DNA from: a virus
DNA length: 64,000 nucleotides
Direction: 5' to 3' (one strand)
IMG/VR virus record: IMGVR_UViG_3300017971_000201
Location: 1 to 64,000 of that record
The notes below the pieces were generated by a model. It did no database searches. It was not told the origin of the DNA and saw nothing but the letters and a program-made list of their open reading frames with translations. This document shows positions 1 to 64,000 of the stretch, in pieces (positions within the stretch are counted from its first letter, which is position 1; every line of letters starts with the position of its first letter). The position numbers and the translations under genes were made by a program.

Positions 1-629
1 CGCAGTGGCTTGTGTTTCGGCTCGGAGCGGTTTCCCCATCGCCAGACGTTGCAGATCCTCTCGGCCGCCGCGCGCCCGTCTGAACTGCTTCGCACCAGGC
101 GCAGCTCGGGCACCAGCTGGGCGATCTCCTCGAGCATCGGCCGGATGTCCTCACCGAGCCGAGCACACGCGATCGAGACGTCCTCGCCCAGGACGAGGAA
201 CTGTAGCGCGGAGATAGCCCGCGTCCTCCTGCACGCGCGCGAGCCGGTCGCCTTCTCTCGCAGGTCTGCGCTGACCAGGTCGTTCGAACGGCGCAGGTTC
301 TCGCCCACGCCGAGCCACATGGACGCCCCCCAGAACTCGACGAAGCCGTCCTCGATCGCGTTGTGCACCAGCTTGAGCATCGGCCGATCGATCGCGTCGA
401 GCACCTTTGGATCGGATCGCGCGAGGTGGCACATCTCGTGATCGCAATCGGCGCGGAGATGCAGAAGCGCCGTGTCATCGACCTCCTCCGGCAGCGGACG
501 GACGTGCATCACGCGAGAGTGGAGATCGGCGTACGGGGTCTCGGCATCGTAGACGACCGTCACCCCTTCGCTCAGCAGCCCGGTGACGACAGACTGCTGC
601 GCGTCCATCAGCGCGCGGCGGTCTACCAC
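1..629 (-). CDS. CobT-like protein, N-terminal part (truncated by window edge)
   Basis: My own translation (not in the ORF track): MVDRRALMDAQQSVVTGLLSEGVTVVYD...DHEMCHL...VHNAIEDGFVE; HExxH plus NAIED motif; start overlaps the stop of the upstream AAA ATPase. Confidence 0.65.
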   Translation of the reverse strand, partial: MVDRRALMDAQQSVVTGLLSEGVTVVYDAETPYADLHSRVMHVRPLPEEVDDTALLHLRADCDHEMCHLARSDPKVLDAIDRPMLKLVHNAIEDGFVEFWGASMWLGVGENLRRSNDLVSADLREKATGSRACRRTRAISALQFLVLGEDVSIACARLGEDIRPMLEEIAQLVPELRLVRSSSDGRAAAERICNVWRWGNRSEPKHKPL

Positions 630-1825
630 TTCGTGCCGTAGATCCGGTTGAGCGTCTCGGGCATCTTGGCCGCGTCCTCGGGGATCGCTCGGTTGAGGAC
701 CGCGAACTCCCAGGCGCGCCTGGGCGTGTGACCGCGCGCGAGGTTGCGAGCCACCGCCAGCGTGCGCCGCAGTGTGCACGTGAACATGATCTCGTCGCCC
801 TCACGGAGCGAGGCCCGGAACGCGTTGGCCGCCGCCACGATCCGCTTCGCCTGGACCTCGCTGATCCCGGTCCGGCCGCAGAGGATGGTCACCTCGTCAT
901 CGGGCTCGGGGTAGGTCACCCGGATCGTGACCTCCCACCGGTCAAGGAACGCCTCGTCCTGGTGAGACCGGCCGTGGTAGAGCCCACGGTCGTCGCCGCG
1001 TCCCTCGGTGTTCTGCGTGCCGACGATCCGCAGCTCGGGATGACGCTGCACGATCGCGTCCTTCCCCTTGCGCACGATGTGCATCTCCTCGCCGTCGAGG
1101 AGGCGGTAGACCGAGTACATGGCCTCGGCCGGCGCGGCGTCCACTTCATCAAACAAGAGCCCGTCCCCGTGCTGACTGGCCAGCACCGGGTTAGTCGGCG
1201 AGAACTTGGTGGCCTGCTTGCCGTTCTCCACGATCAGATCGAAGTCGCCCTCCAGATCGTTCGCGTTGAGCCTGGGCGTACAGGAGACGACGCGGAGGAG
1301 CTGGCCGCGCTCCTTGAAGATCTCCTTCACCGCTCGGCTCTTGCCGGAGCCAGCCGGTCCGATCAAGAGCACGGTCGCCCCCTCGTCCACGAACGCCTTG
1401 AGATCGGCGTACCACGCGGGCTTGAGGTAGAAGTCCGGGTCAGCCTTGCCGTTCTTCTTCGGCAGCGCTGGCCGCGCCGGCCTCATCGCGAGCACCTTGT
1501 TCACCATCCCGTCCTGTCCGACGAAGAACGAGACACCACGGGAGGCGGCCTCCTTGACGAACGCCGGGTGCGCGATGATCTCGGCTCCAGATAGCGGCAG
1601 TCGCTCGGTGACCAACAACTTCTCCTCGAAGCCATCTCCTAGCCCGCTCGCCATGGTGACCAACTCGGAGGCAAGATCCGGCGCGATAACGGTTCGCGCA
1701 TTCCTGGCCAGCATGTTGTCCAGAGGACCGTTGGTGGGAGGCGGTTCTGGAGGAGGATCCAGCGGCGTGAGACCTCCCCGGCTCTTCAGCGCCCTGATCA
1801 CCTCTGAGGCTTTGGATCGCGACAT
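623..1825 (-). CDS. CobS/MoxR-family AAA+ ATPase
   Basis: Walker A GPAGSGKS, Walker B LLFDEVD, GTQNT, DEAFLDRW; start taken at MSRSKAS. Confidence 0.85.
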   Translation of the reverse strand: MSRSKASEVIRALKSRGGLTPLDPPPEPPPTNGPLDNMLARNARTVIAPDLASELVTMASGLGDGFEEKLLVTERLPLSGAEIIAHPAFVKEAASRGVSFFVGQDGMVNKVLAMRPARPALPKKNGKADPDFYLKPAWYADLKAFVDEGATVLLIGPAGSGKSRAVKEIFKERGQLLRVVSCTPRLNANDLEGDFDLIVENGKQATKFSPTNPVLASQHGDGLLFDEVDAAPAEAMYSVYRLLDGEEMHIVRKGKDAIVQRHPELRIVGTQNTEGRGDDRGLYHGRSHQDEAFLDRWEVTIRVTYPEPDDEVTILCGRTGISEVQAKRIVAAANAFRASLREGDEIMFTCTLRRTLAVARNLARGHTPRRAWEFAVLNRAIPEDAAKMPETLNRIYGTKW

Positions 1826-1835
1826 CTTGTCTCTC

Positions 1836-2936
1836 CTACCACTTGATCTCGCCCAGGATGATCTCCGCCGTCTCGAAGGCGTAGACGATCTCCTCGTCGG
1901 ACATGCTTCCCGGGTCAGAGAACTCCCTGTACTCCTCACCGGTCTCCTCGTCCTCCCAGACGCGCACCGGGCACCGCATCAGCTTTAGCATGAGCGCGTC
2001 GTCGAGCAGGTAGTGGATCTTCTCAGCCATCCGGCGCCCTGCCGAGTCGCCGTCCGCGAAGATGTAGACGACCGGCGGCCAGGCGCCGCGCACGATGCGC
2101 CGGTGGTCCGACGAGAAGCCCTCGCCCATGGTCGCGGCCACGTTGACGCCGCGATCGTGCAGGGCCATCCAGGTGCGCACCGCATCCAGCGGCCCCTCGA
2201 CCAGCACGACCGGTAGCTGCTTCACCTTCCAAGTGTGGACGCCATAGAGATAGCGGGTCTTGTTGAGGCCCAAGTAGTTGTGGTACTTGGTGACCTCGAT
2301 CCCACGGTTCGCGGCCCGGCACTGCGCCGCCGGCGTGATCCTGCCGGTCATGCCCACCAGCGCACCGTCGCTCCGCCGAACCGGGAAGACGAGCCGTCCC
2401 TGCTGCTCGTCGTAGCCAAGGTCCCAGACGGCGGCGGCCTCTGTGTCGACCCCTCGCTCGATCGCGTACCTCGGGATCCTCCTGGCGAACGGCGCGAACA
2501 CGGACTCCTCGAGCACGTCACGTTCGACCTCGCGCGGCGGCAGCGGCGTCGGATTGCGCTCCTCGCTCTGTTGGATCTCGAGCTGCTCCCTCATCCGCCG
2601 GGCACGCGCCTCCGGGTTGTCCTGCTCGGTCTTGGCGATCTCCTCCAGCAACGCGAGCAGGTGCTCGGGAGGGCTCGGTGACGAGAGGATCGCCTTCTGG
2701 AGCAGCCCGAAAAAGGTGCCGTTGTAGCCGCAGTTCCCGCTGAAGCACTTGGCGTAGCTCAAGCCGTCCGGGTCAACCGATACCGAGCAGCCCTTGTTGC
2801 GGTCGTCGGGATCGCCGTGCGTGATGGGAGCAAGTGGGCAGGCTATCGAGATGTTCGGACCGCGCTTGGTGTTGCGGACACGGCCGTGGCGCAGGCCAAG
2901 TGCGTGGCAGACGTTGGCGATACCATCAGCGTCCAC
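1836..2936 (-). CDS. DNA primase (Zn finger + TOPRIM)
   Basis: CPLAPITH...CFSGNC Zn-binding region; LVFPVR, VLVEGPLDA, FADGDSAG motifs. Confidence 0.85.
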   Translation of the reverse strand: MDADGIANVCHALGLRHGRVRNTKRGPNISIACPLAPITHGDPDDRNKGCSVSVDPDGLSYAKCFSGNCGYNGTFFGLLQKAILSSPSPPEHLLALLEEIAKTEQDNPEARARRMREQLEIQQSEERNPTPLPPREVERDVLEESVFAPFARRIPRYAIERGVDTEAAAVWDLGYDEQQGRLVFPVRRSDGALVGMTGRITPAAQCRAANRGIEVTKYHNYLGLNKTRYLYGVHTWKVKQLPVVLVEGPLDAVRTWMALHDRGVNVAATMGEGFSSDHRRIVRGAWPPVVYIFADGDSAGRRMAEKIHYLLDDALMLKLMRCPVRVWEDEETGEEYREFSDPGSMSDEEIVYAFETAEIILGEIKW

Positions 2937-5680
2937 TAGAAGGGAATCCCTCCCTCCTCTGGCGACGGCGGCGCCTCACCGCCGGGTCCAAGGGGCTCAT
3001 CGGTGTCAGCGCCCTCGTTATCTGCTTCGAGTGTTTCTGGCGCGGACGCCACTTGCGCCTCCGGCACCGAACCATCCGGCAGTCCGCTGACAATCGGCGT
3101 CGGCTCGGCATCTGGGTCAGGCGCAGCACCTACGCCGCCGCCCCCTTCCCCATTAGCACCAGCAGCCGACTTGTTGTCGTCCATGATCTTGATCTGGCTG
3201 AAGTCCATCGTGGCTAGGTTGAACGCGATCTGGATGTCCACACCACGGAACTCGCGCGACTCCATGGCCCGGAACACTCGCTTGCCGATGCGCTCGTGGT
3301 CCTCATCCATGAAGATCCCGCGCATCGCGTCGGCCCAGTCGCCGATCGCCTTCGCGTAGGCCGCATCGTCGGCGTCGGCCTCCAGCGCGTGCTTGGACTT
3401 GGTCCCACGGAACTGGGTAGTCGCCAGGACAGGCACGTTCATCTCGGAGCAGAGGTCGAGTTTGATCTCGGCGCAGTTCTGGATCGTGCGCTCCCACATT
3501 CCCATCCGGCGGTCACGGCCGAGGATATACATCCCGTCGATCGCGACGGCCTTGGGGTTCAACTCGGCGACCTTGTCGCAGATGTCGGACACATCGCGAA
3601 CGACATCGGCGCAGGCGATGTGGATGTCCTTCCGCGTCGGGTCGGGAGTCATGATCGACTTGACGTGGTCCTGGAGCCGGCGCTCCTCCTCGCTGGTGAG
3701 CTTCCCGGATCGGAACCCCTGGTAGTTCAGCAGCAGGTCGATCGCTGCCAGCCGGCGGTAGATCTGCTTCTTGGGCATCTCCATCGACACGACCAGGAGA
3801 CACTTGCCGGGCTTCAGGTCTTTCTTCGACCGTAGAATGTGCATGAACCAGACGAGCATCAGCCAGGTGTTGTGCGTGATGATGTCGCCGGCGAGGAAGC
3901 ACTCGGTTCCGGGCACGGCGATGTCGAGGCACGGGCGCGGCCCAATCTCCTCGATCTTCACGATCTCGTCCCACTGGATGTTCTCGTCCAGCACCCACAC
4001 CAGCGGCGAGTCGTAGACCTCGCAGAAGGCGGAGAACACGCGCCGGCGAATCCGCCCGCTCTTGCTGTCGAACACATGCCCCTTCTGGAACTTGAACCCG
4101 TAGCCCAGCTCCTCACCGACCTCCGGCAGCAGGTCGGGTCGGGCGTCCATCTCGGCGCAGATCTCGTCGCGCAGCTCCTCGTTGCGAATCCAGCCGATGC
4201 GCGAACGGCCCTGGAACTTGACCTGCTCCAGCGCCTCAGCCTTCGGTCCGACCAGCTGGACGTGCCGCTTGAACCGCTCGATCCGCTCACGGTGGACGAT
4301 GACCTCGTAGTAGTCGCGAGGCCCGTCCTCGGTCTCGCGCGGCATGGTGCGCAGGTGGCTGGTAACCCCAAAGCGCAGCAGAAGGTGCTGGATCTGCTCG
4401 GCCATCTTCTGCGAACCGGTCGAGTAGCTGACCTGCCCGCGCTTGCCCACGCAGCCGTCGCACGACCAGAGGCGCCCGATGAACAAGCCGAGCTGCGCGG
4501 TCGGGAGCGAGAAGATGCCAGGTGGAATCGTCTTGTCGATGTCCTTCTTACCGAGCAGGTTGTTGTTCCGCAGCAGCTCGACGATGCCGTTACGGCCGCC
4601 GTGCTCGGTCGTGACGTAGTAGTCACCATCTCCGCGCGGCGAGAGCTTGTGCCCGCTCCGCGCCAGCGTCTCCGACATCTCGGCGACGATCTCTGGCACC
4701 GAGCTGGTGAAGCTGGGCGTCGAGGGCTTCGTGCAACCGCCTTCGGCGATCATGTAGGCCAGAACGATCAGCGTCTCCGGTGCCGCCGGAGCCGCCTCTG
4801 TCGGCTCCGGGATGACGGCCGCCGCGCCAGTGTGCTGCCCGACCTCCAGCTCCACGGCCGGAACCCAGCCACGCGGCGCCAGGAACGGATGGTCCTTGGA
4901 CGTGTCGAGCGTGCGCCCGGAGCGCCAGGTCAGGCGCAGGCAGTCCTTGGTCCCGGAGTCCAGGTAGTCGGACGGCCGAGCCACCGCAATGGGACCGCGC
5001 TTCTCCCACGTCAGCACGAACGCGCGGTCTGCGACGACCTCGCGCAGCGTCGTCTCCATGCCGGTGCGCGGATCGTACATCGGCGTGTAGTCCGGGATGC
5101 TTTTCCCGACCTTGCGCTTGGCCAACAGAACCGTCAGCTCGCCGGGCTGGAGACCGAGGCTGTACTTGTCCACGTCCAGCCAGGGGGACGACAGCCCGAG
5201 CAGCTCGCCGGCGTTGTCGCGTGCCCTCTCGTAGTCGCCGAGAGTCTCTTGCGCTAGCGCCGGGTCGGCATACGACGCGACCTTGCCCAAGCTCCAGGCG
5301 GTCTCGCGAACCAGCTGAGACATCTTCTTCCTGGCCTCGAACGGGTCGGTCACGATCAGCGTGGCGATCTCCCCGAACGGATCCTTCATCGCGTTCTGGA
5401 GAGCGCGCCTCTGGATCTGGCCGGCGAAGACGTCAACGTCGAACGGCTCAATCGAAGAGTCCGGTACGATCAGCGAGACACCGGTCTTGGCCTTGATCTC
5501 GATCACGGTCGGCAGACGGCCGCTGCGGACGAACTGGCCCATGAACGCGAAGACCTTTTGGTCCTCGTCCAGTACGTGCTCCGGTTCGACACCGTGCTCG
5601 CGCGCACGAAAGTAGGCGGCGGTGTCGTTGGCCTGGAGAATGCCGTAGAGCATCGCTCGGTCGAGCGTGATCTCGTCCAT
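2936..5680 (-). CDS. dnaB: Replicative DnaB-like helicase with intein
   Basis: GLQPGELTVLLAKRKVGK|intein|TW, VSMEM, AIDGMY, PVLATTQ motifs. Confidence 0.9.
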   Translation of the reverse strand: MDEITLDRAMLYGILQANDTAAYFRAREHGVEPEHVLDEDQKVFAFMGQFVRSGRLPTVIEIKAKTGVSLIVPDSSIEPFDVDVFAGQIQRRALQNAMKDPFGEIATLIVTDPFEARKKMSQLVRETAWSLGKVASYADPALAQETLGDYERARDNAGELLGLSSPWLDVDKYSLGLQPGELTVLLAKRKVGKSIPDYTPMYDPRTGMETTLREVVADRAFVLTWEKRGPIAVARPSDYLDSGTKDCLRLTWRSGRTLDTSKDHPFLAPRGWVPAVELEVGQHTGAAAVIPEPTEAAPAAPETLIVLAYMIAEGGCTKPSTPSFTSSVPEIVAEMSETLARSGHKLSPRGDGDYYVTTEHGGRNGIVELLRNNNLLGKKDIDKTIPPGIFSLPTAQLGLFIGRLWSCDGCVGKRGQVSYSTGSQKMAEQIQHLLLRFGVTSHLRTMPRETEDGPRDYYEVIVHRERIERFKRHVQLVGPKAEALEQVKFQGRSRIGWIRNEELRDEICAEMDARPDLLPEVGEELGYGFKFQKGHVFDSKSGRIRRRVFSAFCEVYDSPLVWVLDENIQWDEIVKIEEIGPRPCLDIAVPGTECFLAGDIITHNTWLMLVWFMHILRSKKDLKPGKCLLVVSMEMPKKQIYRRLAAIDLLLNYQGFRSGKLTSEEERRLQDHVKSIMTPDPTRKDIHIACADVVRDVSDICDKVAELNPKAVAIDGMYILGRDRRMGMWERTIQNCAEIKLDLCSEMNVPVLATTQFRGTKSKHALEADADDAAYAKAIGDWADAMRGIFMDEDHERIGKRVFRAMESREFRGVDIQIAFNLATMDFSQIKIMDDNKSAAGANGEGGGGVGAAPDPDAEPTPIVSGLPDGSVPEAQVASAPETLEADNEGADTDEPLGPGGEAPPSPEEGGIPF
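3869..5101 (-). mobile_element. Intein with LAGLIDADG endonuclease in helicase P-loop
   Basis: Starts SIPDYTP after GK; TSKDHPFL block B; LAYMIAEG and GRLWSCDG motifs; ends IITHN followed by T. Confidence 0.9.
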
Positions 5681-6297
5681 CAGATCTCCACCTCTGGCCG
5701 CCAAGTGGGCTCAGACACCTCGATCGCCGTATAGTGACCTTTCATCAGCTTGGCCAGCGCCGGGACACGTACGATCAGCTCGGGCAACTCGAGATTTGCC
5801 GTGATCCAGGTGACCAGCTTCTCGTTCGACCGAGCACGCAAGATGTCTCGGAACGATCGGTCGTCCCAGAACGACGCCTTCTCACTCTCGCTCCCCAGGT
5901 CATCTATCACGACCAGCTGGGCCTGGCCGCGTAGAAGTGGAAGAATCGGCTCCCCGTCGTCAGTAGTCGGCCGGTCGATCGCGATCCTGGGAATATCGGA
6001 TGCGTCCACGAAGTAGCACCGGCACGCTCCGCGCGACATCGCCTCTTTGAGCAGTTGACCGGCGATGCAGGTCTTCCCGGTCCCGTGAGCACCATGCAGG
6101 ATCAGCCCGCGCCCGGCCGCCTCGTGCTTATGCAGGTTGACGACGTAGCGAAGGATGCGCTCCTTATACGGCGCCGAGTCCGGGATCAGCCGCAGCTCTG
6201 CCTCCCACGCTGTGAGCGGAACATTCGCCCGCTTCCTGGCGCCGGGCCAGTAGACGTTCTCGTACGGCTCGGCCTCCAGCGTGTCACGGAACGGCAT
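5680..6297 (-). CDS. DnaC/IstB-like helicase loader ATPase
   Basis: GLILHGAHGTGKT, LVVIDDLGSE, TWITANL. Confidence 0.85.
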   Translation of the reverse strand: MPFRDTLEAEPYENVYWPGARKRANVPLTAWEAELRLIPDSAPYKERILRYVVNLHKHEAAGRGLILHGAHGTGKTCIAGQLLKEAMSRGACRCYFVDASDIPRIAIDRPTTDDGEPILPLLRGQAQLVVIDDLGSESEKASFWDDRSFRDILRARSNEKLVTWITANLELPELIVRVPALAKLMKGHYTAIEVSEPTWRPEVEI

Positions 6298-7410
6298 CTA
6301 CTCGAACCTCGGGCTCAGCATGTAGCGGTTGAAGAACTCGTCGGTCGCCTCGCGAAACAGCACCGGCTCCTCCGGGCCTCCCACACCGAGGACGACGAAC
6401 TTCGCCGCCATGGCCTTGAGCGCTGGAATCATCAGACCAGGGTCGAGAGAGAGCGCGATGTCCTCCCAGGTCCAGGGGACCTCGAGCGCGGCTGTGATCT
6501 TCCCATCCACCCCGGACGCAGCGATCATCTCGAGCCGGTTCGTGGTCAACGTGAACTTGTAGCGCGTGAGCCCTACCACCTTGAGGAGCTTGCTCTGCTC
6601 GAGCATCTCGAGAAGCGGCTTGCGCTCGATGTCCATGCTCCTGGGTAGCTTCTCGGGGACGTGGTCCTCGTACTCCGGGAACTGGCCGGCCATCAGCCGA
6701 AACGACAGCTCGCCGCGCGGCCCGCGTAACCTCAGCTGGTTCACCACCAACTGGAACTCGACGACGTCTTCCTTCGCCGGAGCGATCCACTCGACGATCT
6801 TCGGCGGAACCGGCGGTAGGATCGCGCTCCGCTCGAGGCCGTCTGGGTTGCCCGCCTTGTGACGAACGACCGCGATCCCCATCCCATTCGTCGCGGCCAT
6901 CTCGATCTCGTCCTTGCGGATCTTCACGGATACGCCCGCGAGGGCTCGCGCGACGAAGTCCGACTGGACCGAAAACACCGCCCGTGACAGGAGCCCGGTC
7001 AGCGCCGACCCGGTTATCGTGACGGACGACGCCTTCTCCGAGAAGCGCGGGATGTTGGGCAGGTCTTCTGGCGGCTCGACCGGCAGGTTCACCAGGGTAT
7101 TGCCGAACCGGCAGACCGCCTTCTGGGTCTTGCCGTTCCAGGTGATGTCCAGGATGTCCTTCCCGGCCTCCCGGATCGTGCGCAGAAGGTTCACCGACGG
7201 CAGGAAGACCGCGCCGTCCTCGGTCTCGCACTCGTCGGAGAACTCCAGCCGGATCGTCTCGTTGAGGTTGGTCGCCGACAAGGTAACCACGCCGCGCTCG
7301 ACGTCGATGCGCGTGCACTCGAGCTGCGGACGCTTGTTGTTCTTCGGCACGATGCCGGCCGTCGCGTCCACGAACGGCTTGAGGTACGAAGCCTGCGTCT
7401 TGAGTCTCAC
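6298..7410 (-). CDS. dnaN: DNA polymerase III beta sliding clamp
   Basis: 370 aa; LSATNL, ATNG, RLMAGQFPEY, YMLSPR. Confidence 0.9.
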   Translation of the reverse strand: MRLKTQASYLKPFVDATAGIVPKNNKRPQLECTRIDVERGVVTLSATNLNETIRLEFSDECETEDGAVFLPSVNLLRTIREAGKDILDITWNGKTQKAVCRFGNTLVNLPVEPPEDLPNIPRFSEKASSVTITGSALTGLLSRAVFSVQSDFVARALAGVSVKIRKDEIEMAATNGMGIAVVRHKAGNPDGLERSAILPPVPPKIVEWIAPAKEDVVEFQLVVNQLRLRGPRGELSFRLMAGQFPEYEDHVPEKLPRSMDIERKPLLEMLEQSKLLKVVGLTRYKFTLTTNRLEMIAASGVDGKITAALEVPWTWEDIALSLDPGLMIPALKAMAAKFVVLGVGGPEEPVLFREATDEFFNRYMLSPRFE

Positions 7411-7490
7411 GAAGCTCGTTCTACCCGTCGCTCAGCTGGGGACGGGCTAGGAGACTCCGGTGCCACCACCATGAGGGCACCGGAGACGGT

Positions 7491-8675
7491 TCAGATCGGG
7501 ATGATCTCCTCTCCGCGCGCCACGGCAGCCTGCTGCGCCAGGGTGAGGCCGTTCTCGTCGATCGGGGCCGGCGGCAGCGGCACGACGAACTTGTCGTGGT
7601 AGGCCGATCGTGGGTACTTGCCCGTCACGTATCCGGTCTTGGTGTAGCCGGCGAGCTGCTCCGCGATCTTGTAGATCACCTCTGGAGTCGGAATCGGCTC
7701 GTCCTTCGTCTGCCACGCCTTCACGCTGCCCTGGAGCGCGCGCCAGTCCCAGATCGCGACGCGCATTACCCGCTCGAGCAGGCCGGGATCGGGAAACGCC
7801 TTCAGCAGGTTGAGCCCGGCCCCGGTCTTCTTGCCCGCGATCCCGGGGTCGATCGGCTCGAACTGGGAGTCGCGCTCCTGCATCAGCTCGTTCCACTTCA
7901 GGTAGACGTCGCGGCCGTCTTGTGGAGGCCAGACCATGGGATGGCCTCGACGCTTCGACTTCGGTGTCGCCGGCTCTGGCTCGGCCTTCTTGATGTCGGG
8001 GCGGCCATCGACCTCGCCCGGCGAGAGTCCAGCCTCCCGCTTCTTGGCGCGAGCGTTCTCCTTGGCCCTCTCGACGGAGTCATCAGGCAGCGGAGTCTTA
8101 ACTCCTTTGGTTTTCGTGTCCGATGTAACTCCTTTATTTACACCCCCAACCTCCGGCTTGGCCTCTTCCTCGGCCAAGGCCGGCTCTGCCGGCGGAAGCG
8201 CTCCCGAAGGGAGCGCCCCCTTCTCCGAAGGGGTTGTTCCTTTCTTCTGTTCCTTCTGGGGTGCCACATCTGGCCCCCCGGGGGGTGCCACATCTGGCAC
8301 CCCCTCCCCAGTGACAACTCTGTCATGCGGGGCCACTTCTGTCACCCCACGCTTGGTTCTGCGGAGCTGGAGGACGTACCTCGGGTAGGCGAACTGGCCC
8401 CCCGGCTGCTCGATCGAGCGGTCGATCCATCCGGCCTTCACCAGCCGGTTCAGCCTCCGCTTCAGCGTCCGCTTGCTGACCTTCAGCTCCTCGGCGAGTC
8501 GGGCGCGGTTCATCCAGACGCGGCCGTCCTTGCCCCCCCACAGCTGGAGCTTCCAGAAGATCCTTGCCTCGGTGTCGTTGACGTCATCGTCGAACGCTAT
8601 CGCGTTCGGCAGCCACGAGTTGGGCCACTTCTTGAGGCGCGCCTGGTAGGTGGCGGCGTCTGAGGGCTTGCTCAT
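7491..8675 (-). CDS. Phage replication initiator (N-terminal HTH)
   Basis: RARLAEELKVSKRTLKRRLNRLVKAGWI HTH, low-complexity linker with DNA repeats, upstream of clamp/loader/helicase. Confidence 0.7.
   Translation of the reverse strand: MSKPSDAATYQARLKKWPNSWLPNAIAFDDDVNDTEARIFWKLQLWGGKDGRVWMNRARLAEELKVSKRTLKRRLNRLVKAGWIDRSIEQPGGQFAYPRYVLQLRRTKRGVTEVAPHDRVVTGEGVPDVAPPGGPDVAPQKEQKKGTTPSEKGALPSGALPPAEPALAEEEAKPEVGGVNKGVTSDTKTKGVKTPLPDDSVERAKENARAKKREAGLSPGEVDGRPDIKKAEPEPATPKSKRRGHPMVWPPQDGRDVYLKWNELMQERDSQFEPIDPGIAGKKTGAGLNLLKAFPDPGLLERVMRVAIWDWRALQGSVKAWQTKDEPIPTPEVIYKIAEQLAGYTKTGYVTGKYPRSAYHDKFVVPLPPAPIDENGLTLAQQAAVARGEEIIPI
8261..8345. repeat. Four 16-bp imperfect palindromes (iteron-like, putative origin)
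   Basis: gtgccacatctggccc (8261), gtgccacatctggcac (8285), gtgacaactctgtcat (8311), gggccacttctgtcac (8330); AT-rich tract at about 8095-8140. Confidence 0.65.
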
Positions 8676-9181
8676 GCCCCTGCCTCCCCGCGCTCGTGCA
8701 GAATGAGGAGGGAGTAGCCGTTCTCGTCGTCGCCCTCGCGGACCAGCCACCCCGCCTCCTCGAGCGCGGCGATCCTCCGCTGGAGCGTGCGCTTGCTCAC
8801 GCCCCACATCTCGGCCAGTTCGCCGCGCGTCCTCGGGGGGTCGCCGACGATCGACTGGAGCAGGCAGTAAGCGACTACGTCGTTGTTACTTAGCTTCTCC
8901 GAGATCGCGTCGGCCAGCAGGCCCGCTGGCACGTGGGACCAGTCCCACTCGGGGAGCCGGATCGCGTACTCGGCGCTCTCGTCGTCATCGGCCACCGGGC
9001 ACCTCCTACTGGAGGTTCTACCGTCGTCCGGCCGATCGTCCTTGGTAGAACTGTGGCAGAGTCCTACAACATCAGCACTTGGCGTCTGATGCTCATCGTG
9101 GTACTCTGGAATAGGCACGGGGCCTCCGGGTCTTGTGCCGATCTCGGGGCGCGGCAGCTCCTCGGGTTGGTAGAGCGACAT
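8672..9181 (-). CDS. HTH DNA-binding protein
   Basis: TRGELAEMWGVSKRTLQRRIAALEEAGWL, similar to the HTH of the adjacent initiator. Confidence 0.7.
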   Translation of the reverse strand: MSLYQPEELPRPEIGTRPGGPVPIPEYHDEHQTPSADVVGLCHSSTKDDRPDDGRTSSRRCPVADDDESAEYAIRLPEWDWSHVPAGLLADAISEKLSNNDVVAYCLLQSIVGDPPRTRGELAEMWGVSKRTLQRRIAALEEAGWLVREGDDENGYSLLILHERGEAGA

Positions 9182-9352
9182 GCTAGGAGCCCGGTCGGCG
9201 GTCGGCCGGGCTTCGGCGCATCTATGGTAGCTCGCGGGTCCGTCACCCATCGAGCACGAAACCATATCTGCGATCGGCGCCACCATCGTGGTGGCACTCG
9301 CCTGGGAAACGTCAGACGCTACAGCTCTGTGCGTCCTATCAGGTTGCGGCTG

Positions 9353-10126
9353 CTACTCGTCCTGGTGCTGGACTTGTTCCTGGCGCTCGAGGTAGCGGTC
9401 GAACGCGGCCTCGGTCTTCTCCCGGACCTCGTCGTCGTCCCCGGGCCACTGCGCCTGGATCTGCTGCTGCGCCTGCTGCACGATCTTCTCGCGACGCTCG
9501 CGCAGCGATGTCAAGAGGGCGGCCTTGGTCGGCCCGCTTCTCATTCCAGAGTCGCCGGTGAACACCCGCGCCTCCTGGTAGTGGGACCTGGCCGCCTCGG
9601 AGACAGCCGTCTGCACGGCCATGACCTTCAGCGCGTCATGCAGCCTGGTGACGAGCACCCGCAGTGCGGTCAGCTCGGCGGCCCGCGCCTGGTCCATCTG
9701 CTGGATCCGCTCGTCGGCGCCCTTGAAGAGCTTGTCGAGCCGACCGACCAGCACGCCCAGCTGGTCCAGCTCCGCGACGGCCGCCTCGACCTCCTGGTTC
9801 GTCGCCTGCACCTGCCGGATGCCTTCCTCGGCCCGGTCGGTGAAGTAGTAGGTCGCGAGCGGTGTAGCGACGAGCAACGCGATCGGGATGAGGCCGCGCA
9901 TGATGATCCGATCGATCAGCGACGTGTGCGCCTTGTCGGCCTTCGTCTCTGAATCCCGCTCCTTCGCCTCCGCCTCCTTCAGCTTCGCCTGCGCGAGGAT
10001 CAGCTCGGCCTGCGCTCGGATGACGTCGGCGTTGGGCTCACCAACCGGCACAACCGGCATCTCACCCTTGTCCTTGTCTGGCTTGATGTTGACTGGCTGG
10101 TTCCCGTTTACGTCGGCATCGGACAT
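9353..10126 (-). CDS. Membrane-anchored coiled-coil protein
   Basis: One TM segment (IIMRGLIPIALLVATPLATYYF) between coiled coils. Confidence 0.6.
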   Translation of the reverse strand: MSDADVNGNQPVNIKPDKDKGEMPVVPVGEPNADVIRAQAELILAQAKLKEAEAKERDSETKADKAHTSLIDRIIMRGLIPIALLVATPLATYYFTDRAEEGIRQVQATNQEVEAAVAELDQLGVLVGRLDKLFKGADERIQQMDQARAAELTALRVLVTRLHDALKVMAVQTAVSEAARSHYQEARVFTGDSGMRSGPTKAALLTSLRERREKIVQQAQQQIQAQWPGDDDEVREKTEAAFDRYLERQEQVQHQDE

Positions 10127-10355
10127 GGTTTTCCTCGTCGTTTTTTGTCGAGATCCTGTATAACAGAAGTGTGAGCCGACTACGACCGTAGCCCCGCCAC
10201 CCACTACATCGTCGCGCGCGCCGACCTGCCGCGCGGCGTCCTCTGCGCCCAGGTCACGCACGCGGCCGGCGAGAGCGCAGATCCCCTTCCTCCCCGTGGT
10301 ACCCACGCCGTTGTTCTCGGCGTCCGCGACGAGGATGCGCTTCTCCGAGATCGAC

Positions 10356-10763
10356 ATGACGAAGCTGGACGTGAAGAAGATCAAGTCCGAGATCAACATG
10401 GTGGCCGCCGCGCTGCGCGAGTACCGTGCGCGGTTCAAGCAGTCGCAGCGCGAGAACGGCGGCGGCGCCGGCCGCATCTGCCCGAGCGAGGAGACGATCG
10501 CGAAGGACCCGGACTTCTGGAAGCACTATGACGGCGGGCGCGGCTGGTGGAGGTGGAGCTGGCTCGAGACCGACTACACCCGTTTGTGCGCGCTGCGGGC
10601 ACACATGCGAGGAAAACTCCACTTCTGTCCGCGCACGAAGGAGGAGACAGCCGGCGATCTGGGGATCCTGTGGCCCATCACACAGGAAGCCCAGGCCGAC
10701 TGGGTCGAGGAGATCGCCGAGGGCTACAAGCTGTCGGAGGAGCCGGGTAAAACGGCAGCATGA
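10356..10763 (+). CDS. Hypothetical protein
   Basis: Phage-like codon usage; TRLCALRAHMRGKLH. Confidence 0.6.
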   Translation: MTKLDVKKIKSEINMVAAALREYRARFKQSQRENGGGAGRICPSEETIAKDPDFWKHYDGGRGWWRWSWLETDYTRLCALRAHMRGKLHFCPRTKEETAGDLGILWPITQEAQADWVEEIAEGYKLSEEPGKTAA

Positions 10764-10839
10764 GGGACAAGCGGCTCCGACCCCGAGGAGAGGAGCTGCT
10801 ATACCACTGTCCCGCCCCTCGAGCGTTTCGGGGGGTCCT

Positions 10840-10912
10840 GCGCCCGTAGCTTAGTGGCCGAGCAGCACGACGGTAGACCGTGCGGACGGGGGTTCGAATC
10901 CCTCCGGGCGCG
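10840..10912 (+). tRNA. Isolated tRNA-like gene with non-canonical 9-nt anticodon loop
   Basis: Acceptor gcgcccg/cgggcgc, D arm, stem gcacg/cgtgc with loop acggtagac, T arm ggggg-ttcgaat-ccctc. Confidence 0.65.
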
Positions 10913-10913
10913 T

Positions 10914-11165
10914 ATGAGCGAGGAGCGACCTTTCGACATCTCCGAGCTGTCTTGGAGCAGGCTATCACCAATCATGCGGCGCCGGCTACGCGACGGCGAG
11001 CGCGGGCTCAACGCATCTCGGGAGAATGGGGACGTCGAGGTCATCGCTGACGGTGTTCGCGCGCTTCAGTCCACCGACTCGGTCGGTACGCCGGCCGAGA
11101 ACAAGAGCGTGATGCGCGCCCACGACGAGATGATGGACTACCTACGAGAGAGCGGGTACTGGTGA
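10914..11165 (+). CDS. Hypothetical protein
   Basis: ORF coupled to the next gene. Confidence 0.5.
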   Translation: MSEERPFDISELSWSRLSPIMRRRLRDGERGLNASRENGDVEVIADGVRALQSTDSVGTPAENKSVMRAHDEMMDYLRESGYW

Positions 11166-11869
11166 CGATCCTCTCGAGCCCATGGCCTCAGCTGGATGAT
11201 GTCTCTCTAGGATTCCACCCGGGCGAGCTGATCCTCCTGGCCGGCCAGACGAAGCGAGGCCGGACCTGGGTGCTTCTCACGATGGCGAACGCGGCAGCCC
11301 AGGCGTTGCAAGACGAGCGCGTGCTGATCTTCCCGACCACCACGCCGGCGCGAGATGTGCACATACGCCTCTACGCGCTCCGCACGAAGCAGTCCTACAA
11401 CATCGTCAGGCAGAGCGCTGTCGATCACCTGGCCGAGGTCGGGGAGAGGGATGACCGACTGCGCATCATGTCGTTCGATCCGTGCAAACACTCTCCTACG
11501 TTCGAGGAGCTGACCAAGCGGTCGGGCGACGGTTACGCGGGACTGTTCGTGGACGACATGATGTTCGCGTGCAGCCGTTACAAGGACTACAGGCGCAGGG
11601 AGATACGATACGCGGCTGAGCTGAAGGAGCTGGCGATCCGCCGCAGTATCCCGGTCATCGCGACGGTGCACTCCAGCAACAACGGCTATGCCGTCCCACA
11701 GGGCCTGTCAGATCACGCCGACGTCGTCCTTCGTCTGGATCCGTTCAACTCACTCTCGCAGAAGCCTGGGCCGCGCAAGGTCATCGTGGACGCAGCCCGT
11801 GGGTTTCGGAGCGGCTTCGACATCTCGATCAAGTTCGATCCGGCGGCCGGAGAGTACGGCGGGCCGTAG
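11162..11869 (+). CDS. Degenerate DnaB C-terminal domain paralog
   Basis: LSSPWPQLDDVSLGFHPGELILLAGQTKRGRTW aligns by eye with helicase LSSPWLDVDKYSLGLQPGELTVLLAKRKVGK/TW. Confidence 0.75.
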   Translation: MTILSSPWPQLDDVSLGFHPGELILLAGQTKRGRTWVLLTMANAAAQALQDERVLIFPTTTPARDVHIRLYALRTKQSYNIVRQSAVDHLAEVGERDDRLRIMSFDPCKHSPTFEELTKRSGDGYAGLFVDDMMFACSRYKDYRRREIRYAAELKELAIRRSIPVIATVHSSNNGYAVPQGLSDHADVVLRLDPFNSLSQKPGPRKVIVDAARGFRSGFDISIKFDPAAGEYGGP

Positions 11870-11894
11870 CGCGTCCATCTCGTAGAATCGCGGC

Positions 11895-12317
11895 ATGGAC
11901 TCGTCACGTCGAAAGGCGCTCGAAGACTACTGCCAGCGCAAGCCGTCCGTACCTCTTGAGAACAGGATGCACCTCACCATGGCGCACGCCTTGCGGTGCC
12001 GGTGCCAGAAGTGCAATCGGATCATCACCTGGGAAGACGCGGACTCGATTGGGATCATCACCGGCGAGTGCTGCAAGCTCGTCTACCGGCTATACCCGTT
12101 CTCGGTCATGGTCCGTGTCGAGGACAGCCGACCGGAGGCCCTGCTCCCGCCGACCCGGGAAGACAGTCTCTTTCCGGCGATCGACGCCGACATCATGAAG
12201 CTCGCGGAGCGCCCGCTCGATGCGGCACCGCCCCCGGCGTCGAGGGATCAGGCACCAGATCCAGCGTGTTCAGCTGGAGCGTATTCCGACGATCCCAGTC
12301 TTCCACGCGCTTCTTGA
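11895..12317 (+). CDS. Cys-rich hypothetical protein
   Basis: CRCQKC...ECC. Confidence 0.5.
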   Translation: MDSSRRKALEDYCQRKPSVPLENRMHLTMAHALRCRCQKCNRIITWEDADSIGIITGECCKLVYRLYPFSVMVRVEDSRPEALLPPTREDSLFPAIDADIMKLAERPLDAAPPPASRDQAPDPACSAGAYSDDPSLPRAS

Positions 12318-12534
12318 TCTCTGGGTCCTCGATTGCCGCGAGCCTCTCAACAGCGGACGGTTCAAGCCGCCGGCTCGCCTCGACAGCGACGCCAATCGCC
12401 GAACCTCCGCCGATCGAGTGACCAGCCACGGTCCCATCAACTCTCGCGAAGAGCATCTCGCCGGCGTCGATGCACCCGTTGGCCGGCAGCTCGACCTCGC
12501 CGCCGTCATTCAGTCGGATTCGGACGCTCTGCAT
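12193..12534 (-). CDS. Hypothetical protein with SAVDRL-type motif
   Basis: EPSAVERLAAIEDPEIKKRVEDW. Confidence 0.5.
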   Translation of the reverse strand: MQSVRIRLNDGGEVELPANGCIDAGEMLFARVDGTVAGHSIGGGSAIGVAVEASRRLEPSAVERLAAIEDPEIKKRVEDWDRRNTLQLNTLDLVPDPSTPGAVPHRAGAPRAS

Positions 12535-12832
12535 CCTTGTCCTTCCTCGGTTGAGCGAGCATCGTCTGGTGCGGGTCCTGCACCCGCGTCTGCCCGTCCC
12601 ACTCCGGGTTGTCCCGCTCCACCTTCCTGAGCAGGGCTCGGCCCATGATCGAGCGAGCGATGTCGCGAACCGCGTCGCCGGCCCCCTCGCCGAAGTGCTC
12701 CTCCATCTCCTCGATCGACTTGAGCAGCTCTTGAGCCTTCTCCGGCTTGCCGTCGGCCAGGTCACGCGCCCACTCCGGCTCGGGGAGCTGCTCGCCGAGC
12801 CTGAGCGGTCGCCGCTTCTTGGGCCTGCTCAC
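12506..12832 (-). CDS. Hypothetical protein
   Basis: Translationally coupled ORF. Confidence 0.55.
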   Translation of the reverse strand: MSRPKKRRPLRLGEQLPEPEWARDLADGKPEKAQELLKSIEEMEEHFGEGAGDAVRDIARSIMGRALLRKVERDNPEWDGQTRVQDPHQTMLAQPRKDKDAERPNPTE

Positions 12833-13104
12833 GCCTCATCATCCTTGTCTCGCACCAGGTCGGCCAGCTCTTCGACCGCGCTGGGGGGAAGAGGCTGCGG
12901 CCAGATGTGAACCGTGTTGCTCGCACCGCCGGATCCACCAGCTCCGCCGCTTCCGCCTCCTGCGGTGATGCTCGGAGTCGGCTTACCGTTACCGCCGATC
13001 CCCGTCGTGATGCTGCCGCTGAAGACGATGGCCGAACAGCCGCCTCTACCGCTCCATCCGCCGGAGCCGCCAGAGATGACCGTGTGGCTGTTAGTTCTCG
13101 TCAT
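12829..13104 (-). CDS. Gly-rich protein with SAVDRL-type motif
   Basis: PPSAVEELADLV at C-terminus. Confidence 0.55.
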   Translation of the reverse strand: MTRTNSHTVISGGSGGWSGRGGCSAIVFSGSITTGIGGNGKPTPSITAGGGSGGAGGSGGASNTVHIWPQPLPPSAVEELADLVRDKDDEA

Positions 13105-13110
13105 CGTCCG

Positions 13111-13362
13111 CTACTCCCACAGTGATCTCAGATCGGCCAGCATCTCGTCGAAACTGGCCCTCGCCTTGTCGTAGTCCTCCACCTTCTTCTTCGCGTCGGG
13201 ATCTACAACAGCCGCGAGCTTCTCGACGACGGACGGCTCGGCCGGCAGACCGGCGGTTCGGAGCTTCCTCGGCTTCGCGATCACCTCCTCAGAGCGGATG
13301 TTCAGCTCGATCGCAGGCAGATCGTCCCAGTCATCGGGCAGGCCGTCTGGTCTCATGGGCAT
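13111..13362 (-). CDS. Hypothetical protein with SAVDRL-type motif
   Basis: EPSVVEKLAAVVDPDAKKKVEDY. Confidence 0.6.
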   Translation of the reverse strand: MPMRPDGLPDDWDDLPAIELNIRSEEVIAKPRKLRTAGLPAEPSVVEKLAAVVDPDAKKKVEDYDKARASFDEMLADLRSLWE

Positions 13363-13637
13363 CCCTCGGAGAGGAAGCCCAGGCGGTCTACGGCGGACAT
13401 CTGGGCGCGCTTGATCTCCTTGTCGATCTCGGCCTTCATGAGGCCGGCCGCGCCCGCGATGATCTCTTCCTCGACCGACGACGCTGTCGGCCCCGGACCG
13501 GGATCGTCCTCGCCGCGCGAGATGGCAGCGAGCCGATCGACGGCCGAGCGCTCCATCGACGGGAAGATGCCGAAGTCTCGCAGGAAGTCTTGTTGAGCCT
13601 CGACCGAGTGCTTGGCCCGGAAGCTACGCCTGGTCAT
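13353..13637 (-). CDS. Hypothetical protein with two SAVDRL motifs
   Basis: RSAVDRLAAI and MSAVDRLGFL. Confidence 0.6.
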   Translation of the reverse strand: MTRRSFRAKHSVEAQQDFLRDFGIFPSMERSAVDRLAAISRGEDDPGPGPTASSVEEEIIAGAAGLMKAEIDKEIKRAQMSAVDRLGFLSEGCP

Positions 13638-14028
13638 GGCCCACTTGTTCGATCAGCGCTCTCAGCCTCTTCTTGTTCGTGGCTGTTGTGATGAACACCT
13701 CTGCGTGCATCCGCTCGATGCTCTCCTTGGTCTCCTCGGTCACGTACCGGAAGCAGTCGAGCAGTGTCCGCTGCTGTTCGTTCCCTTCGTCGTAGGTCTT
13801 GGAGATCTTCTCGACGTCGTCCTTCCGCTCTCCGGTGCCGCGCGAGCTGACGCCGACGCCGACTGACGTGTGCAGCCAGTGGTTGAAGCTGCGCTTCCGC
13901 CGGCGGAGGATCTGCTCCTCCGGCGTGCAGGACAGGTCGCCCAGCTCGGCGATGAGATCGCGGGCCTCTCCTTCTCCCCAGTCGTCGGCCGCGCTCATAT
14001 CGGCATCTCCCATACCGGCATCTCCCAT
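13624..14028 (-). CDS. Hypothetical protein
   Basis: ORF in coupled series. Confidence 0.5.
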   Translation of the reverse strand: MGDAGMGDADMSAADDWGEGEARDLIAELGDLSCTPEEQILRRRKRSFNHWLHTSVGVGVSSRGTGERKDDVEKISKTYDEGNEQQRTLLDCFRYVTEETKESIERMHAEVFITTATNKKRLRALIEQVGHDQA

Positions 14029-14372
14029 ACCTTGTTCAGGGATGCCTTTGTCATAGCGTGATCGTCGTACTTCTTGATCTTCTTCGCCAGTTCGCCTTCG
14101 GGCTCTGCCAGCGCGGCGAGTCGATCGACGGCCGATGGCTCCCACATACCGTAGCGCGGCCGGTAGAAGGCGACGCCACCGATCGGCGGCGTCATCGGCT
14201 GGACCGACACGATCGGCTCGTACAGCGGATCGTGTATCCGGGACCGCCGGATCATCGCCAGCCCAGCCTTCACCCACGGTGGCGGGTCACCGCCCTGGAC
14301 TCGGATCTCCTTCGCGAGCTGCCGCTCGAAGCTCTCGATGATCTCGCGTGTCGCCTCCATCACGGCGCTCAT
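13995..14372 (-). CDS. Hypothetical protein with SAVDRL motif
   Basis: IVSVQPMTPPIGGVAFYRPRY followed by EPSAVDRLAAL. Confidence 0.6.
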   Translation of the reverse strand: MSAVMEATREIIESFERQLAKEIRVQGGDPPPWVKAGLAMIRRSRIHDPLYEPIVSVQPMTPPIGGVAFYRPRYGMWEPSAVDRLAALAEPEGELAKKIKKYDDHAMTKASLNKVWEMPVWEMPI

Positions 14373-14788
14373 CGGACCACATCTCCGAGTAGATCGATGA
14401 CCGCTGGTCCGTCCGGTATCGCGCCGATGTTCAGGTCAACGGTGATGATCTCCATGCCGCGAACCAGCTGACCGTGGCGTGTTCCGAAGGCTCGAATAAC
14501 ACCGTGCACCGGGTAAGTGCGCCCAATCTCCACGAACGTCCTGGCCATCCGTCCTTGCTCGTTGTCCACGAACTCCAGGTCGGTTTCAAGCTGCCCGTCC
14601 GCCTTCACACGCAGGCCGGTGACGATATGCGAGGCGGTGGTCAGCCGCATCCGGCCCGTCGCCTCTGGGCTGCTCAGCTCGCCGATCATGCGTCGACCTT
14701 CGATCTTCTCCTGCACGCGCGCGATGGCCGCCCTCAGCTCGCTGGCCGTGGTGTGAATCGGGGCTACGGGCAGAGTGTAGATGGTCAT
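14369..14788 (-). CDS. Protein resembling a T4 gp21-type prohead protease fragment
   Basis: MIGELSSP...ASHIVTGL...DNEQGRMA...IRAFG...IITVDL pattern; expected catalytic H/S appear replaced. Confidence 0.45.
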   Translation of the reverse strand: MTIYTLPVAPIHTTASELRAAIARVQEKIEGRRMIGELSSPEATGRMRLTTASHIVTGLRVKADGQLETDLEFVDNEQGRMARTFVEIGRTYPVHGVIRAFGTRHGQLVRGMEIITVDLNIGAIPDGPAVIDLLGDVVR

Positions 14789-14824
14789 TCCTCTCCAGAC
14801 GTTCTACCCCGGCCCCGGTGTCTA

Positions 14825-15370
14825 CTACTCGATGGGCGGCGGCTCCCAGGTTCCGGCCTTCACCTCGTTCACCCACGCCAGCGCATCTTCGTAGGAGACC
14901 ATGCGGCCGAGGAGGTTCTTGTAACCCTTCAGGACGAGAGCGATCTCCTCGGACCGTCGCCACGGCATCCCGATGATCTCGTAGTACCATCCCAGCTGTT
15001 CCTCGGCCCACATGAACGACTTGTCGGTGCCATAGCGCGCGATCCACAGCAGGACGCCCATCGCGAACTGCCGCTTTGAGTGCTCCTGCTCATGGCGCAG
15101 CCTGGCGCGATAGGAGGCGCTGCCGGGCGGGTTCTTCGTGAGCCACTTCTCGATCGATTCGACGTACACGTGGTTGCCGACCGTGGTGATCTGGTTCTCG
15201 CCGCCGAGCATGTCCGGCCGCTCGGCCATCACGACGAGCGGCTTCCATTCCTCGTCGAGGTCCATGGTCTCGTAGCCCATGGCGTCAGCCGCCTTGTCCA
15301 CCATGACGCATCCGCTGGGTAGAACGAGGACCAGCGCCAGAAGCACGAGCTGGGAAATTCGAGTCATCAT
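14825..15370 (-). CDS. Lipoprotein with HExxH motif
   Basis: Signal peptide ending LPSGC; LRHEQEH. Confidence 0.6.
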   Translation of the reverse strand: MMTRISQLVLLALVLVLPSGCVMVDKAADAMGYETMDLDEEWKPLVVMAERPDMLGGENQITTVGNHVYVESIEKWLTKNPPGSASYRARLRHEQEHSKRQFAMGVLLWIARYGTDKSFMWAEEQLGWYYEIIGMPWRRSEEIALVLKGYKNLLGRMVSYEDALAWVNEVKAGTWEPPPIE

Positions 15371-15417
15371 CGTCCCTCCATTCGTGTATTCTGCCGCCCA
15401 CAAGGAGGAAACACCAG

Positions 15418-15837
15418 ATGGCAGAGCTTGAGTTGCCCCCAGGGGCGAAGGTCGAGGAGACGAAGCCCGCGCCGGCCGAGGAGAAGCAGGAGACGGACTG
15501 GACGGAGACGCCGTTCCCGATCGAGCTGTTCAGCAACAACATCGTGATCAAGCGCGACGACGTGGACGAGATGACCGAGGGCGGGATCATCCTCCCCGAG
15601 ACCGCGCGCCAGGGCCAGTACCGCACGATGGTCGGCACCGTGATCGCGGTCGGCCCGGGGTTCATGAAGGGCGACGGGTCGTGCATCCCGATGCGTGTCG
15701 CGGTCGGCGACCGGGTCGTCTTCCGCAAGTTCCAGGCGATGGTCGAGCTGACGGTCGACGGATTCGACTACCACCTCCTCGACGAGAACGGCCTGCTCGG
15801 CAAGGTTCGCGAGGGCGGCGTCACGAAGGTCCGCTGA
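15418..15837 (+). CDS. groES: Co-chaperonin GroES
   Basis: TEGGIILPE, GTVIAVGPG, VAVGDRVVF. Confidence 0.9.
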   Translation: MAELELPPGAKVEETKPAPAEEKQETDWTETPFPIELFSNNIVIKRDDVDEMTEGGIILPETARQGQYRTMVGTVIAVGPGFMKGDGSCIPMRVAVGDRVVFRKFQAMVELTVDGFDYHLLDENGLLGKVREGGVTKVR

Positions 15838-16616
15838 TGGGCCGTGTCCTATACGACTCGAGCGACCAGCATCTTTGGCCGGCCGAGGTGTCGGACGCGC
15901 TCAATGAGCCGCTCACCCTGACGTGCGAGCGGTGCGGAGACCACTGGGTACTCGAGCGCTACATCGACGAGAGCGGCTTCATGCGCGTCCGTCATCTGGC
16001 GGTTCCCGGGAAGACGTGCCACCCGACGATCGAGATCGAGCCTGTCGTCTTCCTCGACGTGGACGGTGTCTACGCCGACTTCGTGAGCGCCGGACTGCGC
16101 GCACACGGGTCAGCGCTGACCCCCAACGACATCACGCGCTACGACATGGCCGGGATCATGGGGATCAGTGGGACGGAGTTCTGGGAGCCGCTCGATGCAG
16201 CCGGCCCGGAGTTCTGGCGAGACCTCGAGCTGTTCCCGTGGTCGGTGCGGCTCTACGCCGAGCTGAAAGCGCTCCCAGCTGACGTCGTCTTCCTCACGCA
16301 GCCAAGCTGGAGTTGGACGACGCTCGCCGGGAAGAAGATGTTCTTCGACAAGCACTTCGGCCGGAGCTTCATGAACTTCATCCCGACCGGCCGGAAGGAG
16401 CTGCTCGCACATCACCCGCGTTCGGTACTGATCGACGACTCGCCGGAGAACGTCGAGAAGTTCGAGGCGGCCGGCGGCAAGGCGATCCTGTTCCCTCAGC
16501 CGTGGAACGGGACGACGGTACCGGAGGACGAGGACATCGTAGGCTTCATCGTCGATCAAGCGAGGCGGGCGCTCGGACCGTGCGGGCGGCGAGGGTTGCG
16601 CTCACCGATGCCGTGA
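15837..16616 (+). CDS. HAD-family 5'(3')-deoxyribonucleotidase-like protein
   Basis: FLDVDGVYADF, VFLT, K, LIDDSPEN, FPQPWN. Confidence 0.8.
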   Translation: MGRVLYDSSDQHLWPAEVSDALNEPLTLTCERCGDHWVLERYIDESGFMRVRHLAVPGKTCHPTIEIEPVVFLDVDGVYADFVSAGLRAHGSALTPNDITRYDMAGIMGISGTEFWEPLDAAGPEFWRDLELFPWSVRLYAELKALPADVVFLTQPSWSWTTLAGKKMFFDKHFGRSFMNFIPTGRKELLAHHPRSVLIDDSPENVEKFEAAGGKAILFPQPWNGTTVPEDEDIVGFIVDQARRALGPCGRRGLRSPMP

Positions 16617-16721
16617 CGGAGATGGGCAGGATCGCGGAACCTGGAATCGGTTGACACCGAGTCCTGGTGGCCACGTCCTGGTCACTGGATCAAAGCACCT
16701 TGAACCACGAGGAGGGGTCAC

Positions 16722-18395
16722 GTGGCGAACAAGGCCATCTTCCAGGGCGCGACCGCAGGTCGCTCCGTTCCCGCAACCGACACCGTGAACAATGCCGGAG
16801 GCCGGGCATACGAGTTCGGCCCGAAGCACGCGCTCGCACAGCTGGCGTGCACCGGCACCTTCAACGAGACCTTCTACGGCACTGCCGTCGACCAGCTCGA
16901 GGGCATCCGCAAGGCGGCCGACCAGGTCGAGCCCACCTTCCTCGCCAAGTGCGCGGTCTACGCGCGCCAGAAGGGCGGGATGAAGGACATGCCGGCGGCA
17001 CTCATCGTCATGCTGTCGAAGGCCGACCCGGCCCTGTGCTCGCTCGTCTTTCCCCTGGTCATCGACAACGGGAAGATGGTCCGCAACCTGGTCCAGATGG
17101 TCCGCTCCGGCGCGCTCGGCCGGAAGTCGATGGGGTCTGGCCTCAAGCGGCTCGTCAACAAGTGGATCCAGCAGCGGTCGGCGCGCGCGCTCTTCCGCGC
17201 GACTGTGGGGAAGAGCCCCAGCCTGGCCGATGTGATCCAGCTCACTCACCCGAAGGCGAAGGACGAGGAGCAGAAGGCCCTCATCGGCTACATCCTCGGC
17301 CGAGAGCACGACGCGTCCAAGCTGCCTGGCATCGTCCAGCACTACGAGGCGTTCAAGCGCGGCGAGTCGGACGAGGTCCCCGACGTGGACTTCCGGCAGC
17401 TCACCTCGCTGCCGCTCAAGCCGCATCACTGGGCGCAGATCGTCCGCAACGGCGGATACCAGTTCACCATCAAGAACCTCAACACGGCGGCGCGCCACGG
17501 CGTGTTCGACGCGCCTGGGCTGTCCGAGCTGATCGCGGCCCGGATCGCCAACCGTGAGGAGCTGGAGAAGGCCAGGATCTTCCCCTACCAGCTGCTCGTG
17601 GCCTATCTGAACGCGGGCAGGCACCCGGACCCGACCTACCAGCGGTACATGGCCTACTTCCGTCGCCACAATGAGACGGCACGCTCTGAGATCGACCTGC
17701 CCGACTCGGTCAGGGACTCTCTCCAGGACGCGATGGAGGCGGCGACCGAGAACGTCCCCAGCTTCGGCGTGCCCACGGCGGTGATCGTGGACGTCAGCGG
17801 CTCGATGCAGTCCCCGGTCACGGGCGAGCGGAAGGGCTCGACGACCAAGGTCCGATGCGTGGACGTGGCCGGCCTCATGGCAGCCACCGTGCTTCGCCGG
17901 AACAAGGGTTCGATCGTGATCCCCGTGGACGCCGACGTCCACAGCACGCGGATCGTCAACCCGCGCGACACGGTCGTGACGAACGCCATCAAGCTGTCCC
18001 AGATGGGTGGCGGCGGGACCAACCTCTCGCTGGCCCTTTCCCACCTGAACAAGCTGAAGAGGTCGCACGAGTTCAAGCTCGTGATCATCGTCAGCGACAA
18101 CGAGTCGTGGGTCGACTCTCGCGGGTGCGCGGGCTACTACGGCCGTGGAACCCGGCTCATGGATGAGTTCCGCCAGCTCCAGCAGAAGGCCGGCGGCGCG
18201 CGGATGGTCTGCATCGACATCACGCCGAACAGGAGCACCCAGGCGCCGAGCGCGCCGGACGAGATCATGAACATCGGTGGGTTCTCGGACTCGATCTGGA
18301 GTACCATCAACCGCTTCGCGGCCGGCGACACGCACGACGTGGACGCCTGGGTCGCAGAGATTGAGGCGATCAGCCTCGAGCAGCCGGAGGTGTAA
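16722..18395 (+). CDS. rsr: Ro60/TROVE-domain RNA-binding protein (Rsr)
   Basis: NNAGGRAY, LAQLACTGTFNETFY, ARIFPYQL, C-terminal VWA VDVSGSM...GGGTN...SDNESW...IGGFSD. Confidence 0.92.
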   Translation: MANKAIFQGATAGRSVPATDTVNNAGGRAYEFGPKHALAQLACTGTFNETFYGTAVDQLEGIRKAADQVEPTFLAKCAVYARQKGGMKDMPAALIVMLSKADPALCSLVFPLVIDNGKMVRNLVQMVRSGALGRKSMGSGLKRLVNKWIQQRSARALFRATVGKSPSLADVIQLTHPKAKDEEQKALIGYILGREHDASKLPGIVQHYEAFKRGESDEVPDVDFRQLTSLPLKPHHWAQIVRNGGYQFTIKNLNTAARHGVFDAPGLSELIAARIANREELEKARIFPYQLLVAYLNAGRHPDPTYQRYMAYFRRHNETARSEIDLPDSVRDSLQDAMEAATENVPSFGVPTAVIVDVSGSMQSPVTGERKGSTTKVRCVDVAGLMAATVLRRNKGSIVIPVDADVHSTRIVNPRDTVVTNAIKLSQMGGGGTNLSLALSHLNKLKRSHEFKLVIIVSDNESWVDSRGCAGYYGRGTRLMDEFRQLQQKAGGARMVCIDITPNRSTQAPSAPDEIMNIGGFSDSIWSTINRFAAGDTHDVDAWVAEIEAISLEQPEV

Positions 18396-18396
18396 C

Positions 18397-18651
18397 GTGG
18401 GCGATCCGTTCTACTCGGTCCACTGCGTCGCCAAGATCGATGACGAGTTCGTCACCTACCGAGAGGTCTACCTCCTCGGACCGCAGTTCTGCGGAGGCGA
18501 GAAGCACGTGATCGCCAGGGTCTACCCGGAGGCCGAGCAGAATGCGCTGGCTGACGACAGTCGGCTGATGGGACTGCCGGAGGAGGTGAGGGAATTCCTC
18601 CGGTGGGCCGAGCGGAACGTCGTCTGTCCAGTCGTACGGCGGTCGGACTAG
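18397..18651 (+). CDS. Hypothetical protein
   Basis: ORF directly after rsr. Confidence 0.5.
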   Translation: MGDPFYSVHCVAKIDDEFVTYREVYLLGPQFCGGEKHVIARVYPEAEQNALADDSRLMGLPEEVREFLRWAERNVVCPVVRRSD

Positions 18652-19109
18652 GAACGTGGAGCCGACGCCGGACAGCCGCGAGTGGCGCGAGTACTGGCGC
18701 GAACGGGAGAAGAACCCCGAACAGCGCCGGGAGACGCGGCGCGAGAAGCGCGCGGCCCGGCGTCGGTTCCACAAGCGCTCGAGAAGTGCCGCAAGACGAT
18801 CTCTTCGAGAAACGTCTGGACAAACGGAAGACTCGATCTAGGATCAGCAGCGTGATCTGCATCCGCAGCACGAACGAGAACGATGAAGCGCCGCGAGCCC
18901 AAGACCGTGTGTCTGGCCCGCGTGAACGACGCGGGCGACATCCAGTGCGTCACCTCACCGATGACGCGCTCGGATGCGGAGGCTCTCCAGGAGCAGACGC
19001 GCTTCTCCACCCGGATAATCCCGAGAATACAAGCGGCGCGTAGGCGCGCCGGCCGAGATCTTCGGTCCCGCCTGCGCGCCTGAAGCCCGCCGGGAGCGAG
19101 CTTCACCCC

Positions 19110-19177
19110 GCCCCAGTCTGCGAGGCAGATCGCGATCTTGTACGTCGCGAGGCTCGGTGCGACTCCGAGCTGGGGCT
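19110..19177 (+). tRNA. Non-canonical tRNA-Thr(TGT)-like
   Basis: gccccag/ctggggc acceptor, minimal D arm, 7-bp anticodon stem with loop cttgtac. Confidence 0.6.
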
Positions 19178-19283
19178 TTTCTCAGAAACGATGACAGGTC
19201 TCCGGGCCTCAGTCGTAAGAGGGTCAGTCAAGACGAGGGCGCACCAACCGGCCTTGCTAGCCGGACCTGGGCGTCAACGCACA

Positions 19284-19296
19284 GCTGTTTGACAAC
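19284..19296 (+). promoter_or_regulatory. boxA-like antitermination site
   Basis: gctgtttgacaac just before the first canonical tRNA; repeated at 27312. Confidence 0.55.
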
Positions 19297-19307
19297 TCGC
19301 TGTCTTT

Positions 19308-19379
19308 GGGATCTTAGCTTAGGAAGTAGAGCGCCCGGCTGAAAACCGGAAGGCCCGAGTGCAACTCTCGGAGATCCCA
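19308..19379 (+). tRNA. tRNA-Phe(GAA)
   Basis: Cloverleaf; loop ctgaaaa. Confidence 0.9.
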
Positions 19380-19382
19380 TCT

Positions 19383-19457
19383 GGTCGCGTGGTGTAGCCA
19401 AGTCAACATGCCAGCCCGTCAAGCTGGAGATCGCGGGTGCGAATCCCGTCGCGACCG
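19383..19457 (+). tRNA. tRNA-Asp(GTC), C at position 33
   Basis: ccagc-ccgtcaa-gctgg. Confidence 0.85.
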
Positions 19458-19576
19458 TCATGGGAACCTGGCTGGTACCCAGAGGAGGAGCAGAGCGCTT
19501 CGCAAGAACAGGAGGTGACCTGGTGAGAGGTACGCTCACCGCAGAGGCGAATACCTAGGGTCGGAATCAACACCGA

Positions 19577-19648
19577 TCCTGGGATGCTCGATGGTCGAGT
19601 AGCCGCCTGTTAAGCGGAATGATGTGGGTTCGAGTCCCACCCCAGGAG
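19577..19648 (+). tRNA. tRNA-Asn(GTT)
   Basis: Loop ctgttaa; canonical TTC T loop. Confidence 0.85.
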
Positions 19649-19657
19649 TACAAACTC

Positions 19658-19695
19658 ACCGTCAGGTTCTCGGTGCGAATCCGAGGGGGTGAGCC
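19658..19695 (+). pseudogene. Orphan 3' half of a tRNA (Asn-like)
   Basis: accgtc-aggtt-ctcgg tgcgaat ccgag-ggggtga-g with no D arm upstream. Confidence 0.55.
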
Positions 19696-19697
19696 GC

Positions 19698-19769
19698 GCG
19701 TCGCAGGGAGATCAGTTCATCCGTCGGTCTGCAACACCGAAGAACCCGGTGCGACTCCGGGGCGGCGCT
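19698..19769 (+). tRNA. tRNA-Cys(GCA)
   Basis: tcggt-ctgcaac-accga; U73. Confidence 0.85.
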
Positions 19770-19772
19770 TCT

Positions 19773-19844
19773 AGGTCGCGCGCAAGGTACGCGGGCGGGT
19801 CTCCAAAACCTGCCGTCTGCTGGGTGCAAGTCCCAGGCGGCCTG
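19773..19844 (+). tRNA. tRNA-Trp(CCA)
   Basis: gcgggt-ctccaaa-acctgc; short D arm. Confidence 0.85.
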
Positions 19845-19846
19845 TC

Positions 19847-19914
19847 GTCCGAATGCCGTTCGAGTCTACATCTACCAACACGCTGTGACTCGGCAACAAC
19901 AACGTCGGACACCA
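19847..19914 (+). ncRNA. Short Y-RNA-like gene 1
   Basis: gtccgaatgcc...ctacatc...ggcaac...aacgtcggac-acca terminal stem. Confidence 0.7.
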
Positions 19915-19915
19915 T

Positions 19916-19988
19916 TGCCCCCTAGCTCAACTAGTAGAGTGCTTGGCTCTGAACCAAGAGGTTGTCGGTGCGAATCCGACGGGGGCTG
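19916..19988 (+). tRNA. tRNA-Gln(CTG)
   Basis: cttgg-ctctgaa-ccaag. Confidence 0.9.
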
Positions 19989-19992
19989 TCAT

Positions 19993-20068
19993 CGCGTGGT
20001 AGAGCAGTCAGGTTGTGCTCGCTGGGCTCATAACCCGGAGGTCGTAGGTTCGAATCCTACCCACGCTA
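19993..20068 (+). tRNA. tRNA-Met(CAT), initiator type
   Basis: 1:72 mismatch, GGG/CCC anticodon stem, loop ctcataa. Confidence 0.9.
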
Positions 20069-20072
20069 ACAA

Positions 20073-20146
20073 TGCGCGGTAGTCTAGTCAGGTACGACAC
20101 TGGGCTCATAACCCAGAGATTGCAGGTTCGAATCCTGTCCGCGCGA
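20073..20146 (+). tRNA. tRNA-Met(CAT), initiator type
   Basis: ctggg-ctcataa-cccag. Confidence 0.85.
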
Positions 20147-20151
20147 TCTGT

Positions 20152-20223
20152 TGCCCCCTAGCTCAAGAGTAGAGCGTCCGGCTTTGAACCGGAAGGTTGA
20201 GGGTGCGACTCCCTCGGGGGCTG
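20152..20223 (+). tRNA. tRNA-Gln(TTG)
   Basis: tccgg-ctttgaa-ccgga. Confidence 0.9.
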
Positions 20224-20275
20224 TCGGAACGCACGACCGGACGTTCCCTTTTCCCCTTTCGTCCCGTCGTGCTCT

Positions 20276-20346
20276 GGGGCATTGGTGAAACAGGATCACG
20301 CGGGCTTTGCAAGCCTGAATTGAGAGTGCGACTCTCTCATGCTCCA
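20276..20346 (+). tRNA. tRNA-Ala(TGC)
   Basis: G3:U70; loop tttgcaa. Confidence 0.9.
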
Positions 20347-20349
20347 TGC

Positions 20350-20420
20350 GGGCCATTCGTACAACAGCAGGACATCTCTCTTACAAGGAGAAGACGGGGG
20401 TGCGACTCCCTCATGGCCCA
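20350..20420 (+). tRNA. tRNA-Val(TAC)
   Basis: Loop cttacaa. Confidence 0.9.
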
Positions 20421-20429
20421 AAGGAACAC

Positions 20430-20501
20430 GCGGCCTTAGTTCCAGCAGCAGAACACCGGCTTGCCATGCCGGAGGCACGGGTGCAAATCCCGTAGGCCGC
20501 T
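20430..20501 (+). tRNA. tRNA-Gly(GCC)
   Basis: ccggc-ttgccat-gccgg. Confidence 0.9.
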
Positions 20502-20505
20502 TCAA

Positions 20506-20586
20506 CCGTCTGGGGTCCACCTAGTGGTGGTGCCGCGCTGTAAACGCGGTCCTTCGGGCAACGTGGTGCGAATCCACGCAGGCGGA
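20506..20586 (+). tRNA. tRNA-Tyr(GTA) with C1:G72
   Basis: ccgtctg/caggcgg acceptor; ccgcg-ctgtaaa-cgcgg; variable arm. Confidence 0.85.
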
Positions 20587-20651
20587 TCGGATCGCAAGCA
20601 GCACGGCAAGGTCCGGCTGGCCCGGTGAGCCCCACTGGGTATCCGGCGCAC

Positions 20652-20722
20652 GCGGCCTTGGCGTAGTAGTAACGCGTCAGCTTCCCAAGCTGACCGCACG
20701 GGTGCAACTCCCGTAGGCCGCT
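20652..20722 (+). tRNA. tRNA-Gly(CCC)
   Basis: tcagc-ttcccaa-gctga. Confidence 0.9.
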
Positions 20723-20726
20723 TCAA

Positions 20727-20801
20727 GCTCGGTTGGTGAAAGAGAATCACGCGAGGTTGTGGACCTCGAGTTCTACGGTGCGATTCCGAGACCGGGTACC
20801 A
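20727..20801 (+). tRNA. tRNA-His(GTG)
   Basis: cgagg-ttgtgga-cctcg; irregular T stem; encoded CCA. Confidence 0.8.
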
Positions 20802-20802
20802 A

Positions 20803-20874
20803 GCCCCCATGGCCTAACAGACAAGGCGCGTGGCTACGGACCATGAGATCCGGGTGCAACTCCTGGTGGGGGTA
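20803..20874 (+). tRNA. tRNA-Arg(ACG)
   Basis: cgtgg-ctacgga-ccatg. Confidence 0.9.
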
Positions 20875-20878
20875 TCGA

Positions 20879-20953
20879 CGGGCACGAGTCTCCAGATGAG
20901 CTGTCGCGCCTTATATGCGTAACGGCCGGGTGCAACTCCCGGGTGCCCTACCA
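20879..20953 (+). tRNA. tRNA with TAT anticodon (Ile-UAU-like)
   Basis: gggcac/gtgccc acceptor, gcgc-cttatat-gcgt, encoded CCA. Confidence 0.65.
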
Positions 20954-20984
20954 GCTCCGCTAGCCCAACAGCAGAGGCGCCGGT
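20954..20984 (+). pseudogene. 5' half of split short-arm tRNA-Leu
   Basis: gctccgc-ta-gcccaacagcagaggc-gccggt; D arm identical to tRNA-Leu(CAG) at 21771; acceptor pairs with gcggagc at 21681. Confidence 0.8.
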
Positions 20985-21012
20985 AGACAAAGCAGTAACG
21001 ACGCTGTAAAAC
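20984..21012 (+). promoter_or_regulatory. Sigma70-like promoter at left junction of HNH cassette
   Basis: TAGACA-17 nt-TAAAAC (preceded by TG), 6 nt before ATG. Confidence 0.5.
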
Positions 21013-21018
21013 AGAGGT

Positions 21019-21585
21019 ATGCGCAAAGAAATCTACCGTAGTCCCCCGCAGCAGATGCATGGTTATGTGGCCTACATCGTTCGCTACGACGACGGATTCA
21101 AGACCACGTTGTTCGAGCACCGGCTTGTGATGGAGCAACATCTAGGGAGGGCGCTACGGTCCGACGAAGTCGTTCATCACATAGATGGCGACAAGACAAA
21201 CAACGCGGCCGAGAACCTGGAACTTACTACTCCGTCGAAGCACGCGTCGAAGCACGCACGTCCGGCGCCGATAGTCGACCTGACCTGTCTGGTATGTGAG
21301 CGCTCGTTTGTCCGGCTAGCTCGGAAGGAACAGGAAAGGATCAGGCGTAGGAAGCGCGGCCCGTACTGCGGCAAGAAGTGCGCGGGGGTAGGTAGTCGCA
21401 AGCATCGTGGCAGGAAACGGGACAGCAAAGGCCGTATTCGATGTAGCGACTGCAAGCTCTTCCTACCAGAAGCAGAGTTTTGCAGGGAGCGCGGCAGGCC
21501 GGGTGGTCTGAGTTACAGGTGCAGATCCTGTAAGGCGGCCCAATTTCAATACAGGAAGAACAAGCAAGCCTCGGTGGCGGAATAG
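21019..21585 (+). CDS. HNH homing endonuclease with Zn fingers
   Basis: EHRLVMEQHLGRAL..EVVHHIDGDKTNNAAENLEL; CxxC pairs. Confidence 0.9.
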   Translation: MRKEIYRSPPQQMHGYVAYIVRYDDGFKTTLFEHRLVMEQHLGRALRSDEVVHHIDGDKTNNAAENLELTTPSKHASKHARPAPIVDLTCLVCERSFVRLARKEQERIRRRKRGPYCGKKCAGVGSRKHRGRKRDSKGRIRCSDCKLFLPEAEFCRERGRPGGLSYRCRSCKAAQFQYRKNKQASVAE

Positions 21586-21650
21586 CAGACGCGCTGGTCT
21601 CAAGAACCAGTGTCCGAAAGGACGTGTGGGTGCGAATCCCACCCGAGGCA
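21568..21650 (+). tRNA. tRNA-Leu(CAA), long variable arm, nested in split tRNA-Leu
   Basis: ctggt-ctcaaga-accag; overlaps the HNH stop codon. Confidence 0.9.
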
Positions 21651-21688
21651 AACACAGGAGGTTCCCAGTGCAAATCTGGGGCGGAGCA
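21651..21688 (+). pseudogene. 3' half of split tRNA-Leu
   Basis: acagg-aggtt-cccag tgcaaat ctggg-gcggagc-a. Confidence 0.8.
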
Positions 21689-21690
21689 AC

Positions 21691-21764
21691 GGTCCCGTAG
21701 CCCAATCAGCAGAGGTCCCGGCCTAAACCCAGGAACGGTCTCGGTGCAAATCCGAGGCGGAGCA
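21691..21764 (+). pseudogene. Chimeric/degenerate tRNA-Leu
   Basis: 5' ggtcccg does not pair with 3' gcggagc; D and T arms intact. Confidence 0.6.
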
Positions 21765-21770
21765 TCACAC

Positions 21771-21843
21771 GATCCTGTAGCCCAACAGCAGAGGCGCCGC
21801 ACTCAGGATGCGGAGGTTGTCGGTGCAAATCCGACCAGGATCA
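21771..21843 (+). tRNA. tRNA-Leu(CAG), short variable loop
   Basis: ccgca-ctcagga-tgcgg; 5-nt variable region. Confidence 0.9.
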
Positions 21844-21845
21844 TC

Positions 21846-21913
21846 GCTCGAATGCCGTCGTGGACTACATCCTGAACACATGACGTCTGCGGCAACACCA
21901 ACGTCGAGCACCA
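21846..21913 (+). ncRNA. Short Y-RNA-like gene 2
   Basis: gctcgaatgcc...gactacatc...ggcaac...aacgtcgagc-acca; co-varying stem relative to 19847. Confidence 0.7.
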
Positions 21914-21914
21914 C

Positions 21915-21997
21915 GCTGCCGTGGCGGAACAGCAGACGCGCCTGGTTGAGGGCCAGGTTCCCGAAAGGGAGTGGAGGTGCAACTCCTCTCGGCAGCA
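21915..21997 (+). tRNA. tRNA-Leu(GAG)
   Basis: cctgg-ttgaggg-ccagg; long variable arm. Confidence 0.9.
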
Positions 21998-22001
21998 TCT
22001 T

Positions 22002-22074
22002 GGGGTCGTGGCCAAGCAGTAAGGCGCCGCTCTGATAAGGCGGAGACTCGTGAGTGCAAATCTCACCGGCCCCA
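22002..22074 (+). tRNA. tRNA-Ile(GAT)
   Basis: ccgct-ctgataa-ggcgg. Confidence 0.9.
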
Positions 22075-22092
22075 TGCGACGATGAAGATCGA

Positions 22093-22656
22093 GTGAACGT
22101 CTCGCACAAGCATCGGTTCGTCTTCCTCGCGAACATGCGCACGGGCACGCGCTGCGTGTTCCACGCGCTTCGCCGCTACTTCGCTTGCATCGGCGGTAGC
22201 CACGATGCCAGGACGCTGACACACAAGATCGGCATCCCGGCCGGCTGCGAGCGCTACCTCGTGATCGCCACGGTGCGAAACCCGTTCAGCAGGATGGTCT
22301 CCTGCTGGAACTGGGTGCGCGAGGTTCCCGGCTGGCCGAGCGGGATCGACAAGTTCGTGCGAGCGAATCCGCACGACTTCGCCGGCTTCGTCGAGCGCGC
22401 GATGTCGACCGGCTTCGACTCCCAGTCGAGGCGCCTGGGCGAGATCGAGCCGGACCAGCTGATCCGCTACGAGCGGCTCCAGGCGAGCTTCAGCGAGCTG
22501 CCGTTCGTCACCGACGAGCAGCTCCACATCGTTCCGCAGAGCCCGATCACGGCCAACTGGCAGAGCTGGTACAGGCCGGAGATCGAGAAGATGGTGGCCG
22601 AGAAGTGGGCCGATGACTTCGATCGCTTCGGCTACCCGAAGGTCATTGGAAGGTGA
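22093..22656 (+). CDS. Sulfotransferase family 2 protein
   Basis: SHKHRFVFLANMRTGT, VRNPFSRMVS, IRYERL, WADDFDRFGY. Confidence 0.8.
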   Translation: MNVSHKHRFVFLANMRTGTRCVFHALRRYFACIGGSHDARTLTHKIGIPAGCERYLVIATVRNPFSRMVSCWNWVREVPGWPSGIDKFVRANPHDFAGFVERAMSTGFDSQSRRLGEIEPDQLIRYERLQASFSELPFVTDEQLHIVPQSPITANWQSWYRPEIEKMVAEKWADDFDRFGYPKVIGR

Positions 22657-22734
22657 ACCGGACAAGCGAACCGGAGCGGCCTGCTAAGTCGTCTGTCCCC
22701 TTCGGGGGATGTGGTGCAAGTCCACCTCCTTCCG
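22648..22734 (+). tRNA. tRNA-Ser(GCT), 8/4 fold
   Basis: cggc-ctgctaa-gtcg; ggaaggtg/ctccttcc acceptor; 4-bp T stem. Confidence 0.85.
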
Positions 22735-22887
22735 TTCGAGCAAGCACTGCCCTCTGTGGCCCGGTGCTCGTCGCGTCGAGCTGTTCGCTAGATCGGTCGT
22801 TCCCGGATGGTGCTGCTACGGCAGCGAGATCGGATCAATGATAGTTCCTCGTGGCGTCAGGAAGATCAGCTAAGAGAGGAGGAGGCT

Positions 22888-23463
22888 ATGGGCCTTCTAG
22901 TGGACGACCCTTGCCTCGTCCTCAACAGATCCTGGCAGGTAGTGGGGTTTCTCCCGATCGGGACCTGCATCGCCACTGTCATGCGCGATATGGCCTCGAT
23001 CATGTGCCCGACGTCGTACTTCCTCATGGACCTGGACGAGTGGATCGACAGAGCTGAGACTGACAGGTTCATCAAGACAGCCAGCACTCCGATCCCGGCG
23101 CCCGAGGTGATCGTACTGAAGAAGTACGGCGAGAGGCCCCCGCGCAAGGTGAGCTTCAACCGCCCGAACCTCTACAGACGGGACGAGCACACCTGCCAGT
23201 ACTGTGGCGAGGAACTCCCGCCCAAGAACCTCACGATCGATCACGTGCTACCGAGATCGAAGGGAGGTCCCACGACCTGGGAGAACACGGTGGCAGCCTG
23301 CCGCTCGTGCAACCAGAGGAAGGCCGACAAGACCACTGACGAGGCGCGTATGAAGCCTCGGAAGAAGCCCGCCGCCCCACGCTGGACACCTGGAGTCAGG
23401 ATCCCGCGAGGCGAGGTCAGGGCTAGCTGGGAGCCATTCCTGGCGAAGGAGCGGGTCGCCTAG
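22888..23463 (+). CDS. HNH endonuclease (McrA-like, tRNA-array associated)
   Basis: LVLNRSW, RDEHTCQYCG, TIDHVLPRSKGG, WENTVAACRSCNQRK; ggagg RBS. Confidence 0.9.
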   Translation: MGLLVDDPCLVLNRSWQVVGFLPIGTCIATVMRDMASIMCPTSYFLMDLDEWIDRAETDRFIKTASTPIPAPEVIVLKKYGERPPRKVSFNRPNLYRRDEHTCQYCGEELPPKNLTIDHVLPRSKGGPTTWENTVAACRSCNQRKADKTTDEARMKPRKKPAAPRWTPGVRIPRGEVRASWEPFLAKERVA

Positions 23464-23481
23464 GAGGCCCGTCTCCGCCCC

Positions 23482-23565
23482 GGAGCCGAGAACCTGGGGT
23501 AGTCCTGGGGCTCGCTTGGAAAGCGATGCGTTCTTCGGATTGGAGTGCGACTCTCCCCGGCTCCG
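23482..23565 (+). tRNA. tRNA-Ser(GGA)
   Basis: tcgc-ttggaaa-gcga; 4-bp T stem. Confidence 0.8.
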
Positions 23566-23573
23566 TGCTTGCT

Positions 23574-23783
23574 ATGATCGGCGCTGTGAAAAGCAAGATC
23601 GAAGTAGGCGAAACGGTACTTAGAGCGACGCTTGGATCCAGCGGTGATCTAGTTGTCGTCTCGGGTATCGAATCAGACAACGGCGTGGTCACCCGCTACC
23701 TGGTTAAGCCTGTAGCTCAACCAGACAGCGAGCCTGAACTAGTTCCTGCTGATCTGATTCACAGCCTACGCAAACGCCCCTGA
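23574..23783 (+). CDS. Small hypothetical protein
   Basis: Lower-GC ORF between tRNAs. Confidence 0.45.
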   Translation: MIGAVKSKIEVGETVLRATLGSSGDLVVVSGIESDNGVVTRYLVKPVAQPDSEPELVPADLIHSLRKRP

Positions 23784-23811
23784 AGCAGAAGCAGTGCTGC
23801 GCCTGCCTCGT
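23776..23811 (+). pseudogene. 5' half of split tRNA-Thr(CGT)
   Basis: gcccctg-aa-gcag..ctgc-g-cctgc-ct-cgt. Confidence 0.75.
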
Positions 23812-23892
23812 CGCTCTGGGTGGGCGCAGAGACGAGAATTGTCAGACGTCTTTATCGCACCATGTTCTGTGCTCAGGTAAAGCCCGGAACAA

Positions 23893-23963
23893 GCTCCTGT
23901 AGTTCAACAGCAGAATGCCTCTCTCGTAAGGAGGAGACGCGGGTGCAATTCCCGCCGGGAGCT
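23893..23963 (+). tRNA. tRNA-Thr(CGT), nested in split tRNA-Thr(CGT)
   Basis: cctct-ctcgtaa-ggagg. Confidence 0.9.
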
Positions 23964-23976
23964 TCAGCCTCAGATC

Positions 23977-24015
23977 CGTAAGCAGGAGAACCCGGTGCGA
24001 CTCCGGGCGGGAGTA
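23977..24015 (+). pseudogene. 3' half of split tRNA-Thr(CGT)
   Basis: cgt-aa-gcagg-agaa-cccgg tgcgact ccggg-cgggagt-a. Confidence 0.75.
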
Positions 24016-24019
24016 TCAA

Positions 24020-24091
24020 GCTCGCGTCGTCCAACAGATAGGATACGAGCCTCCGAAGCTCGAGATCTGGGTGCGACTCCCAGCGCGGGTA
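24020..24091 (+). tRNA. tRNA-Arg(CCG)
   Basis: cgagc-ctccgaa-gctcg. Confidence 0.9.
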
Positions 24092-24166
24092 TACAGGATG
24101 GACCCAGCTCCGGCTGGGGTAAATAGCGGCTGGCTGCACACCATCCTCATCAGTCAGTCGCGCCAA

Positions 24167-24240
24167 CAGGGCGTGGCGCAGTCTAGCAGCGCGTTGGTCT
24201 GGGGGACCAAAGGTCGTGGGTGCGAATCCCACCGCCCTGA
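24167..24240 (+). tRNA. tRNA-Pro(GGG)
   Basis: ttggt-ctggggg-accaa. Confidence 0.9.
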
Positions 24241-24267
24241 TCAGGAACGGGCAGACCCGTTCCGCTT

Positions 24268-24338
24268 GCCCTGATAGCTTAGTAGCAGAGCACTCGCTTG
24301 GTACGCGAGAGATCCCGGTGCGACTCCGGGTCAGGGCT
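24268..24338 (+). tRNA. tRNA-Thr(GGT)
   Basis: ctcgc-ttggtac-gcgag. Confidence 0.9.
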
Positions 24339-24343
24339 TAGAC

Positions 24344-24631
24344 ATGGCGAAGCTACGACGAGAGAAGCTGCCGGACGGAACCGACGCCGGCCTGCTGTCG
24401 TTCCAGTGTCCAGGCTGTGGCGCGCGCCACGCCTTCCGCATCATGTTCGACCCGGACCTGCCCGAAGAGCAGGTATGGTCGTGGAACGGCGACATGGACG
24501 GGCCGACGTTCGACCCAGCGCTGAAGGCCCCAGGCTGCCACCTCCGGTGCGTCGAGGGCAAGCTGCACTTCTTCGTCGACTCGGGGCACAAGCTCGCCGG
24601 CCGGCTCGTGGACCTGCCCGACGAGCTGTGA
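24344..24631 (+). CDS. DUF6527-like Zn-binding protein
   Basis: FQCPGCGARH, WSWNGDMDGPTFDP, CH, DSGHKLAG. Confidence 0.7.
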   Translation: MAKLRREKLPDGTDAGLLSFQCPGCGARHAFRIMFDPDLPEEQVWSWNGDMDGPTFDPALKAPGCHLRCVEGKLHFFVDSGHKLAGRLVDLPDEL

Positions 24632-24632
24632 C

Positions 24633-24818
24633 GTGGCCGATTGCGATCACGAGTGGGAGGAGATCCACCACTACGGCGAGGATCTCGAGGGCCGGCTGAT
24701 CCACTACTGCCCGACCGGCTTCAAGTGGTGCAGGCTCTGCCGCAGGGTCGAAGACGAAGACAACCCCCAGTGCCATCTCTGGGGCGAACCAGATCCGATA
24801 CAACCCGCAGACACGTAG
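24633..24818 (+). CDS. Small Cys/His protein
   Basis: CDHEW...WCRLC. Confidence 0.45.
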   Translation: MADCDHEWEEIHHYGEDLEGRLIHYCPTGFKWCRLCRRVEDEDNPQCHLWGEPDPIQPADT

Positions 24819-24872
24819 AGTGGGCTCGCTCTCATAAGGCGATGCAAGACGGTGCAAGCCCGTCCTGCGGGA
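24804..24872 (+). tRNA. tRNA-Met/Ile2(CAT), elongator type with reduced D arm
   Basis: cccgcag/ctgcggg; tcgct-ctcataa-ggcga. Confidence 0.7.
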
Positions 24873-24876
24873 TCAT

Positions 24877-24913
24877 GGAACGTGAACCGGACAAGCGTGC
24901 CGGGCCGGTCTCG
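24877..24913 (+). pseudogene. 5' half of split tRNA-Ser(CGA)
   Basis: ggaacgtg-aa-ccggacaagcgtgccgg-gc-cggt-ct-cg; near-identical to the 5' end of Ser(GCT) at 22648. Confidence 0.85.
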
Positions 24914-24944
24914 CGCTACGATCCCGTCAATTACGGGGTGCATC

Positions 24945-25559
24945 ATGCCGGGCAAACGGCGACCGGACCTGAGAGAACGGGCCATCAACCTGCGGTGCAA
25001 GCAGAAGCTCGGCAGGAACGAGATTGCGCGTTGCCTTGGAGGGCTGGTGAGCCCTGTAACTGTTGGCCGGTGGTTGCGGAACCACCCGCTCCGTAAGAAC
25101 GAGGAGCGGCGGGTTCGCGAGACTGCCATCAAGAAAAGGCGCCCACGGCAACCGAAGCAGCCGAGAGTTCACTGCGAGGTCTGCGGAAAGAAGTGCAGTC
25201 GCGGGGCGAAGCGTTTTTGCTCTGATTGCGCGGTCGGACGAGTACGAAGTCCCAGACGAGAACCGACACAGCGTTACCTCGTCGAAGACAGGCTGGTCAA
25301 CTCGACGCGCCTCAAGACAAGACTCATCGAGGAGGGTTATCTAGAGGATCGTTGCGGCAAGTGCGGTTCGTTGCCGGAGTGGAACGGTGAGCCGCTCAAC
25401 CTCCAGCTGGATCACATCGACGGAAACCGTAGGAACAATCTTCTCAGCAACCTTCGGATTGTTTGTCCCAATTGCCACTCGCAGACGCCGACCTACGCTG
25501 CCAGGAATCGCAGGAATCCGAAGAGGTCGAGAAGGAAGCCGCGTTACGCGCACGAATGA
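24945..25559 (+). CDS. HNH homing endonuclease with N-terminal HTH
   Basis: CGKCG..EWNGEPLNLQLDHIDGNRRNNLLSNLRIVCPNCHSQT. Confidence 0.9.
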   Translation: MPGKRRPDLRERAINLRCKQKLGRNEIARCLGGLVSPVTVGRWLRNHPLRKNEERRVRETAIKKRRPRQPKQPRVHCEVCGKKCSRGAKRFCSDCAVGRVRSPRREPTQRYLVEDRLVNSTRLKTRLIEEGYLEDRCGKCGSLPEWNGEPLNLQLDHIDGNRRNNLLSNLRIVCPNCHSQTPTYAARNRRNPKRSRRKPRYAHE

Positions 25560-25563
25560 AATT

Positions 25564-25653
25564 GGAGAGCGTCCGGCTAGACGAGGAGCACGTCTCGAAA
25601 ACGTGTAGGGCGTACGTAAGTGCGTCTTCAGGGTGCGAGTCCCTGGCTCTCCG
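25564..25653 (+). tRNA. tRNA-Ser(CGA), canonical 7/5 fold, nested
   Basis: cacgt-ctcgaaa-acgtg; ggagagc/gctctcc. Confidence 0.9.
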
Positions 25654-25667
25654 TAGGAGCGGGAAGA

Positions 25668-25715
25668 CGAAAACCGTGCGTCCTTCGGGTTGGGGTGCAA
25701 CTCCTCCGCGTTCCG
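25668..25715 (+). pseudogene. 3' half of split tRNA-Ser(CGA)
   Basis: cga-aa-accg-variable arm-gggg tgcaact cctc-cgcgttcc-g. Confidence 0.85.
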
Positions 25716-25718
25716 TCA

Positions 25719-25791
25719 CAGGGTGTAGCTTAGGAGCAAAAGCGCCGCGTTCGGGACGCGGAGAGCGTGGGTGCGAGTCCCACCACCCTGA
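25719..25791 (+). tRNA. tRNA-Pro(CGG)
   Basis: ccgcg-ttcggga-cgcgg. Confidence 0.9.
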
Positions 25792-25815
25792 TCAACCATG
25801 AGGTAGAACATCTGC

Positions 25816-26262
25816 ATGAACGAACCCGAATGGTGCGCTCTCTGCGCGGACGCTCCGGCCGTCGGCCGGCTCTTTCCAGTGGTCTACCTCACGCAGGATG
25901 AGGTGAAGTCGGAGCGCCCGCTGCCGAGACACGAGACTCGCTGCTGCGCGCGGTGCGGGAACCAGGCGTCCGACAGCTTCGTTGACGAGAACTTCGAGAC
26001 CGGCCGGATGGCTGTACTCCAGTTCGAGCACGACGACTTCGCGAAGGTCTCCGAGAAGCGGATCCTCGAGCTGGTCGGTCAGCTCGAGAACGCGCAGTGC
26101 TCGCTGTGCGGTAAGAAGATGGAGAACGACCCGGATGCCATGCCGGCGCGTCCGCTGGCCGAGAAGCTGCTCCGGGAGCATCCGAACATGAAGTACGTGA
26201 CAGCAGTGTGCGCCGACTGCGCGCCGAGCTGCCCGTGCTGCGACGAAGAAGAGAACAACTAG
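25816..26262 (+). CDS. Multi-CxxC Zn-finger protein
   Basis: Four CxxC pairs plus CPCC. Confidence 0.65.
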   Translation: MNEPEWCALCADAPAVGRLFPVVYLTQDEVKSERPLPRHETRCCARCGNQASDSFVDENFETGRMAVLQFEHDDFAKVSEKRILELVGQLENAQCSLCGKKMENDPDAMPARPLAEKLLREHPNMKYVTAVCADCAPSCPCCDEEENN

Positions 26263-26333
26263 GGGCAGTAGCTCAATAGGAGAGCGCCTCGTTCGCAACG
26301 AGGAGGTTGTCGGTGCGACTCCGATCTGCTCCA
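26262..26333 (+). tRNA. tRNA-Ala(CGC)
   Basis: cctcg-ttcgcaa-cgagg. Confidence 0.9.
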
Positions 26334-26334
26334 T

Positions 26335-26422
26335 GAAGGCGTGACGAATCAGCGTCGTGGCTCGCGAGTGCGTTACGGAACTTGGGATCGTCGGGCTCCG
26401 GGTGCAACTCCCGGCGTCTTCA
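26335..26422 (+). ncRNA. tRNA-like RNA without a canonical anticodon arm
   Basis: gaaggcg/cgtcttc acceptor, D hairpin gacg/cgtc, T arm ccggg-tgcaact-cccgg. Confidence 0.55.
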
Positions 26423-26426
26423 TCAA

Positions 26427-26499
26427 GGGGCCTTAGCTCAGTTAGGAGAGCGCCGATCTGGCAGGTCGGAGGTCACGAGTGCGAATCTCGTAGGCTCCA
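26427..26499 (+). tRNA. tRNA-Ala(GGC)
   Basis: ccgat-ctggcag-gtcgg. Confidence 0.9.
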
Positions 26500-26500
26500 T

Positions 26501-26583
26501 GGAAGGTGATCTCGGCCAGCTGCCGAGCGCGGTTTTGAAAACCGATGGAGCTTCGGCTTGGGGTGCAACTCCTCCGCCTTCCG
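26501..26583 (+). tRNA. tRNA-Ser(TGA), 8/4 fold
   Basis: cggt-tttgaaa-accg; ggaaggtg/cgccttcc. Confidence 0.85.
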
Positions 26584-26584
26584 T

Positions 26585-26668
26585 GGGCTTCTACCGGAGA
26601 CCCAGTTCATGAGCGTGGTGGCCGGGCTCGCTAGCAGGGCGGGGTTCGATTCCCTCTGGAGGCTCCCA
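26585..26668 (+). ncRNA. tRNA-like element (T arm plus terminal stem)
   Basis: gggcttcta/tggaggctc stem, gggg-ttcgatt-ccct, ends cca. Confidence 0.4.
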
Positions 26669-26670
26669 AA

Positions 26671-26744
26671 GGGCGCGTAGCTCAGTTAGTCAGAGTGCCT
26701 CGGTGACATCGAGGAAGTCCTGGGTGCGAATCCCAGCGTGCCCA
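26671..26744 (+). tRNA. tRNA-Val(GAC)
   Basis: cctcg-gtgacat-cgagg. Confidence 0.9.
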
Positions 26745-26832
26745 TCGCAACTCGCGCGAGCGAGTCTGTGATGGTGGAGTGCGTCCGGTCTTCCGGTCGC
26801 CCCCGGCCGAGCCCCTCCCGGCTCGGCCACCT

Positions 26833-26903
26833 GGCCCCACGGTCTAGTAGCAAGATGCGAGTCTTTCACGCTCGAGAGGAGGGTGCGATTCCCTCTGGGG
26901 TCA
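26833..26903 (+). tRNA. tRNA-Glu(TTC)
   Basis: cgagt-ctttcac-gctcg. Confidence 0.9.
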
Positions 26904-26964
26904 TCGGCGATCCGCGCGACCGGCGGATGTAAGCGAGGCCACGCGCGGCCCCGCCCCAGCTCAC

Positions 26965-27035
26965 GCGGACGTACGTCAACAGCAGACTGTCGGGCTTCCA
27001 ACCCGTCGATGCCGGTGCAAATCCGGTCGTCCGCT
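26965..27035 (+). tRNA. tRNA-Gly(TCC)
   Basis: cggg-cttccaa-cccg. Confidence 0.85.
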
Positions 27036-27039
27036 TCCT

Positions 27040-27109
27040 GCCCCCGGCAGAGAGGCAGCCGGCTCTTCTAAAGCTGGCCTTCCCGGTGCGACTCCGGGCG
27101 GGGGTACCA
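27040..27109 (+). tRNA. Non-canonical tRNA-Arg(TCT)-like
   Basis: gcccccg/cgggggt, no clear D stem, 7-bp stem gccggct-cttctaa-agctggc, encoded CCA. Confidence 0.65.
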
Positions 27110-27110
27110 C

Positions 27111-27182
27111 GGGTCTGTGGTGTAACAGGAGCACACTCGGCTTTTACCCGAGGCGGTCAGGGTGCGAATCCCTGCGGACCCA
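27111..27182 (+). tRNA. tRNA-Lys(TTT)
   Basis: ctcgg-cttttac-ccgag. Confidence 0.9.
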
Positions 27183-27241
27183 TGAAACTTCCTTGCGGTT
27201 GTCGGCCGCAGGGTATAACCAAGACAGCGAGTGAAGGAGTC

Positions 27242-27306
27242 GTGCCGGTCCGAAGCCGATCCGTTTTCCCCACTTTCCCCCTTTAGGAAAAGCAACTGGC
27301 CGGCGC
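27242..27306 (+). ncRNA. Y-RNA-like gene, animal-Y-like architecture
   Basis: gtgccggtc-cgaag ... polypyrimidine loop ... ctggccggcgc. Confidence 0.7.
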
Positions 27307-27311
27307 GCTCC

Positions 27312-27324
27312 GCTCTTTGACAAC
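27312..27324 (+). promoter_or_regulatory. boxA-like antitermination site
   Basis: gctctttgacaac upstream of tmRNA. Confidence 0.6.
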
Positions 27325-27340
27325 TCGGGCACGAACACAC

Positions 27341-27689
27341 GGGGCTGACATGGCATCGACCGGGTCAGTGAATCTCGTGCTGCGTGTAGAGGTCCCCGGT
27401 TGGCCTCTCTAAACAACCGGGAAACTGAACAATTGCCAACGCACCTGTTCGCCTGGCAGCCTAAAAAGGCCGCCCCCAGCTGGATCCCCCGCCCATGGGG
27501 TGAAAGATCTGGGCCATAAGATGGGCTGGTCCCGCGCTGGAGTCTCAGCGGCAACGGACGAGAAACTACTGCGACGCCCCACGACCAGCATCCTGCTCTC
27601 GGTCTGGTCGCGGGTAAGCTCGAGAGCTACGCACGTAGACGCACGAAGGGATCGACTACGGGACCGGGGTTCGATTCCCCGCAGCTCCA
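27341..27689 (+). ncRNA. ssrA: tmRNA
   Basis: 5' ggggctga..gg.atcgac; tag ORF 27435-27464 = ANAPVRLAA*; 3' gaccggggttcgattccccgcagctcca. Confidence 0.95.
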
Positions 27690-27699
27690 GGTATCTCCA

Positions 27700-27728
27700 T
27701 TGAGCATCTCTCCTCCGCTCCATACAAT
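27700..27728 (+). promoter_or_regulatory. Sigma70-like promoter
   Basis: TTGAGC-17 nt-TACAAT followed by ggagg RBS. Confidence 0.6.
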
Positions 27729-27746
27729 CGGATCGGAGGTGCCGAG

Positions 27747-28352
27747 ATGCCCACAATGGAGACGATCGAGTGCGCCAGCTGCGGCCAGTCGGTTGAGAAG
27801 CCGCTCGGCGAGGTCACTCGATCGAAGAAGCTCGGCAGACCGATGTTCTGCGGTCTGTCGTGCTCGGCAACGCACAGGAACGCGACCAGAAAGGCGCGCG
27901 AGTTCGAGATGACCTGCGAGTGCGGTGAGGTGTTCACCACCACGACGCGCAACAAGGCCAAGCGTCACTGTTCGCGCTCATGTGCGAGCAGATTCTCGAT
28001 GACCAGAAGACGCCGGTCAGCGCAGCGCGCGGCCGGCAAGAAGCACAAGCAGAACCTCGACACAGCCAAGGCTATGAGGTCGCGAGAGGCTTGGAAGTAC
28101 TCGCTGCTGCGAGAAGAGTTGGGAGACCGGCCACATGAGTTCGAGTTCGAGCTTGGCGGTCGCATTTTCGACCTAGCCCTTCTCGACACCAAGATGCTGG
28201 TCGAGTTCGACGGTCCTAGTCATCGTGAAGGCCGACAACGGATGGAAGACGGAGCGAAAGACAAGCTCGCCGCCAAACTAGGATGGCGAGTCGTTCGACG
28301 GGAGGTGAAGCGGGCGACCGTGATCCACCCCTCGACGATCGAGGACTTGTAG
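27747..28352 (+). CDS. Zn-finger + DUF559/Vsr-like endonuclease
   Basis: Two CxxC..FC/HC.xxC repeats; FDLAL..LVEFDGPSH..D..KD..GWRVVR. Confidence 0.8.
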   Translation: MPTMETIECASCGQSVEKPLGEVTRSKKLGRPMFCGLSCSATHRNATRKAREFEMTCECGEVFTTTTRNKAKRHCSRSCASRFSMTRRRRSAQRAAGKKHKQNLDTAKAMRSREAWKYSLLREELGDRPHEFEFELGGRIFDLALLDTKMLVEFDGPSHREGRQRMEDGAKDKLAAKLGWRVVRREVKRATVIHPSTIEDL

Positions 28353-28375
28353 GGGTTCGATTCCCGCCAGCTCCA
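28352..28375 (+). repeat. Displaced duplicate of tmRNA 3' end
   Basis: ggggttcgattcccgccagctcca vs ggggttcgattccccgcagctcca at 27666-27689. Confidence 0.85.
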
Positions 28376-28379
28376 TCGA

Positions 28380-28453
28380 CGCGCGGTGGGCTAATCCGGT
28401 ACGCCGCCGGGCTCATAACCCGGAGACTGGGGGTTCGAATCCCTCCCGCGCTA
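28380..28453 (+). tRNA. tRNA-Met(CAT), initiator type
   Basis: ccggg-ctcataa-cccgg; 1:72 mismatch. Confidence 0.85.
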
Positions 28454-28480
28454 TCCCCTCTCGTCGATCACGATGTCGGC

Positions 28481-28603
28481 CGGCGGCCGAATGAACTGAC
28501 GGGAGTACATCAGTGAGCGCAGGCTCCTCTAGGTAACCTGGACTCGGCAGGGCTAGGAGGAGCCGACAACCCGGCGGCGTGACCGCAAGCTCTCACGTCG
28601 CCG
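28481..28603 (+). ncRNA. Y-RNA-like gene (longer, non-tRNA effector domain)
   Basis: cggcggccgaatg..ggagtacatc ... cacgtcgccg. Confidence 0.55.
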
Positions 28604-28641
28604 ACCAGGCGGTCGTGGGTGAGATCCCCGCGACCGTCATA

Positions 28642-28715
28642 GGACCGAATGCTCCGGCGGGACTACATCTTGAGGAGACGTTTCGTCTCGCTGACCCCAC
28701 AACGTCGGTCCACTA
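28642..28715 (+). ncRNA. Short Y-RNA-like gene 3
   Basis: ggaccgaatgc..gggactacatc ... caacgtcggtcc. Confidence 0.7.
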
Positions 28716-28721
28716 GAACAA

Positions 28722-28876
28722 CCCACGAATGCCTTGGGAGACTACATCCTGCAAGCCGGTGTCCGAATGGACGTGCGGGTTCGAGTCCCGCCCGGCCGCC
28801 TCGACGGCCGGTGGCGGAATGGTAGACGCGCCGGAGGTGGAGACACCATGAAGTCCCCCGCCCCTTACGTCGTGGG
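28722..28876 (+). ncRNA. yrlA: YrlA-type Y RNA (permuted tRNA mimic)
   Basis: cccacgaatgcc..gactacatc; then variable arm, T arm gcggg-ttcgagt-cccgc, loop-closed acceptor ccggccg/cggccgg, D arm tggcggaatggtagacgc; 3' acgtcgtggg closes the terminal stem. Confidence 0.85.
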
Positions 28877-28898
28877 CTCCACACAACACGTGCTAGGG

Positions 28899-29375
28899 AT
28901 GTACCTGTTCGGCTTCATCGTCGAAGACGACAAGACGCTGACCCCTGGTCTGATGGAGCGGATCGTGTCCGAGGAGAATCGCAGCGTGGTGGACATCCTC
29001 GCGGACATCGGCAAGACGCCGAAGGAGATCCGCCAGCTGATGCGCGAGACCGCCGAAGACATGGCGAGATGGTGCCTGCGCACGCACGTGCGTCCGGTCG
29101 ATGCCCGACACCGGATCCACGCCGCTGCGATGTCCGTCTTGAAGGGCCGGCGCTTCTCGGGAGCCTCCCCGAAGAGGTCGGCCGACAAGATGGTCTCGAG
29201 GATCATGTGCGACTACGAGCGCGACTACGGTAACTGGCTCGCCAGGGTGCGGCGCGAGCGAGCCCGGCAGGAGCGCGACGGCGAAGCCTACGTCCCCTGG
29301 CAGCAGCGTCATGCCAAGCAGCGTGCCGACGAACTCAAGAAGCGGTGGAAGGGCCGGCGGCGCGGGAAGCGATGA
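28899..29375 (+). CDS. Hypothetical protein
   Basis: ORF starting MYLFGFIV. Confidence 0.55.
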   Translation: MYLFGFIVEDDKTLTPGLMERIVSEENRSVVDILADIGKTPKEIRQLMRETAEDMARWCLRTHVRPVDARHRIHAAAMSVLKGRRFSGASPKRSADKMVSRIMCDYERDYGNWLARVRRERARQERDGEAYVPWQQRHAKQRADELKKRWKGRRRGKR

Positions 29376-29656
29376 GGAACCGCATCCAGAAGAACGATCG
29401 CGTCATCCTGGTGGACAACAGGATCCACCCGGAGATTCCGAACGGCACGCGCGGATGGGCCTACCACATCGCTACGATGATGGGCGGTGACGTATACGTG
29501 CGGTGGACCGATCGCTCGCCAGATGGCAGTTGCATCGATGACTGCTACTTCCCGCAGAGCTGCCTGGACCATCTGAGTGCTGTCGATCGGCTGGCAGAGC
29601 TGGTCAGCGCTGACCTGGGGTCGGGGAACACAGGTCCCCCAAGTGTTCTCCCATAA
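29372..29656 (+). CDS. Small SH3-like protein with SAVDRL motif
   Basis: DRVILV..GTRG..VYVRW..LDHLSAVDRLAELV. Confidence 0.6.
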   Translation: MRNRIQKNDRVILVDNRIHPEIPNGTRGWAYHIATMMGGDVYVRWTDRSPDGSCIDDCYFPQSCLDHLSAVDRLAELVSADLGSGNTGPPSVLP

Positions 29657-29706
29657 ACCTAGATTTTTCCGACAGGAGGAGCTAGGCTCTCGGTAGAGCT
29701 TGACCC

Positions 29707-29925
29707 ATGAGCCGCTCCGATGTAGTTGCTGCGAGCCTCGCTGCCACGTGCTCCGTCTGTGGGGAGACCCACCCGGAGGAATTCGAGGAGCGGTTCCGCG
29801 CGATTCTGGCCCAGGACCCGGCGCTCGCGTCTGATCCTGATGTCCAGTGGATCTTCACGTGCGGATCCTGCTCCGCCAAGGGTTTATGCCCGTGCTGCCA
29901 GGGCTCCCAGCAGGGAGCCGCCTAA
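29707..29925 (+). CDS. Small Zn-finger protein
   Basis: CSVC..CGSC..CPCC, like the C-terminus of 25816-26262. Confidence 0.55.
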   Translation: MSRSDVVAASLAATCSVCGETHPEEFEERFRAILAQDPALASDPDVQWIFTCGSCSAKGLCPCCQGSQQGAA

Positions 29926-29929
29926 GCAC

Positions 29930-30004
29930 GGACGCGTGGCCCAACGGCAGGAGGCTAACCACTTAAAATGGTTGAAGTTGTGGGTTCGACTCCCACCGCG
30001 TCCA
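29930..30004 (+). tRNA. tRNA-Leu(TAA), short variable region
   Basis: aacca-cttaaaa-tggtt; canonical GG/TTC elbow. Confidence 0.85.
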
Positions 30005-30332
30005 TTCCGGCCCTCTGAGGCCCTCTACGACGGGCAGGTATCAGGAGCCACGACCCCTACCGATCGTCCCGCCACGGGCCTCCACGGGCCGTACGATGGC
30101 GATCTGCTCCGCCTCGAGCATCATGCTCACTGCGTCACGGTGCTGTGGGGCAAGGCCGTCGGTCAGGTGGCGCCAGCGCTCCACGACCCTGGCGGTCCAG
30201 CCATCCGGGTCATCGTACCTGAGCACTCGATCGGCCGCCGGACCGTCCGGGTCGGCTATGGCCGCCAGACGATTGCCGACGCGGTTTGACCGAAGCGCAG
30301 GCCGAAGCCGGCGATCTTGGCGGTCGCGTAGT

Positions 30333-30680
30333 TCATTCTCCGCCGGCCAGGGCCGCCGCCTCCATGACGGCCGCTATGGCCATGACCGAGAGTGCCGCCG
30401 TCTCTTCTGTCTCTTCCTCCTCGATGATGCCGTCGGCGGCGGCGAGCCTGTCGGCCACCTCGCGCGCCGAGTGTAGATCGCCGGACACGACAGCCGATTC
30501 GAGGAGCAGACGCAGCCGATCCATCCCGCGATTGGCGATCTTGCGCTCGGTCAGCACGGTCGGATGATCATCGCTGAGCCCGGCGGCCAGCTGTGTCTCG
30601 AGCCGCAGACGAGACCGGGCGATCCTCTTGGCGAAGTAGGCGATGTCGTCGATGGCGCTGGCGCTGGGGATCTCGCTCAT
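30333..30680 (-). CDS. Hypothetical protein
   Basis: ORF with ggagg RBS. Confidence 0.55.
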   Translation of the reverse strand: MSEIPSASAIDDIAYFAKRIARSRLRLETQLAAGLSDDHPTVLTERKIANRGMDRLRLLLESAVVSGDLHSAREVADRLAAADGIIEEEETEETAALSVMAIAAVMEAAALAGGE

Positions 30681-30706
30681 GGAAGACCTCCAAGAGGGAT
30701 CCTACC

Positions 30707-31135
30707 TTAGCTCGACCAGACCCGCGTCTTCTTCTCCTCGACCGCCGCCATGAAGGCTTCGCGCTCCTCCTGGCCGACGGTGTTGATGTTCGACTTGAGC
30801 GCGACGAGGAACTCGCTGACCTGCTCATCGTCCCTCGAGTTTGTAGCGACATCCACCAGCGCGGCGACGAACCCCTCGACCTGGTTCTCGCTCTGGAGGT
30901 AGTTGATCAGTGAGCACGAGAGATGCAGGTCGTGCTTCGCGAGGGCCGCAGACGCGCGCAGCAGGGAGAGGATGTGCTCGCCCCGCTGGTCCCCGGTCGG
31001 GTTCTCCAGCTCGAGCTTACAGATGCGGCGCGCGAGGCCGACCGCGAGGTTGTGAAGCTGGTCAGCGCTGGCGCCTTCCAGATCAGCGGGATCGGGCTTC
31101 TTCATGAACTTGGCCGGGGTGGGTACGTCGGTCAC
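30707..31135 (-). CDS. Hypothetical protein
   Basis: Helical ORF. Confidence 0.55.
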   Translation of the reverse strand: MTDVPTPAKFMKKPDPADLEGASADQLHNLAVGLARRICKLELENPTGDQRGEHILSLLRASAALAKHDLHLSCSLINYLQSENQVEGFVAALVDVATNSRDDEQVSEFLVALKSNINTVGQEEREAFMAAVEEKKTRVWSS

Positions 31136-31907
31136 GGCTTCTCTGCCTCCTCGATGACGAGCTTGATTGAGTCCGAACCTTCTTGCTGTCGATCAGCGGA
31201 TTCGCCTCGAACCGGTCGACCATCGCGAGGATCTTCTCGTCGGTGATCTCGGCCTCGAGCGCGGTCACGGTCGCGTCGTCCACGTCGGGGCAGCGCATCC
31301 TGATGTGATTCATCTTGCCGATCCAGATGGTCTCGGTGACCCACTGCTGGACAGCGAGCACCAGAACGTCGATGTTCTTCGGATCGAGCATCGGCTCGAT
31401 CGAGACGCTGGTGGCCCAGCGACGAGTGCGGGCAAACGCGAGGCTGTCCATGCGTTCCTCGAACGTCGGCGCATTCGGCTCCCAGAACGAGAGCACCTCG
31501 TCGTCGGTGGCGCCGATCGTGAAGCGGAAGAGCACCTGGTCCTGCCACTCCTCCAGATCTGCGCAGAGCCGCTGGACGCACTCCAGATGCGGCTTGGTGA
31601 CGATGAGCACCTGGTTGCCGGCCGCGAGCACCTTCTTCAGGACGGTAACGCAGTCGTCGAGGATCGCGGGCGTGATGTCGTGCGCGGTGGGGAACATGAT
31701 CGTCTTCCCCTCGCGCAGGCCGTAGCGCTTGGTCACCCGAGCCTGGTCCACCACCTCGGTTGGCCAGCTGTCAGCCTCGACGCGCTTGAACCGGGTGACC
31801 GCGTTGTGCCGGGCGTAGCAGTACCGGCAGCCGTGTGAGCAGCCCTGGGCGATGTTGAGGTTCACCTCGGCCCATTCGGCGGTACCGGTCTTGCGCTTCT
31901 CGGTCAC
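31083..31907 (-). CDS. Radical SAM protein (SplB/DUF5131-like)
   Basis: GCSHGCRYCYA, FWEPNAP, SVSIEPML. Confidence 0.8.
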   Translation of the reverse strand: MTEKRKTGTAEWAEVNLNIAQGCSHGCRYCYARHNAVTRFKRVEADSWPTEVVDQARVTKRYGLREGKTIMFPTAHDITPAILDDCVTVLKKVLAAGNQVLIVTKPHLECVQRLCADLEEWQDQVLFRFTIGATDDEVLSFWEPNAPTFEERMDSLAFARTRRWATSVSIEPMLDPKNIDVLVLAVQQWVTETIWIGKMNHIRMRCPDVDDATVTALEAEITDEKILAMVDRFEANPLIDSKKVRTQSSSSSRRQRSRDRRTHPGQVHEEARSR

Positions 31908-32101
31908 ATCGTCTCCTGCGGGACCAACTCGGCGAGCTTCGCGGTCGCCGCCTCGCCTACCTCGCGAGCATCGCTCCTGAGCCAGTGCTCGTCCTGTCCT
32001 GTGGTGTGACAGTCGGCTGCGCCCTCGCGCCACGCGCTGTACAACTCCTCGATGAGGTGCTTCACCAGAGCCACAAGTTGCCTCTCGCGCTCGGCGGTCA
32101 C
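31904..32101 (-). CDS. Hypothetical protein
   Basis: Coupled ORF. Confidence 0.45.
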   Translation of the reverse strand: MTAERERQLVALVKHLIEELYSAWREGAADCHTTGQDEHWLRSDAREVGEAATAKLAELVPQETM

Positions 32102-32709
32102 GCCTCCTCCTCCTCCTCCTCCTCGCGCTCCCGAGACCGAACACGCAGCTTCGCGAGGAACGGGCCGATGATCGGATCGGTCTTGTTCTCGGCGGCGGCC
32201 CTCAAGAGCAGCTCGACCATGCCGCCGGCGTCCTGAAAGGCGCGGACCGACGCCTCGGCCTCTTCGATCGATGCTCGCTGCGCGCACGAGGTGAGGAAGC
32301 CGGACAGCCCGTTGCGGTATCGCTCGAAGGCCGCCTTGATAGCGTCTTCGCGGTCCTGGTCGGCGGCCTCAACATCGGTCCTGTTGACCATGCTGGTCTC
32401 CAGGATCGACAGGAACTCGCGGATGAGGTTCATCCGCTCCTCCCCCGGAGGAACCGTCCACTCCTTCGGGAGGGTCTCCGCCTCCGGGTGGGGTTCCTTC
32501 CAGATGAGACGGCCCTCGCGCATCGTGGCGTCGGCATCGGCGTTGAGCTTCTCGCACACCGACGAGATACCGGCCCGAGCCTCGTCGTCGAACTCGTAGA
32601 TCGGCATCGGGCCGACCGCCAGATCGATGTTGGCAACCGAGTCGGCGACCAGCTGACCAGCCGCGTCGGGTGGGAGTGCGAGCAACTGTTCAGTCGTGTA
32701 TGCGGCCAT
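32098..32709 (-). CDS. Hypothetical protein
   Basis: Coupled ORF with acidic tail. Confidence 0.55.
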   Translation of the reverse strand: MAAYTTEQLLALPPDAAGQLVADSVANIDLAVGPMPIYEFDDEARAGISSVCEKLNADADATMREGRLIWKEPHPEAETLPKEWTVPPGEERMNLIREFLSILETSMVNRTDVEAADQDREDAIKAAFERYRNGLSGFLTSCAQRASIEEAEASVRAFQDAGGMVELLLRAAAENKTDPIIGPFLAKLRVRSREREEEEEEEA

Positions 32710-32710
32710 C

Positions 32711-33982
32711 CTAGTACTCCTCATCCTCGTCGCCCTTGTCGTCGGGAATCGAGATGTGGTCACCCCAGGTCGTGGTCGGCGGCTTGTAGTCGCCCGTGGT
32801 GACCCAGAGGCACCCCTGCATGTTGACGGGCATCCCGTTGGGCACGTCGATCATGCCGTCGGTGAACGCGATCACCGCACCGTCGAACCCGTCTTCGTCG
32901 AGCAGCTCGAAGGCCGGGCAGAAGTTCGACCCGCCGCCGCCCTTCACCTCGATCTCGCACGCCTCCTCGACGGTCATGTCCGTGTGGACCGCCGCGTCGC
33001 AGACGATCGCGCGTATCTCGCAGCCCATCTCGTCCATGATCCCCTGGGCCTCGGACATCCCGCGCCGGATCTCGCGCTGGCTCATGGAGCCGGAGCTGTC
33101 GAGCAGGAAGACCACGTCGGCGTAGCCGCCCGCGCACTGCGAGGGGAGGATCGTCCCCAGGGAGTAGGACCGGCGGTTCGGCCGCAGGAACGAGTAGTCT
33201 TCGCGACGCCCGTTCTCGCCGCACCACTTCCTGAGCAGCTCGGTCCAGTCGAGCTTCGGGTGAAGCAGCTCGTCGATGTAGCGGCGCAGGCCGGCCGGAA
33301 GCGTGCCCTTGCTCTTCGAGCGCTGCTCGTGGTGAGCCGCCGCCTCGGCGAGCGTCATCTTCCACTCGTTCTCGAGCTTCTTCTGCGCCGAGCGGTCGCC
33401 GCGCGCCGCCTTCTTGCCGTTGGGCGTGCCGGCCAGGTCGTCTCGGCAGTCGCCCCAGCCCTCTCCACCCGCGCCGTTCGTGTCGACGGTGATGGAGCCG
33501 CCACCCTTGCACTTGATCTCCGTCTTCCCGGAGCCGTTGTCGCCCTTCATGAGGTAGGCGTAGATCTCCTCCATCGACATCCCGTGGAACTTGGGGTCGA
33601 GGAGCGCCCCCTTGGGCAGCTCGATCTCGCCGCACGCCATCTCCTCGATCCAGAAGTTGAAGGAGAGGTCGTGGGCGATGTTGGCGAGCAGGTGGTGCCG
33701 AGTGCCCTTCCGCGCCCAGAACAGGAGGGCCGGGTGGAGCGCCTCGTGGGCGACCACGCCGGCGATCTCCTTGTCGGAGAGCGTGGCAAGGTACTCGACG
33801 CTGAAGATGGCCGTGCCGTCCCGGGAGATCCCGGCCGTCTTGATCCCGTCTTCGGGCCGCGCGGCGCGGGGAGCCATGTTCATGGCGATCCGACCCAGGA
33901 AGGGGAGGCGCGCGACGAGCCTCGTGCGCGCCTTCCCGATCACGTAGGTGACATCGATCGCTGGGGCTTCGGAGCCGCTCAC
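32711..33982 (-). CDS. DUF2201-type metallopeptidase + VWA protein
   Basis: VAHEALH, ANIAHDL, RPNRR, LDSSGSM, GGGGSNF, FTDG. Confidence 0.85.
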   Translation of the reverse strand: MSGSEAPAIDVTYVIGKARTRLVARLPFLGRIAMNMAPRAARPEDGIKTAGISRDGTAIFSVEYLATLSDKEIAGVVAHEALHPALLFWARKGTRHHLLANIAHDLSFNFWIEEMACGEIELPKGALLDPKFHGMSMEEIYAYLMKGDNGSGKTEIKCKGGGSITVDTNGAGGEGWGDCRDDLAGTPNGKKAARGDRSAQKKLENEWKMTLAEAAAHHEQRSKSKGTLPAGLRRYIDELLHPKLDWTELLRKWCGENGRREDYSFLRPNRRSYSLGTILPSQCAGGYADVVFLLDSSGSMSQREIRRGMSEAQGIMDEMGCEIRAIVCDAAVHTDMTVEEACEIEVKGGGGSNFCPAFELLDEDGFDGAVIAFTDGMIDVPNGMPVNMQGCLWVTTGDYKPPTTTWGDHISIPDDKGDEDEEY

Positions 33983-35121
33983 TTGGTCGACTCCGCGAAG
34001 AACTTGAGGACCGCGAGAACCCTCGGATCCTTCTTGTTCTTGTCGGCGGCGTCCACCAGCTTCGAGACGTCGCCACCGTTGGCCTGGAAGACCGAAACAC
34101 CAGCCGCCACGCACTCACGGCTCTTCTGGGAGACGTGCGCCAGGGCGAGGAGGAGCTTGATGTAGATCTTCTTGTCCTTGTCCTGGTTCATGGCGGCGAA
34201 CTCGCCGAGCGCCGTGACGAGCGCGGCCAGCCGGTCGGGCTCCTCGGGCGGGTGAGGCATCGCCTTCTCGGGATCGTCGAGCACTGCCTTCGGGTTCGGC
34301 AGCTCCTTCTGGAGCTTCACGAAAGAGACGAACTCGGTCCCGACGCCGGACCCGACCAGCCCCTCGGCCACGGCGCGGAGCGGACCGAAGTCGCCCTTCC
34401 CGAACTTGAGCGCATCCTCGTAGAGGAGACCGAGGTTGTGCCAGCTCCGGGGGGTGGCGAACTGACCGTTCTCCTTGTCCGCCTGGTTCGGGAGCTGGGA
34501 GAAGAACGCGGGCTTCCACGTGAGGAAGCCGCCGACCACCGGGGGGAGGCTCTGGCTCGCGGCCCAGTACATCCACTCCTCCAGCTCGGGCTCCAGGCTG
34601 ACCAGGCAGACCCGGTTGCGGAGCGGGGAGGGCAGCTCGCGGGCGCCCGCCTTGTCGCTGGCCCGGTTGCCGGTGAGGATGATCCGCACGTTGGGGCTCA
34701 GCTCGAGGTCACCCATGCTGCGCTCCTGGACGAGCTGGAAGCAGGCCGTCTGGACGGCGCGCTGCGCCTGGGTGATGTCCTCGAGCACGAGGACCCCGTA
34801 GGGATCGGAGCCGTCCGGCCCAGCCCCTTTGGCGAGCTGGCCGAGGAACTTGGGCGGGCAGAAGTCGGTGAACCGCTGCTCGGTCTTGTCGAACGTGACC
34901 GTGACCATGAACGGGACACCGCTCATGTCTTCCGGGAGGTGGCCCGTCAGCTCCCGTCTGACGGTCAGACCAGTCGTGCCCACCTTGGCGGCGCGCGCCT
35001 GCTCGGCCGCCCCGATCGCCTGGGCGAGCGCCGACTTTCCGATGCCGGGCCGGCCCAGGAAGAACAGCGGCACGCTGGGTGGTAGAACGGCCGCTAAGTT
35101 GAGGATCTCGTTGAAGTTCAT
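33979..35121 (-). CDS. MoxR-family AAA ATPase
   Basis: GRPGIGKS, GNRASDKAG, PLRNR, FATPRSW. Confidence 0.85.
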   Translation of the reverse strand: MNFNEILNLAAVLPPSVPLFFLGRPGIGKSALAQAIGAAEQARAAKVGTTGLTVRRELTGHLPEDMSGVPFMVTVTFDKTEQRFTDFCPPKFLGQLAKGAGPDGSDPYGVLVLEDITQAQRAVQTACFQLVQERSMGDLELSPNVRIILTGNRASDKAGARELPSPLRNRVCLVSLEPELEEWMYWAASQSLPPVVGGFLTWKPAFFSQLPNQADKENGQFATPRSWHNLGLLYEDALKFGKGDFGPLRAVAEGLVGSGVGTEFVSFVKLQKELPNPKAVLDDPEKAMPHPPEEPDRLAALVTALGEFAAMNQDKDKKIYIKLLLALAHVSQKSRECVAAGVSVFQANGGDVSKLVDAADKNKKDPRVLAVLKFFAESTK

Positions 35122-35216
35122 ATCGCTGGTTGTCTCTCCTCTGCACTGGTTCTACCCGGGTCTCGGGCGCGCCTGTGCCAGATTCCGAAAGAGCTGAGGA
35201 GGCGATCCGTTTCGTC

Positions 35217-35254
35217 TCCTCACCCCTCCCAACAACTCAGCGATTCATTCTCAC
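35217..35254 (-). promoter_or_regulatory. Repeated motif GTGAGAA-N11-GTTGTTGRGAG (copy 1 of 4)
   Basis: Same motif and spacing at 44415, 46011 and 46131. Confidence 0.7.
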
Positions 35255-35268
35255 GAGATTTCTGGAAA

Positions 35269-35886
35269 TCAGGTTCCGGCGCCCACCGTAGGGGCCTCCC
35301 GGGCCTCCCGGGTCCAGCAGACCGGGCAGCCGGCCGCGTACTCCGAGACCCCGCCCACCTTGATCTGGCCGACCTTGGGCTCCTTGCCGATGTAGACCGA
35401 CCGGGTGGCGGTGTTGAAGGATGCGCAGAACTGGCAGTCGGCCTTGCAGTCGATCCGATGGTCGGCGCAGGCCACGATCTTGGGCATCGAGTCGCCGAAC
35501 GGCTCGCCCTCGGAGGTGGCGGGACACCCGGAAACGACTACGTCCGCCCACTGGCGGATGCGCTGGATCGACGGCCAGAGCAGATCTTCGTCGTCCCAGA
35601 GAGATGGCTCGTCGATCCAGACGACGTCCGCGCCACAGCTGGAGGCGATGCTCTCGACATCGTCGGCCGACTCGGTATCGAGGCTGGGGAACTCGTCACC
35701 GTGCTTCGTGACGAGCGTCCCCAGGCGGTCGCCCTTCTCGGGGTTCTCGGGATCTGGCCGGATGGACCGCACCGGACGGATGAGGATGACCGTCTTTCCG
35801 AGACCCTGTAGACGCTGGCAGGTCAGGAGCGCCTTGGTGCTTTTCTCGGCGTGGGTCGGGCCGACGTAGGCGATGAGCAGCTTCAT
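35269..35886 (-). CDS. tdk: Thymidine kinase
   Basis: YVGPTHAEKST, VVWIDEP, GEPF, CQFC, VGG..Y..CPVC. Confidence 0.85.
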   Translation of the reverse strand: MKLLIAYVGPTHAEKSTKALLTCQRLQGLGKTVILIRPVRSIRPDPENPEKGDRLGTLVTKHGDEFPSLDTESADDVESIASSCGADVVWIDEPSLWDDEDLLWPSIQRIRQWADVVVSGCPATSEGEPFGDSMPKIVACADHRIDCKADCQFCASFNTATRSVYIGKEPKVGQIKVGGVSEYAAGCPVCWTREAREAPTVGAGT

Positions 35887-36110
35887 TCCTCGATCCTCAC
35901 GTCAATGCCCCACACGCCCTTCTCCTCGTAGGGCTCGGAGAGGGCCTCGAACACCTGCCGTGACCCGTACAGGTGGTCCTCGGGGTCGTCCGTCTCGACC
36001 CGGAAGAGGTCGCCCATCGCCAGGTCGCGCATCCGCATCCGGCGCTCTTCCCGCTGGCCGTGCTCGTCATCGGCCACGAGGATGATCTGCCGCTTGGTCC
36101 GCGTCATCAC
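35883..36110 (-). CDS. Hypothetical protein
   Basis: Coupled ORF. Confidence 0.5.
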   Translation of the reverse strand: MMTRTKRQIILVADDEHGQREERRMRMRDLAMGDLFRVETDDPEDHLYGSRQVFEALSEPYEEKGVWGIDVRIEE

Positions 36111-36589
36111 GCGGCTTCCTCCTCAGTCTGCTCCTCTTCCTCGAGCCGGGCCTCTCGGGCGAGCATCTCGCGCATCCGGCGCCTGGCCGCCGCGTGGTTG
36201 ATCGGCCTGGAAGCGATCTTCTCCTCCGTCCCGTTGCCGTGGTCAGCTGGACGGCCCATGTTCTCGTCGATCGTGATGATCTCGAAGTTTGCTCCGCAGG
36301 CCGGCTTGTCCGGCACTCGCGTCACGACCAGCTCGCCCTCGTTGTCGTTGCTCCAGGGATCGGCGACCTGCAAGGCCCAGTGGACGACCTCGGTCTTGCC
36401 GCACTCGAGCACCTCATGATCGGTCTCGTAGGCGATCTCCTGCACGAAGTCGATGGCCTTCTCGGCCAAGTTGCGAGCGACCTGGCGGAAACCGACGAAG
36501 CGCTTGATCCGGCGCAGCTTCGGCCTCCTCGAAACACGGCGGTACGACAGCACGATGGGCACTGTCCCGCCTTGCACGACGTTCTCCAT
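36107..36589 (-). CDS. Hypothetical protein
   Basis: ORF with ggagg RBS. Confidence 0.55.
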   Translation of the reverse strand: MENVVQGGTVPIVLSYRRVSRRPKLRRIKRFVGFRQVARNLAEKAIDFVQEIAYETDHEVLECGKTEVVHWALQVADPWSNDNEGELVVTRVPDKPACGANFEIITIDENMGRPADHGNGTEEKIASRPINHAAARRRMREMLAREARLEEEEQTEEEAA

Positions 36590-36597
36590 GTCGCCTC

Positions 36598-38376
36598 CTA
36601 CAGGCCGTTCCAGTCCTTGAGAAAGAGCCGCTCTTCGGCGGCGATCTTGTTGATCTCCTCGTTGAGGTTCTCCACGTCGCCGAACTCATTCCAGTCTACG
36701 CGGAGGACGCGAGTGTAGCGCGACATCACGTCGGCGAGCATCTCGTGCTTGTCATGGATGCGGCGGAGGTAGTCGAGGGGCACGCCGGCCTCCTCGGTGC
36801 GGGCGCGGCGTTTCATGCGGTCGTGGCAGGTCTTGGGGTCAGTCCGCAGGTAGACGATCACGTCAGGGTAGCGGACAAAGCGCTTCAGCGTCCCGAACGT
36901 ATCCTCGTAGATTCCCCACTCGGCCGACGTCATGTTGCCGTCCTCGAAGACGGTCCGGCCGAAGCAGCCATCGGCGAAGATCGTGCGGTCCTGCACGACA
37001 TCGACGCCGTTGTTCGTCAGCTCAGCCGCCAGGGTGTGCTGACGGAACCGAGCCTGGAGCGCGTGCATCTGGAACGTGAACCCCCAGCGCTTGGGGTCGG
37101 CGTAGTAGAGGCCGAGCAGCTCCTTGAAGCGTCCCTTGAGCGGCTCGAACAGGACGTGGGTCGGGCCATCGTAGCCGGTACGGAGTCGCGCGAGCATGTT
37201 GGCACACTCGGTGTTGTGCGTCACCTGGAAGTTCCCGAGCAGGAACCGGCCGTCCCCGTCGAGTGTGAAGCCGGCGTAATCGCCTCGACCCAACGGCTCG
37301 ACCGTGAAGCCGAATCGCAGCGGATTCTTCTTCTGCTTGCGTGGTTGGGGCTTCTTACGCTCGACGCGCATAGGCAGGAACGTCATGTCGCCAGAGATGG
37401 ACATTCGGTAGTAGGAGCGGTCGTAGCCCGGTACGGTCTTGATCGAACGCACAACCCGCAGTCCCAGAGAGCGCGCGACGAAGGTGATGTCGTCGGCGAG
37501 ATGCTCACCCCGCTGGATGATCTCGAAGGAGCCCTTGCACAGGTGCCCGTCCGTGTCGAGAAGCCCGGCCAGCAGCCTTGCTCTGATCTCGCGCGAACCG
37601 TACTTGCAGCGCGCGGGAATGCTGTAGCCGTAGTCCCGCTGCTCCGGCGCCATCAGATGCCGCAGCTTCTCCAGCAGCGGGTTGCCTTTCCCGTCGCGCA
37701 CGAGCCCGAACGTCGGGCAGCGGTCGGGATAGTCGTAGCGGCTCAGGCGGCACCCCTCGGTTGGAGCGAAGTCGCGCAGGTAGTCAATCAGCTCCTCGTC
37801 CGGGAACGTCAGCTGGACACCCTGGCTGAGATCCTTGCGACCATCCCCCAGCCAGAGGCCGATGAAGTAGGGGTCGATCTCCGGCTCGATCACCGGCGGG
37901 AAATCGACCGGAACGGTGAACAGCTTTTGTCTCTCACGCCACGTCTTGTCACGTGTCAGGAACTCGTTGAGTGGAATGTCGATGACCTCGTCCGTCAGCG
38001 TATCCACGACGGTCAGCACGTGTACGTCGTTGCAGATCCACGACGGCGCGCGTTTCGGCTTGATCTCGAACATGGGGCCGGTGCCGCGAGTCGTCGAGCG
38101 CACCTCGCGCGGCTGGCTGTCCGGCCCCATGAGCCGCTGGCCAACCTCGAGTCCACCGGCCTTGACGGTGTGACCATCGTAGAGCAGCACCGGCGTTTCC
38201 GGGTCCAGGCACTTCCCTGTACCGATGTTGGCCTCGATCCCAACGAAGAGACCGCGCCGCTCGCGAAGGTGGGGAAGGGCCTGCATGATCGCGTTCGTGT
38301 CGATCTCCTGAATCGCCTGCATCTGGGCCTGCACGTCGGCCTCCTCGTGTTCGTCGTCTTTGGGTTGGTTGGACAT
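36598..38376 (-). CDS. Deoxynucleoside kinase with intein
   Basis: IEANIGTGK|intein|T; YYADPKRWGFTFQ, QDRTIFAD, PDVIVYL, RARTEE. Confidence 0.9.
   Translation of the reverse strand: MSNQPKDDEHEEADVQAQMQAIQEIDTNAIMQALPHLRERRGLFVGIEANIGTGKCLDPETPVLLYDGHTVKAGGLEVGQRLMGPDSQPREVRSTTRGTGPMFEIKPKRAPSWICNDVHVLTVVDTLTDEVIDIPLNEFLTRDKTWRERQKLFTVPVDFPPVIEPEIDPYFIGLWLGDGRKDLSQGVQLTFPDEELIDYLRDFAPTEGCRLSRYDYPDRCPTFGLVRDGKGNPLLEKLRHLMAPEQRDYGYSIPARCKYGSREIRARLLAGLLDTDGHLCKGSFEIIQRGEHLADDITFVARSLGLRVVRSIKTVPGYDRSYYRMSISGDMTFLPMRVERKKPQPRKQKKNPLRFGFTVEPLGRGDYAGFTLDGDGRFLLGNFQVTHNTECANMLARLRTGYDGPTHVLFEPLKGRFKELLGLYYADPKRWGFTFQMHALQARFRQHTLAAELTNNGVDVVQDRTIFADGCFGRTVFEDGNMTSAEWGIYEDTFGTLKRFVRYPDVIVYLRTDPKTCHDRMKRRARTEEAGVPLDYLRRIHDKHEMLADVMSRYTRVLRVDWNEFGDVENLNEEINKIAAEERLFLKDWNGL
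37213..38211 (-). mobile_element. Intein with LAGLIDADG endonuclease
   Basis: CLDPETP ... IGLWLGDG, LAGLLDTDG ... VTHN followed by T. Confidence 0.92.
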
Positions 38377-38418
38377 GCTGTTTCCGTCCGATCCGCCGGT
38401 CATATACCATCCGCGTCT

Positions 38419-41004
38419 TTAGGCGTTGTCACCCCCGAGTAGCTCCGCAGCTGTGAAGCGCCGCAGGCACTTCATGCAGGTGGTCTTCTTGCCGCTCTCC
38501 TTCATCCGATCGACCACCTTGCGCGAGATGAGCTTGATCTCGCCCTTCTCCTTGCAGCCTGGACAGAAGTAGGCGCCCGAGGTCAGCGCTGACGGCTCTC
38601 GCGCGTCCAGGCGGGCGAGCCTCGCGCGCGCGATCTGGGCGTAGTCCTCATCCTTGTCGCAGGTCACGAACTGGAAGCCGAGCCTCTTCGCGGCCACTGG
38701 CGTCGAGCCCGTCCCGCAGAACGGATCAAGCACGACTCCGCCCTCCTGCGTGACGAGCCGGATGAGGTACTCCATTAACGCAAGCGGCTTCTGGGTCGGG
38801 TGGCTGATCACCTCGTCCTTGTGCTCGTCGTGCTCCTCGAAGCTGTCACCCTCATGGTTGAAGACCAGCTGACAGCGGCGGCAGTAGGACCAACGCTCCT
38901 TCGTCGCTGCCTTGGGCGTATAGAAGAAGCGGCAGCTAGCAGCGAGCTTTTCTTCTACGGTAAGCCCGCATGTAGGCGTTGTGTTCGGATGACGCGGATG
39001 GATCGTCAGAAAGAAGCGGCTTGCGCCTCCTGCGTCATCGAATCCGGTTCTTGGCTGTAAGGATCCCACGCGACCTTTACCGCTATCCGCGATAGCCGGA
39101 CTGGCCGAACGCCGGATGGCAATAGGATTGGTGGGTACGGTGCTCTGGCTGCGCCCACTCTGCCGATCAAGCTCGGCGACCGGACAGCCAGGCGCGCACT
39201 CGTACTCCTGGACCTCTTCCTTGCCATCGTCGTCGGCGTAGGTCTGATCTTCGCCGCGCTGAGTGCGAGCCTTCAGGTTGATCCGCTGGTCTGCACCATC
39301 CTCCGGCAGGTTGCGCTTCACCGCCGTTCCGGTGCGTACCCGCTTCGATCCGACCAGCTGGCACTCGTCAGTAGCACAATGAACGAACCATTTGCGCCAT
39401 CCAGCCGGAATCAGTTCACGGATAACTTCAAGGCGCGCACTTGGGCGCGTAGCCGTTTGTTCTCCGCCCGAATTCTTACAAGTTCTCGTTCCACCTTCCG
39501 GTGGTCCTTGCTGTGGTCTCTCCGATCCGTGACTTCCAGGTTCCTCGGCCGGTTGTCGTCCTTGATCCCGTTCCGGTGGTGAACGATCTCCGTACGCGCC
39601 AGCGGTCTGCCCAGCGTCATCGCGGCAACCGCCCTGTGCTCCAACACGTACTTGCCCTTCACCATCTTCCGAGCGAACGGTCGCAGCGGTTCTGGGAGCA
39701 CTTCGATCATCACGTGCAGGTAGCCGTTGCGGTCCTTGTATCTGCCGCCCTTCCACTGCGACGAATTCTCCCGCAGGAACTTGCCCGTCGCCGCGTCCGC
39801 CATCTTCTTGCGAGACGCTTTCGTGTGGCGTTTCCCTAGTCGGCTGAGGTTGGCCTTCGCATGGCACGCCCGCGAGCAGTACTTCCTTCGCCCGTTCCTC
39901 GCCCATGCCGGTGTGACCTCGAAACTCCGCCGGCAGTGCTTGCAGGTGATCTTCACCCACTGCACCTTGCGCTTCTTGCGGCGCGCTTGTCCAGCGCACG
40001 CCTGAGTACAGAAGCGTCGTTTCGCGAGCCGCGCCGGCATCCCGCGCATCAGCTCTCCGCAGTGCTCGCACGGCTTCGTCAACGCGGTAGTAGGCATAGA
40101 TCGTGGCACGCTGCTCCTCCGTCGCATCGGGTACGAGCGTGTACCAATCATACTCGATATGTGAGAGGATCACGTTCGATGGCCACCGTCCGTCCTTCGA
40201 CTCGCACGCGATGTTCTTGAAGCCGCCTTTGTGGCAGGGAGAGCCTCCCTTGCCCTTCGGGTAGCTCCAGCCTGGGTTCGGGCCGACGCGTGCCGCGTCG
40301 ATGTTCAGCGCGCCTGTTCCGTGTTCCAGAACGTGGTCGGCGTACCGGCCGTTGAACGGCTTGCGGGCCAGCACGATCGGCTCGTGCGCCGGCTTGAGAG
40401 CTGTTCCCCAGCCCTTCCATGCCGCACCTTCCTCGGTCGCCGGCTCATCCCGGATCGTCCGGCCGCCGCGCCTGTCCTTGCTCGAGATCCCCCTGTTGGT
40501 CGTGTGCTCACGCCGCCGGCCCTCGCCAGTGCGGACCTCGTCGTTCGCGAACTTGATCGCGTGCGAGTCCGAGCGGCCGGTCGTCAGCAGCGCGTCGATG
40601 CCCTTCGAGATGTTGTGCGACTTCGGGAAGCCGGTGCCTGTGAGCCAGTCGATCTGGTCGTAGACCTCGAAGCCGGCGAACCGGATCGCCATCACGCCCC
40701 AGTCGAATGTGCGCGTCCCGAAGAATGACATCAGCCAGGCGCCGGGCTTCAGGACACGGTAGACCTCGCGCCAGAGCGTCGGGCCGGGGACGAACCTGTC
40801 CCACTCGTTCTCCATGAAGCCGCCGCCGGCCGGCGCGAAATCCTCACCGGCGAGCCAGGCGCGCATGACCTCAGCTGGATCAGGCTGGTGGACGCCCAGG
40901 CCGTACGGGCTGTCGGTCACACAGGAGTCGATGCACTCGTCGGGGAGCTGCCGCAGGTACTCCGCAGCATCGCCAACCCCGACTGCATTCAGGTAAGACA
41001 CCAA
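38419..41004 (-). CDS. DNA N6-adenine/N4-cytosine methyltransferase (beta class) with large insertion
   Basis: VTDSPYG, GFPKS, GWGTALKPAHEPI, HPTQKP, LDPFCGTGST. Confidence 0.88.
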   Translation of the reverse strand: MVSYLNAVGVGDAAEYLRQLPDECIDSCVTDSPYGLGVHQPDPAEVMRAWLAGEDFAPAGGGFMENEWDRFVPGPTLWREVYRVLKPGAWLMSFFGTRTFDWGVMAIRFAGFEVYDQIDWLTGTGFPKSHNISKGIDALLTTGRSDSHAIKFANDEVRTGEGRRREHTTNRGISSKDRRGGRTIRDEPATEEGAAWKGWGTALKPAHEPIVLARKPFNGRYADHVLEHGTGALNIDAARVGPNPGWSYPKGKGGSPCHKGGFKNIACESKDGRWPSNVILSHIEYDWYTLVPDATEEQRATIYAYYRVDEAVRALRRADARDAGAARETTLLYSGVRWTSAPQEAQGAVGEDHLQALPAEFRGHTGMGEERAKEVLLAGVPCEGQPQPTRETPHESVSQEDGGRGDGQVPAGEFVAVEGRQIQGPQRLPARDDRSAPRTAATVRSEDGEGQVRVGAQGGCRDDAGQTAGAYGDRSPPERDQGRQPAEEPGSHGSERPQQGPPEGGTRTCKNSGGEQTATRPSARLEVIRELIPAGWRKWFVHCATDECQLVGSKRVRTGTAVKRNLPEDGADQRINLKARTQRGEDQTYADDDGKEEVQEYECAPGCPVAELDRQSGRSQSTVPTNPIAIRRSASPAIADSGKGRVGSLQPRTGFDDAGGASRFFLTIHPRHPNTTPTCGLTVEEKLAASCRFFYTPKAATKERWSYCRRCQLVFNHEGDSFEEHDEHKDEVISHPTQKPLALMEYLIRLVTQEGGVVLDPFCGTGSTPVAAKRLGFQFVTCDKDEDYAQIARARLARLDAREPSALTSGAYFCPGCKEKGEIKLISRKVVDRMKESGKKTTCMKCLRRFTAAELLGGDNA
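39411..40097 (-). CDS. HNH endonuclease nested out of frame within the methyltransferase
   Basis: Zn fingers, WKGG, YVLEHRAV..LGRPL..EIVHHRNGIKDDNRPRNLE. Confidence 0.88.
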   Translation of the reverse strand: MPTTALTKPCEHCGELMRGMPARLAKRRFCTQACAGQARRKKRKVQWVKITCKHCRRSFEVTPAWARNGRRKYCSRACHAKANLSRLGKRHTKASRKKMADAATGKFLRENSSQWKGGRYKDRNGYLHVMIEVLPEPLRPFARKMVKGKYVLEHRAVAAMTLGRPLARTEIVHHRNGIKDDNRPRNLEVTDRRDHSKDHRKVERELVRIRAENKRLRAQVRALKLSVN

Positions 41005-41021
41005 TGCCCCCGGCCCGTCGC

Positions 41022-41759
41022 TTACTCGCCGTCATCCCCCGGGCCAGAGTCTACCTCGTCCTTCAGACGTTGGGCGATTTCTTCGAGCTTCTCGCGCATC
41101 GAAGCGCAAGCCGCGTCAAACTCGTCGATTACACCATCGACGATCTCAGCCGCCTCGCCGATGACCGGAGCGCGCATCTCGCGGCGCAGCTCGGCCGCTC
41201 GCTGTCGGATCTCCTGGAGGACGCGCTCCTGAGCGCCGGACCGCAGCCGGTTGTAGGCTTCCTCGACCTTGTTGAGCTTCGTCTCGAGTTTCGCCATGCG
41301 CTTGATGGCGGCATCGGCCTTCTCGCGCTCGCCCTCGGCTAACGCCTTCCAGGCGTTGTCAACCGTCTCGAGAGCCTCCTGGGCGCGCGGAGGGTTCTTC
41401 GCCACCAGGGCCTCGCCCGACATCTGTACGGCGTCCACGAACCAGTCGGCCCTGACCCGGGCCGCGTCCTGGACGGCCGATGACCATCCATCACGCGCCT
41501 TGAGCACTGGAACGCCCCACACACGGCCCATCTCGTGCGCCTGCTTCGAGAAGTTGTGGGAGACGGCTATCGTACAGACGACGATCGCGTCGGCCGGCTG
41601 TGTGTCGAGCCGGCCCTTGCCTCCCTGTGTCTGCTGGTCGATCAGCTCGATGTCGAACGCGTTGCGTGCCCAGACGGGGATGTTCTTCTCCTTACCACCG
41701 ATCACGAGCACGCGGCGGCGTAACGGACCAGACGGCTGATCGCCGTTCCTGTTGGACAT
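41022..41759 (-). CDS. DUF2325-like domain + coiled-coil protein
   Basis: VLVIGG, ADAIVV..VSH. Confidence 0.55.
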   Translation of the reverse strand: MSNRNGDQPSGPLRRRVLVIGGKEKNIPVWARNAFDIELIDQQTQGGKGRLDTQPADAIVVCTIAVSHNFSKQAHEMGRVWGVPVLKARDGWSSAVQDAARVRADWFVDAVQMSGEALVAKNPPRAQEALETVDNAWKALAEGEREKADAAIKRMAKLETKLNKVEEAYNRLRSGAQERVLQEIRQRAAELRREMRAPVIGEAAEIVDGVIDEFDAACASMREKLEEIAQRLKDEVDSGPGDDGE

Positions 41760-41779
41760 GGTGTCCTCCAAGGACCGTT

Positions 41780-42169
41780 CTACCCGGCGTCGGCCACATC
41801 TCGGCCAAGATCGGCCAGGGCCTCGACAGCATCAGCTGGCCAGCGCGGCTTGGTCTCGCGCGTCTTGAGCGTCGTATCGGTGACCTCGACGACCTCGGCT
41901 TCCCAGCCGTCCGAGACCAGGTGCTTGAACCTGTTGACGATCTTGGAGAACCGCCGCGCCCAGGGAACGCTGTCGAACTCCCACGCGTCGTCGATGTTGC
42001 ACGTCGTGTACCACGACCTGTCGGGCGTTATCCGACCATTCTTCCAAGAGCGCCCCGTCTCGGTGGCCGCAGCCCATACGCAGTTCAGGTCCCCGTCGTC
42101 GTCCATGCGCTGGAAGCGCAGGAGAATCCTGGTCGTTGCGCTGTCCTGGATGGTCTCGCGCTCGATCAT
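41780..42169 (-). CDS. Hypothetical protein with terminal motif
   Basis: WPADAVEALADLGR. Confidence 0.55.
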   Translation of the reverse strand: MIERETIQDSATTRILLRFQRMDDDGDLNCVWAAATETGRSWKNGRITPDRSWYTTCNIDDAWEFDSVPWARRFSKIVNRFKHLVSDGWEAEVVEVTDTTLKTRETKPRWPADAVEALADLGRDVADAG

Positions 42170-42663
42170 GCGACCTCCGCTTCCTCCGCCTCCTTCATCT
42201 CCTCGGTCAGCACTGACAGGCCGACCTCGGCGAGAGCTGAGATCACGTCGAGCGGGTAGACGCGCCGGGCCGTGCGCCTGATCGTGCAGACGACCTCCAG
42301 CACCTCCAGCTTGTAGCACCACTTGAGGAGCTGCTTGGACCGGCCGACGATCTTCGAGTACTTGAGCGCTTCGCCAACGCTCTCGAACCGATGGGCAAGC
42401 AGGATGTTCTTCGTGTCGCCCCACTTCCGTCGCGGCCGATACTCGCCGCTGCGGGCGTCCCACCGCTCACCGTCGCTCTCGCTTTCCAGATAGACCATCT
42501 TGTTGATCCACTTGTAGAGAGGCTGGCCGGTCGTCTTCGACTTCAGGCGAACTCTGACGGTCCTGCCGTTCTTCTGCTTCTTCCGCGTCCTGCTGATTCT
42601 CGCCCGCTTGGTGTAACGCAGCACGAAGTACGACTCTCGCGCGTCGGTGATGACCTCAGCCAC
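42166..42663 (-). CDS. Basic hypothetical protein with terminal motif
   Basis: YPLDVISALAEVG. Confidence 0.55.
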   Translation of the reverse strand: MAEVITDARESYFVLRYTKRARISRTRKKQKNGRTVRVRLKSKTTGQPLYKWINKMVYLESESDGERWDARSGEYRPRRKWGDTKNILLAHRFESVGEALKYSKIVGRSKQLLKWCYKLEVLEVVCTIRRTARRVYPLDVISALAEVGLSVLTEEMKEAEEAEVA

Positions 42664-43045
42664 GCTTCTTCCCCTTCTCCGTTTCCGCGAGACGCTTGAC
42701 GATCCACTGGCAGACGTCACCGTTGTGGCGGTAGCAGTCGCCCGACTCGTGACGAAGGAGCAGATCGGCATCGCGCACGATCCCACCGTTCAGGTGCTCG
42801 CGCTTCGGATCGCGGATCTCTAGCAGCTTGCCCTTCCGGCCCTTGCCGGGCCATCGGAGCCGCGACCCCTGGACCTTTCGATCCGTGCTCGTAGTCCAGT
42901 TGCGCAGAGTCACGCGCAGGTCAGGCCGGGTCTTTCGGATGAACTTGACGAGCGTGGTGAGACGGGGCGGGATCGGTTTCTCATTGAACCCCGGCATCCA
43001 CTTGGCGCCGGCCTCGATCCGCTTGCGCAGATCCTCGTCGCTCAT
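42656..43045 (-). CDS. Hypothetical protein
   Basis: Coupled ORF. Confidence 0.5.
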   Translation of the reverse strand: MSDEDLRKRIEAGAKWMPGFNEKPIPPRLTTLVKFIRKTRPDLRVTLRNWTTSTDRKVQGSRLRWPGKGRKGKLLEIRDPKREHLNGGIVRDADLLLRHESGDCYRHNGDVCQWIVKRLAETEKGKKRG

Positions 43046-43320
43046 GACGCCCTCCCTACGGTCGTCTCGAACAGGAACGGGAGCCCGTCGCAGCCAGCAT
43101 CCCAGACGTCCTGGGCAGTGAACGTCGCGGCCCACGCGTCCACGTAGACCGACCACGGGCCGAGGTGGTTGCCATCATCGGCCGCCACGTGCTCGGGCAC
43201 GAAGCGGACCGTCTGATCCTCCTCGACGAACACCAGGAATCCGTCGCCCCACTGCGGGTGCGTCGCGGTCATCAGGCCCCAGTCTTCGACGTGTCCCAGC
43301 TTCACGAGTAGCGCTCCCAC
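43042..43320 (-). CDS. Hypothetical protein
   Basis: Coupled ORF. Confidence 0.45.
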   Translation of the reverse strand: MGALLVKLGHVEDWGLMTATHPQWGDGFLVFVEEDQTVRFVPEHVAADDGNHLGPWSVYVDAWAATFTAQDVWDAGCDGLPFLFETTVGRAS

Positions 43321-44132
43321 GGCTCGAGCTGCCTGGCGTAGCGCCCGCGATTCCGCCCTCGACGCTCGCGCCGGAACAGCCGGCCCAGCTCGTCGTGGAA
43401 GCGGCGCGGATCGAAGGTCGTGTCCGAGTCGCGGGCCTGGTCGCCGTACGGGACCGTGATCGGCTCGAGCTGCTCGTCATCCTTCTCGTTGCTCACGATG
43501 ACCGCGTGGATCCGGCGGAAGCCTTCGCCGTCGATCCCGATCGCGTGCTCGTAGCGTGCGATCTCCCGGTGGCTCTCGTGCCCGAACACGATCGTGCCCC
43601 AGCGACCGTCGTAGACCTCGGCCCAGAACACGTCGCTCATCATGGTGCCAGGCAGCTCGTAGTAGCGGTCGTCGAGATAGCGCGTGCGGAGCATGTAGTC
43701 GCCGCCGATCTCGGGCGTCGCCATGTGCGGCGTGACCCCACCGTGGACGCAGAACAGGTCCAGCTCGTGGACCACGATGTATCGCGGGAGCGTCTCCATC
43801 CAGTCCAGCTCGGCTCGGGTGAGCTGCTGGTAGAGGCGGCGATCCTCGGGTGTCGGGATACGGTCGCGGCCCGGCTTGGGCACCCGCCGGCGGATCCGCA
43901 CGTAGGCATCCTCGTGGTTGCCGCTGATCACCTCGAGCGAGTGAAGCTCGCCGGACCTGGCTCGGAACTGCCAGGTCATCGCAATGCGGAGGCACGCCTT
44001 GGATTCAGGACCACGGTCGACCAGGTCGCCGAGCAGGATGATGCGGTCGACGCCTCGCTCTTCCAGCTCGCCGATCATCTCGGCCAGCTCGCGGGCGTGT
44101 CCGTGAACATCTCCTATGATCCCTACTCGCAC
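43302..44132 (-). CDS. Metallophosphoesterase (PPP/ApaH-like)
   Basis: GDVHG, GDLVDRG, GNHE, VHGG, FGH. Confidence 0.9.
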   Translation of the reverse strand: MRVGIIGDVHGHARELAEMIGELEERGVDRIILLGDLVDRGPESKACLRIAMTWQFRARSGELHSLEVISGNHEDAYVRIRRRVPKPGRDRIPTPEDRRLYQQLTRAELDWMETLPRYIVVHELDLFCVHGGVTPHMATPEIGGDYMLRTRYLDDRYYELPGTMMSDVFWAEVYDGRWGTIVFGHESHREIARYEHAIGIDGEGFRRIHAVIVSNEKDDEQLEPITVPYGDQARDSDTTFDPRRFHDELGRLFRRERRGRNRGRYARQLEPWERYS

Positions 44133-44410
44133 TAGTCAGCCTCCTTCGCCATTGCGGCCAGCTCCTCGTCGGTCTTCCGCCGCCACGTCCGCTTCTCACG
44201 GATGTCGAGTCCCAGGTGCCGCCTCATGATGTAGAGGGCGCGCGTGGTGAGCTGGCTGGGGGTGTTGAGCACCGCGCTCCGGTCGGCCGGGAAGTACACG
44301 ATCGACCGCTCGCTGTTCGTGACGTAGACCTTGCGCTCGTCGATCTGGACGGTGTAGCCGGCCAGCTCGGCATCGCGCAGTAGCCGTTGGAACGGCTTGG
44401 TTAAGGTCAT
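44132..44410 (-). CDS. Hypothetical protein
   Basis: ggagg RBS; follows the repeated motif. Confidence 0.55.
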   Translation of the reverse strand: MTLTKPFQRLLRDAELAGYTVQIDERKVYVTNSERSIVYFPADRSAVLNTPSQLTTRALYIMRRHLGLDIREKRTWRRKTDEELAAMAKEAD

Positions 44411-44414
44411 CTGT

Positions 44415-44454
44415 CCTCCTCATCTCTCTCAACAACCTCGCCGGCTGTTCTCAC
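44415..44454 (-). promoter_or_regulatory. Repeated motif copy 2
   Basis: gtgagaa-N11-gttgttgagagagatgaggagg. Confidence 0.7.
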
Positions 44455-44714
44455 ACGCCAATCCTCGCTCCTCCGGCAAGTGCGGCGAGTCGCTCGATGG
44501 CGCTCACCTCGGTGATCTCGTCGGGCTGCGCCCAGTCGCGGAAGCCGTACTCGCCGCGCCAGCGCACGAGCACCGCCTCGCCCGGCCACGACGTGCGCAG
44601 CACCTTACCCCGCATCTTCCGCTGATCGTCGCTGAGGCTGTTGCCGAGGTCGTTCTCGAGCCACCGGACGATCGTGCCCTTCTCGAAGACGATCTCGTCC
44701 ATCGGGTCGCTCAC
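44451..44714 (-). CDS. Small SH3-like protein with SAVDRL-type motif
   Basis: GTIVRW..RGKVL..VLVRW..EVSAIERLAALAG. Confidence 0.6.
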   Translation of the reverse strand: MSDPMDEIVFEKGTIVRWLENDLGNSLSDDQRKMRGKVLRTSWPGEAVLVRWRGEYGFRDWAQPDEITEVSAIERLAALAGGARIGV

Positions 44715-45739
44715 GCGCTCACCTCGTGAAGCCGCTCGGCCAGGTTGGCGAGGTAGGAGCTGTCTTCGACCCGCTCGATCCAGTCGGCCGGCACGCCGCG
44801 CTCCTCGTCGAGACCCCACCAGGCCCCTGCGAGAGCGCCGGCGATGCAGCCGATCGAGTCGGAGTCGCCGACCGTGTTGGCGCCGTAGCGCACGGTCTCG
44901 ACGTACCCCTCGCCGCGCTCGTGGGCGAGCAGGAAGCAGTAGAGCGAGCTGGCCAGGGCCTCGTCGCCGTGCCAGCTCTCGCCGAGGCCGCCCTCGAACG
45001 TCTGGACATCCCAGGGCTCGACCTCGCCGTTCACCGTCGCCTCGACGGCCGCCGGCACGCGGTCGAGGAGCTGCCGCAGGTTCTCGTCCAGGTCGTCGCC
45101 CGCGAAGTGCGCCAGCGTGATCATGAGGTTCTCGGGCTCGACCTGGCCAGTCGCCAGAAGGTGGACGGCGAGCGCACCCAGCTGCGCGGCCTGCCACGCC
45201 GACGGGTGCCCGTGCGTGCAGATCGCCTGGGCCTTCGCGATCTCGAGGATCGTCTCGGGCTTGTCGTAGACCAGGCCGACCGGCGCGGTTCGCATCACGC
45301 CGCCGCAGCCCTTCGAGCGCTTGATGCCGCTCTCGAGCCAGTGAGCACCGCTCTCGAGGTTCCGGCAGCCGCCCATGCACGTGCTCCCGGGCGCGCGGCC
45401 AGACTGGTCGGAGCGCAGCCACATGATGAGGTGCCTCACCACGACCGGCATCACGAAGTGAGGATCGGACATGTCGGCCGTGCAGACCGGGTGCCCCAGC
45501 AGGCGCGCCTCAGCTCGCGCGCGCTTGACCTCGCCCGCCGCGTCGATCAGCCCCTCGGCGATGGCGATCGTCATGCACGTGTCGTCCGTGAAGTGGCCAT
45601 CAGTCTGGACCAGGTTGCGGATCCCCGCCTGACCGAACCGACGGCGGATCCCCTCCATCCCCATGAACTCGGTCGGCGCGCCGAGGGCGTCGCCGCACGC
45701 GAGTCCGTAGAGCACGGCCTTGATGGTGTTGAGGTGCAT
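44711..45739 (-). CDS. ADP-ribosylglycohydrolase
   Basis: GDALGAPTEF, FTDDT, GCGGVMR, THGHP, GDSDSIGCIAGAL. Confidence 0.92.
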   Translation of the reverse strand: MHLNTIKAVLYGLACGDALGAPTEFMGMEGIRRRFGQAGIRNLVQTDGHFTDDTCMTIAIAEGLIDAAGEVKRARAEARLLGHPVCTADMSDPHFVMPVVVRHLIMWLRSDQSGRAPGSTCMGGCRNLESGAHWLESGIKRSKGCGGVMRTAPVGLVYDKPETILEIAKAQAICTHGHPSAWQAAQLGALAVHLLATGQVEPENLMITLAHFAGDDLDENLRQLLDRVPAAVEATVNGEVEPWDVQTFEGGLGESWHGDEALASSLYCFLLAHERGEGYVETVRYGANTVGDSDSIGCIAGALAGAWWGLDEERGVPADWIERVEDSSYLANLAERLHEVSA

Positions 45740-46005
45740 CAGATCTCTCCGTTCCAGGCGAGGCAGTTCTCGCTGCCATCGCACGCTTCGAGTCCTTCGT
45801 TCATGCGCTCTCGCAGGTCCCGCCAGACCTCGACTGAGCACTCATCAGGGGCCTGTGAGGAGACCAGCTCGTGCACGCCGCTGTAGGCGAAGTGGAAGCC
45901 GTCGGGGGCGGTGACCGTGACCTCGATACCGTCCAGGTGACGGCCCTGATCGACCACGGCCCCGAGATCGGCGGCCATCTTCAGCACTCGCTGCTTGGGT
46001 GTCAC
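45739..46005 (-). CDS. Hypothetical protein
   Basis: Follows motif copy 3. Confidence 0.55.
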   Translation of the reverse strand: MTPKQRVLKMAADLGAVVDQGRHLDGIEVTVTAPDGFHFAYSGVHELVSSQAPDECSVEVWRDLRERMNEGLEACDGSENCLAWNGEI

Positions 46006-46010
46006 GCGAT

Positions 46011-46170
46011 CCTCCTTCATCCCTCTCAACAACCTCACCTCCTGTTCTCACGGTTCTACCCAGGACCGGTCCGGCGCGGCCCGGAAGCCTGGGTATAACC
46101 CCTGATAGCCCAGCAACATCGGATTTCCGTGTGAGAACCGAGAGCGGAGTTGTTGGGAGGGGTGAAGGAG
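46011..46170. promoter_or_regulatory. Divergent regulatory region with motif copies 3 (-) and 4 (+)
   Basis: 46011-46051 on minus and 46131-46170 on plus, plus GGGTAGAAC (46053) and GGGTATAAC (46091). Confidence 0.7.
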
Positions 46171-46177
46171 GAGTCAA

Positions 46178-47026
46178 GTGGGACTCAAGAAGGTCAGCAA
46201 GAAGACGCTCGCGAAGAAGACGCTCACGGACGGGATCCAGGTCCCCTGGAACCTGTGCCTCGACTACCTGCTCGCCGGGCGGGCGGTCGTCACGCTCGTT
46301 GACGTTGCCACCACCAAGCGGCACACCTACTTCGTCTCCCGCGCCGTGGACGAGGTGAAACAGGACGACGGGACGACCAAGGAGATCGAGAAGGACCGCT
46401 GGTTCGTCCACGTGCTCCACGGCTCCGGCGTCAGCCGGCGCTACTCCTACATCGGCGTGATCGACGACGTGCACGGCGTCCGCCGGTTCCGCACCACGAA
46501 TGGGACCAAGACGGCCGCGACCGCCGAGAACATCAACCTGATCGGCGACACGACCAAGTGGCTCGTGGACGGCACCGACGCGTCCCACAAGATCAAGTTC
46601 TGGCACCGTGGCTTCTGCGCTCGCTGCTGCGCGGAGCTGACCGTGCCCGAGTCGATCGCGACCGGCTTCGGCCCGGTCTGCGCCGCCACGATGGGGATCG
46701 AGATGAAGAAGGTCGCGCCGAGCGCGATCGAGAAGCTCGCCGCGCTCTCGCCGGTCGAGGGCGAGGGCGAGCCGGCGCCGGTCGAGGAGGCGCCCAAGCC
46801 GATGGCCCAGGTGGTCAAGGACGCCTTCGACGCACTCGAGGTCGAGACGGACTGCGGACACGAGCCCGAGGCGCCCAAGGAGAAGGCCGCCAAGGTCGTC
46901 GAGCTGCCGGCCGCCGATCCGCTGCGGCCCGTGGCCGAGGCACTGGCCAGCATGAGCGTGGACGAGATCCACGCGTGGCTGAAGCAGCTCATGCCCGCCG
47001 CGCCGGCCAAGAAGGAGACGGCGTGA
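46178..47026 (+). CDS. DUF6011 Zn-finger protein
   Basis: CARCCAELTVPESIATGFGPVCA; APSAIEKLAAL. Confidence 0.75.
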   Translation: MGLKKVSKKTLAKKTLTDGIQVPWNLCLDYLLAGRAVVTLVDVATTKRHTYFVSRAVDEVKQDDGTTKEIEKDRWFVHVLHGSGVSRRYSYIGVIDDVHGVRRFRTTNGTKTAATAENINLIGDTTKWLVDGTDASHKIKFWHRGFCARCCAELTVPESIATGFGPVCAATMGIEMKKVAPSAIEKLAALSPVEGEGEPAPVEEAPKPMAQVVKDAFDALEVETDCGHEPEAPKEKAAKVVELPAADPLRPVAEALASMSVDEIHAWLKQLMPAAPAKKETA

Positions 47027-47143
47027 GCGCCGCTACAGGAACCACGCTGGGGCTCGTCCGCAAGGGAGGCGAGTCCCGGCCCGGAAGTCACCGCTACCAA
47101 CCTGAGAAGGCGGGGTAGAACCTACCCCAGGAGAGGATGTCCA

Positions 47144-47857
47144 GTGCCCAAGCTGCTCTTGACCAGCTACAAGTTCTACGACGCGATCGTGGGGCGGGTC
47201 AGCGCCGACCTGGCCGAATGGCTGCACGATCATGAGAAGAAGTGGAAGACCCAGGTTCGCTGGGATCTCCCCGACGACGACGCGAGCCGCGCCGAGGAAC
47301 TCGTGAGCGTCCTGTCGTCGCTCGCGGCCGATCCGAAGACGACCGGCAAGCGCGGGAAGGCCATCGACCGCCTGATCAGCGAGATCCGGGACGTGTACCC
47401 GGAGCCTGCGCCCGCTGCGGCGGCTGAGCCCGAGCTGGGCGAGGTGATCGAGGAGATCCTGAGCGGCAAGCGGGACGCCGGGATCCTGAGCGGCGATGGG
47501 GTCGACCCTGTCGCGCTCGATCCCGAGTCTCAGGCCCTCCTCGACGCCTCGATCGAGAACCTCCAGGCGGCCGGAATCGGCGTCGACTCGATCGAGATCC
47601 AGGCCGAGGATGGGACGACCATCCTCAAGGCCGAGGTTCCGAGCACGGCCGGCGACCAGGCGGCCTCCCAGGAGCCCGTGGAGGCGCCCCAGGCGCCCGA
47701 AGAGGTCGCGCAGGACTCGAAGGTCGAGCCGGCCGAGAAGGTCGCTCAGAAGGCCCCGCAGGCCGCTCCCGAGCCGGTCGCCCCCGCCGCGCCCCCGCCC
47801 CAGAAGCGGGCCGGCTACCTCCTCGCCGAGCTGTTCAACTCGCTCAACGGGGGTTAG
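47144..47857 (+). CDS. Acidic hypothetical protein
   Basis: ORF with RBS. Confidence 0.6.
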   Translation: MPKLLLTSYKFYDAIVGRVSADLAEWLHDHEKKWKTQVRWDLPDDDASRAEELVSVLSSLAADPKTTGKRGKAIDRLISEIRDVYPEPAPAAAAEPELGEVIEEILSGKRDAGILSGDGVDPVALDPESQALLDASIENLQAAGIGVDSIEIQAEDGTTILKAEVPSTAGDQAASQEPVEAPQAPEEVAQDSKVEPAEKVAQKAPQAAPEPVAPAAPPPQKRAGYLLAELFNSLNGG

Positions 47858-47867
47858 GCGTAAACCA

Positions 47868-48443
47868 TTGATCTTCGAGAACTTGACGAGCTGGAACACC
47901 GAGGATCTGCGCCAGGTCTTGGACCTGGCGCTCTCCGTTGCCAACGACCGGGGCAAGAAGATCGTCCTCCGGGTGGACACCCCGATCGTGGCCCGCCACT
48001 ACACGGCCCGGAAGGGGCTGGTCGCGGCTACCTTCCACCGCGAGACCCGGTCGTGCATCCTCCGGCTCCGCCGGCCCGGCCGGGTGGAGGTCGAGGCCGT
48101 AGACGCGCTCGCGAGCATCGCGGACGGAGGGATCGGCCGGATGCCCCGCGCCATGGTCGAGTACATCTTCCTGGCCGGGGTTGCGCTGGCGACGGGCCGG
48201 TCCTACCGAGACGGCTGGCTCCAGTTCGCCGACCGGATCGGGCCGCCGCCTCCCGAGCTGGCCCACCTCCGGGTCCGCGCCTCGCGCACCAGACACCGGC
48301 GAGCGCCCGCGTGGCTCGGTCGCCAGCTGGAAGCGGCCGAGCGCGAGATGGCCCGCATCCACGATCGCTGGAAGAGCGAGGTCGGGTTCCAGCAGCAGAA
48401 GATCGACGCGATCAAGAAGAAGCTCGCCAGCGCCCAGGACTAA
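47868..48443 (+). CDS. Hypothetical protein
   Basis: FENLTSWNTEDLR; EAVDALASIAD. Confidence 0.55.
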   Translation: MIFENLTSWNTEDLRQVLDLALSVANDRGKKIVLRVDTPIVARHYTARKGLVAATFHRETRSCILRLRRPGRVEVEAVDALASIADGGIGRMPRAMVEYIFLAGVALATGRSYRDGWLQFADRIGPPPPELAHLRVRASRTRHRRAPAWLGRQLEAAEREMARIHDRWKSEVGFQQQKIDAIKKKLASAQD

Positions 48444-48581
48444 GAGAGAACGCGAGCGCCCTCTCGAGCGCCCGCGTCCTCTGTGGGGTAAAGGTAGGTC
48501 AGTAGCCAAACGAGGGCGCCCCGCATACACGGGAACGCCCTCGTGAAAGGAGGTTCATAAAGCCGACTAGGAGGGCCGCCC

Positions 48582-49040
48582 CTAGTAGATGCCCTGGACC
48601 TTGGCGTTGGCGTTGGCTGCCGACGTGGCCGGGTGGCTGTGACGCCGGGCGGTGAGCCAGCCGTTCCAGGTCGCGCCCTCGACGGTGATGTTGCCCGCCG
48701 GGGACTTCATGTGGAGCTGGATCTGGTGCTCGCCCTGGATGAGGCGGACGGTACGCTCGAGGACGAGCGCGTCCTCCTGGTCGGCGACCGAGGGCATCGA
48801 CTTCCGCACCAGCCCATCGGTGAGCGGGGCCATGTCGATTCCGTCCACGAAGAAGGTGGCGTCGACCATGCCGTCTCCCGCGCTGTGGGACAGCGTGAGG
48901 AACGCCTTGAGGTCGATGAGCATCTCCTCTTCCTCGACGGTGAACTTGAGCGACGAGATGAGGCTCGCGCCCGTGGTGTAGTTGAACGCGGTGATGCCGG
49001 TAAGGACGACATCGGCAGTGATCGGAGCTTCGCCGAGCAT
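48582..49040 (-). CDS. Putative virion protein
   Basis: Beta-rich; end of structural operon. Confidence 0.5.
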   Translation of the reverse strand: MLGEAPITADVVLTGITAFNYTTGASLISSLKFTVEEEEMLIDLKAFLTLSHSAGDGMVDATFFVDGIDMAPLTDGLVRKSMPSVADQEDALVLERTVRLIQGEHQIQLHMKSPAGNITVEGATWNGWLTARRHSHPATSAANANAKVQGIY

Positions 49041-49111
49041 GATTCTCTCCCTGTCTTCCTGTGTGCTTCTACGCTGTCGCGCGGAGGTTCAGTTCAGCTG
49101 GCCGGCCAGCC

Positions 49112-49684
49112 TTACGGCTTGCCGGTGTCGCCCTGGTTGAGGCCGAGCTTGTAGTTGGCCGTGATGACCTGGTCGTTGAGCGCGCCGCCGGAGTTGTTGT
49201 AGAGGGTCATGCGGATGAACTCGCCCTCGCGGAGTGTGATTCCGGGGAAGCTCCGCACGGAGGTCGCGACCACCGCGTGCGGCTCGCCCATCAGGTCGAG
49301 GAACGCGTCGCTCGCGGTCGGAAGCACGTCGGTGTCGAAGTTGACGATGTAGCGGATGTGCGCGATGTTCGTCGGTGCTCCCGTGGGGAACAGCGCGGTC
49401 TCCGCGCTTGCCACGGCCTTCTGGGCCGGCGGCAGCATCTTCATGATCTCGATCGTCCGGCAGTAGACGTTCGCGAGCTTCAGCGTGGCGGGCAGCTCGA
49501 CGGTGCAGTGCCCAGCGCTGTACTCGTCGCGAGCCGGCGGCGCGATCACGTGATCCGCGTTCTCCGCGTAGGGAACCGGCGCCGGATCGGTGGTCTGCGG
49601 ACGGGGAATGTCGAAGGTCGTCGCGGCAGTGTTCGGGAAGCTCGCCGTGACGGCCGTAGTCGCCTGAATCCTGGTAACGGTCAT
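49112..49684 (-). CDS. Putative virion protein
   Basis: Thr/Ala-rich; ggag RBS. Confidence 0.5.
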   Translation of the reverse strand: MTVTRIQATTAVTASFPNTAATTFDIPRPQTTDPAPVPYAENADHVIAPPARDEYSAGHCTVELPATLKLANVYCRTIEIMKMLPPAQKAVASAETALFPTGAPTNIAHIRYIVNFDTDVLPTASDAFLDLMGEPHAVVATSVRSFPGITLREGEFIRMTLYNNSGGALNDQVITANYKLGLNQGDTGKP

Positions 49685-49802
49685 CTCTTGCTCCTTGCGA
49701 GACGGAACCTCTACGTCAGGGTGACATTCTAGGCCCGTCGAGTTGGGGGGTCAAGCCGATTAGAACGTGTCCTTCTGTGCCTTCTGCGGGTTCTCTGCTG
49801 GT

Positions 49803-50915
49803 CTACACGGTGTACTCGAAAGCCGCAACCAGCTGACCGGCGAAGATGCTCGAGTAGGCTGCGGTCGCCCCGGAGGTACCTCCGGTAAGCGTCTCAGCAG
49901 CAGTGAACTGGCCGGATACGTCGACCACTCTCAAGAAACCGTCCTTCACAGCAGCAACAACAGCTGTCGCACCCGAGGTTTCTCCTGTGATCGTCTCCTG
50001 CTCTTGGAACGGGCCGTCGGTCACCTCACCATGATTGATCCTGGTACCGCGCCGGCCGTTGCTGTTCTCCACCGTCACAGCTACTGCGCCGTCCATGCCC
50101 GGAGTACCTAGAGTCGCCCTTGCCGCAGACGTACCGCCGAGGATTTCCTCCCCGTCCGACATATCACCTGAGAACGTGTCGCACCTGAGCGGGGCCGTCT
50201 CCTTCACGACAGCGGTCGACGACGAGGTCTGCCCGGTGACCGTCTCGTACTCCGAGAACGCTGGGATGGTCGGGTCGGCGTCGAGGTCGGCCGAAGCGCT
50301 CGACGTGCCGCCTGTGATTGTCTCCCCATCCTCGAAAGCGCCAGAGACGGCCTTCACCATGAGATAGCCCGACTCAACCTGCGTCACCTCGCCGGTGGCT
50401 GCGCTGGTGCCGCCCGTGATGTCCTCGCCGACCTGGAAGGGGCCGTCGGTGACGGTACCGTGAGACAGCTTCGTATGCTGGTCGACCACGTCCAGCTTGA
50501 TCTTCCCTGCTGGCGTGTCGACGGTGAGCTGGGTACCGCTGTCGACGCCCACGCCGGTCCCTGGAACGCCGTCGAACTTCACCACAGGGTCTTCTACGTC
50601 GAAGGCGTGCCCGTGGACGGTCACCTCGGTACCGCCAGCAGTACCGCCGCTCACGCTACCGCTGATCGAGTCGATCCTCGGCTTGGACTTGTTCTCGAAC
50701 TCGACGTTGCCGTCCTCCGAAGCCGGCATCCCGTCATCGCTCACGACGACCTCTCCGCCGCACACGTCGCACGGGAGCTTGATCGGGCTCGAGCTATTCG
50801 CGTTGTTCTTCCAGCTCTGGCAGAACCTCTCGCTGGTCAGATGCGGAGGCCGGGTCGCAGTGAGGAGCACCTTGCACCCGTAGAGACACGACAACTGGAT
50901 CTGGTCGACCGACAT
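49803..50915 (-). CDS. IPT/TIG-domain virion protein with internal repeats
   Basis: PRIDSI..GGTAGGTEVTVHG..F; repeated F..GE.ITGGTS.ATA. Confidence 0.7.
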   Translation of the reverse strand: MSVDQIQLSCLYGCKVLLTATRPPHLTSERFCQSWKNNANSSSPIKLPCDVCGGEVVVSDDGMPASEDGNVEFENKSKPRIDSISGSVSGGTAGGTEVTVHGHAFDVEDPVVKFDGVPGTGVGVDSGTQLTVDTPAGKIKLDVVDQHTKLSHGTVTDGPFQVGEDITGGTSAATGEVTQVESGYLMVKAVSGAFEDGETITGGTSSASADLDADPTIPAFSEYETVTGQTSSSTAVVKETAPLRCDTFSGDMSDGEEILGGTSAARATLGTPGMDGAVAVTVENSNGRRGTRINHGEVTDGPFQEQETITGETSGATAVVAAVKDGFLRVVDVSGQFTAAETLTGGTSGATAAYSSIFAGQLVAAFEYTV

Positions 50916-50924
50916 CGCTACCTC

Positions 50925-52121
50925 CTAGACAGCCCGCCAAGTAGCGAGGCCGTTGACCCCAACTCTACCGGCCGCGCCAGCAGCGCCCGGGACCGCAGTC
51001 CCGCCAGACGTCCAAGCTGTGCCTCCGGCTCCACCGGTCCCGGCTGATCCTCCATTGGCGTGAACAAAGGATCCGTTCACATTCGTCGGCGTGCCCCTGT
51101 AGTAGACGTCCACCTTGCCGCCGCTCCCGCCGTTTCCACCGCCACCGCCACCGCCACCGACAGCATTGGCCGAGTCTGGACGTTGACCGGAGCCTCCTTG
51201 CGCGCCACCACCGGCGGCACCGCCGTCTGCCGAGACCCTGCCCGACCCCCCGATCGTAAGATCGCCGCCAACCCAGAGTTCAAGGAGTCCCCCGCCGGCT
51301 CCGCCAGAGCCTCCGCCTCCGCCCGAACCTGCGTTGAGCGAGGTGGGCGGCGTCGTACCGTTCGCGCCATTGCCGACGTTTGTTCCCGTCTGTTCGCTCG
51401 GGTTGAAAGTCCCGCCTGCCCCGCCGACGTAGTACCCGGCCGAGGGAAAGCCGCCTCCACCTCCACCACCTCCGGGACCGCCGGGACCGCCCTCCAAAAA
51501 CACGGCCGCCAACTTAGCAGACGCGAGATCGTCCAGCATATTGGCAAGGGCAGTGGGCAGCGTCGTGCCGACAGTGCCCTGCGAGCCCGGATTTGAGCCA
51601 TTCGATGTTGGCGGCTCAACGCCACCAGCACCGCCTGTCCCGGCGCCGGCCCCGTCCAACATGGAAGACCGACTAGAGCCATTTCCACCGGCACCGCCGT
51701 CACCGATATTCGTTACCGGCGTGCCGAAGTAGATGCTGCCACCACTACCGCCACCACTGCCGCCACTAGAGGCCGTTATTCTGTGGTAAGCGCCGCTTGA
51801 GTTCGCGCCGGGGAGGCCGTTATTACCGGGATGCGCCTGCGTGGCATCGCCACCAGTACCGCCATTGGCTCCCGGCCCGCCTCTCCCGTCAGCGTGGATC
51901 GCGCCGTTGATGGTGCAGTTCTCGCGGACACGCACCACCAGACGACGTCCAACCGCTGCGGTAATGGCGTAGGAGCCGGTCGACAGCGAATTGAAGTTCA
52001 GCTCGCCGTACTGGTCGACCATGTCCGTAACAAGCGTGACGTCCCCCAGCGAGCCGTCGCCAAAGTCGATCGGCGGGCTGATGTCAGCCTGGGTCGCAAG
52101 ATCGCCAATCCTAACTACCAT
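50925..52121 (-). CDS. Glycine-rich tail/virion protein
   Basis: FGDGSLGD and GGGGG repeats. Confidence 0.7.
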   Translation of the reverse strand: MVVRIGDLATQADISPPIDFGDGSLGDVTLVTDMVDQYGELNFNSLSTGSYAITAAVGRRLVVRVRENCTINGAIHADGRGGPGANGGTGGDATQAHPGNNGLPGANSSGAYHRITASSGGSGGGSGGSIYFGTPVTNIGDGGAGGNGSSRSSMLDGAGAGTGGAGGVEPPTSNGSNPGSQGTVGTTLPTALANMLDDLASAKLAAVFLEGGPGGPGGGGGGGGFPSAGYYVGGAGGTFNPSEQTGTNVGNGANGTTPPTSLNAGSGGGGGSGGAGGGLLELWVGGDLTIGGSGRVSADGGAAGGGAQGGSGQRPDSANAVGGGGGGGGNGGSGGKVDVYYRGTPTNVNGSFVHANGGSAGTGGAGGTAWTSGGTAVPGAAGAAGRVGVNGLATWRAV

Positions 52122-52142
52122 CTACCGCCCTCCAAGGGCTCG

Positions 52143-52733
52143 CTAGGCGTTGTACTCGTAACCGAAGTGCAGGACGTCCAGGTATTGACCGAGCAGATCA
52201 TTCACATGCCCGCCGAGCCTCTGGAATCCGAACTGGATGCGATCCCCCGCGCCGAAGGTGCCGGCAGTCAACTGCCTGATCGTCACCTTGGCGGGGCCAG
52301 TCGTGTTGTCGGCCACTGAGATGTCTGCGTCCGTCTGCGAGATCGCATTGACGGTCTTCGCCGAGACGTCGAAGACCTCGCCATCTGTTCGCAGCCTGAC
52401 CACGTTGTTCGGAGACGCAACCGCAGCTCCCGTGCGACAGAGCATGTAGATCGTGAGGTTGCCACCAACGTAGTTCCCTGGAACATCGAATTCGAAGAAC
52501 TGGCCGCTAGTAGAACCGTCTGGATAGCGCTGGGATCTGGTCCGGGTGCCCGACGTCACGGTCTGAGGCGCAGCGATTCCGCCGATGTCGTCGGTGAACT
52601 CGATCAGCCTGGAGTCCGTCGCCGTCCCACCGGACACAGAGTTCCCGGACTCGTCGGTCAGTACGTCAGCGTTCGTCAAGGGGACGGGTTCTCCGGTAAC
52701 CCGGTTCTTTCCGTAAGCAACAACGTCTGCCAT
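52143..52733 (-). CDS. Putative virion protein
   Basis: Beta-sandwich-like; structural context. Confidence 0.55.
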   Translation of the reverse strand: MADVVAYGKNRVTGEPVPLTNADVLTDESGNSVSGGTATDSRLIEFTDDIGGIAAPQTVTSGTRTRSQRYPDGSTSGQFFEFDVPGNYVGGNLTIYMLCRTGAAVASPNNVVRLRTDGEVFDVSAKTVNAISQTDADISVADNTTGPAKVTIRQLTAGTFGAGDRIQFGFQRLGGHVNDLLGQYLDVLHFGYEYNA

Positions 52734-52735
52734 GG

Positions 52736-54202
52736 CTAGAACACCAATCCGATGACGTGAGCGTCGAGCGTCAGGGTCGTTCCTGTCGCTCCTGTGTCGA
52801 TGCCGAGCTTGACGATCTGGCCGGCGGTGGCGATCTGGAACTTGCCTCCCGACGGGAATCGCCAAGCGTTCCCGACAGCCAGAAGGCCGGTGAGGATCTG
52901 CGAGGCGAAGATGTCATCCTCACCCGCAGCGATGCCAACGCCGGCCGTGGGCGGCGCAGTGATCGCGGTTGCTGTGGTCGGAACGAGAACGACATCGAAG
53001 ATGATCGCGGTCTTCCCTGCGGGAACGGTATACAGGCTCGTGACCGCCACTGCCTTGCCGTCGACCCCAGACACCAGCGCCAGGCGGCCGACCTGGTGAA
53101 GCGTGGCCAGGTTCCCGCTGGGATCGTGGGTCATCGTGACCCCGTCCACCTTGGTAGCGTGGCCGGTCGCGTTGACGGCCATGCCCTTGGTGCCGTCGAC
53201 CCTGGTCTTGATCCCGGCAGCCGCCACATCGATGCCGTTCGCGGTGTCCGGCTTGACCTTGAGGCCGCTCGCGTCGACATCCATGCCGAGGCTGGTGTTG
53301 ACCTTGACCTCGCCTACGCCCGCCGCGATGGCGAGGCCCTTGTCGGAGTCGGCGGTCCACTTGCCGATGGTGCCACCGCCCGAGGCTGAAGTGGCGATCG
53401 GGACCACGATGCCGATCTGGTTCCACTGGGTCGCGTCCGCGTCCCAGGCGTACTGCTCGTCCTCTGCCAGGACAAGATGCTGCTCGCCTGGCTCGAGGGT
53501 CGCGGTCGCCCGGCTGATCCCGAAGTTCCGGCTCCCAGGATCGCTCGAGGGAAGCGCGACCAGGGTCGTATTGCGGTAGTCCAGGTCGTTGGGAACCGTC
53601 CCGAAGTCGACGATCTGGCCGGCCGTCGTCGTTCCGTAGAGCCTGTCGTTGTCGCCGTCATCGGGAATGAGCTTGCGGATCAGCACCACGTCAGTGGCGA
53701 TGGCAGCCAGGTCCGTGTGAACGGCTGCCGCCCAGTACGAGGAGTCGGTCGTGATCTGCGAGGCGAGGTTCGCCAGAGAGGCGGCGGCGGAGCCGCCGAT
53801 CTGGACCTCGAACGGGAGCGTGGCCGTGGTCTTCCAGGTGAACGTCTCGGCCCCGTCTGTGTCGTTCTCGATGACGACCGTCTCGTTGTTGATCGGCAGG
53901 CCGGTGAGATAGAAGATGACGGCCGACTGGATCCCATCGTTGGCGCTGTCCAGCTGGCTCGAGCTGAGCAGGGCCTCCTTCCAGATACCGGTCGCGACAT
54001 CGTGCTTGTAGGCGACCTCCGCATCGCGGCCCGGATCGGGGAACTTGACGATCCTGTCCGCAGTGGCCGGCTCGTCCCAGTCCATGATGATCTTGCGAAC
54101 CGCCGCTGCATCTTGCAGATCGACGCTGGTCTGGAGCCTGGCGTTAGTGAGAGTCCGGTCGCTCTGGATGTCGAGGACTTGCTCAGTGGGGAAGGGCGGC
54201 AT
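52736..54202 (-). CDS. Fiber-like virion protein
   Basis: Shaft-like repeats G(L/M/I)xV...G.KVK. Confidence 0.65.
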   Translation of the reverse strand: MPPFPTEQVLDIQSDRTLTNARLQTSVDLQDAAAVRKIIMDWDEPATADRIVKFPDPGRDAEVAYKHDVATGIWKEALLSSSQLDSANDGIQSAVIFYLTGLPINNETVVIENDTDGAETFTWKTTATLPFEVQIGGSAAASLANLASQITTDSSYWAAAVHTDLAAIATDVVLIRKLIPDDGDNDRLYGTTTAGQIVDFGTVPNDLDYRNTTLVALPSSDPGSRNFGISRATATLEPGEQHLVLAEDEQYAWDADATQWNQIGIVVPIATSASGGGTIGKWTADSDKGLAIAAGVGEVKVNTSLGMDVDASGLKVKPDTANGIDVAAAGIKTRVDGTKGMAVNATGHATKVDGVTMTHDPSGNLATLHQVGRLALVSGVDGKAVAVTSLYTVPAGKTAIIFDVVLVPTTATAITAPPTAGVGIAAGEDDIFASQILTGLLAVGNAWRFPSGGKFQIATAGQIVKLGIDTGATGTTLTLDAHVIGLVF

Positions 54203-54273
54203 CGCGTCTCCTCTTCCTACGAACCGGCATTATACAAAGCCGTCTGCCGAGCGCCTTTCCGTCAACCGAAGAG

Positions 54274-55158
54274 CTACAGCCAGTGCTCGTCCACCCAGTC
54301 GAGCGTCGGCCTCAGATCGAGATCATCGGCCTCCGCCAGCAGCTCGTCGATCTTCCCGGTCTCGTCCAGGTCCACCGGCTTCTGGAGCTGGGGTTGGATC
54401 CGGCGGAACCTGTCCCCCAGGATCCGCTCGGCCGACGTCGTGGCGGCCATGACCGGCGCGTCGAACACAGCCGGCATCAGGAGCCCAGGATCGAGCGCCC
54501 ACTGGTAGATCCCCCAGTCCATCCCGTCGGCTGCTTGGATCGCCGGCCTGAAGGCCCCGGTGCCCAGCGAGAGCATCACGACACTGTCGAGCCGGAGGCC
54601 CTTGATCTGGGTCTCCGTGATCGCGAACGGGGCTGGGTTGTTCGCGAACAGACCCCCATCGGCGTAGCAGCAGCCGTCGGGGCCGGTGAAGCCTGGGAGG
54701 TAGGTCGGGGCCGCCGCCGAAGCGAGCCCGACCTCCCATAGGGTCCAGCTGTCGTCATCCTTGTTGAAGAACTTGGGCCGCCACCTGGAGATGTTCAGCG
54801 CCGGAACGAGGATGTCCGCGCCGAGATCGCCGACGAGGGTGTCCCCGTATGAGCCCTTGAGCGCCCTCTTCAGCGGCTCAGCGGCGTAGTCGGCCCGCCG
54901 CAGCTCGTCGAGCGCGAACCGGTCCCAGAAGTCACGGTGCGAGAAGATGTGAGGCCCAGTGTCCTCGTACAGCTCGACGATGTCGTGAGCCGACAGGCCC
55001 TTTGCGAGCGCGAGCGCGAGGATCGAGCCTGTGGACGTGCCCGCGAACATGTCGGTCTTGGCAGCGAAGCCGGGACGAGCTTCGCCCAACCGCTCCACGA
55101 TCCGAGCGGAGAGGATGCCGCGAATGCCGCCACCATCGAAGCTGAGGATCCTATACAT
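54274..55158 (-). CDS. Patatin-like phospholipase
   Basis: SFDGGGIRG, GTSTG, ASAAAPTY, DGGLFANNP, LSLGTG. Confidence 0.92.
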   Translation of the reverse strand: MYRILSFDGGGIRGILSARIVERLGEARPGFAAKTDMFAGTSTGSILALALAKGLSAHDIVELYEDTGPHIFSHRDFWDRFALDELRRADYAAEPLKRALKGSYGDTLVGDLGADILVPALNISRWRPKFFNKDDDSWTLWEVGLASAAAPTYLPGFTGPDGCCYADGGLFANNPAPFAITETQIKGLRLDSVVMLSLGTGAFRPAIQAADGMDWGIYQWALDPGLLMPAVFDAPVMAATTSAERILGDRFRRIQPQLQKPVDLDETGKIDELLAEADDLDLRPTLDWVDEHWL

Positions 55159-55165
55159 CTGACTC

Positions 55166-56509
55166 CTACAAGGTGATGTTGTGGGCGACATCGTTGCCTG
55201 TACCGACGCTAATCTCAGTCGTGTGACCGGAGACTACGTTACCGACGCACGTGCAGTTGGTGGCCCCGGAGAGATCGATCCCCTTACCCGCTGCGCTGTT
55301 GTTCTTCACCTTGTTGTTGCTCACGACAGACCGATCGTCGGCAACGATCCCGTGCCCTCCGTTGTTCTCGACGCGATTGCCCTCGATCACGCAGTCGGGG
55401 TCATTGCCACACTGGATCCCAACACCCGTGTTCCCGATCACCTGGTTGTTCGCGAGCACGCCATCGTCGCCGCCCTGGATCCCGACACCTCCGTTCTCGC
55501 CGATCAGGCAGCCCTCGACGAGGTTGTACTGGCCGTCGTAGTCGATGCCGTCGCCACCGTTACGGCAGATCATCCCGGAAGCGATCAGGGTGGCCTTCGT
55601 GCCCGGCTCTGTGTTCGCCCCCTTGCCGTTGTTGTCACAGAACTGGCTGTCGGTGACGTTCGTCGCCTCGGTGGCCCCGTCGACCATCAGGCCGTCGCCA
55701 CCGTTCTGGACCGCGACACACTCGGCGAAGATGCACTTCTCACAGCCCGTGAGCTGGAACCCGTGGGACACACTGTTCTGCGCGTATCCCGCCTGAAGCT
55801 CGATCATCGTGCACGAGGTCAGCTTGACGCCGACACCGCCGACGTCCTCAGCACCACCGCCCAGCAGGAACGCGGCAGTGCAGTCGACCAGCTCTAACCC
55901 GTGCGACCCGTGCTTCTTGCTGACGATCTTCTCCAGCACAGCGTGCTGAATACCCCGCAGGTAGATGCCGACGCCGAGACCACCGACGACGATCAGGCTG
56001 CTGATCGTGAGACCGGCAAACATACCGCGAGCCTCGTAGGCGATCCCAGAGATTGCCCTGCCTCTGAAGGTCGACTGGAGTTCGAGGTGCGTGTCGTCGG
56101 TGATCGAGGCCACCAGATGGTACGCGGCGTGTAGCCGGATGAAGACGTAGTTCGTGCTGGGATCCGGGAGACTGGTGAAGCTCGTCCCGACACCGGTCAC
56201 CGTGGTCGATCCATTCGGGACCGAGACAGTGCCCGCCGTCTCCTTCGCCGCTCCGGCGTCGGCCTTGATCTGCGACGCGGTGCCGGCGAAGTAGATCAGC
56301 GTCTCGCCAGCCGTCTCCCCCTGGAGCACACCGCCTGAAGGCATGACGATGTCCGACGTCTCGACGTACGTGCCATTCTTGACGAAGACCGTTCGATTCC
56401 CCTCGGCGAACGCCTCGGCGATGCTCTCGTAGTCTCCCCTTCCATCCTTGGCAACAGTTGCATCGAACTGCCTGGTGGCCGGATGGTCCTTAACTGCTAC
56501 GCCGGTCAT
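55166..56509 (-). CDS. Right-handed beta-helix protein (tailspike/depolymerase-like)
   Basis: GRGDYESIAEA, VFVKNGTY, repeated N.G.GI units. Confidence 0.8.
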   Translation of the reverse strand: MTGVAVKDHPATRQFDATVAKDGRGDYESIAEAFAEGNRTVFVKNGTYVETSDIVMPSGGVLQGETAGETLIYFAGTASQIKADAGAAKETAGTVSVPNGSTTVTGVGTSFTSLPDPSTNYVFIRLHAAYHLVASITDDTHLELQSTFRGRAISGIAYEARGMFAGLTISSLIVVGGLGVGIYLRGIQHAVLEKIVSKKHGSHGLELVDCTAAFLLGGGAEDVGGVGVKLTSCTMIELQAGYAQNSVSHGFQLTGCEKCIFAECVAVQNGGDGLMVDGATEATNVTDSQFCDNNGKGANTEPGTKATLIASGMICRNGGDGIDYDGQYNLVEGCLIGENGGVGIQGGDDGVLANNQVIGNTGVGIQCGNDPDCVIEGNRVENNGGHGIVADDRSVVSNNKVKNNSAAGKGIDLSGATNCTCVGNVVSGHTTEISVGTGNDVAHNITL

Positions 56510-56513
56510 GAAA

Positions 56514-57686
56514 CTACTCCACAGCCGCCGCCCAGATAGCGGCGCTTGTCGGCTGGGTCAGGGTACCAGCCGTCGCTGGCAGTGTCGTCCCAGCGGACGC
56601 CTCAAAGTAAAGCGGCCAGAACCCGCCAGAGCCGCTGCCGGTCGCCCTGAACGACGGCTGACTCGCATCGCAGATGAACGCGACCCAGTAGTAGCCACTC
56701 GTTGGCACGAGATAGGACGCAGTCAGCGGAACCGTGTTGGTCCCCGGCGTGTTCGTGTTCACCTGCGCCGTCTCAGCGACCTTCGTGTTCGGCGTCCCGG
56801 TTGGGCTCGTCGGGGTCGCCTGAGAGTAGAGACCAAGCCTGATGTACCTGGTCGTCGACCCGCCACCGACGACGTTGCACTTCATGTTGTTGATCGTGAT
56901 CCCGGCTGGGAGCCACACCCTGGCGTACTGGACAGTCGAGGTCGAGATCGAGCCGGCGGTCTGCACCACGCCACGACTGAACGTCGCCCATTCACCAGGC
57001 TGATCGACTGGGGACGGATTGAGCCAGTACCGGGAGAGTCTGGCGTCAGCCCGCGCCTTGGGAATCGCATTGGCTGCTGGAGTGGCAGTCGCAACTTCGT
57101 CAACGCCGTTGTGCTGGTGCGATGTCGCGTGCCCCGTCGGGGTCCTCGCGTCGCTCAGACGACTGTCGTTGCCAGCACACGATTGCTGCGCCCCAGTACC
57201 GAGGGTTCTGAGCGATCCCGTGGCGGCAGCAGCATCCACTGCCATAGCGTCTGTTCCACCAGGCTGATGGCGAGCTGCGTGCAGGGCGGCCGGAAACGTC
57301 CCTGTATTTGGCGCGAGATCGACATTCTGATCAGGCATAGCCAGCACACGCGTTGCGCCAGCGGCTACCGATCCAGCGTCCAGCCGGACGCGCTTTGTGG
57401 TAGTAACCGGATCCCGGACCAACTCGGTCGTGTCATCGACCGGGAAGGTCACGGGGGACTGAGCCGCTAGGCTCTGCTCCTTTGTCTGATCGTCCCCGTC
57501 GATGTTGAGGAGCAGGTCGTCGGCCGCTATGTACGACGCCACCTCCCGGTCGTTCTGTATTTCGGACACGCTCGCGTAGTCAGTGAGTGTGACCTGCCCA
57601 CTGGCCGGGATCTCCTGGTTCGGAACCGGGAGCTGTGTCAGCGCGAGCGCCCCAGCTGTCTGGTTCTTGCCGATGATCACACTCAT
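56514..57686 (-). CDS. Tail fiber-like protein
   Basis: HAARHQPGGTD, GNDSRLSDAR, HATSH motifs. Confidence 0.7.
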   Translation of the reverse strand: MSVIIGKNQTAGALALTQLPVPNQEIPASGQVTLTDYASVSEIQNDREVASYIAADDLLLNIDGDDQTKEQSLAAQSPVTFPVDDTTELVRDPVTTTKRVRLDAGSVAAGATRVLAMPDQNVDLAPNTGTFPAALHAARHQPGGTDAMAVDAAAATGSLRTLGTGAQQSCAGNDSRLSDARTPTGHATSHQHNGVDEVATATPAANAIPKARADARLSRYWLNPSPVDQPGEWATFSRGVVQTAGSISTSTVQYARVWLPAGITINNMKCNVVGGGSTTRYIRLGLYSQATPTSPTGTPNTKVAETAQVNTNTPGTNTVPLTASYLVPTSGYYWVAFICDASQPSFRATGSGSGGFWPLYFEASAGTTLPATAGTLTQPTSAAIWAAAVE

Positions 57687-58525
57687 GCGCGCCACCTCAC
57701 CCGGACCCAGCCGTGTCCGTTAGTGGTCGTGTTGCCTCCGGCCTTGTTCCGCACGGCCAGAACTACGCCTTGATTGAAGTTCGAGTTCAGATTGCTGACA
57801 TGACCCGATAAGGCAGTCGAAATCAGCTCCGCACCCGTTGCCGCACCTCCGGCGACGACTTCGAAAGTCGCGCTGTCGGTATCCGCCCTGGTATAGCCCA
57901 GCGCGACGACGGTCCCGTTGAAGTAGGCCGGAAAGCCGTCTGTAGCGGAGAACGCCAATCCGTCGATTCCACGGTAGTAAGCGCCTGGCCCGACGTTGCC
58001 GTTTCTTCCGAAGTAGATGAGCCCTTCGACAGCGGACAGCCACTTCGCGCGAGTCGCGTCGTAGCGCATCTCCATGTCGAGAACCGTGTTGTAGTACTTC
58101 GCTCCGTTCGGCGGAGTACCGATACCGGTCGGGTCGGCCGTGAGCGCGCCGTAGTCTGGACGCGTGTCGTTGTCGGCCTTCTGCCAGACTGTTCCGTTGA
58201 AGATGGCCCAATCCCCGACGGTCCAGTTGTTGATCCCGTCTAGGTTCGTGGACCCGGCTACCGAGACGATGTAGTAGTCGCCCTGCGTGCCGACACCCGA
58301 CGCCAGAGCCGGCATGTTCGTGGCCGCATCCCATGTACCCTTGAAGACGATGCCGGACCATGAGGGCTGACCGACGGTCCATCCGCCGAGTCCGTTGCCC
58401 TTGATCACGTCGTCCAGGTTCGGGGCGTATCCGATCTCGGTGAACGGGTCGATCAGGATACCTGACGGGCTGGCCGGATCGACCGGCGTCCCGAAGACGC
58501 CTCCGGGCTTGTTGAGGGCGCTCAT
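57683..58525 (-). CDS. Tail fiber-like protein
   Basis: FKGTWDA.TN.P.L.SG.G..GDYY.V...GDW..FNG..WQK. Confidence 0.7.
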   Translation of the reverse strand: MSALNKPGGVFGTPVDPASPSGILIDPFTEIGYAPNLDDVIKGNGLGGWTVGQPSWSGIVFKGTWDAATNMPALASGVGTQGDYYIVSVAGSTNLDGINNWTVGDWAIFNGTVWQKADNDTRPDYGALTADPTGIGTPPNGAKYYNTVLDMEMRYDATRAKWLSAVEGLIYFGRNGNVGPGAYYRGIDGLAFSATDGFPAYFNGTVVALGYTRADTDSATFEVVAGGAATGAELISTALSGHVSNLNSNFNQGVVLAVRNKAGGNTTTNGHGWVRVRWRA

Positions 58526-59058
58526 GCGAAGTTGACTCCCAGCTCGTACAGAAACCAGCGCCCAACCAAGGTATCCGAGGCCGAGGCCGGGTTTCTGCTC
58601 AGGAGGAACTGAGCAGAATCGCCGGGGCTCAGGCTGAGCGCGGCCAGCGTTGTCGAGAACGACCAGCTCTGGGCCAGGTCGTTTGGAACATCGAGAAGAC
58701 CGAGGGCGCTCGGCCCGGCCCACGCGCCGGCTCCGACCCTCGCGTGCAGGCGCAGGACCACCTGGCCGCCGACCGCCGGGCTGTCCCCAGCTCGTCCCGG
58801 CATACGGAACACCGCTGTCGTCACTCCGGCCGGAATCTTGAGGCTCAGGCCGACACCGGACTCCCCGGAATCCGCGTAGGCGCGACCCAGCCCGGTGACC
58901 GAGTACGTGTCCGACACCACCGGAGCGGTGGCCGTGATCGGCCAGCTCCCCTCCGGTACCTGGAGCATGTCGGCGACGAAGATGCGCTCATTGCCCCATA
59001 CGCCCTGAAGGGGTCCGACCGTGAAACCACCGGGTCCTCGTTTTCCGAAGCCGCTCAC
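58522..59058 (-). CDS. Putative virion protein
   Basis: Resembles 52143-52733 fold pattern. Confidence 0.5.
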   Translation of the reverse strand: MSGFGKRGPGGFTVGPLQGVWGNERIFVADMLQVPEGSWPITATAPVVSDTYSVTGLGRAYADSGESGVGLSLKIPAGVTTAVFRMPGRAGDSPAVGGQVVLRLHARVGAGAWAGPSALGLLDVPNDLAQSWSFSTTLAALSLSPGDSAQFLLSRNPASASDTLVGRWFLYELGVNFA

Positions 59059-59067
59059 TGGCTACCT

Positions 59068-59388
59068 CTACCAGGCCCAGAAACGGAAGGCCGCCCCGGG
59101 AGTGCCCTTCAGCCAGATCGCCTTGAGGCGCCTGAAGTCCTGGGTCAAGACCTCGCCGGTCTTGATGCGACCGTGGTCTGCGCCGCCGCCAGGATCGGCG
59201 GCGATTCGGAAGTAGATGTCGGATCCGGCGTCGTTCGCCAGCATGATCGAGTGGCTCGTGAACGGGTTGGACGTGTCGAGATCCTCGAACACCAGCTCGT
59301 TGTCGGCGTAGGCGCCAGCGCCCTGGATCGTGGTGTCCACGAAGTAGTTGTAGGAGCGAATGCTCGTCTCGCCTGTGCCTGCCATCAC
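59068..59388 (-). CDS. Putative virion protein
   Basis: Structural context. Confidence 0.5.
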   Translation of the reverse strand: MMAGTGETSIRSYNYFVDTTIQGAGAYADNELVFEDLDTSNPFTSHSIMLANDAGSDIYFRIAADPGGGADHGRIKTGEVLTQDFRRLKAIWLKGTPGAAFRFWAW

Positions 59389-59400
59389 GCCCCCCGGGAG

Positions 59401-60147
59401 CTATTGCCCCAGCACCCTGTCGACGGTGCCTCTGTACCTGTAGTTGCGGCCGTCCTGCTCGAACGGCGTCCGGCCAATGTACTTGATCGACGACTGGCCC
59501 TTCCCCGCCGAGGAGTGCTGCACGATCTCATCGAAGGTGCATGAGACCTGGACCATGCGCGGATGGCCGTTCGGGAACCAGGACTCGTAGGTGATCGGCG
59601 CGCTCCGCAGGACCACCAGGATCGCGTCGTCGGTGCCGCCCAGCAGAGAGCCCTCGAGCACGAGCCAGAGCTTCTTGGGCGGGCTGGCTAACGAGTTGAG
59701 CCCGCTCGCCTGTGTGCCGTAGTCCGCCATCATGAACGAGCGCAGCCGCGAGAGCGCAGCTCGGATGTCCACCGTGTAGCGGTCCGATGGCATTAGCCCG
59801 ACGGCGGCCAAGTTCTGATTGATGTTGGCCTGACGGCTCAGGCCACCGCGCTCCTCTCCCATGTCCAGCTCAGCTGTGAACTGCGCCGTGAAAGTGATCT
59901 GCCGGCCGCTGCCGCCGATCCACTGAAGCAGCGGATGGCTCGCGCCCGGAACCTGCTTCTGCGCGTACTCGACGTTGTAGCTGTCGTCCAGAGACTCGGG
60001 CCAGTACTGGAAGACGAAGATCTCGTCGCCCGCACCGGCCGCGCCTGCCTTCTTGCTGCTCACCATCTCCGGGAACATGTAGGCCGCGCGCGGTGTCCGG
60101 TCACGGAAGATGCTCTGCGACTGGCTCAGACCCAGGTTGATCGACAT
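59401..60147 (-). CDS. Contractile-tail tube-like/initiator protein
   Basis: FQYWPESL..YAQKQVPG.SHPLLQW.GG.GR.I.F; NGHPR..V.CTF.E. Confidence 0.7.
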   Translation of the reverse strand: MSINLGLSQSQSIFRDRTPRAAYMFPEMVSSKKAGAAGAGDEIFVFQYWPESLDDSYNVEYAQKQVPGASHPLLQWIGGSGRQITFTAQFTAELDMGEERGGLSRQANINQNLAAVGLMPSDRYTVDIRAALSRLRSFMMADYGTQASGLNSLASPPKKLWLVLEGSLLGGTDDAILVVLRSAPITYESWFPNGHPRMVQVSCTFDEIVQHSSAGKGQSSIKYIGRTPFEQDGRNYRYRGTVDRVLGQ

Positions 60148-60269
60148 AAGCCGAAGCTCCGTGTCCCATTATGCGGCCAGGGGCGGGAGAGCACCAGGAC
60201 GCACCCAAACAGCGAGGGACGACCCGGTACCCTGCGAGCCGCCCCAAGCTGTCCCAGATGGGATGTGTG

Positions 60270-60638
60270 CTACTCGGCCGCGCCGCCGGTCTCGGGGTCT
60301 CGAGCCAGGTCACCCAGCTTCGTGACCGCGTTGTTGATCTTGTACTCGCCCTTCGTGGCCTTCACGATCATCGGGATCATGAAGCGGACGCCCTTCTTGA
60401 GGATCGGGTCGACGAGGCTGTCCGGCAGCCACGGGATGTCGGTCTCGTCGATGACGTGGTCGAGGATCTTCTCGGCCGCCGCCGACTTCTCGGGGCCGGT
60501 CATGCCCCGCACTTCTTCGACGATCTCCATGACCTTCGGGACGATCTCGAAGATGTCCGTCCACTGCCAGCCGTCCTCGAACAGCTCGAGGACGTCCGCC
60601 GCGTGCTTCTGCACCTGCTCGATGGTGAACTCTGCCAT
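60270..60638 (-). CDS. Hypothetical protein
   Basis: TGPEK, DIPWLPD. Confidence 0.55.
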   Translation of the reverse strand: MAEFTIEQVQKHAADVLELFEDGWQWTDIFEIVPKVMEIVEEVRGMTGPEKSAAAEKILDHVIDETDIPWLPDSLVDPILKKGVRFMIPMIVKATKGEYKINNAVTKLGDLARDPETGGAAE

Positions 60639-60657
60639 GATCCTGTCCTTGAGCCCG

Positions 60658-61182
60658 TCAGCTCTCAGAGGGTCCGTCGTCGTCGTCTCCGACGGCGCTG
60701 TCGAGAAAGGAGCCAGCTGCGCTGGCAAGACTCCCTCCTATGGCGCCCGCCGCGCCACCTGTGAGGGCATTGATCGCACCGGACACGAGCCCGGCCGTGA
60801 CGCCCTTGATGATGCTCATCGCGATGTCGCCGAGCGTGTCGAGGACGAGGTGCACGGTCTCCATCAGGAAGCTCGCGGCCTTCGCGTCCGCGACGACCTT
60901 CGATCCCAGGCCCAGCGTCTCCATCGCGCGGACCTTGGACTCGTAGACCTGTGCCCACTGACGGGCCAGGTTGGTGTCTGTCTGCATGAGGCACTTGATC
61001 TTGGCGTCGGCCGCGTCCTTGAACAGCTCCTCGAGCTTGTCCTTGTGGGACGACTCGACGAACTCACCGAACTTCGTCATGAAGTTCCCGCGAATCCGCT
61101 CGGCCGCCTCGACGAGCTTCGGCTCGGCGATGGCGATGATCTGCTCGTTCAGATCAGGGGTCGGCGCTGACTCGCCGCTCAC
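60658..61182 (-). CDS. Hypothetical protein with hydrophobic Gly/Ala-rich C-terminal region
   Basis: GLVSGAINALTGGAAGAIGG. Confidence 0.55.
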   Translation of the reverse strand: MSGESAPTPDLNEQIIAIAEPKLVEAAERIRGNFMTKFGEFVESSHKDKLEELFKDAADAKIKCLMQTDTNLARQWAQVYESKVRAMETLGLGSKVVADAKAASFLMETVHLVLDTLGDIAMSIIKGVTAGLVSGAINALTGGAAGAIGGSLASAAGSFLDSAVGDDDDGPSES

Positions 61183-61496
61183 TGGTCACCTCCGCCGTCG
61201 TCCGTCTTCTTCTCCTCGACGGCTCCCGTCAGGCAGTCGTCGCAGAGGGAGATCGTGGCGTCCACGACGTCCAGCCGGCCCTCCTTCAGCTCGGGGATGA
61301 TCGCCTCGGCTTCGACGGCCGCATCGAGCGCCTCCTCGTAGCCCGGCCGGATGTCCTTCTCCAGGTTGTCCTTGATCTTCTCGATCGACGCCACGTAGCT
61401 GTCGATGCTCACCTTCGTCACGGGGTGACGGTTGCACGCGCAGGCGCTCAGGAACAGAACGCCCACCATCACCGTCGCAGCGAGAACGCGTCTCAC
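61179..61496 (-). CDS. Lipoprotein
   Basis: MRRVLAATVMVGVLFLSAC lipobox. Confidence 0.65.
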   Translation of the reverse strand: MRRVLAATVMVGVLFLSACACNRHPVTKVSIDSYVASIEKIKDNLEKDIRPGYEEALDAAVEAEAIIPELKEGRLDVVDATISLCDDCLTGAVEEKKTDDGGGDQ

Positions 61497-61539
61497 GTCT
61501 TCCTCCTCCCACAGCGGGCCGATTGTTGGGCCACGCGGC

Positions 61540-62142
61540 TTACGACACCGCCCAGCCGAGAACCTTGAAACGGATACCACGCGCCAGAGAGCCGGCGGCC
61601 GTGACGATTCCCAGAGCGCCTTGAGCTGGCACGATCAGAGTCTTCGTCGGGGTCTGGCCGTCTGTGAAGACCATCTCCCACTCGGGCTCTGGCGCGACCC
61701 ACGTAGCTGTACCCTGAAAGCAGATGACCTTGGTGCCATCCGGGATACCAGGCGCCGCGATCATGTACTCCAACTCCGTGCCCGGCGGTCTCGAGAGCAC
61801 CTGGTCGGCCTCGATCGGCTCGCCGTTGATGTAGTGCGTCGTCATCGGCTTGTCGACCAGCTCGCCGTCCACCACCATGCTCGCGCCGTAGACCACGCTA
61901 ACGTGGCTGTCGCACTGTCCCATCTCCGGCGGGCACGGACAGTCGTAGAGAACGTAGCCGACGATGTCTGGCCGACTAACGGCACGGCTCTTCCGCAGCG
62001 ACGTGGAGAGGCTGTTCTTGCAGTCTGGGTTGGAGAGACCGGGGCAACCTGGCGAGCAGTCACAGATCGGCCAGCCGCCAGGATTGTAAGTCTCCATGGA
62101 AGTCAGAGCACCGTCCGACAGGTATCCGAAGAAGTGCCTCAT
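61540..62142 (-). CDS. Cys-rich putative virion protein
   Basis: Coupled to the fiber gene. Confidence 0.5.
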   Translation of the reverse strand: MRHFFGYLSDGALTSMETYNPGGWPICDCSPGCPGLSNPDCKNSLSTSLRKSRAVSRPDIVGYVLYDCPCPPEMGQCDSHVSVVYGASMVVDGELVDKPMTTHYINGEPIEADQVLSRPPGTELEYMIAAPGIPDGTKVICFQGTATWVAPEPEWEMVFTDGQTPTKTLIVPAQGALGIVTAAGSLARGIRFKVLGWAVS

Positions 62143-63983
62143 TCGCAGGCCCCCAACCACAGTTTGAAGTAGAGATTGCTGGCGGAGCCGATCAGCTGCC
62201 CGTCGATCCTGCCAGTACTAGATCCGACGCCGCTGAGATGGTCGATCCTGATCTCCCTACCGGGCTGCATTCCGCGTAGCCCCGCCAAACCGCCCCATAC
62301 GTGACGGATGGTGGAGATCGCCGGGGACACGAGACTGAAGTCGACCGTGTAGGACTTGGAGATCGTAGGCCCGGGGCCGACCCAGACGGAGTCCTTCTCG
62401 AATTCGTTGCAGGCTGTGAACCCGAGCCCGGCGTCCCCCTTCGGCCCGGTCGGGCCTGGGTTCGAGTCGGCGCCGCTCGGCCCCTTGGCGCCGAGCACAG
62501 AGACCTCGGCCACGCCCAGACCAGAGTCCGACGCCCCTCCGTAGACGAAGTTGAGCGTATGGAAGTCGTTACCGATCGATGTCCCATTGTTCTCCACCGA
62601 ACGGAGGGACCCGACCTTGCCGCCTGGAGCTGCGAGCAGCGCCTTGCCGGGGGTAGTCTCGGTCGCATCAGGGACAGGTGGCAGCTCGCCATTTCGCTTG
62701 AGGAACAGCCACCCATCGAAGATCGACTTGTCGGCGCGATAGAAGGCCGGAAAGAGGAACCTGATCGTACTATCGGCTGGCATCGAGTAGGCGCCGCCGG
62801 CGACCGTGAAGAAGGCCAGATTGAACCGGCGGTAGGGCGGATTGAGGACCGGAACAGCCGGCCCGCCCGGCGTGCCCCCCTGAAAGGCGGCCCCCAGGGT
62901 AGCGTTGTTCGCGTCGGCGATCTCAGCGACCTCGTACCATCTGTCGTCACCAGGCGGGCTCGTCGCCTTCACCAGGTCGCCCTCCTGGATGGAGGCGAAT
63001 GGGCTCCCAGTACCATCGACGGTCGTCGTGCCGTTGTAGAAGTTGATCGTGCCGGAGACGGCCCCAGAGGAGAACGAGAGCTTTCCGTACACCGGCTCTT
63101 GGGTAGTCGGGCTAACGACCCGCTGTCCGGTCGCGCCGTCCACGACGAAGCACAGGTTCCGTAGTGTGTCGGTGGGATCGGTGAGCGCCCCCTCGACCGA
63201 CTCCGTCCCTCCGGGCTCGATGTCGAGCAGCGGCGCCAGCTCGCGATTCGTGGCTGCGAACGAGCCGGACACGTTCGTCGAGGTCCCGACCACGCCGGCC
63301 ACGAGATTCCCGACAATGAGACTGAGCCGGTAGCCGAGCCGGTCGGCCATCGACGAGCCGATCAGGTCAGCCTCGATACGATCGGCCAGGCTCGCGTGGG
63401 GCGCGGGCGTCGTGTGTGTCGACAGCCGCGCATCCGTCACCTCGGCCCTCGTCGAGTTGCCGATCTCCAGGTCGGTGATCGCATCATCAGGCATGAACCC
63501 GGCCACCTGGCCTTCGAAGGCGATCGGAGGTTGGCGCGTGTCCGGGAAGTCGTAGGTGACCACGAGGTCGTCGCCGACCTTGTCCACCTTGCAGATCAGA
63601 ACCTCTTGCGGGCCGGAGGCGGTTGTAGATCTCGTCAGGATCTTGGCCTGAGTCGCGATCTTGTCCCGATAATCCGCTCGGGCGATCACGTAGACCGGGA
63701 ACGCGGTGTGGCCGTTGAAGTTCAGGTCCACGTCAGCTGCCGTGAACAGGTCGACGTTCATCTTCCTGGTTTGAGAGCCGACCGACAGCTTGGAGAAGTT
63801 GTGATTCGGGTCGACCGCCAGCACCAGGATGTCGGACCCGGGCGTCGTCTGGGGGATGAATCCCAGGTACACGCCGCGCGGCAGGGCGAGAGCGCGAGCA
63901 TTGACTGCCTCGCCGACGAGCGGCTCCTGGAAGCGAGCCTTCACGAACTCTTCGGTAAAGGCGTATGTCGGGAAGCTCGTCAT
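62139..63983 (-). CDS. Tail fiber/baseplate protein with short collagen-like segment
   Basis: GAKGPSGAD..PGPTGPKGD; TTTVDGTG. Confidence 0.65.
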   Translation of the reverse strand: MTSFPTYAFTEEFVKARFQEPLVGEAVNARALALPRGVYLGFIPQTTPGSDILVLAVDPNHNFSKLSVGSQTRKMNVDLFTAADVDLNFNGHTAFPVYVIARADYRDKIATQAKILTRSTTASGPQEVLICKVDKVGDDLVVTYDFPDTRQPPIAFEGQVAGFMPDDAITDLEIGNSTRAEVTDARLSTHTTPAPHASLADRIEADLIGSSMADRLGYRLSLIVGNLVAGVVGTSTNVSGSFAATNRELAPLLDIEPGGTESVEGALTDPTDTLRNLCFVVDGATGQRVVSPTTQEPVYGKLSFSSGAVSGTINFYNGTTTVDGTGSPFASIQEGDLVKATSPPGDDRWYEVAEIADANNATLGAAFQGGTPGGPAVPVLNPPYRRFNLAFFTVAGGAYSMPADSTIRFLFPAFYRADKSIFDGWLFLKRNGELPPVPDATETTPGKALLAAPGGKVGSLRSVENNGTSIGNDFHTLNFVYGGASDSGLGVAEVSVLGAKGPSGADSNPGPTGPKGDAGLGFTACNEFEKDSVWVGPGPTISKSYTVDFSLVSPAISTIRHVWGGLAGLRGMQPGREIRIDHLSGVGSSTGRIDGQLIGSASNLYFKLWLGACE

Positions 63984-64000
63984 TACGCACCAGCCGAGGA

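Follow-up and report, generated by a model that had tools for sequence, protein, structure and literature searches.

Within the window, a 64,000-nucleotide stretch of the marine phage record IMGVR_UViG_3300017971_000201 (160-kb, 58% complete), the tRNA genes for Leu, Thr(CGU) and Ser(CGA) are each interrupted in or beside the anticodon loop. The right end of all three inserts is an intact, divergent tRNA gene for the amino acid of the broken gene, and two of the three, those in Leu and Ser, also carry an HNH gene, the two being mutually unrelated; the Thr insert has none. The tmRNA, in turn, has its 3′ end displaced by a Vsr-like nuclease gene together with a new T-arm and acceptor end. The positions of the halves, inserts and intact tRNAs had been given in an earlier note on this DNA, and re-checking on the sequence confirmed them, as it did the anticodon common to replacement and broken gene for Thr (CGU) and Ser (CGA). 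The features are as follows.

19659-19693, + strand: tRNA-Asn of resident type, present only as an orphan 3′ half; aligns, at the syntenic place, with Asn genes of the relative L001
20954-20984, + strand: 5′ half of a short-arm tRNA-Leu, positions 1-31, probably CAA; 7/7 acceptor pairing with 21681-21687
21019-21585, + strand: 188-aa nuclease of HNH_3 type, zinc ribbons at its C-terminus; Pfam HNH_3 E 8.6e-13, PHROGs HNH
21568-21650, + strand: replacement tRNA-Leu(CAA), long-arm; ARAGORN 113, Rfam 53.8 bits
21649-21688, + strand: 3′ half of the broken tRNA-Leu; pairs with the 5′ half
23776-23811, + strand: 5′ half of tRNA-Thr(CGU), its last letters the anticodon; joined form 74% identical to the intact Thr-CGU of L001
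23812-23892, + strand: non-coding leftover of the Thr insert, 81 nt; negative by HNH profile and shuffle test
23893-23964, + strand: replacement tRNA-Thr(CGU); ARAGORN 104.8, Rfam 60 bits
23977-24015, + strand: 3′ half of tRNA-Thr, repeating the anticodon; its acceptor strand probably derives from a deleted Arg-CCU gene
24877-24913, + strand: 5′ half of tRNA-Ser(CGA), stopping at the CG of the anticodon; joined form 76% identical to the intact Ser-CGA of L001, and joint seen in run X2
24945-25559, + strand: HTH/zinc-ribbon/HNH nuclease, 204 aa; PHROG 10822 E 1e-29
25564-25653, + strand: replacement tRNA-Ser(CGA); ARAGORN 105.6
25668-25715, + strand: 3′ half of the broken tRNA-Ser, with a second copy of CG; ARAGORN join, X2 joint and pairing
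27341-27689, + strand: tmRNA; Rfam 126 bits, L001 allele uninterrupted
27700-27750, + strand: hairpin containing a sigma-70-like promoter (27700-27728); promoter match 9/12, chance level alone
27747-28352, + strand: zinc-finger and Vsr-like (DUF559) nuclease, 201 aa; Pfam DUF559 E 5.5e-6, fold match to I-Bth0305I
28353-28375, + strand: displaced original tmRNA 3′ end, partial T-arm and acceptor strand; like the 3′ end of the empty allele of L001

Joined in silico, the halves fold into cloverleaves, as the note's reading implied. Their ARAGORN scores (Thr 92.8, Ser 87.3, Leu 97.9) all lie below the default cut-off of 100, as do those of the phage's own intact resident Ser-GCU and Ser-UGA (86.6 and 87.3). 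The Leu join uses real letters only, the missing positions 32-33 being supplied by two insert letters; an alternative join with two invented letters (ARAGORN 105.4) was excluded from the evidence. Pairing between halves in the acceptor and anticodon stems comes to 7/7 and 4/5 for Leu, 6/7 and 5/5 for Thr, and 7/7 and 4/5 for Ser, and not one of 656 unrelated tRNA 3′ halves matches that pairing with any of the three 5′ halves. The assembly across the cassettes is supported by a single contig of run X1, possibly the source sample, which covers 20500-28677 with zero differences, and by contigs from a second study that cross each of the tRNA cassettes. No Rfam intron match was obtained for the inserts, and a search of cultured-phage DNA returned no relative of the window.

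Broken, replacement and empty alleles

The joined Leu halves are 76% identical to the intact Leu-CAA of the relative L002, 73% identical to Leu-UAG and 56% identical to the replacement. The stop codon of the Leu HNH gene falls within the replacement tRNA, and the end of that tRNA shares 2 nt with the beginning of the 3′ half, a microhomology. The broken Leu anticodon survives only in part; the letters at 21649-21651 and the gene order of L002 point to CAA, with some uncertainty. For Thr, the replacement retains the complete anticodon loop of the broken gene. The Thr 3′ half closes with 7 nt that it shares with the end of the Arg-CCU gene of L001, a gene absent from this phage, and because of this match the half is probably a chimera that took its acceptor strand from the deleted Arg-CCU gene. 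An HNH remnant had been suspected in the Thr insert and was rejected (p 0.34, HNH profile and shuffle test). The two HNH genes claimed in the note are borne out by Pfam, as HNH_3 for Leu and as HNH for Ser, the latter just under the cut-off (E 3e-5). Replacement Ser and joined Ser halves are 58% identical, with an 11-nt core round the anticodon that is the same in both. Since this core and the Thr anticodon loop are kept, any resistance of the replacements must reside in the flanking stems.

Uninterrupted alleles do occur in relatives. In L001, which is 80-87% identical, the Thr, Ser and tmRNA alleles are intact; L002 carries an intact Leu-CAA; and a contig of run X2 with the joint 24911>25668 represents an empty Ser allele. 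The Leu site of L001 holds a separate insertion, with a different HNH family (remnant E 9e-10) and a different Leu-CAA; there the HNH gene is reduced to a 20-aa remnant and the 3′ half is lost. Exact-pattern searches for empty Ser and Leu alleles gave none besides L001, and the four matches to the empty-Thr pattern, all unrelated canonical Thr tRNAs, were discarded.

The tmRNA and its nuclease

The third, unrelated nuclease that the note had placed at the tmRNA is seen as a DUF559 ORF followed by the displaced 3′ end. Its best Foldseek match is 3r3p, the catalytic domain of I-Bth0305I (probability 1.00, E 5.8e-3, 18% identity), and residues D142, E153, D155, H159 and D168 are invariant in 20 homologues; no close relative of the nuclease was found in viral_contigs. 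A tmRNA adjoins the homologue at all 11 loci examined, and in the window and four homologues the displaced 3′ end comes after the stop codon. Between displaced and new 3′ ends, the T-stem differs in 5 of 5 pairs and the acceptor strand is identical in 4 of 5. The present T-arm and acceptor 3′ end (27665-27689) appear to have been brought or recoded by the insert. The hairpin at 27700-27750 masks the ribosome-binding site and start codon (z -3.25; homologues -4.2 and -7.5), and such hairpins are found at this nuclease and five homologous cassettes (z -3.2 to -7.5); those 5′ of the window's two HNH genes were not better than shuffled sequence. The tmRNA is a likely addition to the list of homing targets, one for which our literature search found no description in connection with a Vsr-like nuclease.

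Homologues of the HNH nucleases

Homologues of the Ser HNH gene are found at 108 loci, of which 85 contain tRNAs and 49 have a tRNA gene within 60 nt; most family members adjoining a tRNA show no scar. Ten further split-tRNA cases, five with both halves, lie near such homologues in unrelated phage-like contigs. These counts are lower bounds, as profile detectors missed known halves; a structure-only split detector was dropped as too noisy, and L077/L128, L103 (a whole degenerate tRNA upstream), L100 and L198 were not counted. With held-out profiles, the replacement's amino acid was recovered for 9 of 10 cases (9/13 with doubtful candidates) versus 10% same-amino-acid neighbours (p 5e-7). Some of the outside cases were picked by eye, and the classifier is weak, at 31/90 for held-out 5′ halves; nor did the three halves from the window come out first in its ranking. 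The tenth case, in the cultured cyanophage DSL-LC03, reads as Thr from its retained letters and the S-SSM5 orthologue. Split genes represent at least 7 amino acids dispersed over the nuclease tree, and break points concentrate at tRNA positions ~30-36. The same family also resides inside group I introns at Leu-UAA, at six loci, and on the tree these intron-borne members are interspersed among free-standing ones that adjoin an intact Leu-UAA; because the tree groups kin, it was not used for a co-evolution test. For the Leu HNH, homologues align over the HNH domain alone and are seldom near tRNAs, and are uninformative on its target.

Relation to known systems

The free-standing homing nucleases SegB, SegF, SegG and MobE of T4/T6 (PMC2330249, PMC13096335, PMC2988022) offer the first likeness. 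SegB sits in a phage tRNA array and is expected to cut a rival's tRNA gene and co-carry neighbouring tRNAs, and start-covering hairpins, similar to that at the tmRNA nuclease, are known for phage homing nucleases, being frequent but not general in free-standing ones. SegB differs in being an intergenic GIY-YIG enzyme with T-loop recognition that converts the homologous region, whereas here HNH or Vsr-like genes lie within the broken target beside one matching spare gene. It is the sole tested tRNA-cutting homing nuclease found in our literature search, and since it recognises a shared T-loop motif and cuts its own phage's tRNA genes too (PMC2330249), isoacceptor-level specificity cannot be assumed. 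In the “fractured genes” with Vsr-like endonucleases (Dassa 2009, PMC2677866), a free-standing endonuclease gene likewise separates the halves of a phage gene, and the tmRNA nuclease, whose best PDB match is I-Bth0305I (PMC3239194), may have the same Vsr-like fold; but there the host is a protein gene and a split intein or group I intron comes to its rescue, and here RNA genes come with a replacement copy. Group I introns with an endonuclease in tRNA anticodon loops (I-Ssp6803I in a cyanobacterial tRNA; Leu-UAA) occupy the same insertion zone, whereas the window's cassettes lack a ribozyme and a second gene would restore function at the DNA level. Integrative elements at tRNA and tmRNA genes can replace the tmRNA 3′ end and shift the old end downstream. 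The cassettes differ from these in having no integrase, a one-gene insert, and a whole divergent tRNA instead of a restoring half; restoration of the target by a partial copy is confined to the tmRNA.

The note knew of no description of this architecture, but an example is in print: in Lak megaphages the tRNA-Thr(UGU) gene is split by an insert that encodes a tRNA, relatives have empty alleles, and the insert was reported as an “intron” and left unexplained (Devoto 2019, PMC6784885; PMC13037316). That report, which we compared by description only, invokes neither a nuclease nor a mechanism. A nuclease plus replacement tRNA as the explanation was not described in our literature search, which covered few subscription papers; the main text of Al-Shayeb 2020 does not mention introns, and Barth 2023, in the part available, treats nuclease islands rather than split tRNAs.

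Origin of the cassettes

The best explanation, with good probability, is intronless homing, in which free-standing endonucleases act on the RNA gene next to them. The nuclease gene of donor phages directly abuts a tRNA gene, as is seen at the 49 loci noted above. Upon co-infection, the nuclease would spare the donor allele and cut its counterpart in the rival, close to the anticodon for a tRNA and in the T-stem for the tmRNA. Should the flanking sequences of the rival differ too much for gene conversion, repair of the break would proceed by capture of the nuclease and its tRNA, presumably via the 2-3 nt microhomologies seen at the junctions, giving the order 5′ half, nuclease, intact tRNA, 3′ half; at the tmRNA, replacement would be limited to the T-arm and acceptor end. 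The codon would still be decoded because the spare tRNA arrived with the nuclease, and splicing would be unnecessary and the halves dead. These halves could then act as flanking homology, allowing the cassette to home, like an intron, into close relatives with an intact gene; a cassette-free Ser allele co-occurs in run X2. After fixation, nuclease and halves may decay, as suggested by the Thr insert without a nuclease, by the HNH remnant and lost 3′ half of L001, and by the loss of Arg-CCU. As a counter-point, the Ser and Thr replacements share the anticodon core with the broken genes, and their resistance is something we infer. The note had proposed homing without splicing, by a cassette that destroys its target and supplies a cleavage-resistant isoacceptor. 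The first part is supported by the empty alleles, the lack of recognisable introns, the homing-type nucleases and the recurrence with matching amino acid; as to the second, scars of ordinary intronless homing between divergent phages seem a better reading than a purpose-built cassette.

It is conceivable, if unlikely, that a SegB-like nuclease of broad specificity acts on many tRNA genes by nicking or cutting, that anticodon-loop similarity steers the landing and that selection keeps tRNA-restoring events, with no special resistance of the replacement. SegB does cut many tRNA genes via its T-loop motif (PMC2330249), one HNH family is associated with the splits scattered over its tree, and anticodon cores are common to broken and replacement genes. 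However, each half joins non-tRNA sequence rather than a donor tRNA, and with junctions of this kind loop homology did not make the joints. Moreover, intron-borne and free-standing members cluster at Leu-UAA, and the tmRNA nuclease family is bound to a single target at 11/11 loci. The nucleases could instead be passengers of random illegitimate recombination in tRNA arrays, with selection keeping the events that left the tRNA set complete. The absence of a nuclease from both the Thr insert and the Asn scar would fit, as would the frequency of nucleases in tRNA arrays regardless (85/108 loci), but the clustering of breaks, the two independent strikes at the Leu site and the rarity with which chance capture yields the same amino acid (9/10 vs 10%) make this highly improbable.

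Removal of the inserts as RNA, whether as an unrecognised intron or by processing and ligation of the halves, as assumed for the Lak phage tRNA “introns”, has a very slight chance. The halves still pair, a Ro60/TROVE-type gene lies next to the array, and the nested form was termed an intron (PMC6784885); against this, the inserts match no Rfam intron, the 165-nt Thr insert is too small for a ribozyme plus its tRNA, the record (58% complete) yielded no RtcB, and halves are lost or fused both in relatives and in this phage. The true introns of L083 and L087 have U before them and G at their end, a pattern missing from the junctions here. Remoter still is an origin from integrase-type elements, now decayed, with entry points in the anticodon loop or the tmRNA 3′ end: at the tmRNA, the new 3′ end lies to the left and the old one to the right, as in an integrative element, but no integrase was found in any insert or homologue insert examined, and the left junctions of the tRNA inserts leave the gene unrestored, unlike attL.

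Beyond intronless homing at these loci, we would put at somewhat below even the chance that a cut-and-rescue gene drive is widespread in phages, in which several unrelated nuclease families, each recognising a single tRNA or tmRNA allele, would be accompanied by a resistant, recoded version of it, an arrangement that would stand in at the DNA level for a self-splicing intron. The drive would include the tmRNA-specific Vsr-like family and would explain the “tRNA-encoding introns” of jumbo phages. The cassettes may account, in a testable way, for the puzzle of a tRNA inside a tRNA intron in giant phages, and intron-aware tRNA finders mis-annotate such nested tRNAs. They suggest gene-by-gene swapping of phage tRNA sets, of relevance to tRNA renewal against host anticodon nucleases. 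One HNH family that occurs at one kind of target both within introns and with a spare gene would bridge two homing-nuclease lifestyles, and the arrangement may be a natural counterpart to engineered homing-rescue drives.

Neighbourhood of the array

Outside the original finding, a foreign-style tRNA-Asn(GUU) at 19577-19648 stands 10 nt before the orphan Asn 3′ half. The 5′ half of the broken tRNA-Asn was not found; the orphan is a probable fourth scar. A Ro60/TROVE-type gene adjoins the tRNA array.

Split tRNA genes and their replacements

The split-and-replace cassettes are a real observation, and their architecture is read directly from the window. Each of the three tRNA cassettes runs from a tRNA 5′ half, through an insert that ends in an intact, divergent replacement tRNA, to the matching 3′ half, and every half was found where the earlier note had placed it.

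Interrupted RNA genes (window positions)
20954-21688, Leu cassette, insert with an HNH_3 ORF
23776-24015, Thr-CGU cassette
24877-25715, Ser-CGA cassette, insert with an HNH ORF (204 aa)
27747-28352, DUF559/Vsr-like ORF (201 aa) in the tmRNA insert

The Leu 5′ half stops at tRNA position 31 (20984) and its 3′ half begins at 21649, with two letters common to the start of the 3′ half and the end of the replacement. For Thr, the whole anticodon stands at each junction (23809-23811 and 23977-23979); for Ser, two anticodon letters do so (24912-24913 and 25668-25669). Joined in silico, the halves form cloverleaves with ARAGORN scores of 97.9 (Leu), 92.8 (Thr), and 87.3 (Ser), within the range of the phage’s own unusual Ser genes, and none of 656 unrelated tRNA 3′ halves paired as well as the true ones. 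The assembly is backed by contigs of two studies. Since the replacements are just 56-68% identical to the joined genes, they are not duplicates of what was broken. The broken Leu anticodon is probably CAA, though sequence alone hardly separates the candidates (76% identity to CAA vs 73% to UAG).

No nuclease remnant was found in the Thr insert. The Thr 3′ half is Thr-like across the anticodon stem, variable loop, and T-arm, whereas its final 7 nt and the adjoining sequence agree with the end of the Arg-CCU gene carried by the related contig L001; the phage record lacks Arg-CCU, so the dead half was probably joined to that gene by a later deletion. At 19577-19693 lies what is probably a fourth replacement scar: a foreign-style tRNA-Asn(GUU) and, 10 nt further on, the 3′ half of a resident-type Asn gene, an orphan for which no 5′ half was found.

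Empty alleles and a second invasion

Relatives with uninterrupted alleles, which the earlier note had proposed to look for, do exist. L001, a 275-kb contig with 80-87% identity to the window around the array, has intact Thr-CGU and Ser-CGA genes (74% and 76% identical to the window’s joined halves) and a tmRNA with no insert, and a second contig, L002, has an intact short-arm Leu-CAA behind Ile-UAU, in the gene order of the window. In sequencing run X2, a low-depth contig, read from its match to the window at a likeness threshold of 85%, skips from 24911 to 25668, exactly the Ser cassette (two letters fit either side), and the main contigs are interrupted at each end of the cassette.

Repeated targeting is directly visible at the L001 Leu site. 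The same 5′ half as in the window is broken there after position 33. Behind it lie 20 residues left over from a member of the Ser-type HNH family (E 9e-10) and then a Leu-CAA that differs from the window’s and has a short arm; the 3′ half has been lost. With another nuclease family and another spare gene in place, this site has been invaded twice, although deletion may have reshaped the junction in L001 secondarily. States of decay are likewise seen directly, both here and in the Thr insert, which lacks a nuclease. Separately, L001 11416-12210 holds a degenerate Pro-like tRNA and then a 206-aa HTH ORF (possibly with a PD-(D/E)xK domain, in a by-eye reading) whose stop codon falls within another Pro-CGG gene; at this site the window shows a plain Pro-CGG.

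Wider occurrence of the Ser-cassette HNH family

Homologues of the Ser-cassette HNH, drawn from viral, metagenome, genome, and cultured-phage sets, gave 108 non-redundant loci, 85 with tRNAs and 49 with a tRNA no more than 60 nt downstream. In ten, the nuclease adjoins an orphan 5′ half, and an intact tRNA is also present. The matching 3′ half is retained in 5 of these 10.

Loci of the Ser-cassette HNH family
Order half, HNH, tRNA: L074, L080, L084, L167, L187, L204
Order half, tRNA, HNH: L075, L081, L117, L184
HNH-encoding group I introns in tRNA-Leu(UAA), viral and metagenome contigs: L083, L087, L153, L154, L156, L177
L204 1164-1710, cultured Synechococcus phage DSL-LC03 (OR003938.1): Thr 5′ half, hairpin, HNH, replacement Thr-UGU

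The match of amino acid is likewise observed: held-out profiles called the replacement’s amino acid for nine of the ten broken halves, and the tenth, in DSL-LC03, is identified as Thr from the letters it retains and from comparison with S-SSM5 and Syn19, in sequence and in their Leu-Thr gene order. Among 684 pairs of adjacent intact tRNAs, 10% have the amino acid in common; against this background even 9 matches in 13, doubtful candidates included, give p 5e-7, a figure tempered by choice of cases by eye and by the weakness of the classifier, which was right for 31 of 90 held-out 5′ halves. Six further loci have the same HNH in a group I intron that, as read from the sequence, follows U34 of Leu-UAA. 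On the tree, the intron-borne copies fall among free-standing ones that adjoin an intact Leu-UAA (one pair at 96/96, the whole group at only 90/82), and the split cases are scattered, which suggests that split cassettes arose many times. The cultured DSL-LC03 offers a tractable test case; its record has no tRNA annotation, and the hairpin of its cassette holds a T4-like late promoter motif.

The tmRNA cassette

The tmRNA-insert ORF combines zinc fingers with a Vsr-like domain, its best structural match being the catalytic domain of the homing endonuclease I-Bth0305I (probability 1.00 but E 5.8e-3). A homologue search gave 120 proteins, this same genome supplying two, and the nuclease gene adjoins a tmRNA in all 11 homologue loci with DNA. 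It starts 32-67 nt downstream of the tmRNA 3′ end in nine and 320 nt downstream in one; in the last, a distant family member (L222 801-1640), it overlaps a permuted two-piece tmRNA. We found no paper on a tmRNA-targeting Vsr-like family in the literature searched. In the window and four homologue loci (L208, L209, L210, and L214), the stretch after the nuclease stop codon holds a T-loop and an acceptor strand. Between working and displaced tmRNA ends, the T-stem differs in 5/5 pairs and the acceptor strand is identical in 4/5, which is how recoding of a target under pairing constraint would look. This pattern is the best, if indirect, sign of a resistant replacement. Upstream of the nuclease gene, a promoter-like site lies within a hairpin covering the start codon, a form of control described in phage homing nucleases (PMC2988022, PMC2677866).

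Proposed mechanism and precedents

Free-standing nucleases such as SegB, SegF, SegG, and MobE cleave the allele that a rival carries of a gene close to their own, and are then copied together with their neighbours (PMC2330249, PMC2988022). Where flanking homology is too low for this, the donor block would probably be captured in the break via microhomology, yielding the nested form; toward close relatives the halves would next act as homology arms, and everything except the spare tRNA would later decay. Cleavage, resistance, repair route, and homing of the cassettes are what we infer. For the tRNA cassettes, broader SegB-like specificity combined with selection is still a fair rival, since these replacements retain the anticodon core of the broken gene. 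Splicing of the inserts at the RNA level appears unlikely, as no Rfam intron match was found in them.

Cassettes formed by capture and replacement would work much like intronless homing, with a spare RNA gene as the rescue; they also resemble fractured genes, differing in that same form of rescue. The earlier note knew of no description of this architecture. For the nested tRNA this does not hold: a tRNA within a split tRNA was given as an unexplained intron in Lak phages (PMC6784885) and noted again in jumbo phages (PMC13037316). For the explanation by nuclease plus replacement it stands, as no such paper was found in the literature searched.

The phage and its tRNA array

The virus record is 159,664 bases long (the window being its first 64 kb), with a G+C of 65% and a completeness rating of 58%, and it occurs in metagenomes of marine sediment and seawater. 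One array of about 40 tRNA genes plus the tmRNA occupies 19.1-30 kb. In 33 of 38 array tRNAs (19110-30004), and in all three replacements, G55 stands in place of U55 in the T-loop; from this likeness, the donors of the replacements were probably phages of the same clade and not the host. One might speculate that G55 would delete the motif recognised by SegB-type nucleases. RtcB was not found in the record (58% complete). The conserved array HNH is 76% identical in L001 and thus not among the mobile nucleases; in L002 (10001-11600) it is broken in frame by an apparent intein. ARAGORN defaults miss the resident tRNA-like genes with unusual folds.

Other features of the array region and genome
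16722-18395, TROVE/Ro60-like gene upstream of the array
21692-21765, Leu-UAA within the array, acceptor stem damaged (4/7 pairs)
22650-22735, 23464-23566, 26501-26584, 24801-24872, unusual-fold resident tRNA-like genes (Ser-GCU, Ser-GGA, Ser-UGA, one CAU gene)
22888-23463, conserved array HNH
28774-28829, weak YrlA Y-RNA match downstream of the array
29930-30004, canonical intact Leu-UAA outside the array
144606-145301 (-), 84296-84466, 39501-40097 (-), other Vsr-like/HNH nuclease genes in the genome

Follow-up and report, generated by a model that had tools for sequence, protein, structure and literature searches.

A tRNA-Leu gene in the tRNA array of an uncultured, high-GC jumbo phage is interrupted within its anticodon loop by a 664-nt insert, encoding an HNH endonuclease and a complete tRNA that reads the same codon as the interrupted gene. 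I consider it probable that the insert is a cassette consisting of a free-standing HNH homing endonuclease and a linked long-variable-arm tRNA-Leu(CAA), lodged in the anticodon loop of a resident short-variable-arm tRNA-Leu(CAA) gene that persists as a relic, with the spare tRNA acting as rescue.

The stretch of DNA analysed (hereafter referred to as the window) is the first 64 kb of a 159,664-bp IMG/VR virus record, which is ∼58% complete and has a G+C content of 65%. It contains a co-oriented array of ∼36 tRNA genes and a tmRNA, located between 19.1 and 30.0 kb by ARAGORN and Rfam, and the split gene is found in the leucine block of this array. A separately assembled ENA contig (L185) is 100% identical to the window across positions 18055–24585, and the locus is therefore not an assembly artefact. 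Its features are as follows:

20954–20984, + strand: 5′ half (nt 1–31) of a disrupted short-variable-arm tRNA-Leu(CAA), from the D-arm signature, the ARAGORN join and the end of BLAST collinearity
20985–21018, + strand: insert leader, 34 nt, holding most of a promoter-like, sub-consensus TAGACA-17-TAAAAC sequence
21019–21585, + strand: ORF for an HNH_3-family endonuclease of 188 aa (Pfam HNH_3, E = 8.6e-13)
21568–21650, + strand: intact long-variable-arm (class II) tRNA-Leu(CAA), the replacement isoacceptor (ARAGORN; Rfam tRNA, 53.8 bits)
21649–21688, + strand: 3′ half (nt 34–73) of the disrupted short-arm tRNA-Leu(CAA), from the ARAGORN join and alignment A2
21692–21764, + strand: element B, a defective short-arm tRNA-Leu(UAA)-like sequence, called by ARAGORN only at a lowered threshold
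21771–21843, + strand: intact short-arm tRNA-Leu(CAG), the family-defining paralog (ARAGORN; Rfam, 57.4 bits)

An earlier note on this DNA had proposed a split short-arm tRNA-Leu gene from the pairing of gctccgc (20954–20960) with gcggagc (21681–21687), and both heptamers are indeed present. The 64 kb contain 10 copies of GCGGAGC on this strand, and the chance of one copy within 730 nt is p ∼0.1; the pairing is therefore weak evidence by itself, and it is the tRNA context, not the bare 7-mer, that establishes the split gene. The 5′ half comprises the acceptor strand, the D arm and the 5′ strand of the anticodon stem, while the 3′ half comprises the CAA anticodon, the 3′ strand of the anticodon stem, a 5-nt variable loop, a T arm (a 5-bp T stem with the TGC-type T loop of the array), the acceptor strand and A73. 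In alignment A2, against an intact relative, the two halves add up to 71 of 73 nt without overlap, and only CT (nt 32–33) is absent. With CT supplied, the joined halves are called by ARAGORN at its default threshold as a 73-nt tRNA-Leu(CAA), pairing at 7/7 positions of the acceptor stem, 5/5 of the T stem and 4/5 of the anticodon stem; a direct join without CT yields no tRNA call at this threshold. CT is not found at the left junction, and the anticodon stem of the joined halves has a G-A mismatch, which indicates that the insertion was not perfectly clean, or that the gene has decayed since.

The D arm of the 5′ half matches that of the intact short-arm Leu(CAG) gene at 21771 base for base. 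Three matches to this D-arm signature were observed in the window, against 0.11 expected; two are exact, and the third, with two mismatches, is an unrelated tRNA-Ala. The ARAGORN call and this shared signature support the earlier proposal of a split short-arm tRNA-Leu. The anticodon, which the note had regarded as not recoverable and put down as CAA by inference, can in fact be read in part: AAAC (nt 35–38) survives at 21650–21653, and the C that precedes it is common to the 3′ end of the replacement tRNA, bases 21649–21650 belonging to both genes. CAA itself is corroborated by this residual CAAAC at the right junction, and by an ortholog reading CAA at the matching array position in a 131-kb viral contig (L080).

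Of 437 phage tRNAs from ∼85 loci, this ortholog matches the reconstituted gene best. The short-arm Leu(CAA) gene of L080 is 74 nt long and uninterrupted; its acceptor stem is not the same but co-varies. It follows an Ile(UAU)-like tRNA and precedes a long-arm Leu(GAG) and then Ile(GAU). The comparison with an intact homolog, which the note had suggested, therefore returns a leucine tRNA with the expected anticodon. BLAST collinearity of the window with both L080 and a closer relative, L182, stops exactly at 20984. The locus is polymorphic for the insert, being uninterrupted in L080 and holding other content in the closer relatives, a 275-kb contig (L076/L182/L184) and a 1.1-kb metagenome contig (L183). 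L182 and L183 keep the same 5′ half as an orphan, and no 3′ half is left. In L183, the orphan is followed by ∼165 nt encoding the end of a classical HNH motif (PHROG HNH, E = 1e-9), a region that a further deletion has reduced to ∼70 nt in L182, and the remnant frame runs into a different short-arm Leu(CAA) with another acceptor stem. The remnant shows no resemblance to the HNH_3 protein of the window, and resembles instead the HNH of a cassette in a tRNA-Ser gene of the window, described below (65% identity over 20 aa; CPNCNSQTPT versus CPNCHSQTPT). Sister lineages thus have two unrelated nuclease-plus-Leu(CAA) pairs in the same tRNA gene, at the same or a near loop position, which implies either at least two occupations of the site or a swap of cassette content.

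Further searches for this allele returned little. A 23-mer of the 5′ half retrieved only the two relatives with orphan halves from JGI metagenomes, a 20-mer of the 3′ half retrieved nothing from IMG/VR, and neither search brought up an uninterrupted allele with this very acceptor stem. A GenBank search for close phage relatives gave generic tRNA-level matches only.

The intact Leu(CAG) gene at 21771–21843 is 73 nt long, and identical in L182 and L183. Its D-arm signature, TAGCCCAAnAGCAGAGG, is carried by 29 distinct short-arm tRNAs from many IMG/VR viral contigs. All 29 have leucine anticodons, covering all six kinds, and no other isotype is represented; A73 is present in 28/29 and a TGC T loop in 27/29, and 28/29 are 73–74 nt in length without CCA. 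The reconstituted gene displays the full set of five traits (D-arm signature, 73–74 nt, leucine anticodon, A73, TGC T loop). Among the signature matches in viral contigs no further orphan short-arm Leu 5′ halves were seen, the other non-tRNA hits all resembling random matches within coding DNA. I came across no paper on short-arm, signature-bearing Leu tRNAs. Leucine charging of such tRNAs is plausible by analogy with E. coli, since A73 is crucial for leucine identity in that species but the long arm and the anticodon are not (PMC9976931). They nevertheless pose the question of how a bacterial LeuRS charges a class-I-shaped tRNA-Leu.

The two architectures also alternate at a neighbouring gene. 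Leu(GAG) is an 83-nt long-arm gene in the window (21915–21997) and in L080, and a 73-nt short-arm gene at the same position in the closest relatives (L182:3834–3906, L183:913–985). The flanks of this swap are conserved, with neither scar nor nuclease, and the long-arm and short-arm forms behave as interchangeable alleles.

The insert itself spans 20985–21648 (664 nt; 664–666 nt as a cassette), and is placed between nt 31 and nt 34 in the anticodon loop. At its left junction, the earlier note had seen a promoter, TAGACA (20984–20989) and TAAAAC (21007–21012) separated by 17 nt, followed by 6 nt to the ATG at 21019. The letters are there, but their role as a promoter is not supported: the −10 element ends in C rather than in the invariant T, and a sigma-70 promoter scan did not report the site. 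The left junction of the Ser cassette has no similar promoter-like sequence. If the site were used, transcription would start at about the ATG, and give a leaderless message.

The match of the ORF to Pfam HNH_3 is near full length (profile positions 4–45 of 46), PHROG HNH families match it as well (down to E = 5e-19), and an HH...N...NL...H motif can be made out in the translation. Translation from an alternative start, at 21055, yields a 176-aa form, as called in public data, and P0001 is 100% identical to the ORF product. The GC3 of the ORF is 0.67, as compared with 0.89–0.93 in resident neighbour genes, indicating a foreign origin. A PDB sequence search gave no match. The C-terminal half is Cys-rich and common to none of 64 viral loci and 36 database proteins, which share only the ∼50-aa HNH_3 core, and only 5 of the 64 viral loci lie near tRNAs; the nuclease is therefore not a member of a known tRNA-gene-targeting family. 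It would be a candidate for a nuclease that recognises a defined tRNA-gene sequence.

The replacement tRNA starts within this ORF, its first 18 nt (21568–21585) encoding the last five codons and the stop codon of the HNH protein. The note had taken this as physically tying the two together: the overlap is real, yet alone it is no proof of a unit. The long-arm Leu(CAA) has a phage-type D loop and a TGC T loop, as does the long-arm Leu(GAG) of the window, and an exact 28-mer of it matched nothing in 185,579 prokaryote genomes. The tRNA therefore derives from the phage tRNA pool rather than fresh from a host, and recent host capture is unlikely. The interrupted gene is dead: two of its loop bases are missing, no splicing apparatus is found, and the two halves remain as relics. 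UUG is still decoded through the isoacceptor that the cassette brings along, which is different in structure.

Two further tRNA genes of the window are parted in a comparable manner. Halves of a tRNA-Ser (24877–25715) and of a tRNA-Thr (23776–24015) flank an isoacceptor, with the breakpoint in the anticodon. The Ser halves enclose an HNH gene of the classical type (CPNCHSQTPT) and a tRNA-Ser(CGA), with the HNH stop codon 6 nt upstream of the inserted tRNA, so that a tight nuclease-tRNA linkage recurs. In L182 (4546–4632) the Ser halves are contiguous, but the anticodon is GCT. The Thr(CGT) halves flank a nested tRNA-Thr(CGT), without a nuclease.

From this anatomy I infer a cleavage specificity, a homing pathway and an immunity of the spare copy. 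During co-infection with a related phage that has the short-arm gene without an insert, the nuclease would cut that gene near the anticodon loop, and repair from the cassette-bearing genome would place copies of both nuclease and spare tRNA between the homologous halves. Cutting would not affect the spare tRNA itself, because its sequence differs on both sides of the anticodon stem-loop, with a different D arm and a long variable arm. It would also remove the fitness cost of the insertion, a role that splicing plays for introns and inteins. The nuclease is embedded in neither: there is no Rfam intron match, and the interrupted gene encodes an RNA, which leaves no place for an intein. The HNH gene is probably transcribed together with the array, and the RNase P cut at the 5′ end of the tRNA would remove the last HNH codons and the stop codon, and may throttle expression, as proposed for T4 segB.

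The region immediately downstream is less orderly. Element B has a mismatched acceptor stem and a C-A mismatch in the anticodon stem, and lacks nt 26; it is called neither by ARAGORN at default settings nor by Rfam at E ≤ 1. Its 3′ half has L080 Leu(TAA) as best match, while its 5′ acceptor strand, gtcccg, resembles that of the Leu(CAA) occupying the same position in L182. It is probably a decayed or chimeric gene and may, more speculatively, be a hybrid left at the end of a recombination or co-conversion tract. Its 3′ acceptor strand is a second gcggagc (21757–21763), and element B with this duplicated heptamer is an extra rearrangement beyond a simple insertion model.

The second heptamer raises the question, already put in the earlier note, of whether the 5′ half at 20954 belongs with the end at 21757, the 21649–21688 piece being unrelated. 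The two 3′ ends carry an identical 7-mer, and ARAGORN at a lowered threshold does fold the 5′ half with the 3′ part of element B. However, element B has a D arm and an anticodon arm of its own, the anticodon-stem strand of the 5′ half pairs at 4/5 positions with 21654–21658 and at 3/5 with the equivalent strand of element B, and only the join to 21649–21688 is called at the default threshold. The latter piece would otherwise be an orphan with no other 5′ partner, and I regard this assignment as the least probable of the readings. Hardly more credible, and largely refuted, is a split gene that still functions, with the 664 nt removed as a self-spliced or enzyme-spliced intron, or with the two pieces acting as a two-piece or ligated tRNA. 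Such a reading would have precedents, as group I introns with homing endonucleases occupy the anticodon loops of bacterial tRNA-Leu genes (PMC3984707), and pairing across the insert would still be possible for the whole acceptor stem (7/7) and for most of the anticodon stem. But apart from the ORF and the tRNA the insert comprises only 34 nt, too little for a ribozyme core, nt 32–33 are missing, and the relatives retain the 5′ half without the 3′ half. A group I intron (RF00028, Intron_gpI) gave no match at E ≤ 1 in 18500–30500, and none in the whole record; a group I or II intron was rejected for lack of any Rfam match. Splicing or ligation by enzymes was rejected likewise, as the tRNA splicing endonuclease (tRNA_int_endo, PF01974) and RtcB (PF01139) are absent from the 159.7-kb record, an absence that is not absolute, as it concerns the phage record alone, which is ∼58% complete.

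A more serious alternative, although still an unlikely one, is accidental juxtaposition, where illegitimate recombination or array shuffling broke the gene, and neither the HNH gene nor the long-arm tRNA is more than an unrelated passenger, without targeting or rescue. Phage tRNA arrays are mosaic, as the scarless Leu(GAG) exchange with L182 and L183 illustrates, element B testifies to additional messy rearrangement, and HNH_3 relatives are mostly found away from tRNAs. Moreover, any ORF entering a tRNA soon reaches a stop codon in the D loop. Chance does not, however, readily account for an inserted tRNA that reads the codon of the interrupted gene, for a breakpoint in the anticodon loop, or for halves that sum to a near-complete gene, as simple insertion predicts. 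The design also recurs, with another HNH family at this site in the relatives, and at the Ser and Thr genes of the window. I therefore favour the nuclease-plus-isoacceptor cassette.

The closest known parallel to such a cassette is SegB of phage T4, a free-standing GIY-YIG homing endonuclease of the T4 tRNA cluster that cuts tRNA-gene DNA and drags flanking tRNA genes along (PMC2330249), in a SegB-tRNA linkage that is widespread (PMC13096335). In both cases the nuclease gene is embedded among phage tRNA genes and co-oriented with them, and for segB the maturation of the next tRNA, tRNA-Arg, has been proposed to cut the message between the last codon and the stop codon (PMC2330249). In contrast to the HNH_3 cassette, which sits inside a tRNA gene, the GIY-YIG gene segB is located between tRNA genes, the recognition site of SegB is the T-psi-C region, at tRNA-gene 3′ ends, and not the anticodon loop, and neither an interrupted gene nor a dedicated spare isoacceptor has been described for it. 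The group I introns of bacterial tRNA-Leu(UAA) are likewise mobile, nuclease-bearing inserts in the anticodon loop (PMC3984707). The cassette differs from these in possessing no ribozyme or splicing: the host gene is destroyed, and its function kept by the second gene in the insert. A free-standing HNH gene inside a useful phage gene, without intron or intein, is also known from Aeromonas phage Aeh1, where mobE interrupts nrdA (PMC3045599). There, however, both nrdA pieces are functional and reassemble as protein, unlike the dead pieces and replacement copy seen here. The tRNAs of Nanoarchaeota and other archaea also occur as 5′ and 3′ halves parted at the anticodon loop (PMC4033280), but these are functional and joined by a splicing endonuclease and a ligase, neither of which was found here, and relatives of the present locus lack the 3′ half. 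In its logic, the cassette recalls the synthetic Cleave-and-Rescue (ClvR) elements, in which the nuclease destroys a gene that is needed and is linked to a version of it that resists cleavage (PMC6442612). ClvR is engineered, uses Cas9 and is placed at another locus, whereas the cassette sits in its presumed target and its activity is putative.

The literature searched yielded no account of a nuclease-plus-isoacceptor cassette within a tRNA gene, which is absence of evidence only. Homing endonucleases are thought to enter useful genes only inside a self-splicing intron or an intein, and otherwise to sit between genes. It is conceivable, and I put this forward tentatively as a generalization that could well fail, that jumbo-phage tRNA arrays host natural home-and-rescue elements, in which several nuclease families, each with a cleavage-resistant isoacceptor, invade the resident tRNA gene that reads the isoacceptor's codon, homing to its anticodon loop with no need for a ribozyme, and drive the turnover of short-arm and long-arm Leu genes across lineages. 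If true, a cassette that brings along a spare of its target which the nuclease fails to cut would add a third natural solution, and engineered cleave-and-rescue gene drives would have a counterpart in nature. Such a cassette would also account for the nuclease genes and tRNA fragments that litter phage tRNA arrays, the replacement of isoacceptors by others of different architecture at the same array position, and the fast change in array content between close relatives.

Several other features of the record were observed in passing. Two more HNH_3-type genes are present in the same phage record, at 39495–39647 of the window (− strand) and at G000:C1:84308–84670, which over the core are 41% and 38% identical to the nuclease of the Leu cassette; the latter gene has an in-frame TGA. 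Among the 35 ARAGORN tRNAs at 19110–30004 of the window, 29 have a GTGCRA T loop, with G at position 55, rather than GTTCRA, accompanied by D loops without GG. Exceptions are Tyr (10839), Asn, three Met and the Leu(TAA) at 29930. The DNA motif recognised by T4 SegB is GGTTCRANTCC (PMC2330249).

Some genes of the array are irregular or were detected by one program only. A tRNA at 20350–20420 has an Rfam match of 51 bits and was missed by ARAGORN; its L182 homolog is called Val(CAC). The tRNA-Ile(UAU)-like gene directly preceding the split gene (20879–20953) has an encoded CCA, irregular stems and the anticodon loop cttata, and was missed by both default ARAGORN and Rfam, although its position is kept in L182, L183 and L080. 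A tRNA-Sec-like match at 26501–26582 scores 36.8 bits, below the Rfam gathering score of 47. The 71-nt spacer between Leu(CAG) and Leu(GAG), at 21844–21914, is ∼90% conserved in L182 and L183, where nearby protein genes are only ∼75% identical, and may be a small RNA.

Directly upstream of the array, a 557-aa TROVE/vWA Ro60-like ORF is found at 16722–18395 (L185 gene table), and a weak YrlA-like Rfam match, at 22.4 bits far under gathering, lies inside the array at 28774–28829. The phage tmRNA is located at 27341–27690 (126 bits); a permuted-tmRNA call by ARAGORN at 27089–27555 overlaps it, and encloses the tRNA-Lys at 27111–27182.

Follow-up and report, generated by a model that had tools for sequence, protein, structure and literature searches.

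How does a phage come to carry a tRNA-Thr(CGT) gene lodged inside the anticodon of another tRNA-Thr(CGT) gene, and which of the two still serves it? The question is raised by the tRNA array of an uncultured giant phage, for which we analysed the first 64 kb (hereafter the window) of a 159.7-kb IMG/VR record estimated to be 58% complete. Between 19.1 and 30.0 kb the window holds an array of approximately 36 tRNA genes and a tmRNA, with several HNH genes scattered through it. The codon ACG accounts for approximately 39% of the Thr codons in this phage by codon count, and a Thr(CGT) function is therefore needed. Megablast and blastn searches of the phage collection returned no match. The split layout recurs letter for letter (100% identity) in four other independent assemblies (L071-L074), which rules out a misassembly. 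Samples containing this phage are Logan SRR6963591 and SRR14699966, the runs underlying ENA ERZ27256783 and ERZ27256798, and JGI 3300028840.

The features of the locus are collected in Table 1. A first-pass annotation, made from the letters of the DNA, had described a 5' half ending cctgc-ct-cgt and a 3' half starting cgt-aa-gcagg, with the anticodon duplicated between them, and an insert of roughly 165 nt that holds an intact tRNA-Thr(CGT) and no endonuclease ORF. This description was borne out throughout. The sequence reads as stated and eight relatives carry the outer gene unbroken; the insert measures 165 nt (23812-23976) and is composed of 81 unique nt, the intact tRNA-Thr(CGT), which both ARAGORN and Rfam (60 bits) recognise, and a 12-nt spacer; and the sole ORF of the insert (23820-23981, 53 aa) reads through the inner tRNA and has no PHROG match, leaving the insert without any ORF similar to a nuclease. 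The outer gene, which we term Thr_a, reads GCCCCTG AA GCAG AAGCAGTG CTGC G CCTGC CT CGT in its 5' half (23776-23811) and CGT AA GCAGG AGAA CCCGG TGCGACT CCGGG CGGGAGT A in its 3' half and tail (23977-24015), and GCAGG of the 3' half can form five of five pairs with CCTGC of the 5' half.

Table 1. Features of the split tRNA-Thr locus and of two related cassettes in the same array (positions in the window)
Feature	Position	Strand	Content or basis
Thr_a 5' half, predicted pseudogene fragment	23776..23811	+	acceptor 5' strand, D arm, anticodon-stem 5' strand, loop through anticodon CGT
Left CGT of the 3-nt direct repeat (anticodon)	23809..23811	+	comparison with eight uninterrupted genes
Left part of insert, 81 nt, unique sequence including hairpin	23812..23892	+	similarity, fold, Rfam and promoter checks
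Inner intact tRNA-Thr(CGT)	23893..23964	+	ARAGORN 23892-23965; Rfam 23893-23963, 60 bits, E 2e-12
12-nt spacer, inner tRNA to right junction	23965..23976	+	read from sequence
Thr_a 3' half	23977..24007	+	anticodon CGT, AA, anticodon-stem 3' strand GCAGG, variable loop AGAA, T arm
Arg(CCT)-derived tail, CGGGAGT + A	24008..24015	+	acceptor 3' strand and discriminator fused to Thr_a T arm
HNH + tRNA-Leu insert	20954-21688		same array
HNH + tRNA-Ser(CGA) cassette	24877-25715		1 kb downstream of the Thr locus

The outer halves are hard to recognise as a tRNA with standard programs. ARAGORN called no tRNA in the joined halves because their last 8 nt are foreign, and the generic Rfam tRNA model, applied to the isolated halves of this family with an odd D loop, scored the 3' half at only 13 bits and gave no hit to the 5' half. 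Evidence for a split tRNA therefore had to be sought in relatives. One of these, G002/L045 with a complete genome of 275 kb, was reached through the Ro60 gene that lies upstream of the array. Contigs L075, L076, L078, L079 and L081 were found with the conserved HNH gene at 22807-23463, and L082 and L084 with a degenerate pattern for the Thr_a 5' half. An unbroken Thr_a was present in all eight related contigs (G002/L045, L075, L076, L078 (=L083), L079, L081, L082 and L084), in each case as a 72-73-nt tRNA-Thr(CGT), and neither a split gene nor a longer insert was found in any of the eight. In G002, L075, L076, L078, L079 and L081 the gene is positioned between a Ser(GGA)-like gene and tRNA-Arg(CCT), while the gene arrangement around it differs in L082 and L084. 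The 5' half in the window is in synteny with these genes, a Ser(GGA)-like gene preceding it and Arg(CCG) following.

These intact genes are missed by ARAGORN because their D loop lacks GG, and the copy in G002 scores 45 bits with Rfam. When the family was compared with the cloverleaf, 97% of cells were paired and compensatory changes were observed at 15 of 21 pairs, a number that none of 500 shuffles reached. Further queries added little: a strict pattern for the 5' half recovered only G002, again an empty site, whether run on IMG/VR or on the JGI metagenomes; no match was obtained with an exact 3'-half pattern; and protein-anchored searches with the small ORF described below and with a DUF6527 gene gave no useful relatives. 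The 17-nt joined anticodon arm, used as a query, gave no matches other than to an unrelated repeat and to Thr(CGT) genes of the ordinary bacterial type, and contig L029, which has an acceptor sequence in common with the locus and yet is not related, was rejected as a relative.

Comparison with the intact alleles connects the two outer halves to a single gene. Once joined, they are 86% identical to the Thr_a of L075, the closest intact copy (about 89% over positions 1-65), and 81% identical to that of L076. The 5' half aligns with the intact 5' halves of L081 and L075 at 81-83% identity and, across the whole 159.7-kb genome, is the best match to the 5' half in G002 (25/36, with the next match at 21/36). 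The 3' half (23977-24007) is identical to L075 at 30 of 31 nt, including all 21 nt of the variable loop and T arm. The anticodon stem of Thr_a differs between almost all of the phages (CCTCT/GGAGG, ACGCT/GGCGT, CCTGA/TCAGG, CCGGT/ACCGG and CGGCT/AGCTG), and the stem pair CCTGC/GCAGG, which pairs perfectly, is private to the window phage among the phages compared. Both halves therefore descend from one gene copy, which until the split was intact and under selection.

The spacer between the Ser(GGA)-like gene and Thr_a, which consists of 0-130 non-coding nt in the relatives, is filled only in the window phage, by a small ORF (23574-23783, 69-85 aa) without a Pfam or PHROG match. Its C-terminus reads PADLIHSL, and its stop codon is located within the dead Thr_a acceptor stem, such that the first 8 nt of the 5' half overlap it. 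The neighboring Ser(GGA)-like gene (23482-23565) has a long arm and is called in the window by neither ARAGORN nor Rfam; it is homologous to L075 2212-2289 (81%) and, judged by eye, is built like the tRNA-Ser(GGA) called by ARAGORN at the syntenic position of L076. Because the annotated start of the small ORF (23526) falls within this tRNA, 23574 is more likely to be its true start.

At the split point the eight uninterrupted genes read YT CGT AM, and both breakpoints in the window fall on the same 3 nt, the right copy of CGT being located at 23977-23979. This repeat represents either a target-site duplication or microhomology at the junctions. Terminal inverted repeats were not found at the two insert ends, which carry the 3-nt direct repeat CGT; a 9-nt inverted repeat with 1 mismatch at the left junction (I4) is at chance level. 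The locus is a presence/absence polymorphism with base-exact junctions, for which eight empty sites can be set against one filled lineage. Taken with the origin of the inner gene, which is considered next, an insertion into Thr_a and its replacement by a divergent tRNA-Thr(CGT) is well supported by sequence comparison.

All four stems of the inner tRNA-Thr(CGT) are fully paired, and the gene has a 7-nt D loop (AACAGCA), the pairs G1-C72 and C2-G71, and the discriminator T73. The identity elements of ThrRS, as established for E. coli, are G1-C72, C2-G71, G35 and U36; read directly from the sequence, the inner tRNA satisfies both the cloverleaf and these positions, and it is presumably the working Thr(CGT) gene of the phage. 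It shows 72% identity to the outer gene and 57-74% identity to the six intact Thr_a alleles compared. Its best overall match is instead a Thr(GGT) gene in L081 (79% identity), to which its D arm (TA GTTC AACAGCA GAAT) is identical at 17 of 17 positions. Because of this D arm, together with the Thr-type C72 and T73, we assign the inner gene to the Thr(GGT) type, with C34, and to a lineage other than Thr_a. A MAFFT alignment to the Arg(CCG) gene of G002 had suggested an anticodon-shifted Arg(CCT) or Arg(CCG) gene as its source, a candidate that was rejected given the Thr-type C72 and T73, the D arm of Thr(GGT), and the fact that Arg(CCT) alleles were not among the best matches. A loop-only pattern for the inner tRNA recovered no relative from IMG/VR.

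The outer gene also bears the mark of a second event. All eight intact alleles end in GGGGC + T (YNGGGGC T), unlike the CGGGAGT A in the window, which matches the Arg(CCT) 3' end of G002 and L076 at every base. Beyond it, into Arg(CCG), the window also matches G002 and L075, and the T arm in the window is identical to that of the L076 Arg(CCT) at 16 of 17 positions. The Arg(CCT) gene itself is absent from the phage record. The presence of an Arg(CCT) end and the absence of the remainder of that gene together point to a deletion from T arm to T arm, which would have taken Thr_a positions 66-73, the spacer, and Arg(CCT) positions 1-65. With an Arg-derived 3' strand, the outer acceptor contains a C3xA70 mismatch, U72 and A73. 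Because its last 8 nt come from the deleted Arg(CCT), the outer gene is best regarded as a decaying pseudogene that is no longer maintained and is not spliced. Arg(CCT) genes are present in G002, L075, L076, L078, L079, L081 and L082, and AGG still accounts for approximately 10% of the Arg codons in the phage that lacks one.

No coding or RNA function was detected in the 81 nt that precede the inner gene. DNA similarity searches within the phage's own genome (G000) or G002 gave only chance-level short matches (best E 1.5), six-frame translation likewise gave chance-level matches only, with no nuclease remnant detectable, and neither an Rfam family nor a promoter-like site was found. The first-pass annotation had singled out a hairpin in this part, GGGCGCAGA/TCTGTGCTC. 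It is indeed present, but it has no relatives and is not conserved, and the RNA fold is not unusual, with z = -0.9 for the 81 nt and -1.0 for the whole 240 nt; the hairpin is real yet unremarkable in both stability and conservation. Three points are thereby newly recognised here: that the inner gene is no duplicate of the outer gene, that the tail is derived from Arg(CCT), and that the hairpin is statistically ordinary.

Other tRNA genes of the array and of its relatives show oddities of their own. For example, the T loop reads T-G-C-R-A, with G at the normally universal U/psi55 position, in 153 of 165 ARAGORN calls counted over window positions 19100-30000, L045, L075, L076, L078, L079 and L081. 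Each of the 9 tRNAs that have the normal TTC loop retains a GG in its D region, and 96 of those with TGC are without any GG; it looks like the elbow between D loop and T loop co-varies and has been rewired in this phage family. A long variable arm is the mark of bacterial tRNA-Leu, and the tRNAs with Leu anticodons are often only 72-75 nt with a short variable arm (window 21771-21843; L045 14814-15106; L078, L079 and L081). Directly after tRNA-Asn lies an orphan tRNA 3' fragment (19649-19697, T arm at 19669), which looks like the deletion remnant of a second Asn copy because G002 has two tandem Asn genes at this site. Finally, ARAGORN missed tRNA-like genes with odd D arms at 20879-20953, 24803-24873 and 27040-27110. 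At least the first two, a gene with a TAT loop that ends in ACCA and a gene with a CAT anticodon, are conserved in G002. The last precedes tRNA-Lys, in a gap that is equally long in G002, and might represent the acceptor part in a two-piece tmRNA call.

An indication of what might have opened Thr_a comes from the two cassettes listed at the foot of Table 1. The Thr insert resembles the Ser and Leu cassettes in its plan, which consists of a 5' half, the insert with a tRNA of the same anticodon in the rightmost position, a spacer of 12-14 nt, and a restarted 3' half. In the Ser cassette the replacement tRNA is positioned at the right end and is followed by a 14-nt spacer, the 5' half ends within the anticodon, and the 3' half restarts at the first anticodon base; its left junction reads CTCG/CGCT as compared to CTCGT/CGCT at the Thr locus. 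Both inserts start with CGCT, and both targets have the loop CT-CG-N-AA. They differ in that the Ser and Leu inserts contain an HNH gene of approximately 200 codons, at 24945-25559 in the Ser cassette and at 21019-21585 in the Leu cassette, whereas the Thr insert has its 81 nt, which show no similarity to the Ser or Leu cassettes past the first four bases, CGCT.

The Leu-type 5' half (GCTCCGC TA GCCC AACAGCA GAGG C ..GGT) occurs both in the window (20954-20985) and in L045 (14716-14747), with the break at an identical position. Behind it the window has the HNH gene, Leu(CAA) and the 3' half; in G002 it is followed by 68 nt and a different short-arm Leu(CAA), with no HNH gene and no 3' half in the stretch read. 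The Leu split may therefore be older and common to both phages, with a nuclease lost or gained, and a 5' half stranded in the HNH-less G002 implies that such shells can persist without a nuclease.

These comparisons show that a segment of approximately 162 bp, made up of 81 unique nt, a complete Thr(GGT)-type gene with C34, and 12 nt, entered the anticodon (C34-T36) of the resident Thr_a and in doing so duplicated the three bases CGT. The resident gene was destroyed by this insertion and the reading of ACG passed to the incoming gene. The dead halves have drifted since, and the Thr_a 3' end was lost, along with nearly all of Arg(CCT), by a deletion that ran from one of their near-identical T arms to the other. 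As the most likely cause we envisage a site-specific endonuclease making a staggered cut in the anticodon region, as proposed for the Ser and Leu cassettes, with the break healed by taking up or copying a cassette whose divergent replacement tRNA remained uncut. The nuclease gene might since have been lost from the Thr element, or it might never have been present, the nuclease being supplied in trans; in either case the element of today would be an immobile scar with a working tRNA inside.

We consider the chances that a nuclease initiated this splitting and replacement, at a locus that is now nuclease-free, to be evenly balanced. The first-pass annotation had proposed the end stage of a homing cycle after nuclease loss, or a non-autonomous element. 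The splitting of the anticodon by a tRNA-bearing insert stands, while a former homing cassette that lost its nuclease is suggested by analogy to the HNH-bearing Ser and Leu cassettes and by nothing else. The relatives that it proposed to look for, with the same junctions and a longer, nuclease-coding insert, did not appear in IMG/VR, in the JGI metagenome contigs, or in the contigs examined from the large protein collection, and the two pattern scans for the Thr_a 5' half gave empty sites only; the insert is found in one lineage only and spread was not observed. A still more specific proposal places the Thr element, as a non-autonomous member, in a family of tRNA cassettes that split and replace, each landing in the anticodon of its own isoacceptor; the element would be mobilised, or would have been founded, by HNH enzymes of the array acting on CT-CG-N-AA loops, as found in Ser(CGA) and Thr(CGT). 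This we regard as unlikely, though worth stating.

The account that competes most directly with nuclease-initiated replacement dispenses with the enzyme. Nuclease-independent illegitimate recombination, in the form of a random break or a replication template switch at the anticodon loop, may have captured the Thr(GGT)-type gene of a co-infecting relative along with its flanks, joined through CGT or CGTA microhomology at the junctions, with the product surviving by keeping a working Thr(CGT). A 3-nt junction repeat is what would be expected of microhomology-mediated joining, and homology-driven homing itself makes no target duplication, such that the CGT repeat points to an illegitimate founding event for which no dedicated nuclease is needed. 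tRNA arrays are also rich in short common motifs, the insert has neither a nuclease nor a nuclease remnant, and this array has been rearranged elsewhere, as evidenced by the Asn 3' fragment, the Arg(CCT) deletion and the stranded Leu 5' half. In addition, there is a weak resemblance between the 12-nt spacer and the bases that follow Thr(GGT) in relatives such as G002, although this likeness is not statistically significant and was discarded as a lead. However, the anticodon-exact hit, the replacement by a gene of the same anticodon, and the HNH-bearing Ser(CGA) counterpart would all be coincidence under such a capture, and a donor context was not found. We therefore view illegitimate capture as possible but somewhat doubtful.

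Two other explanations treat the inner and outer sequences as parts of one history. An ordinary tandem duplication of tRNA-Thr(CGT) with subsequent decay of the flanking copies, which the first-pass annotation had itself named as the scenario opposed to its own, could draw on the 47-nt direct repeat (74% identity) that the outer 3' half forms with the 3' portion of the inner gene and on the fact that tRNA arrays do duplicate, as in the Asn-Asn pair of G002. Yet the inner and outer genes are 72% identical whereas the outer gene is 86% identical to its orthologue in another phage, and their D arms differ in type (8-nt AAGCAGTG versus 7-nt AACAGCA). Moreover, two deletions would need, independently, to have stopped at the same three bases, a private compensatory stem unites the 5' and 3' fragments, and the eight relatives have a single gene rather than a tandem pair. 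Given an inner gene of another lineage and both breakpoints on the same three bases, we set the duplication aside as highly improbable. Scarcely any credence can be given to the idea that the insert is an intron or split-tRNA spacer removed from the RNA, with the outer tRNA still being made. The site is indeed the anticodon loop, as for bacterial group I and archaeal tRNA introns, and a 6-7-bp helix can be drawn by eye between the insert ends. However, Rfam revealed no intron family (E<=1 over 18500-30500 and E<=10 over 23400-24100), the fold of the 240 nt is ordinary as noted above, and both RtcB (PF01139) and the tRNA-splicing endonuclease (PF01974) are absent from the 159.7-kb record, at its 58% completeness. 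The outer acceptor 3' strand, furthermore, has been replaced by that of an Arg tRNA, and ARAGORN rejects the joined halves.

The locus, with its eight empty sites, base-exact junctions and later decay, provides a clean and dated example of a tRNA gene that has been supplanted at its own site by a different one. It illustrates isoacceptor recruitment across anticodons, from a GGT type to CGT, as well as gene loss from an array via recombination between T arms, and it suggests that in such cassettes the 'replacement' part persists longer than any nuclease does. Should the link to a nuclease be real, phage tRNA arrays would owe their shape to selfish elements that make good the loss of the gene they destroy, a strategy distinct from that of introns and inteins; a full-text literature search found no published description of it, or of nested replacement tRNA genes in phages. 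If a family of HNH-mobilised cassettes does exist, it would constitute a main route of tRNA array turnover in phages, here from a Thr(GGT)-type gene to Thr(CGT).

Known elements that use tRNA genes as targets share individual features with the Thr insert. Integrative elements with tRNA-att sites likewise target a tRNA gene and leave a tRNA fragment at the flank, but the Thr insert has no integrase, does not rebuild the 3' end of its target, is bordered by a repeat of only 3 nt, and brings a complete separate gene. Group I tRNA introns are, like the Thr insert, located in the anticodon loop and vary in presence and absence among relatives. Unlike them, the insert has no intron core and carries a whole tRNA gene, and the flanking 'exons' give no valid tRNA, the gene being replaced rather than spliced. 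SegB of phage T4 is a free-standing GIY-YIG homing endonuclease encoded in the T4 tRNA gene cluster (PMC2330249; see also PMC13096335). Part of its recognition site is the T-psi-C stem-loop sequence conserved in tRNA genes, and its homing takes neighboring tRNA genes along while markers of the recipient are lost. SegB is a published precedent for the recognition of tRNA-gene sequence by endonucleases in the tRNA clusters of phages (PMC2330249). It is located between genes, has a T-arm target and splits no tRNA gene, whereas the Thr element lies inside the gene it replaces and carries the replacement gene but no nuclease. Both nonetheless pose the question of selfish DNA inside a phage tRNA array, and intron-less homing of the SegB type in tRNA clusters is the closest published system to the replacement described here.
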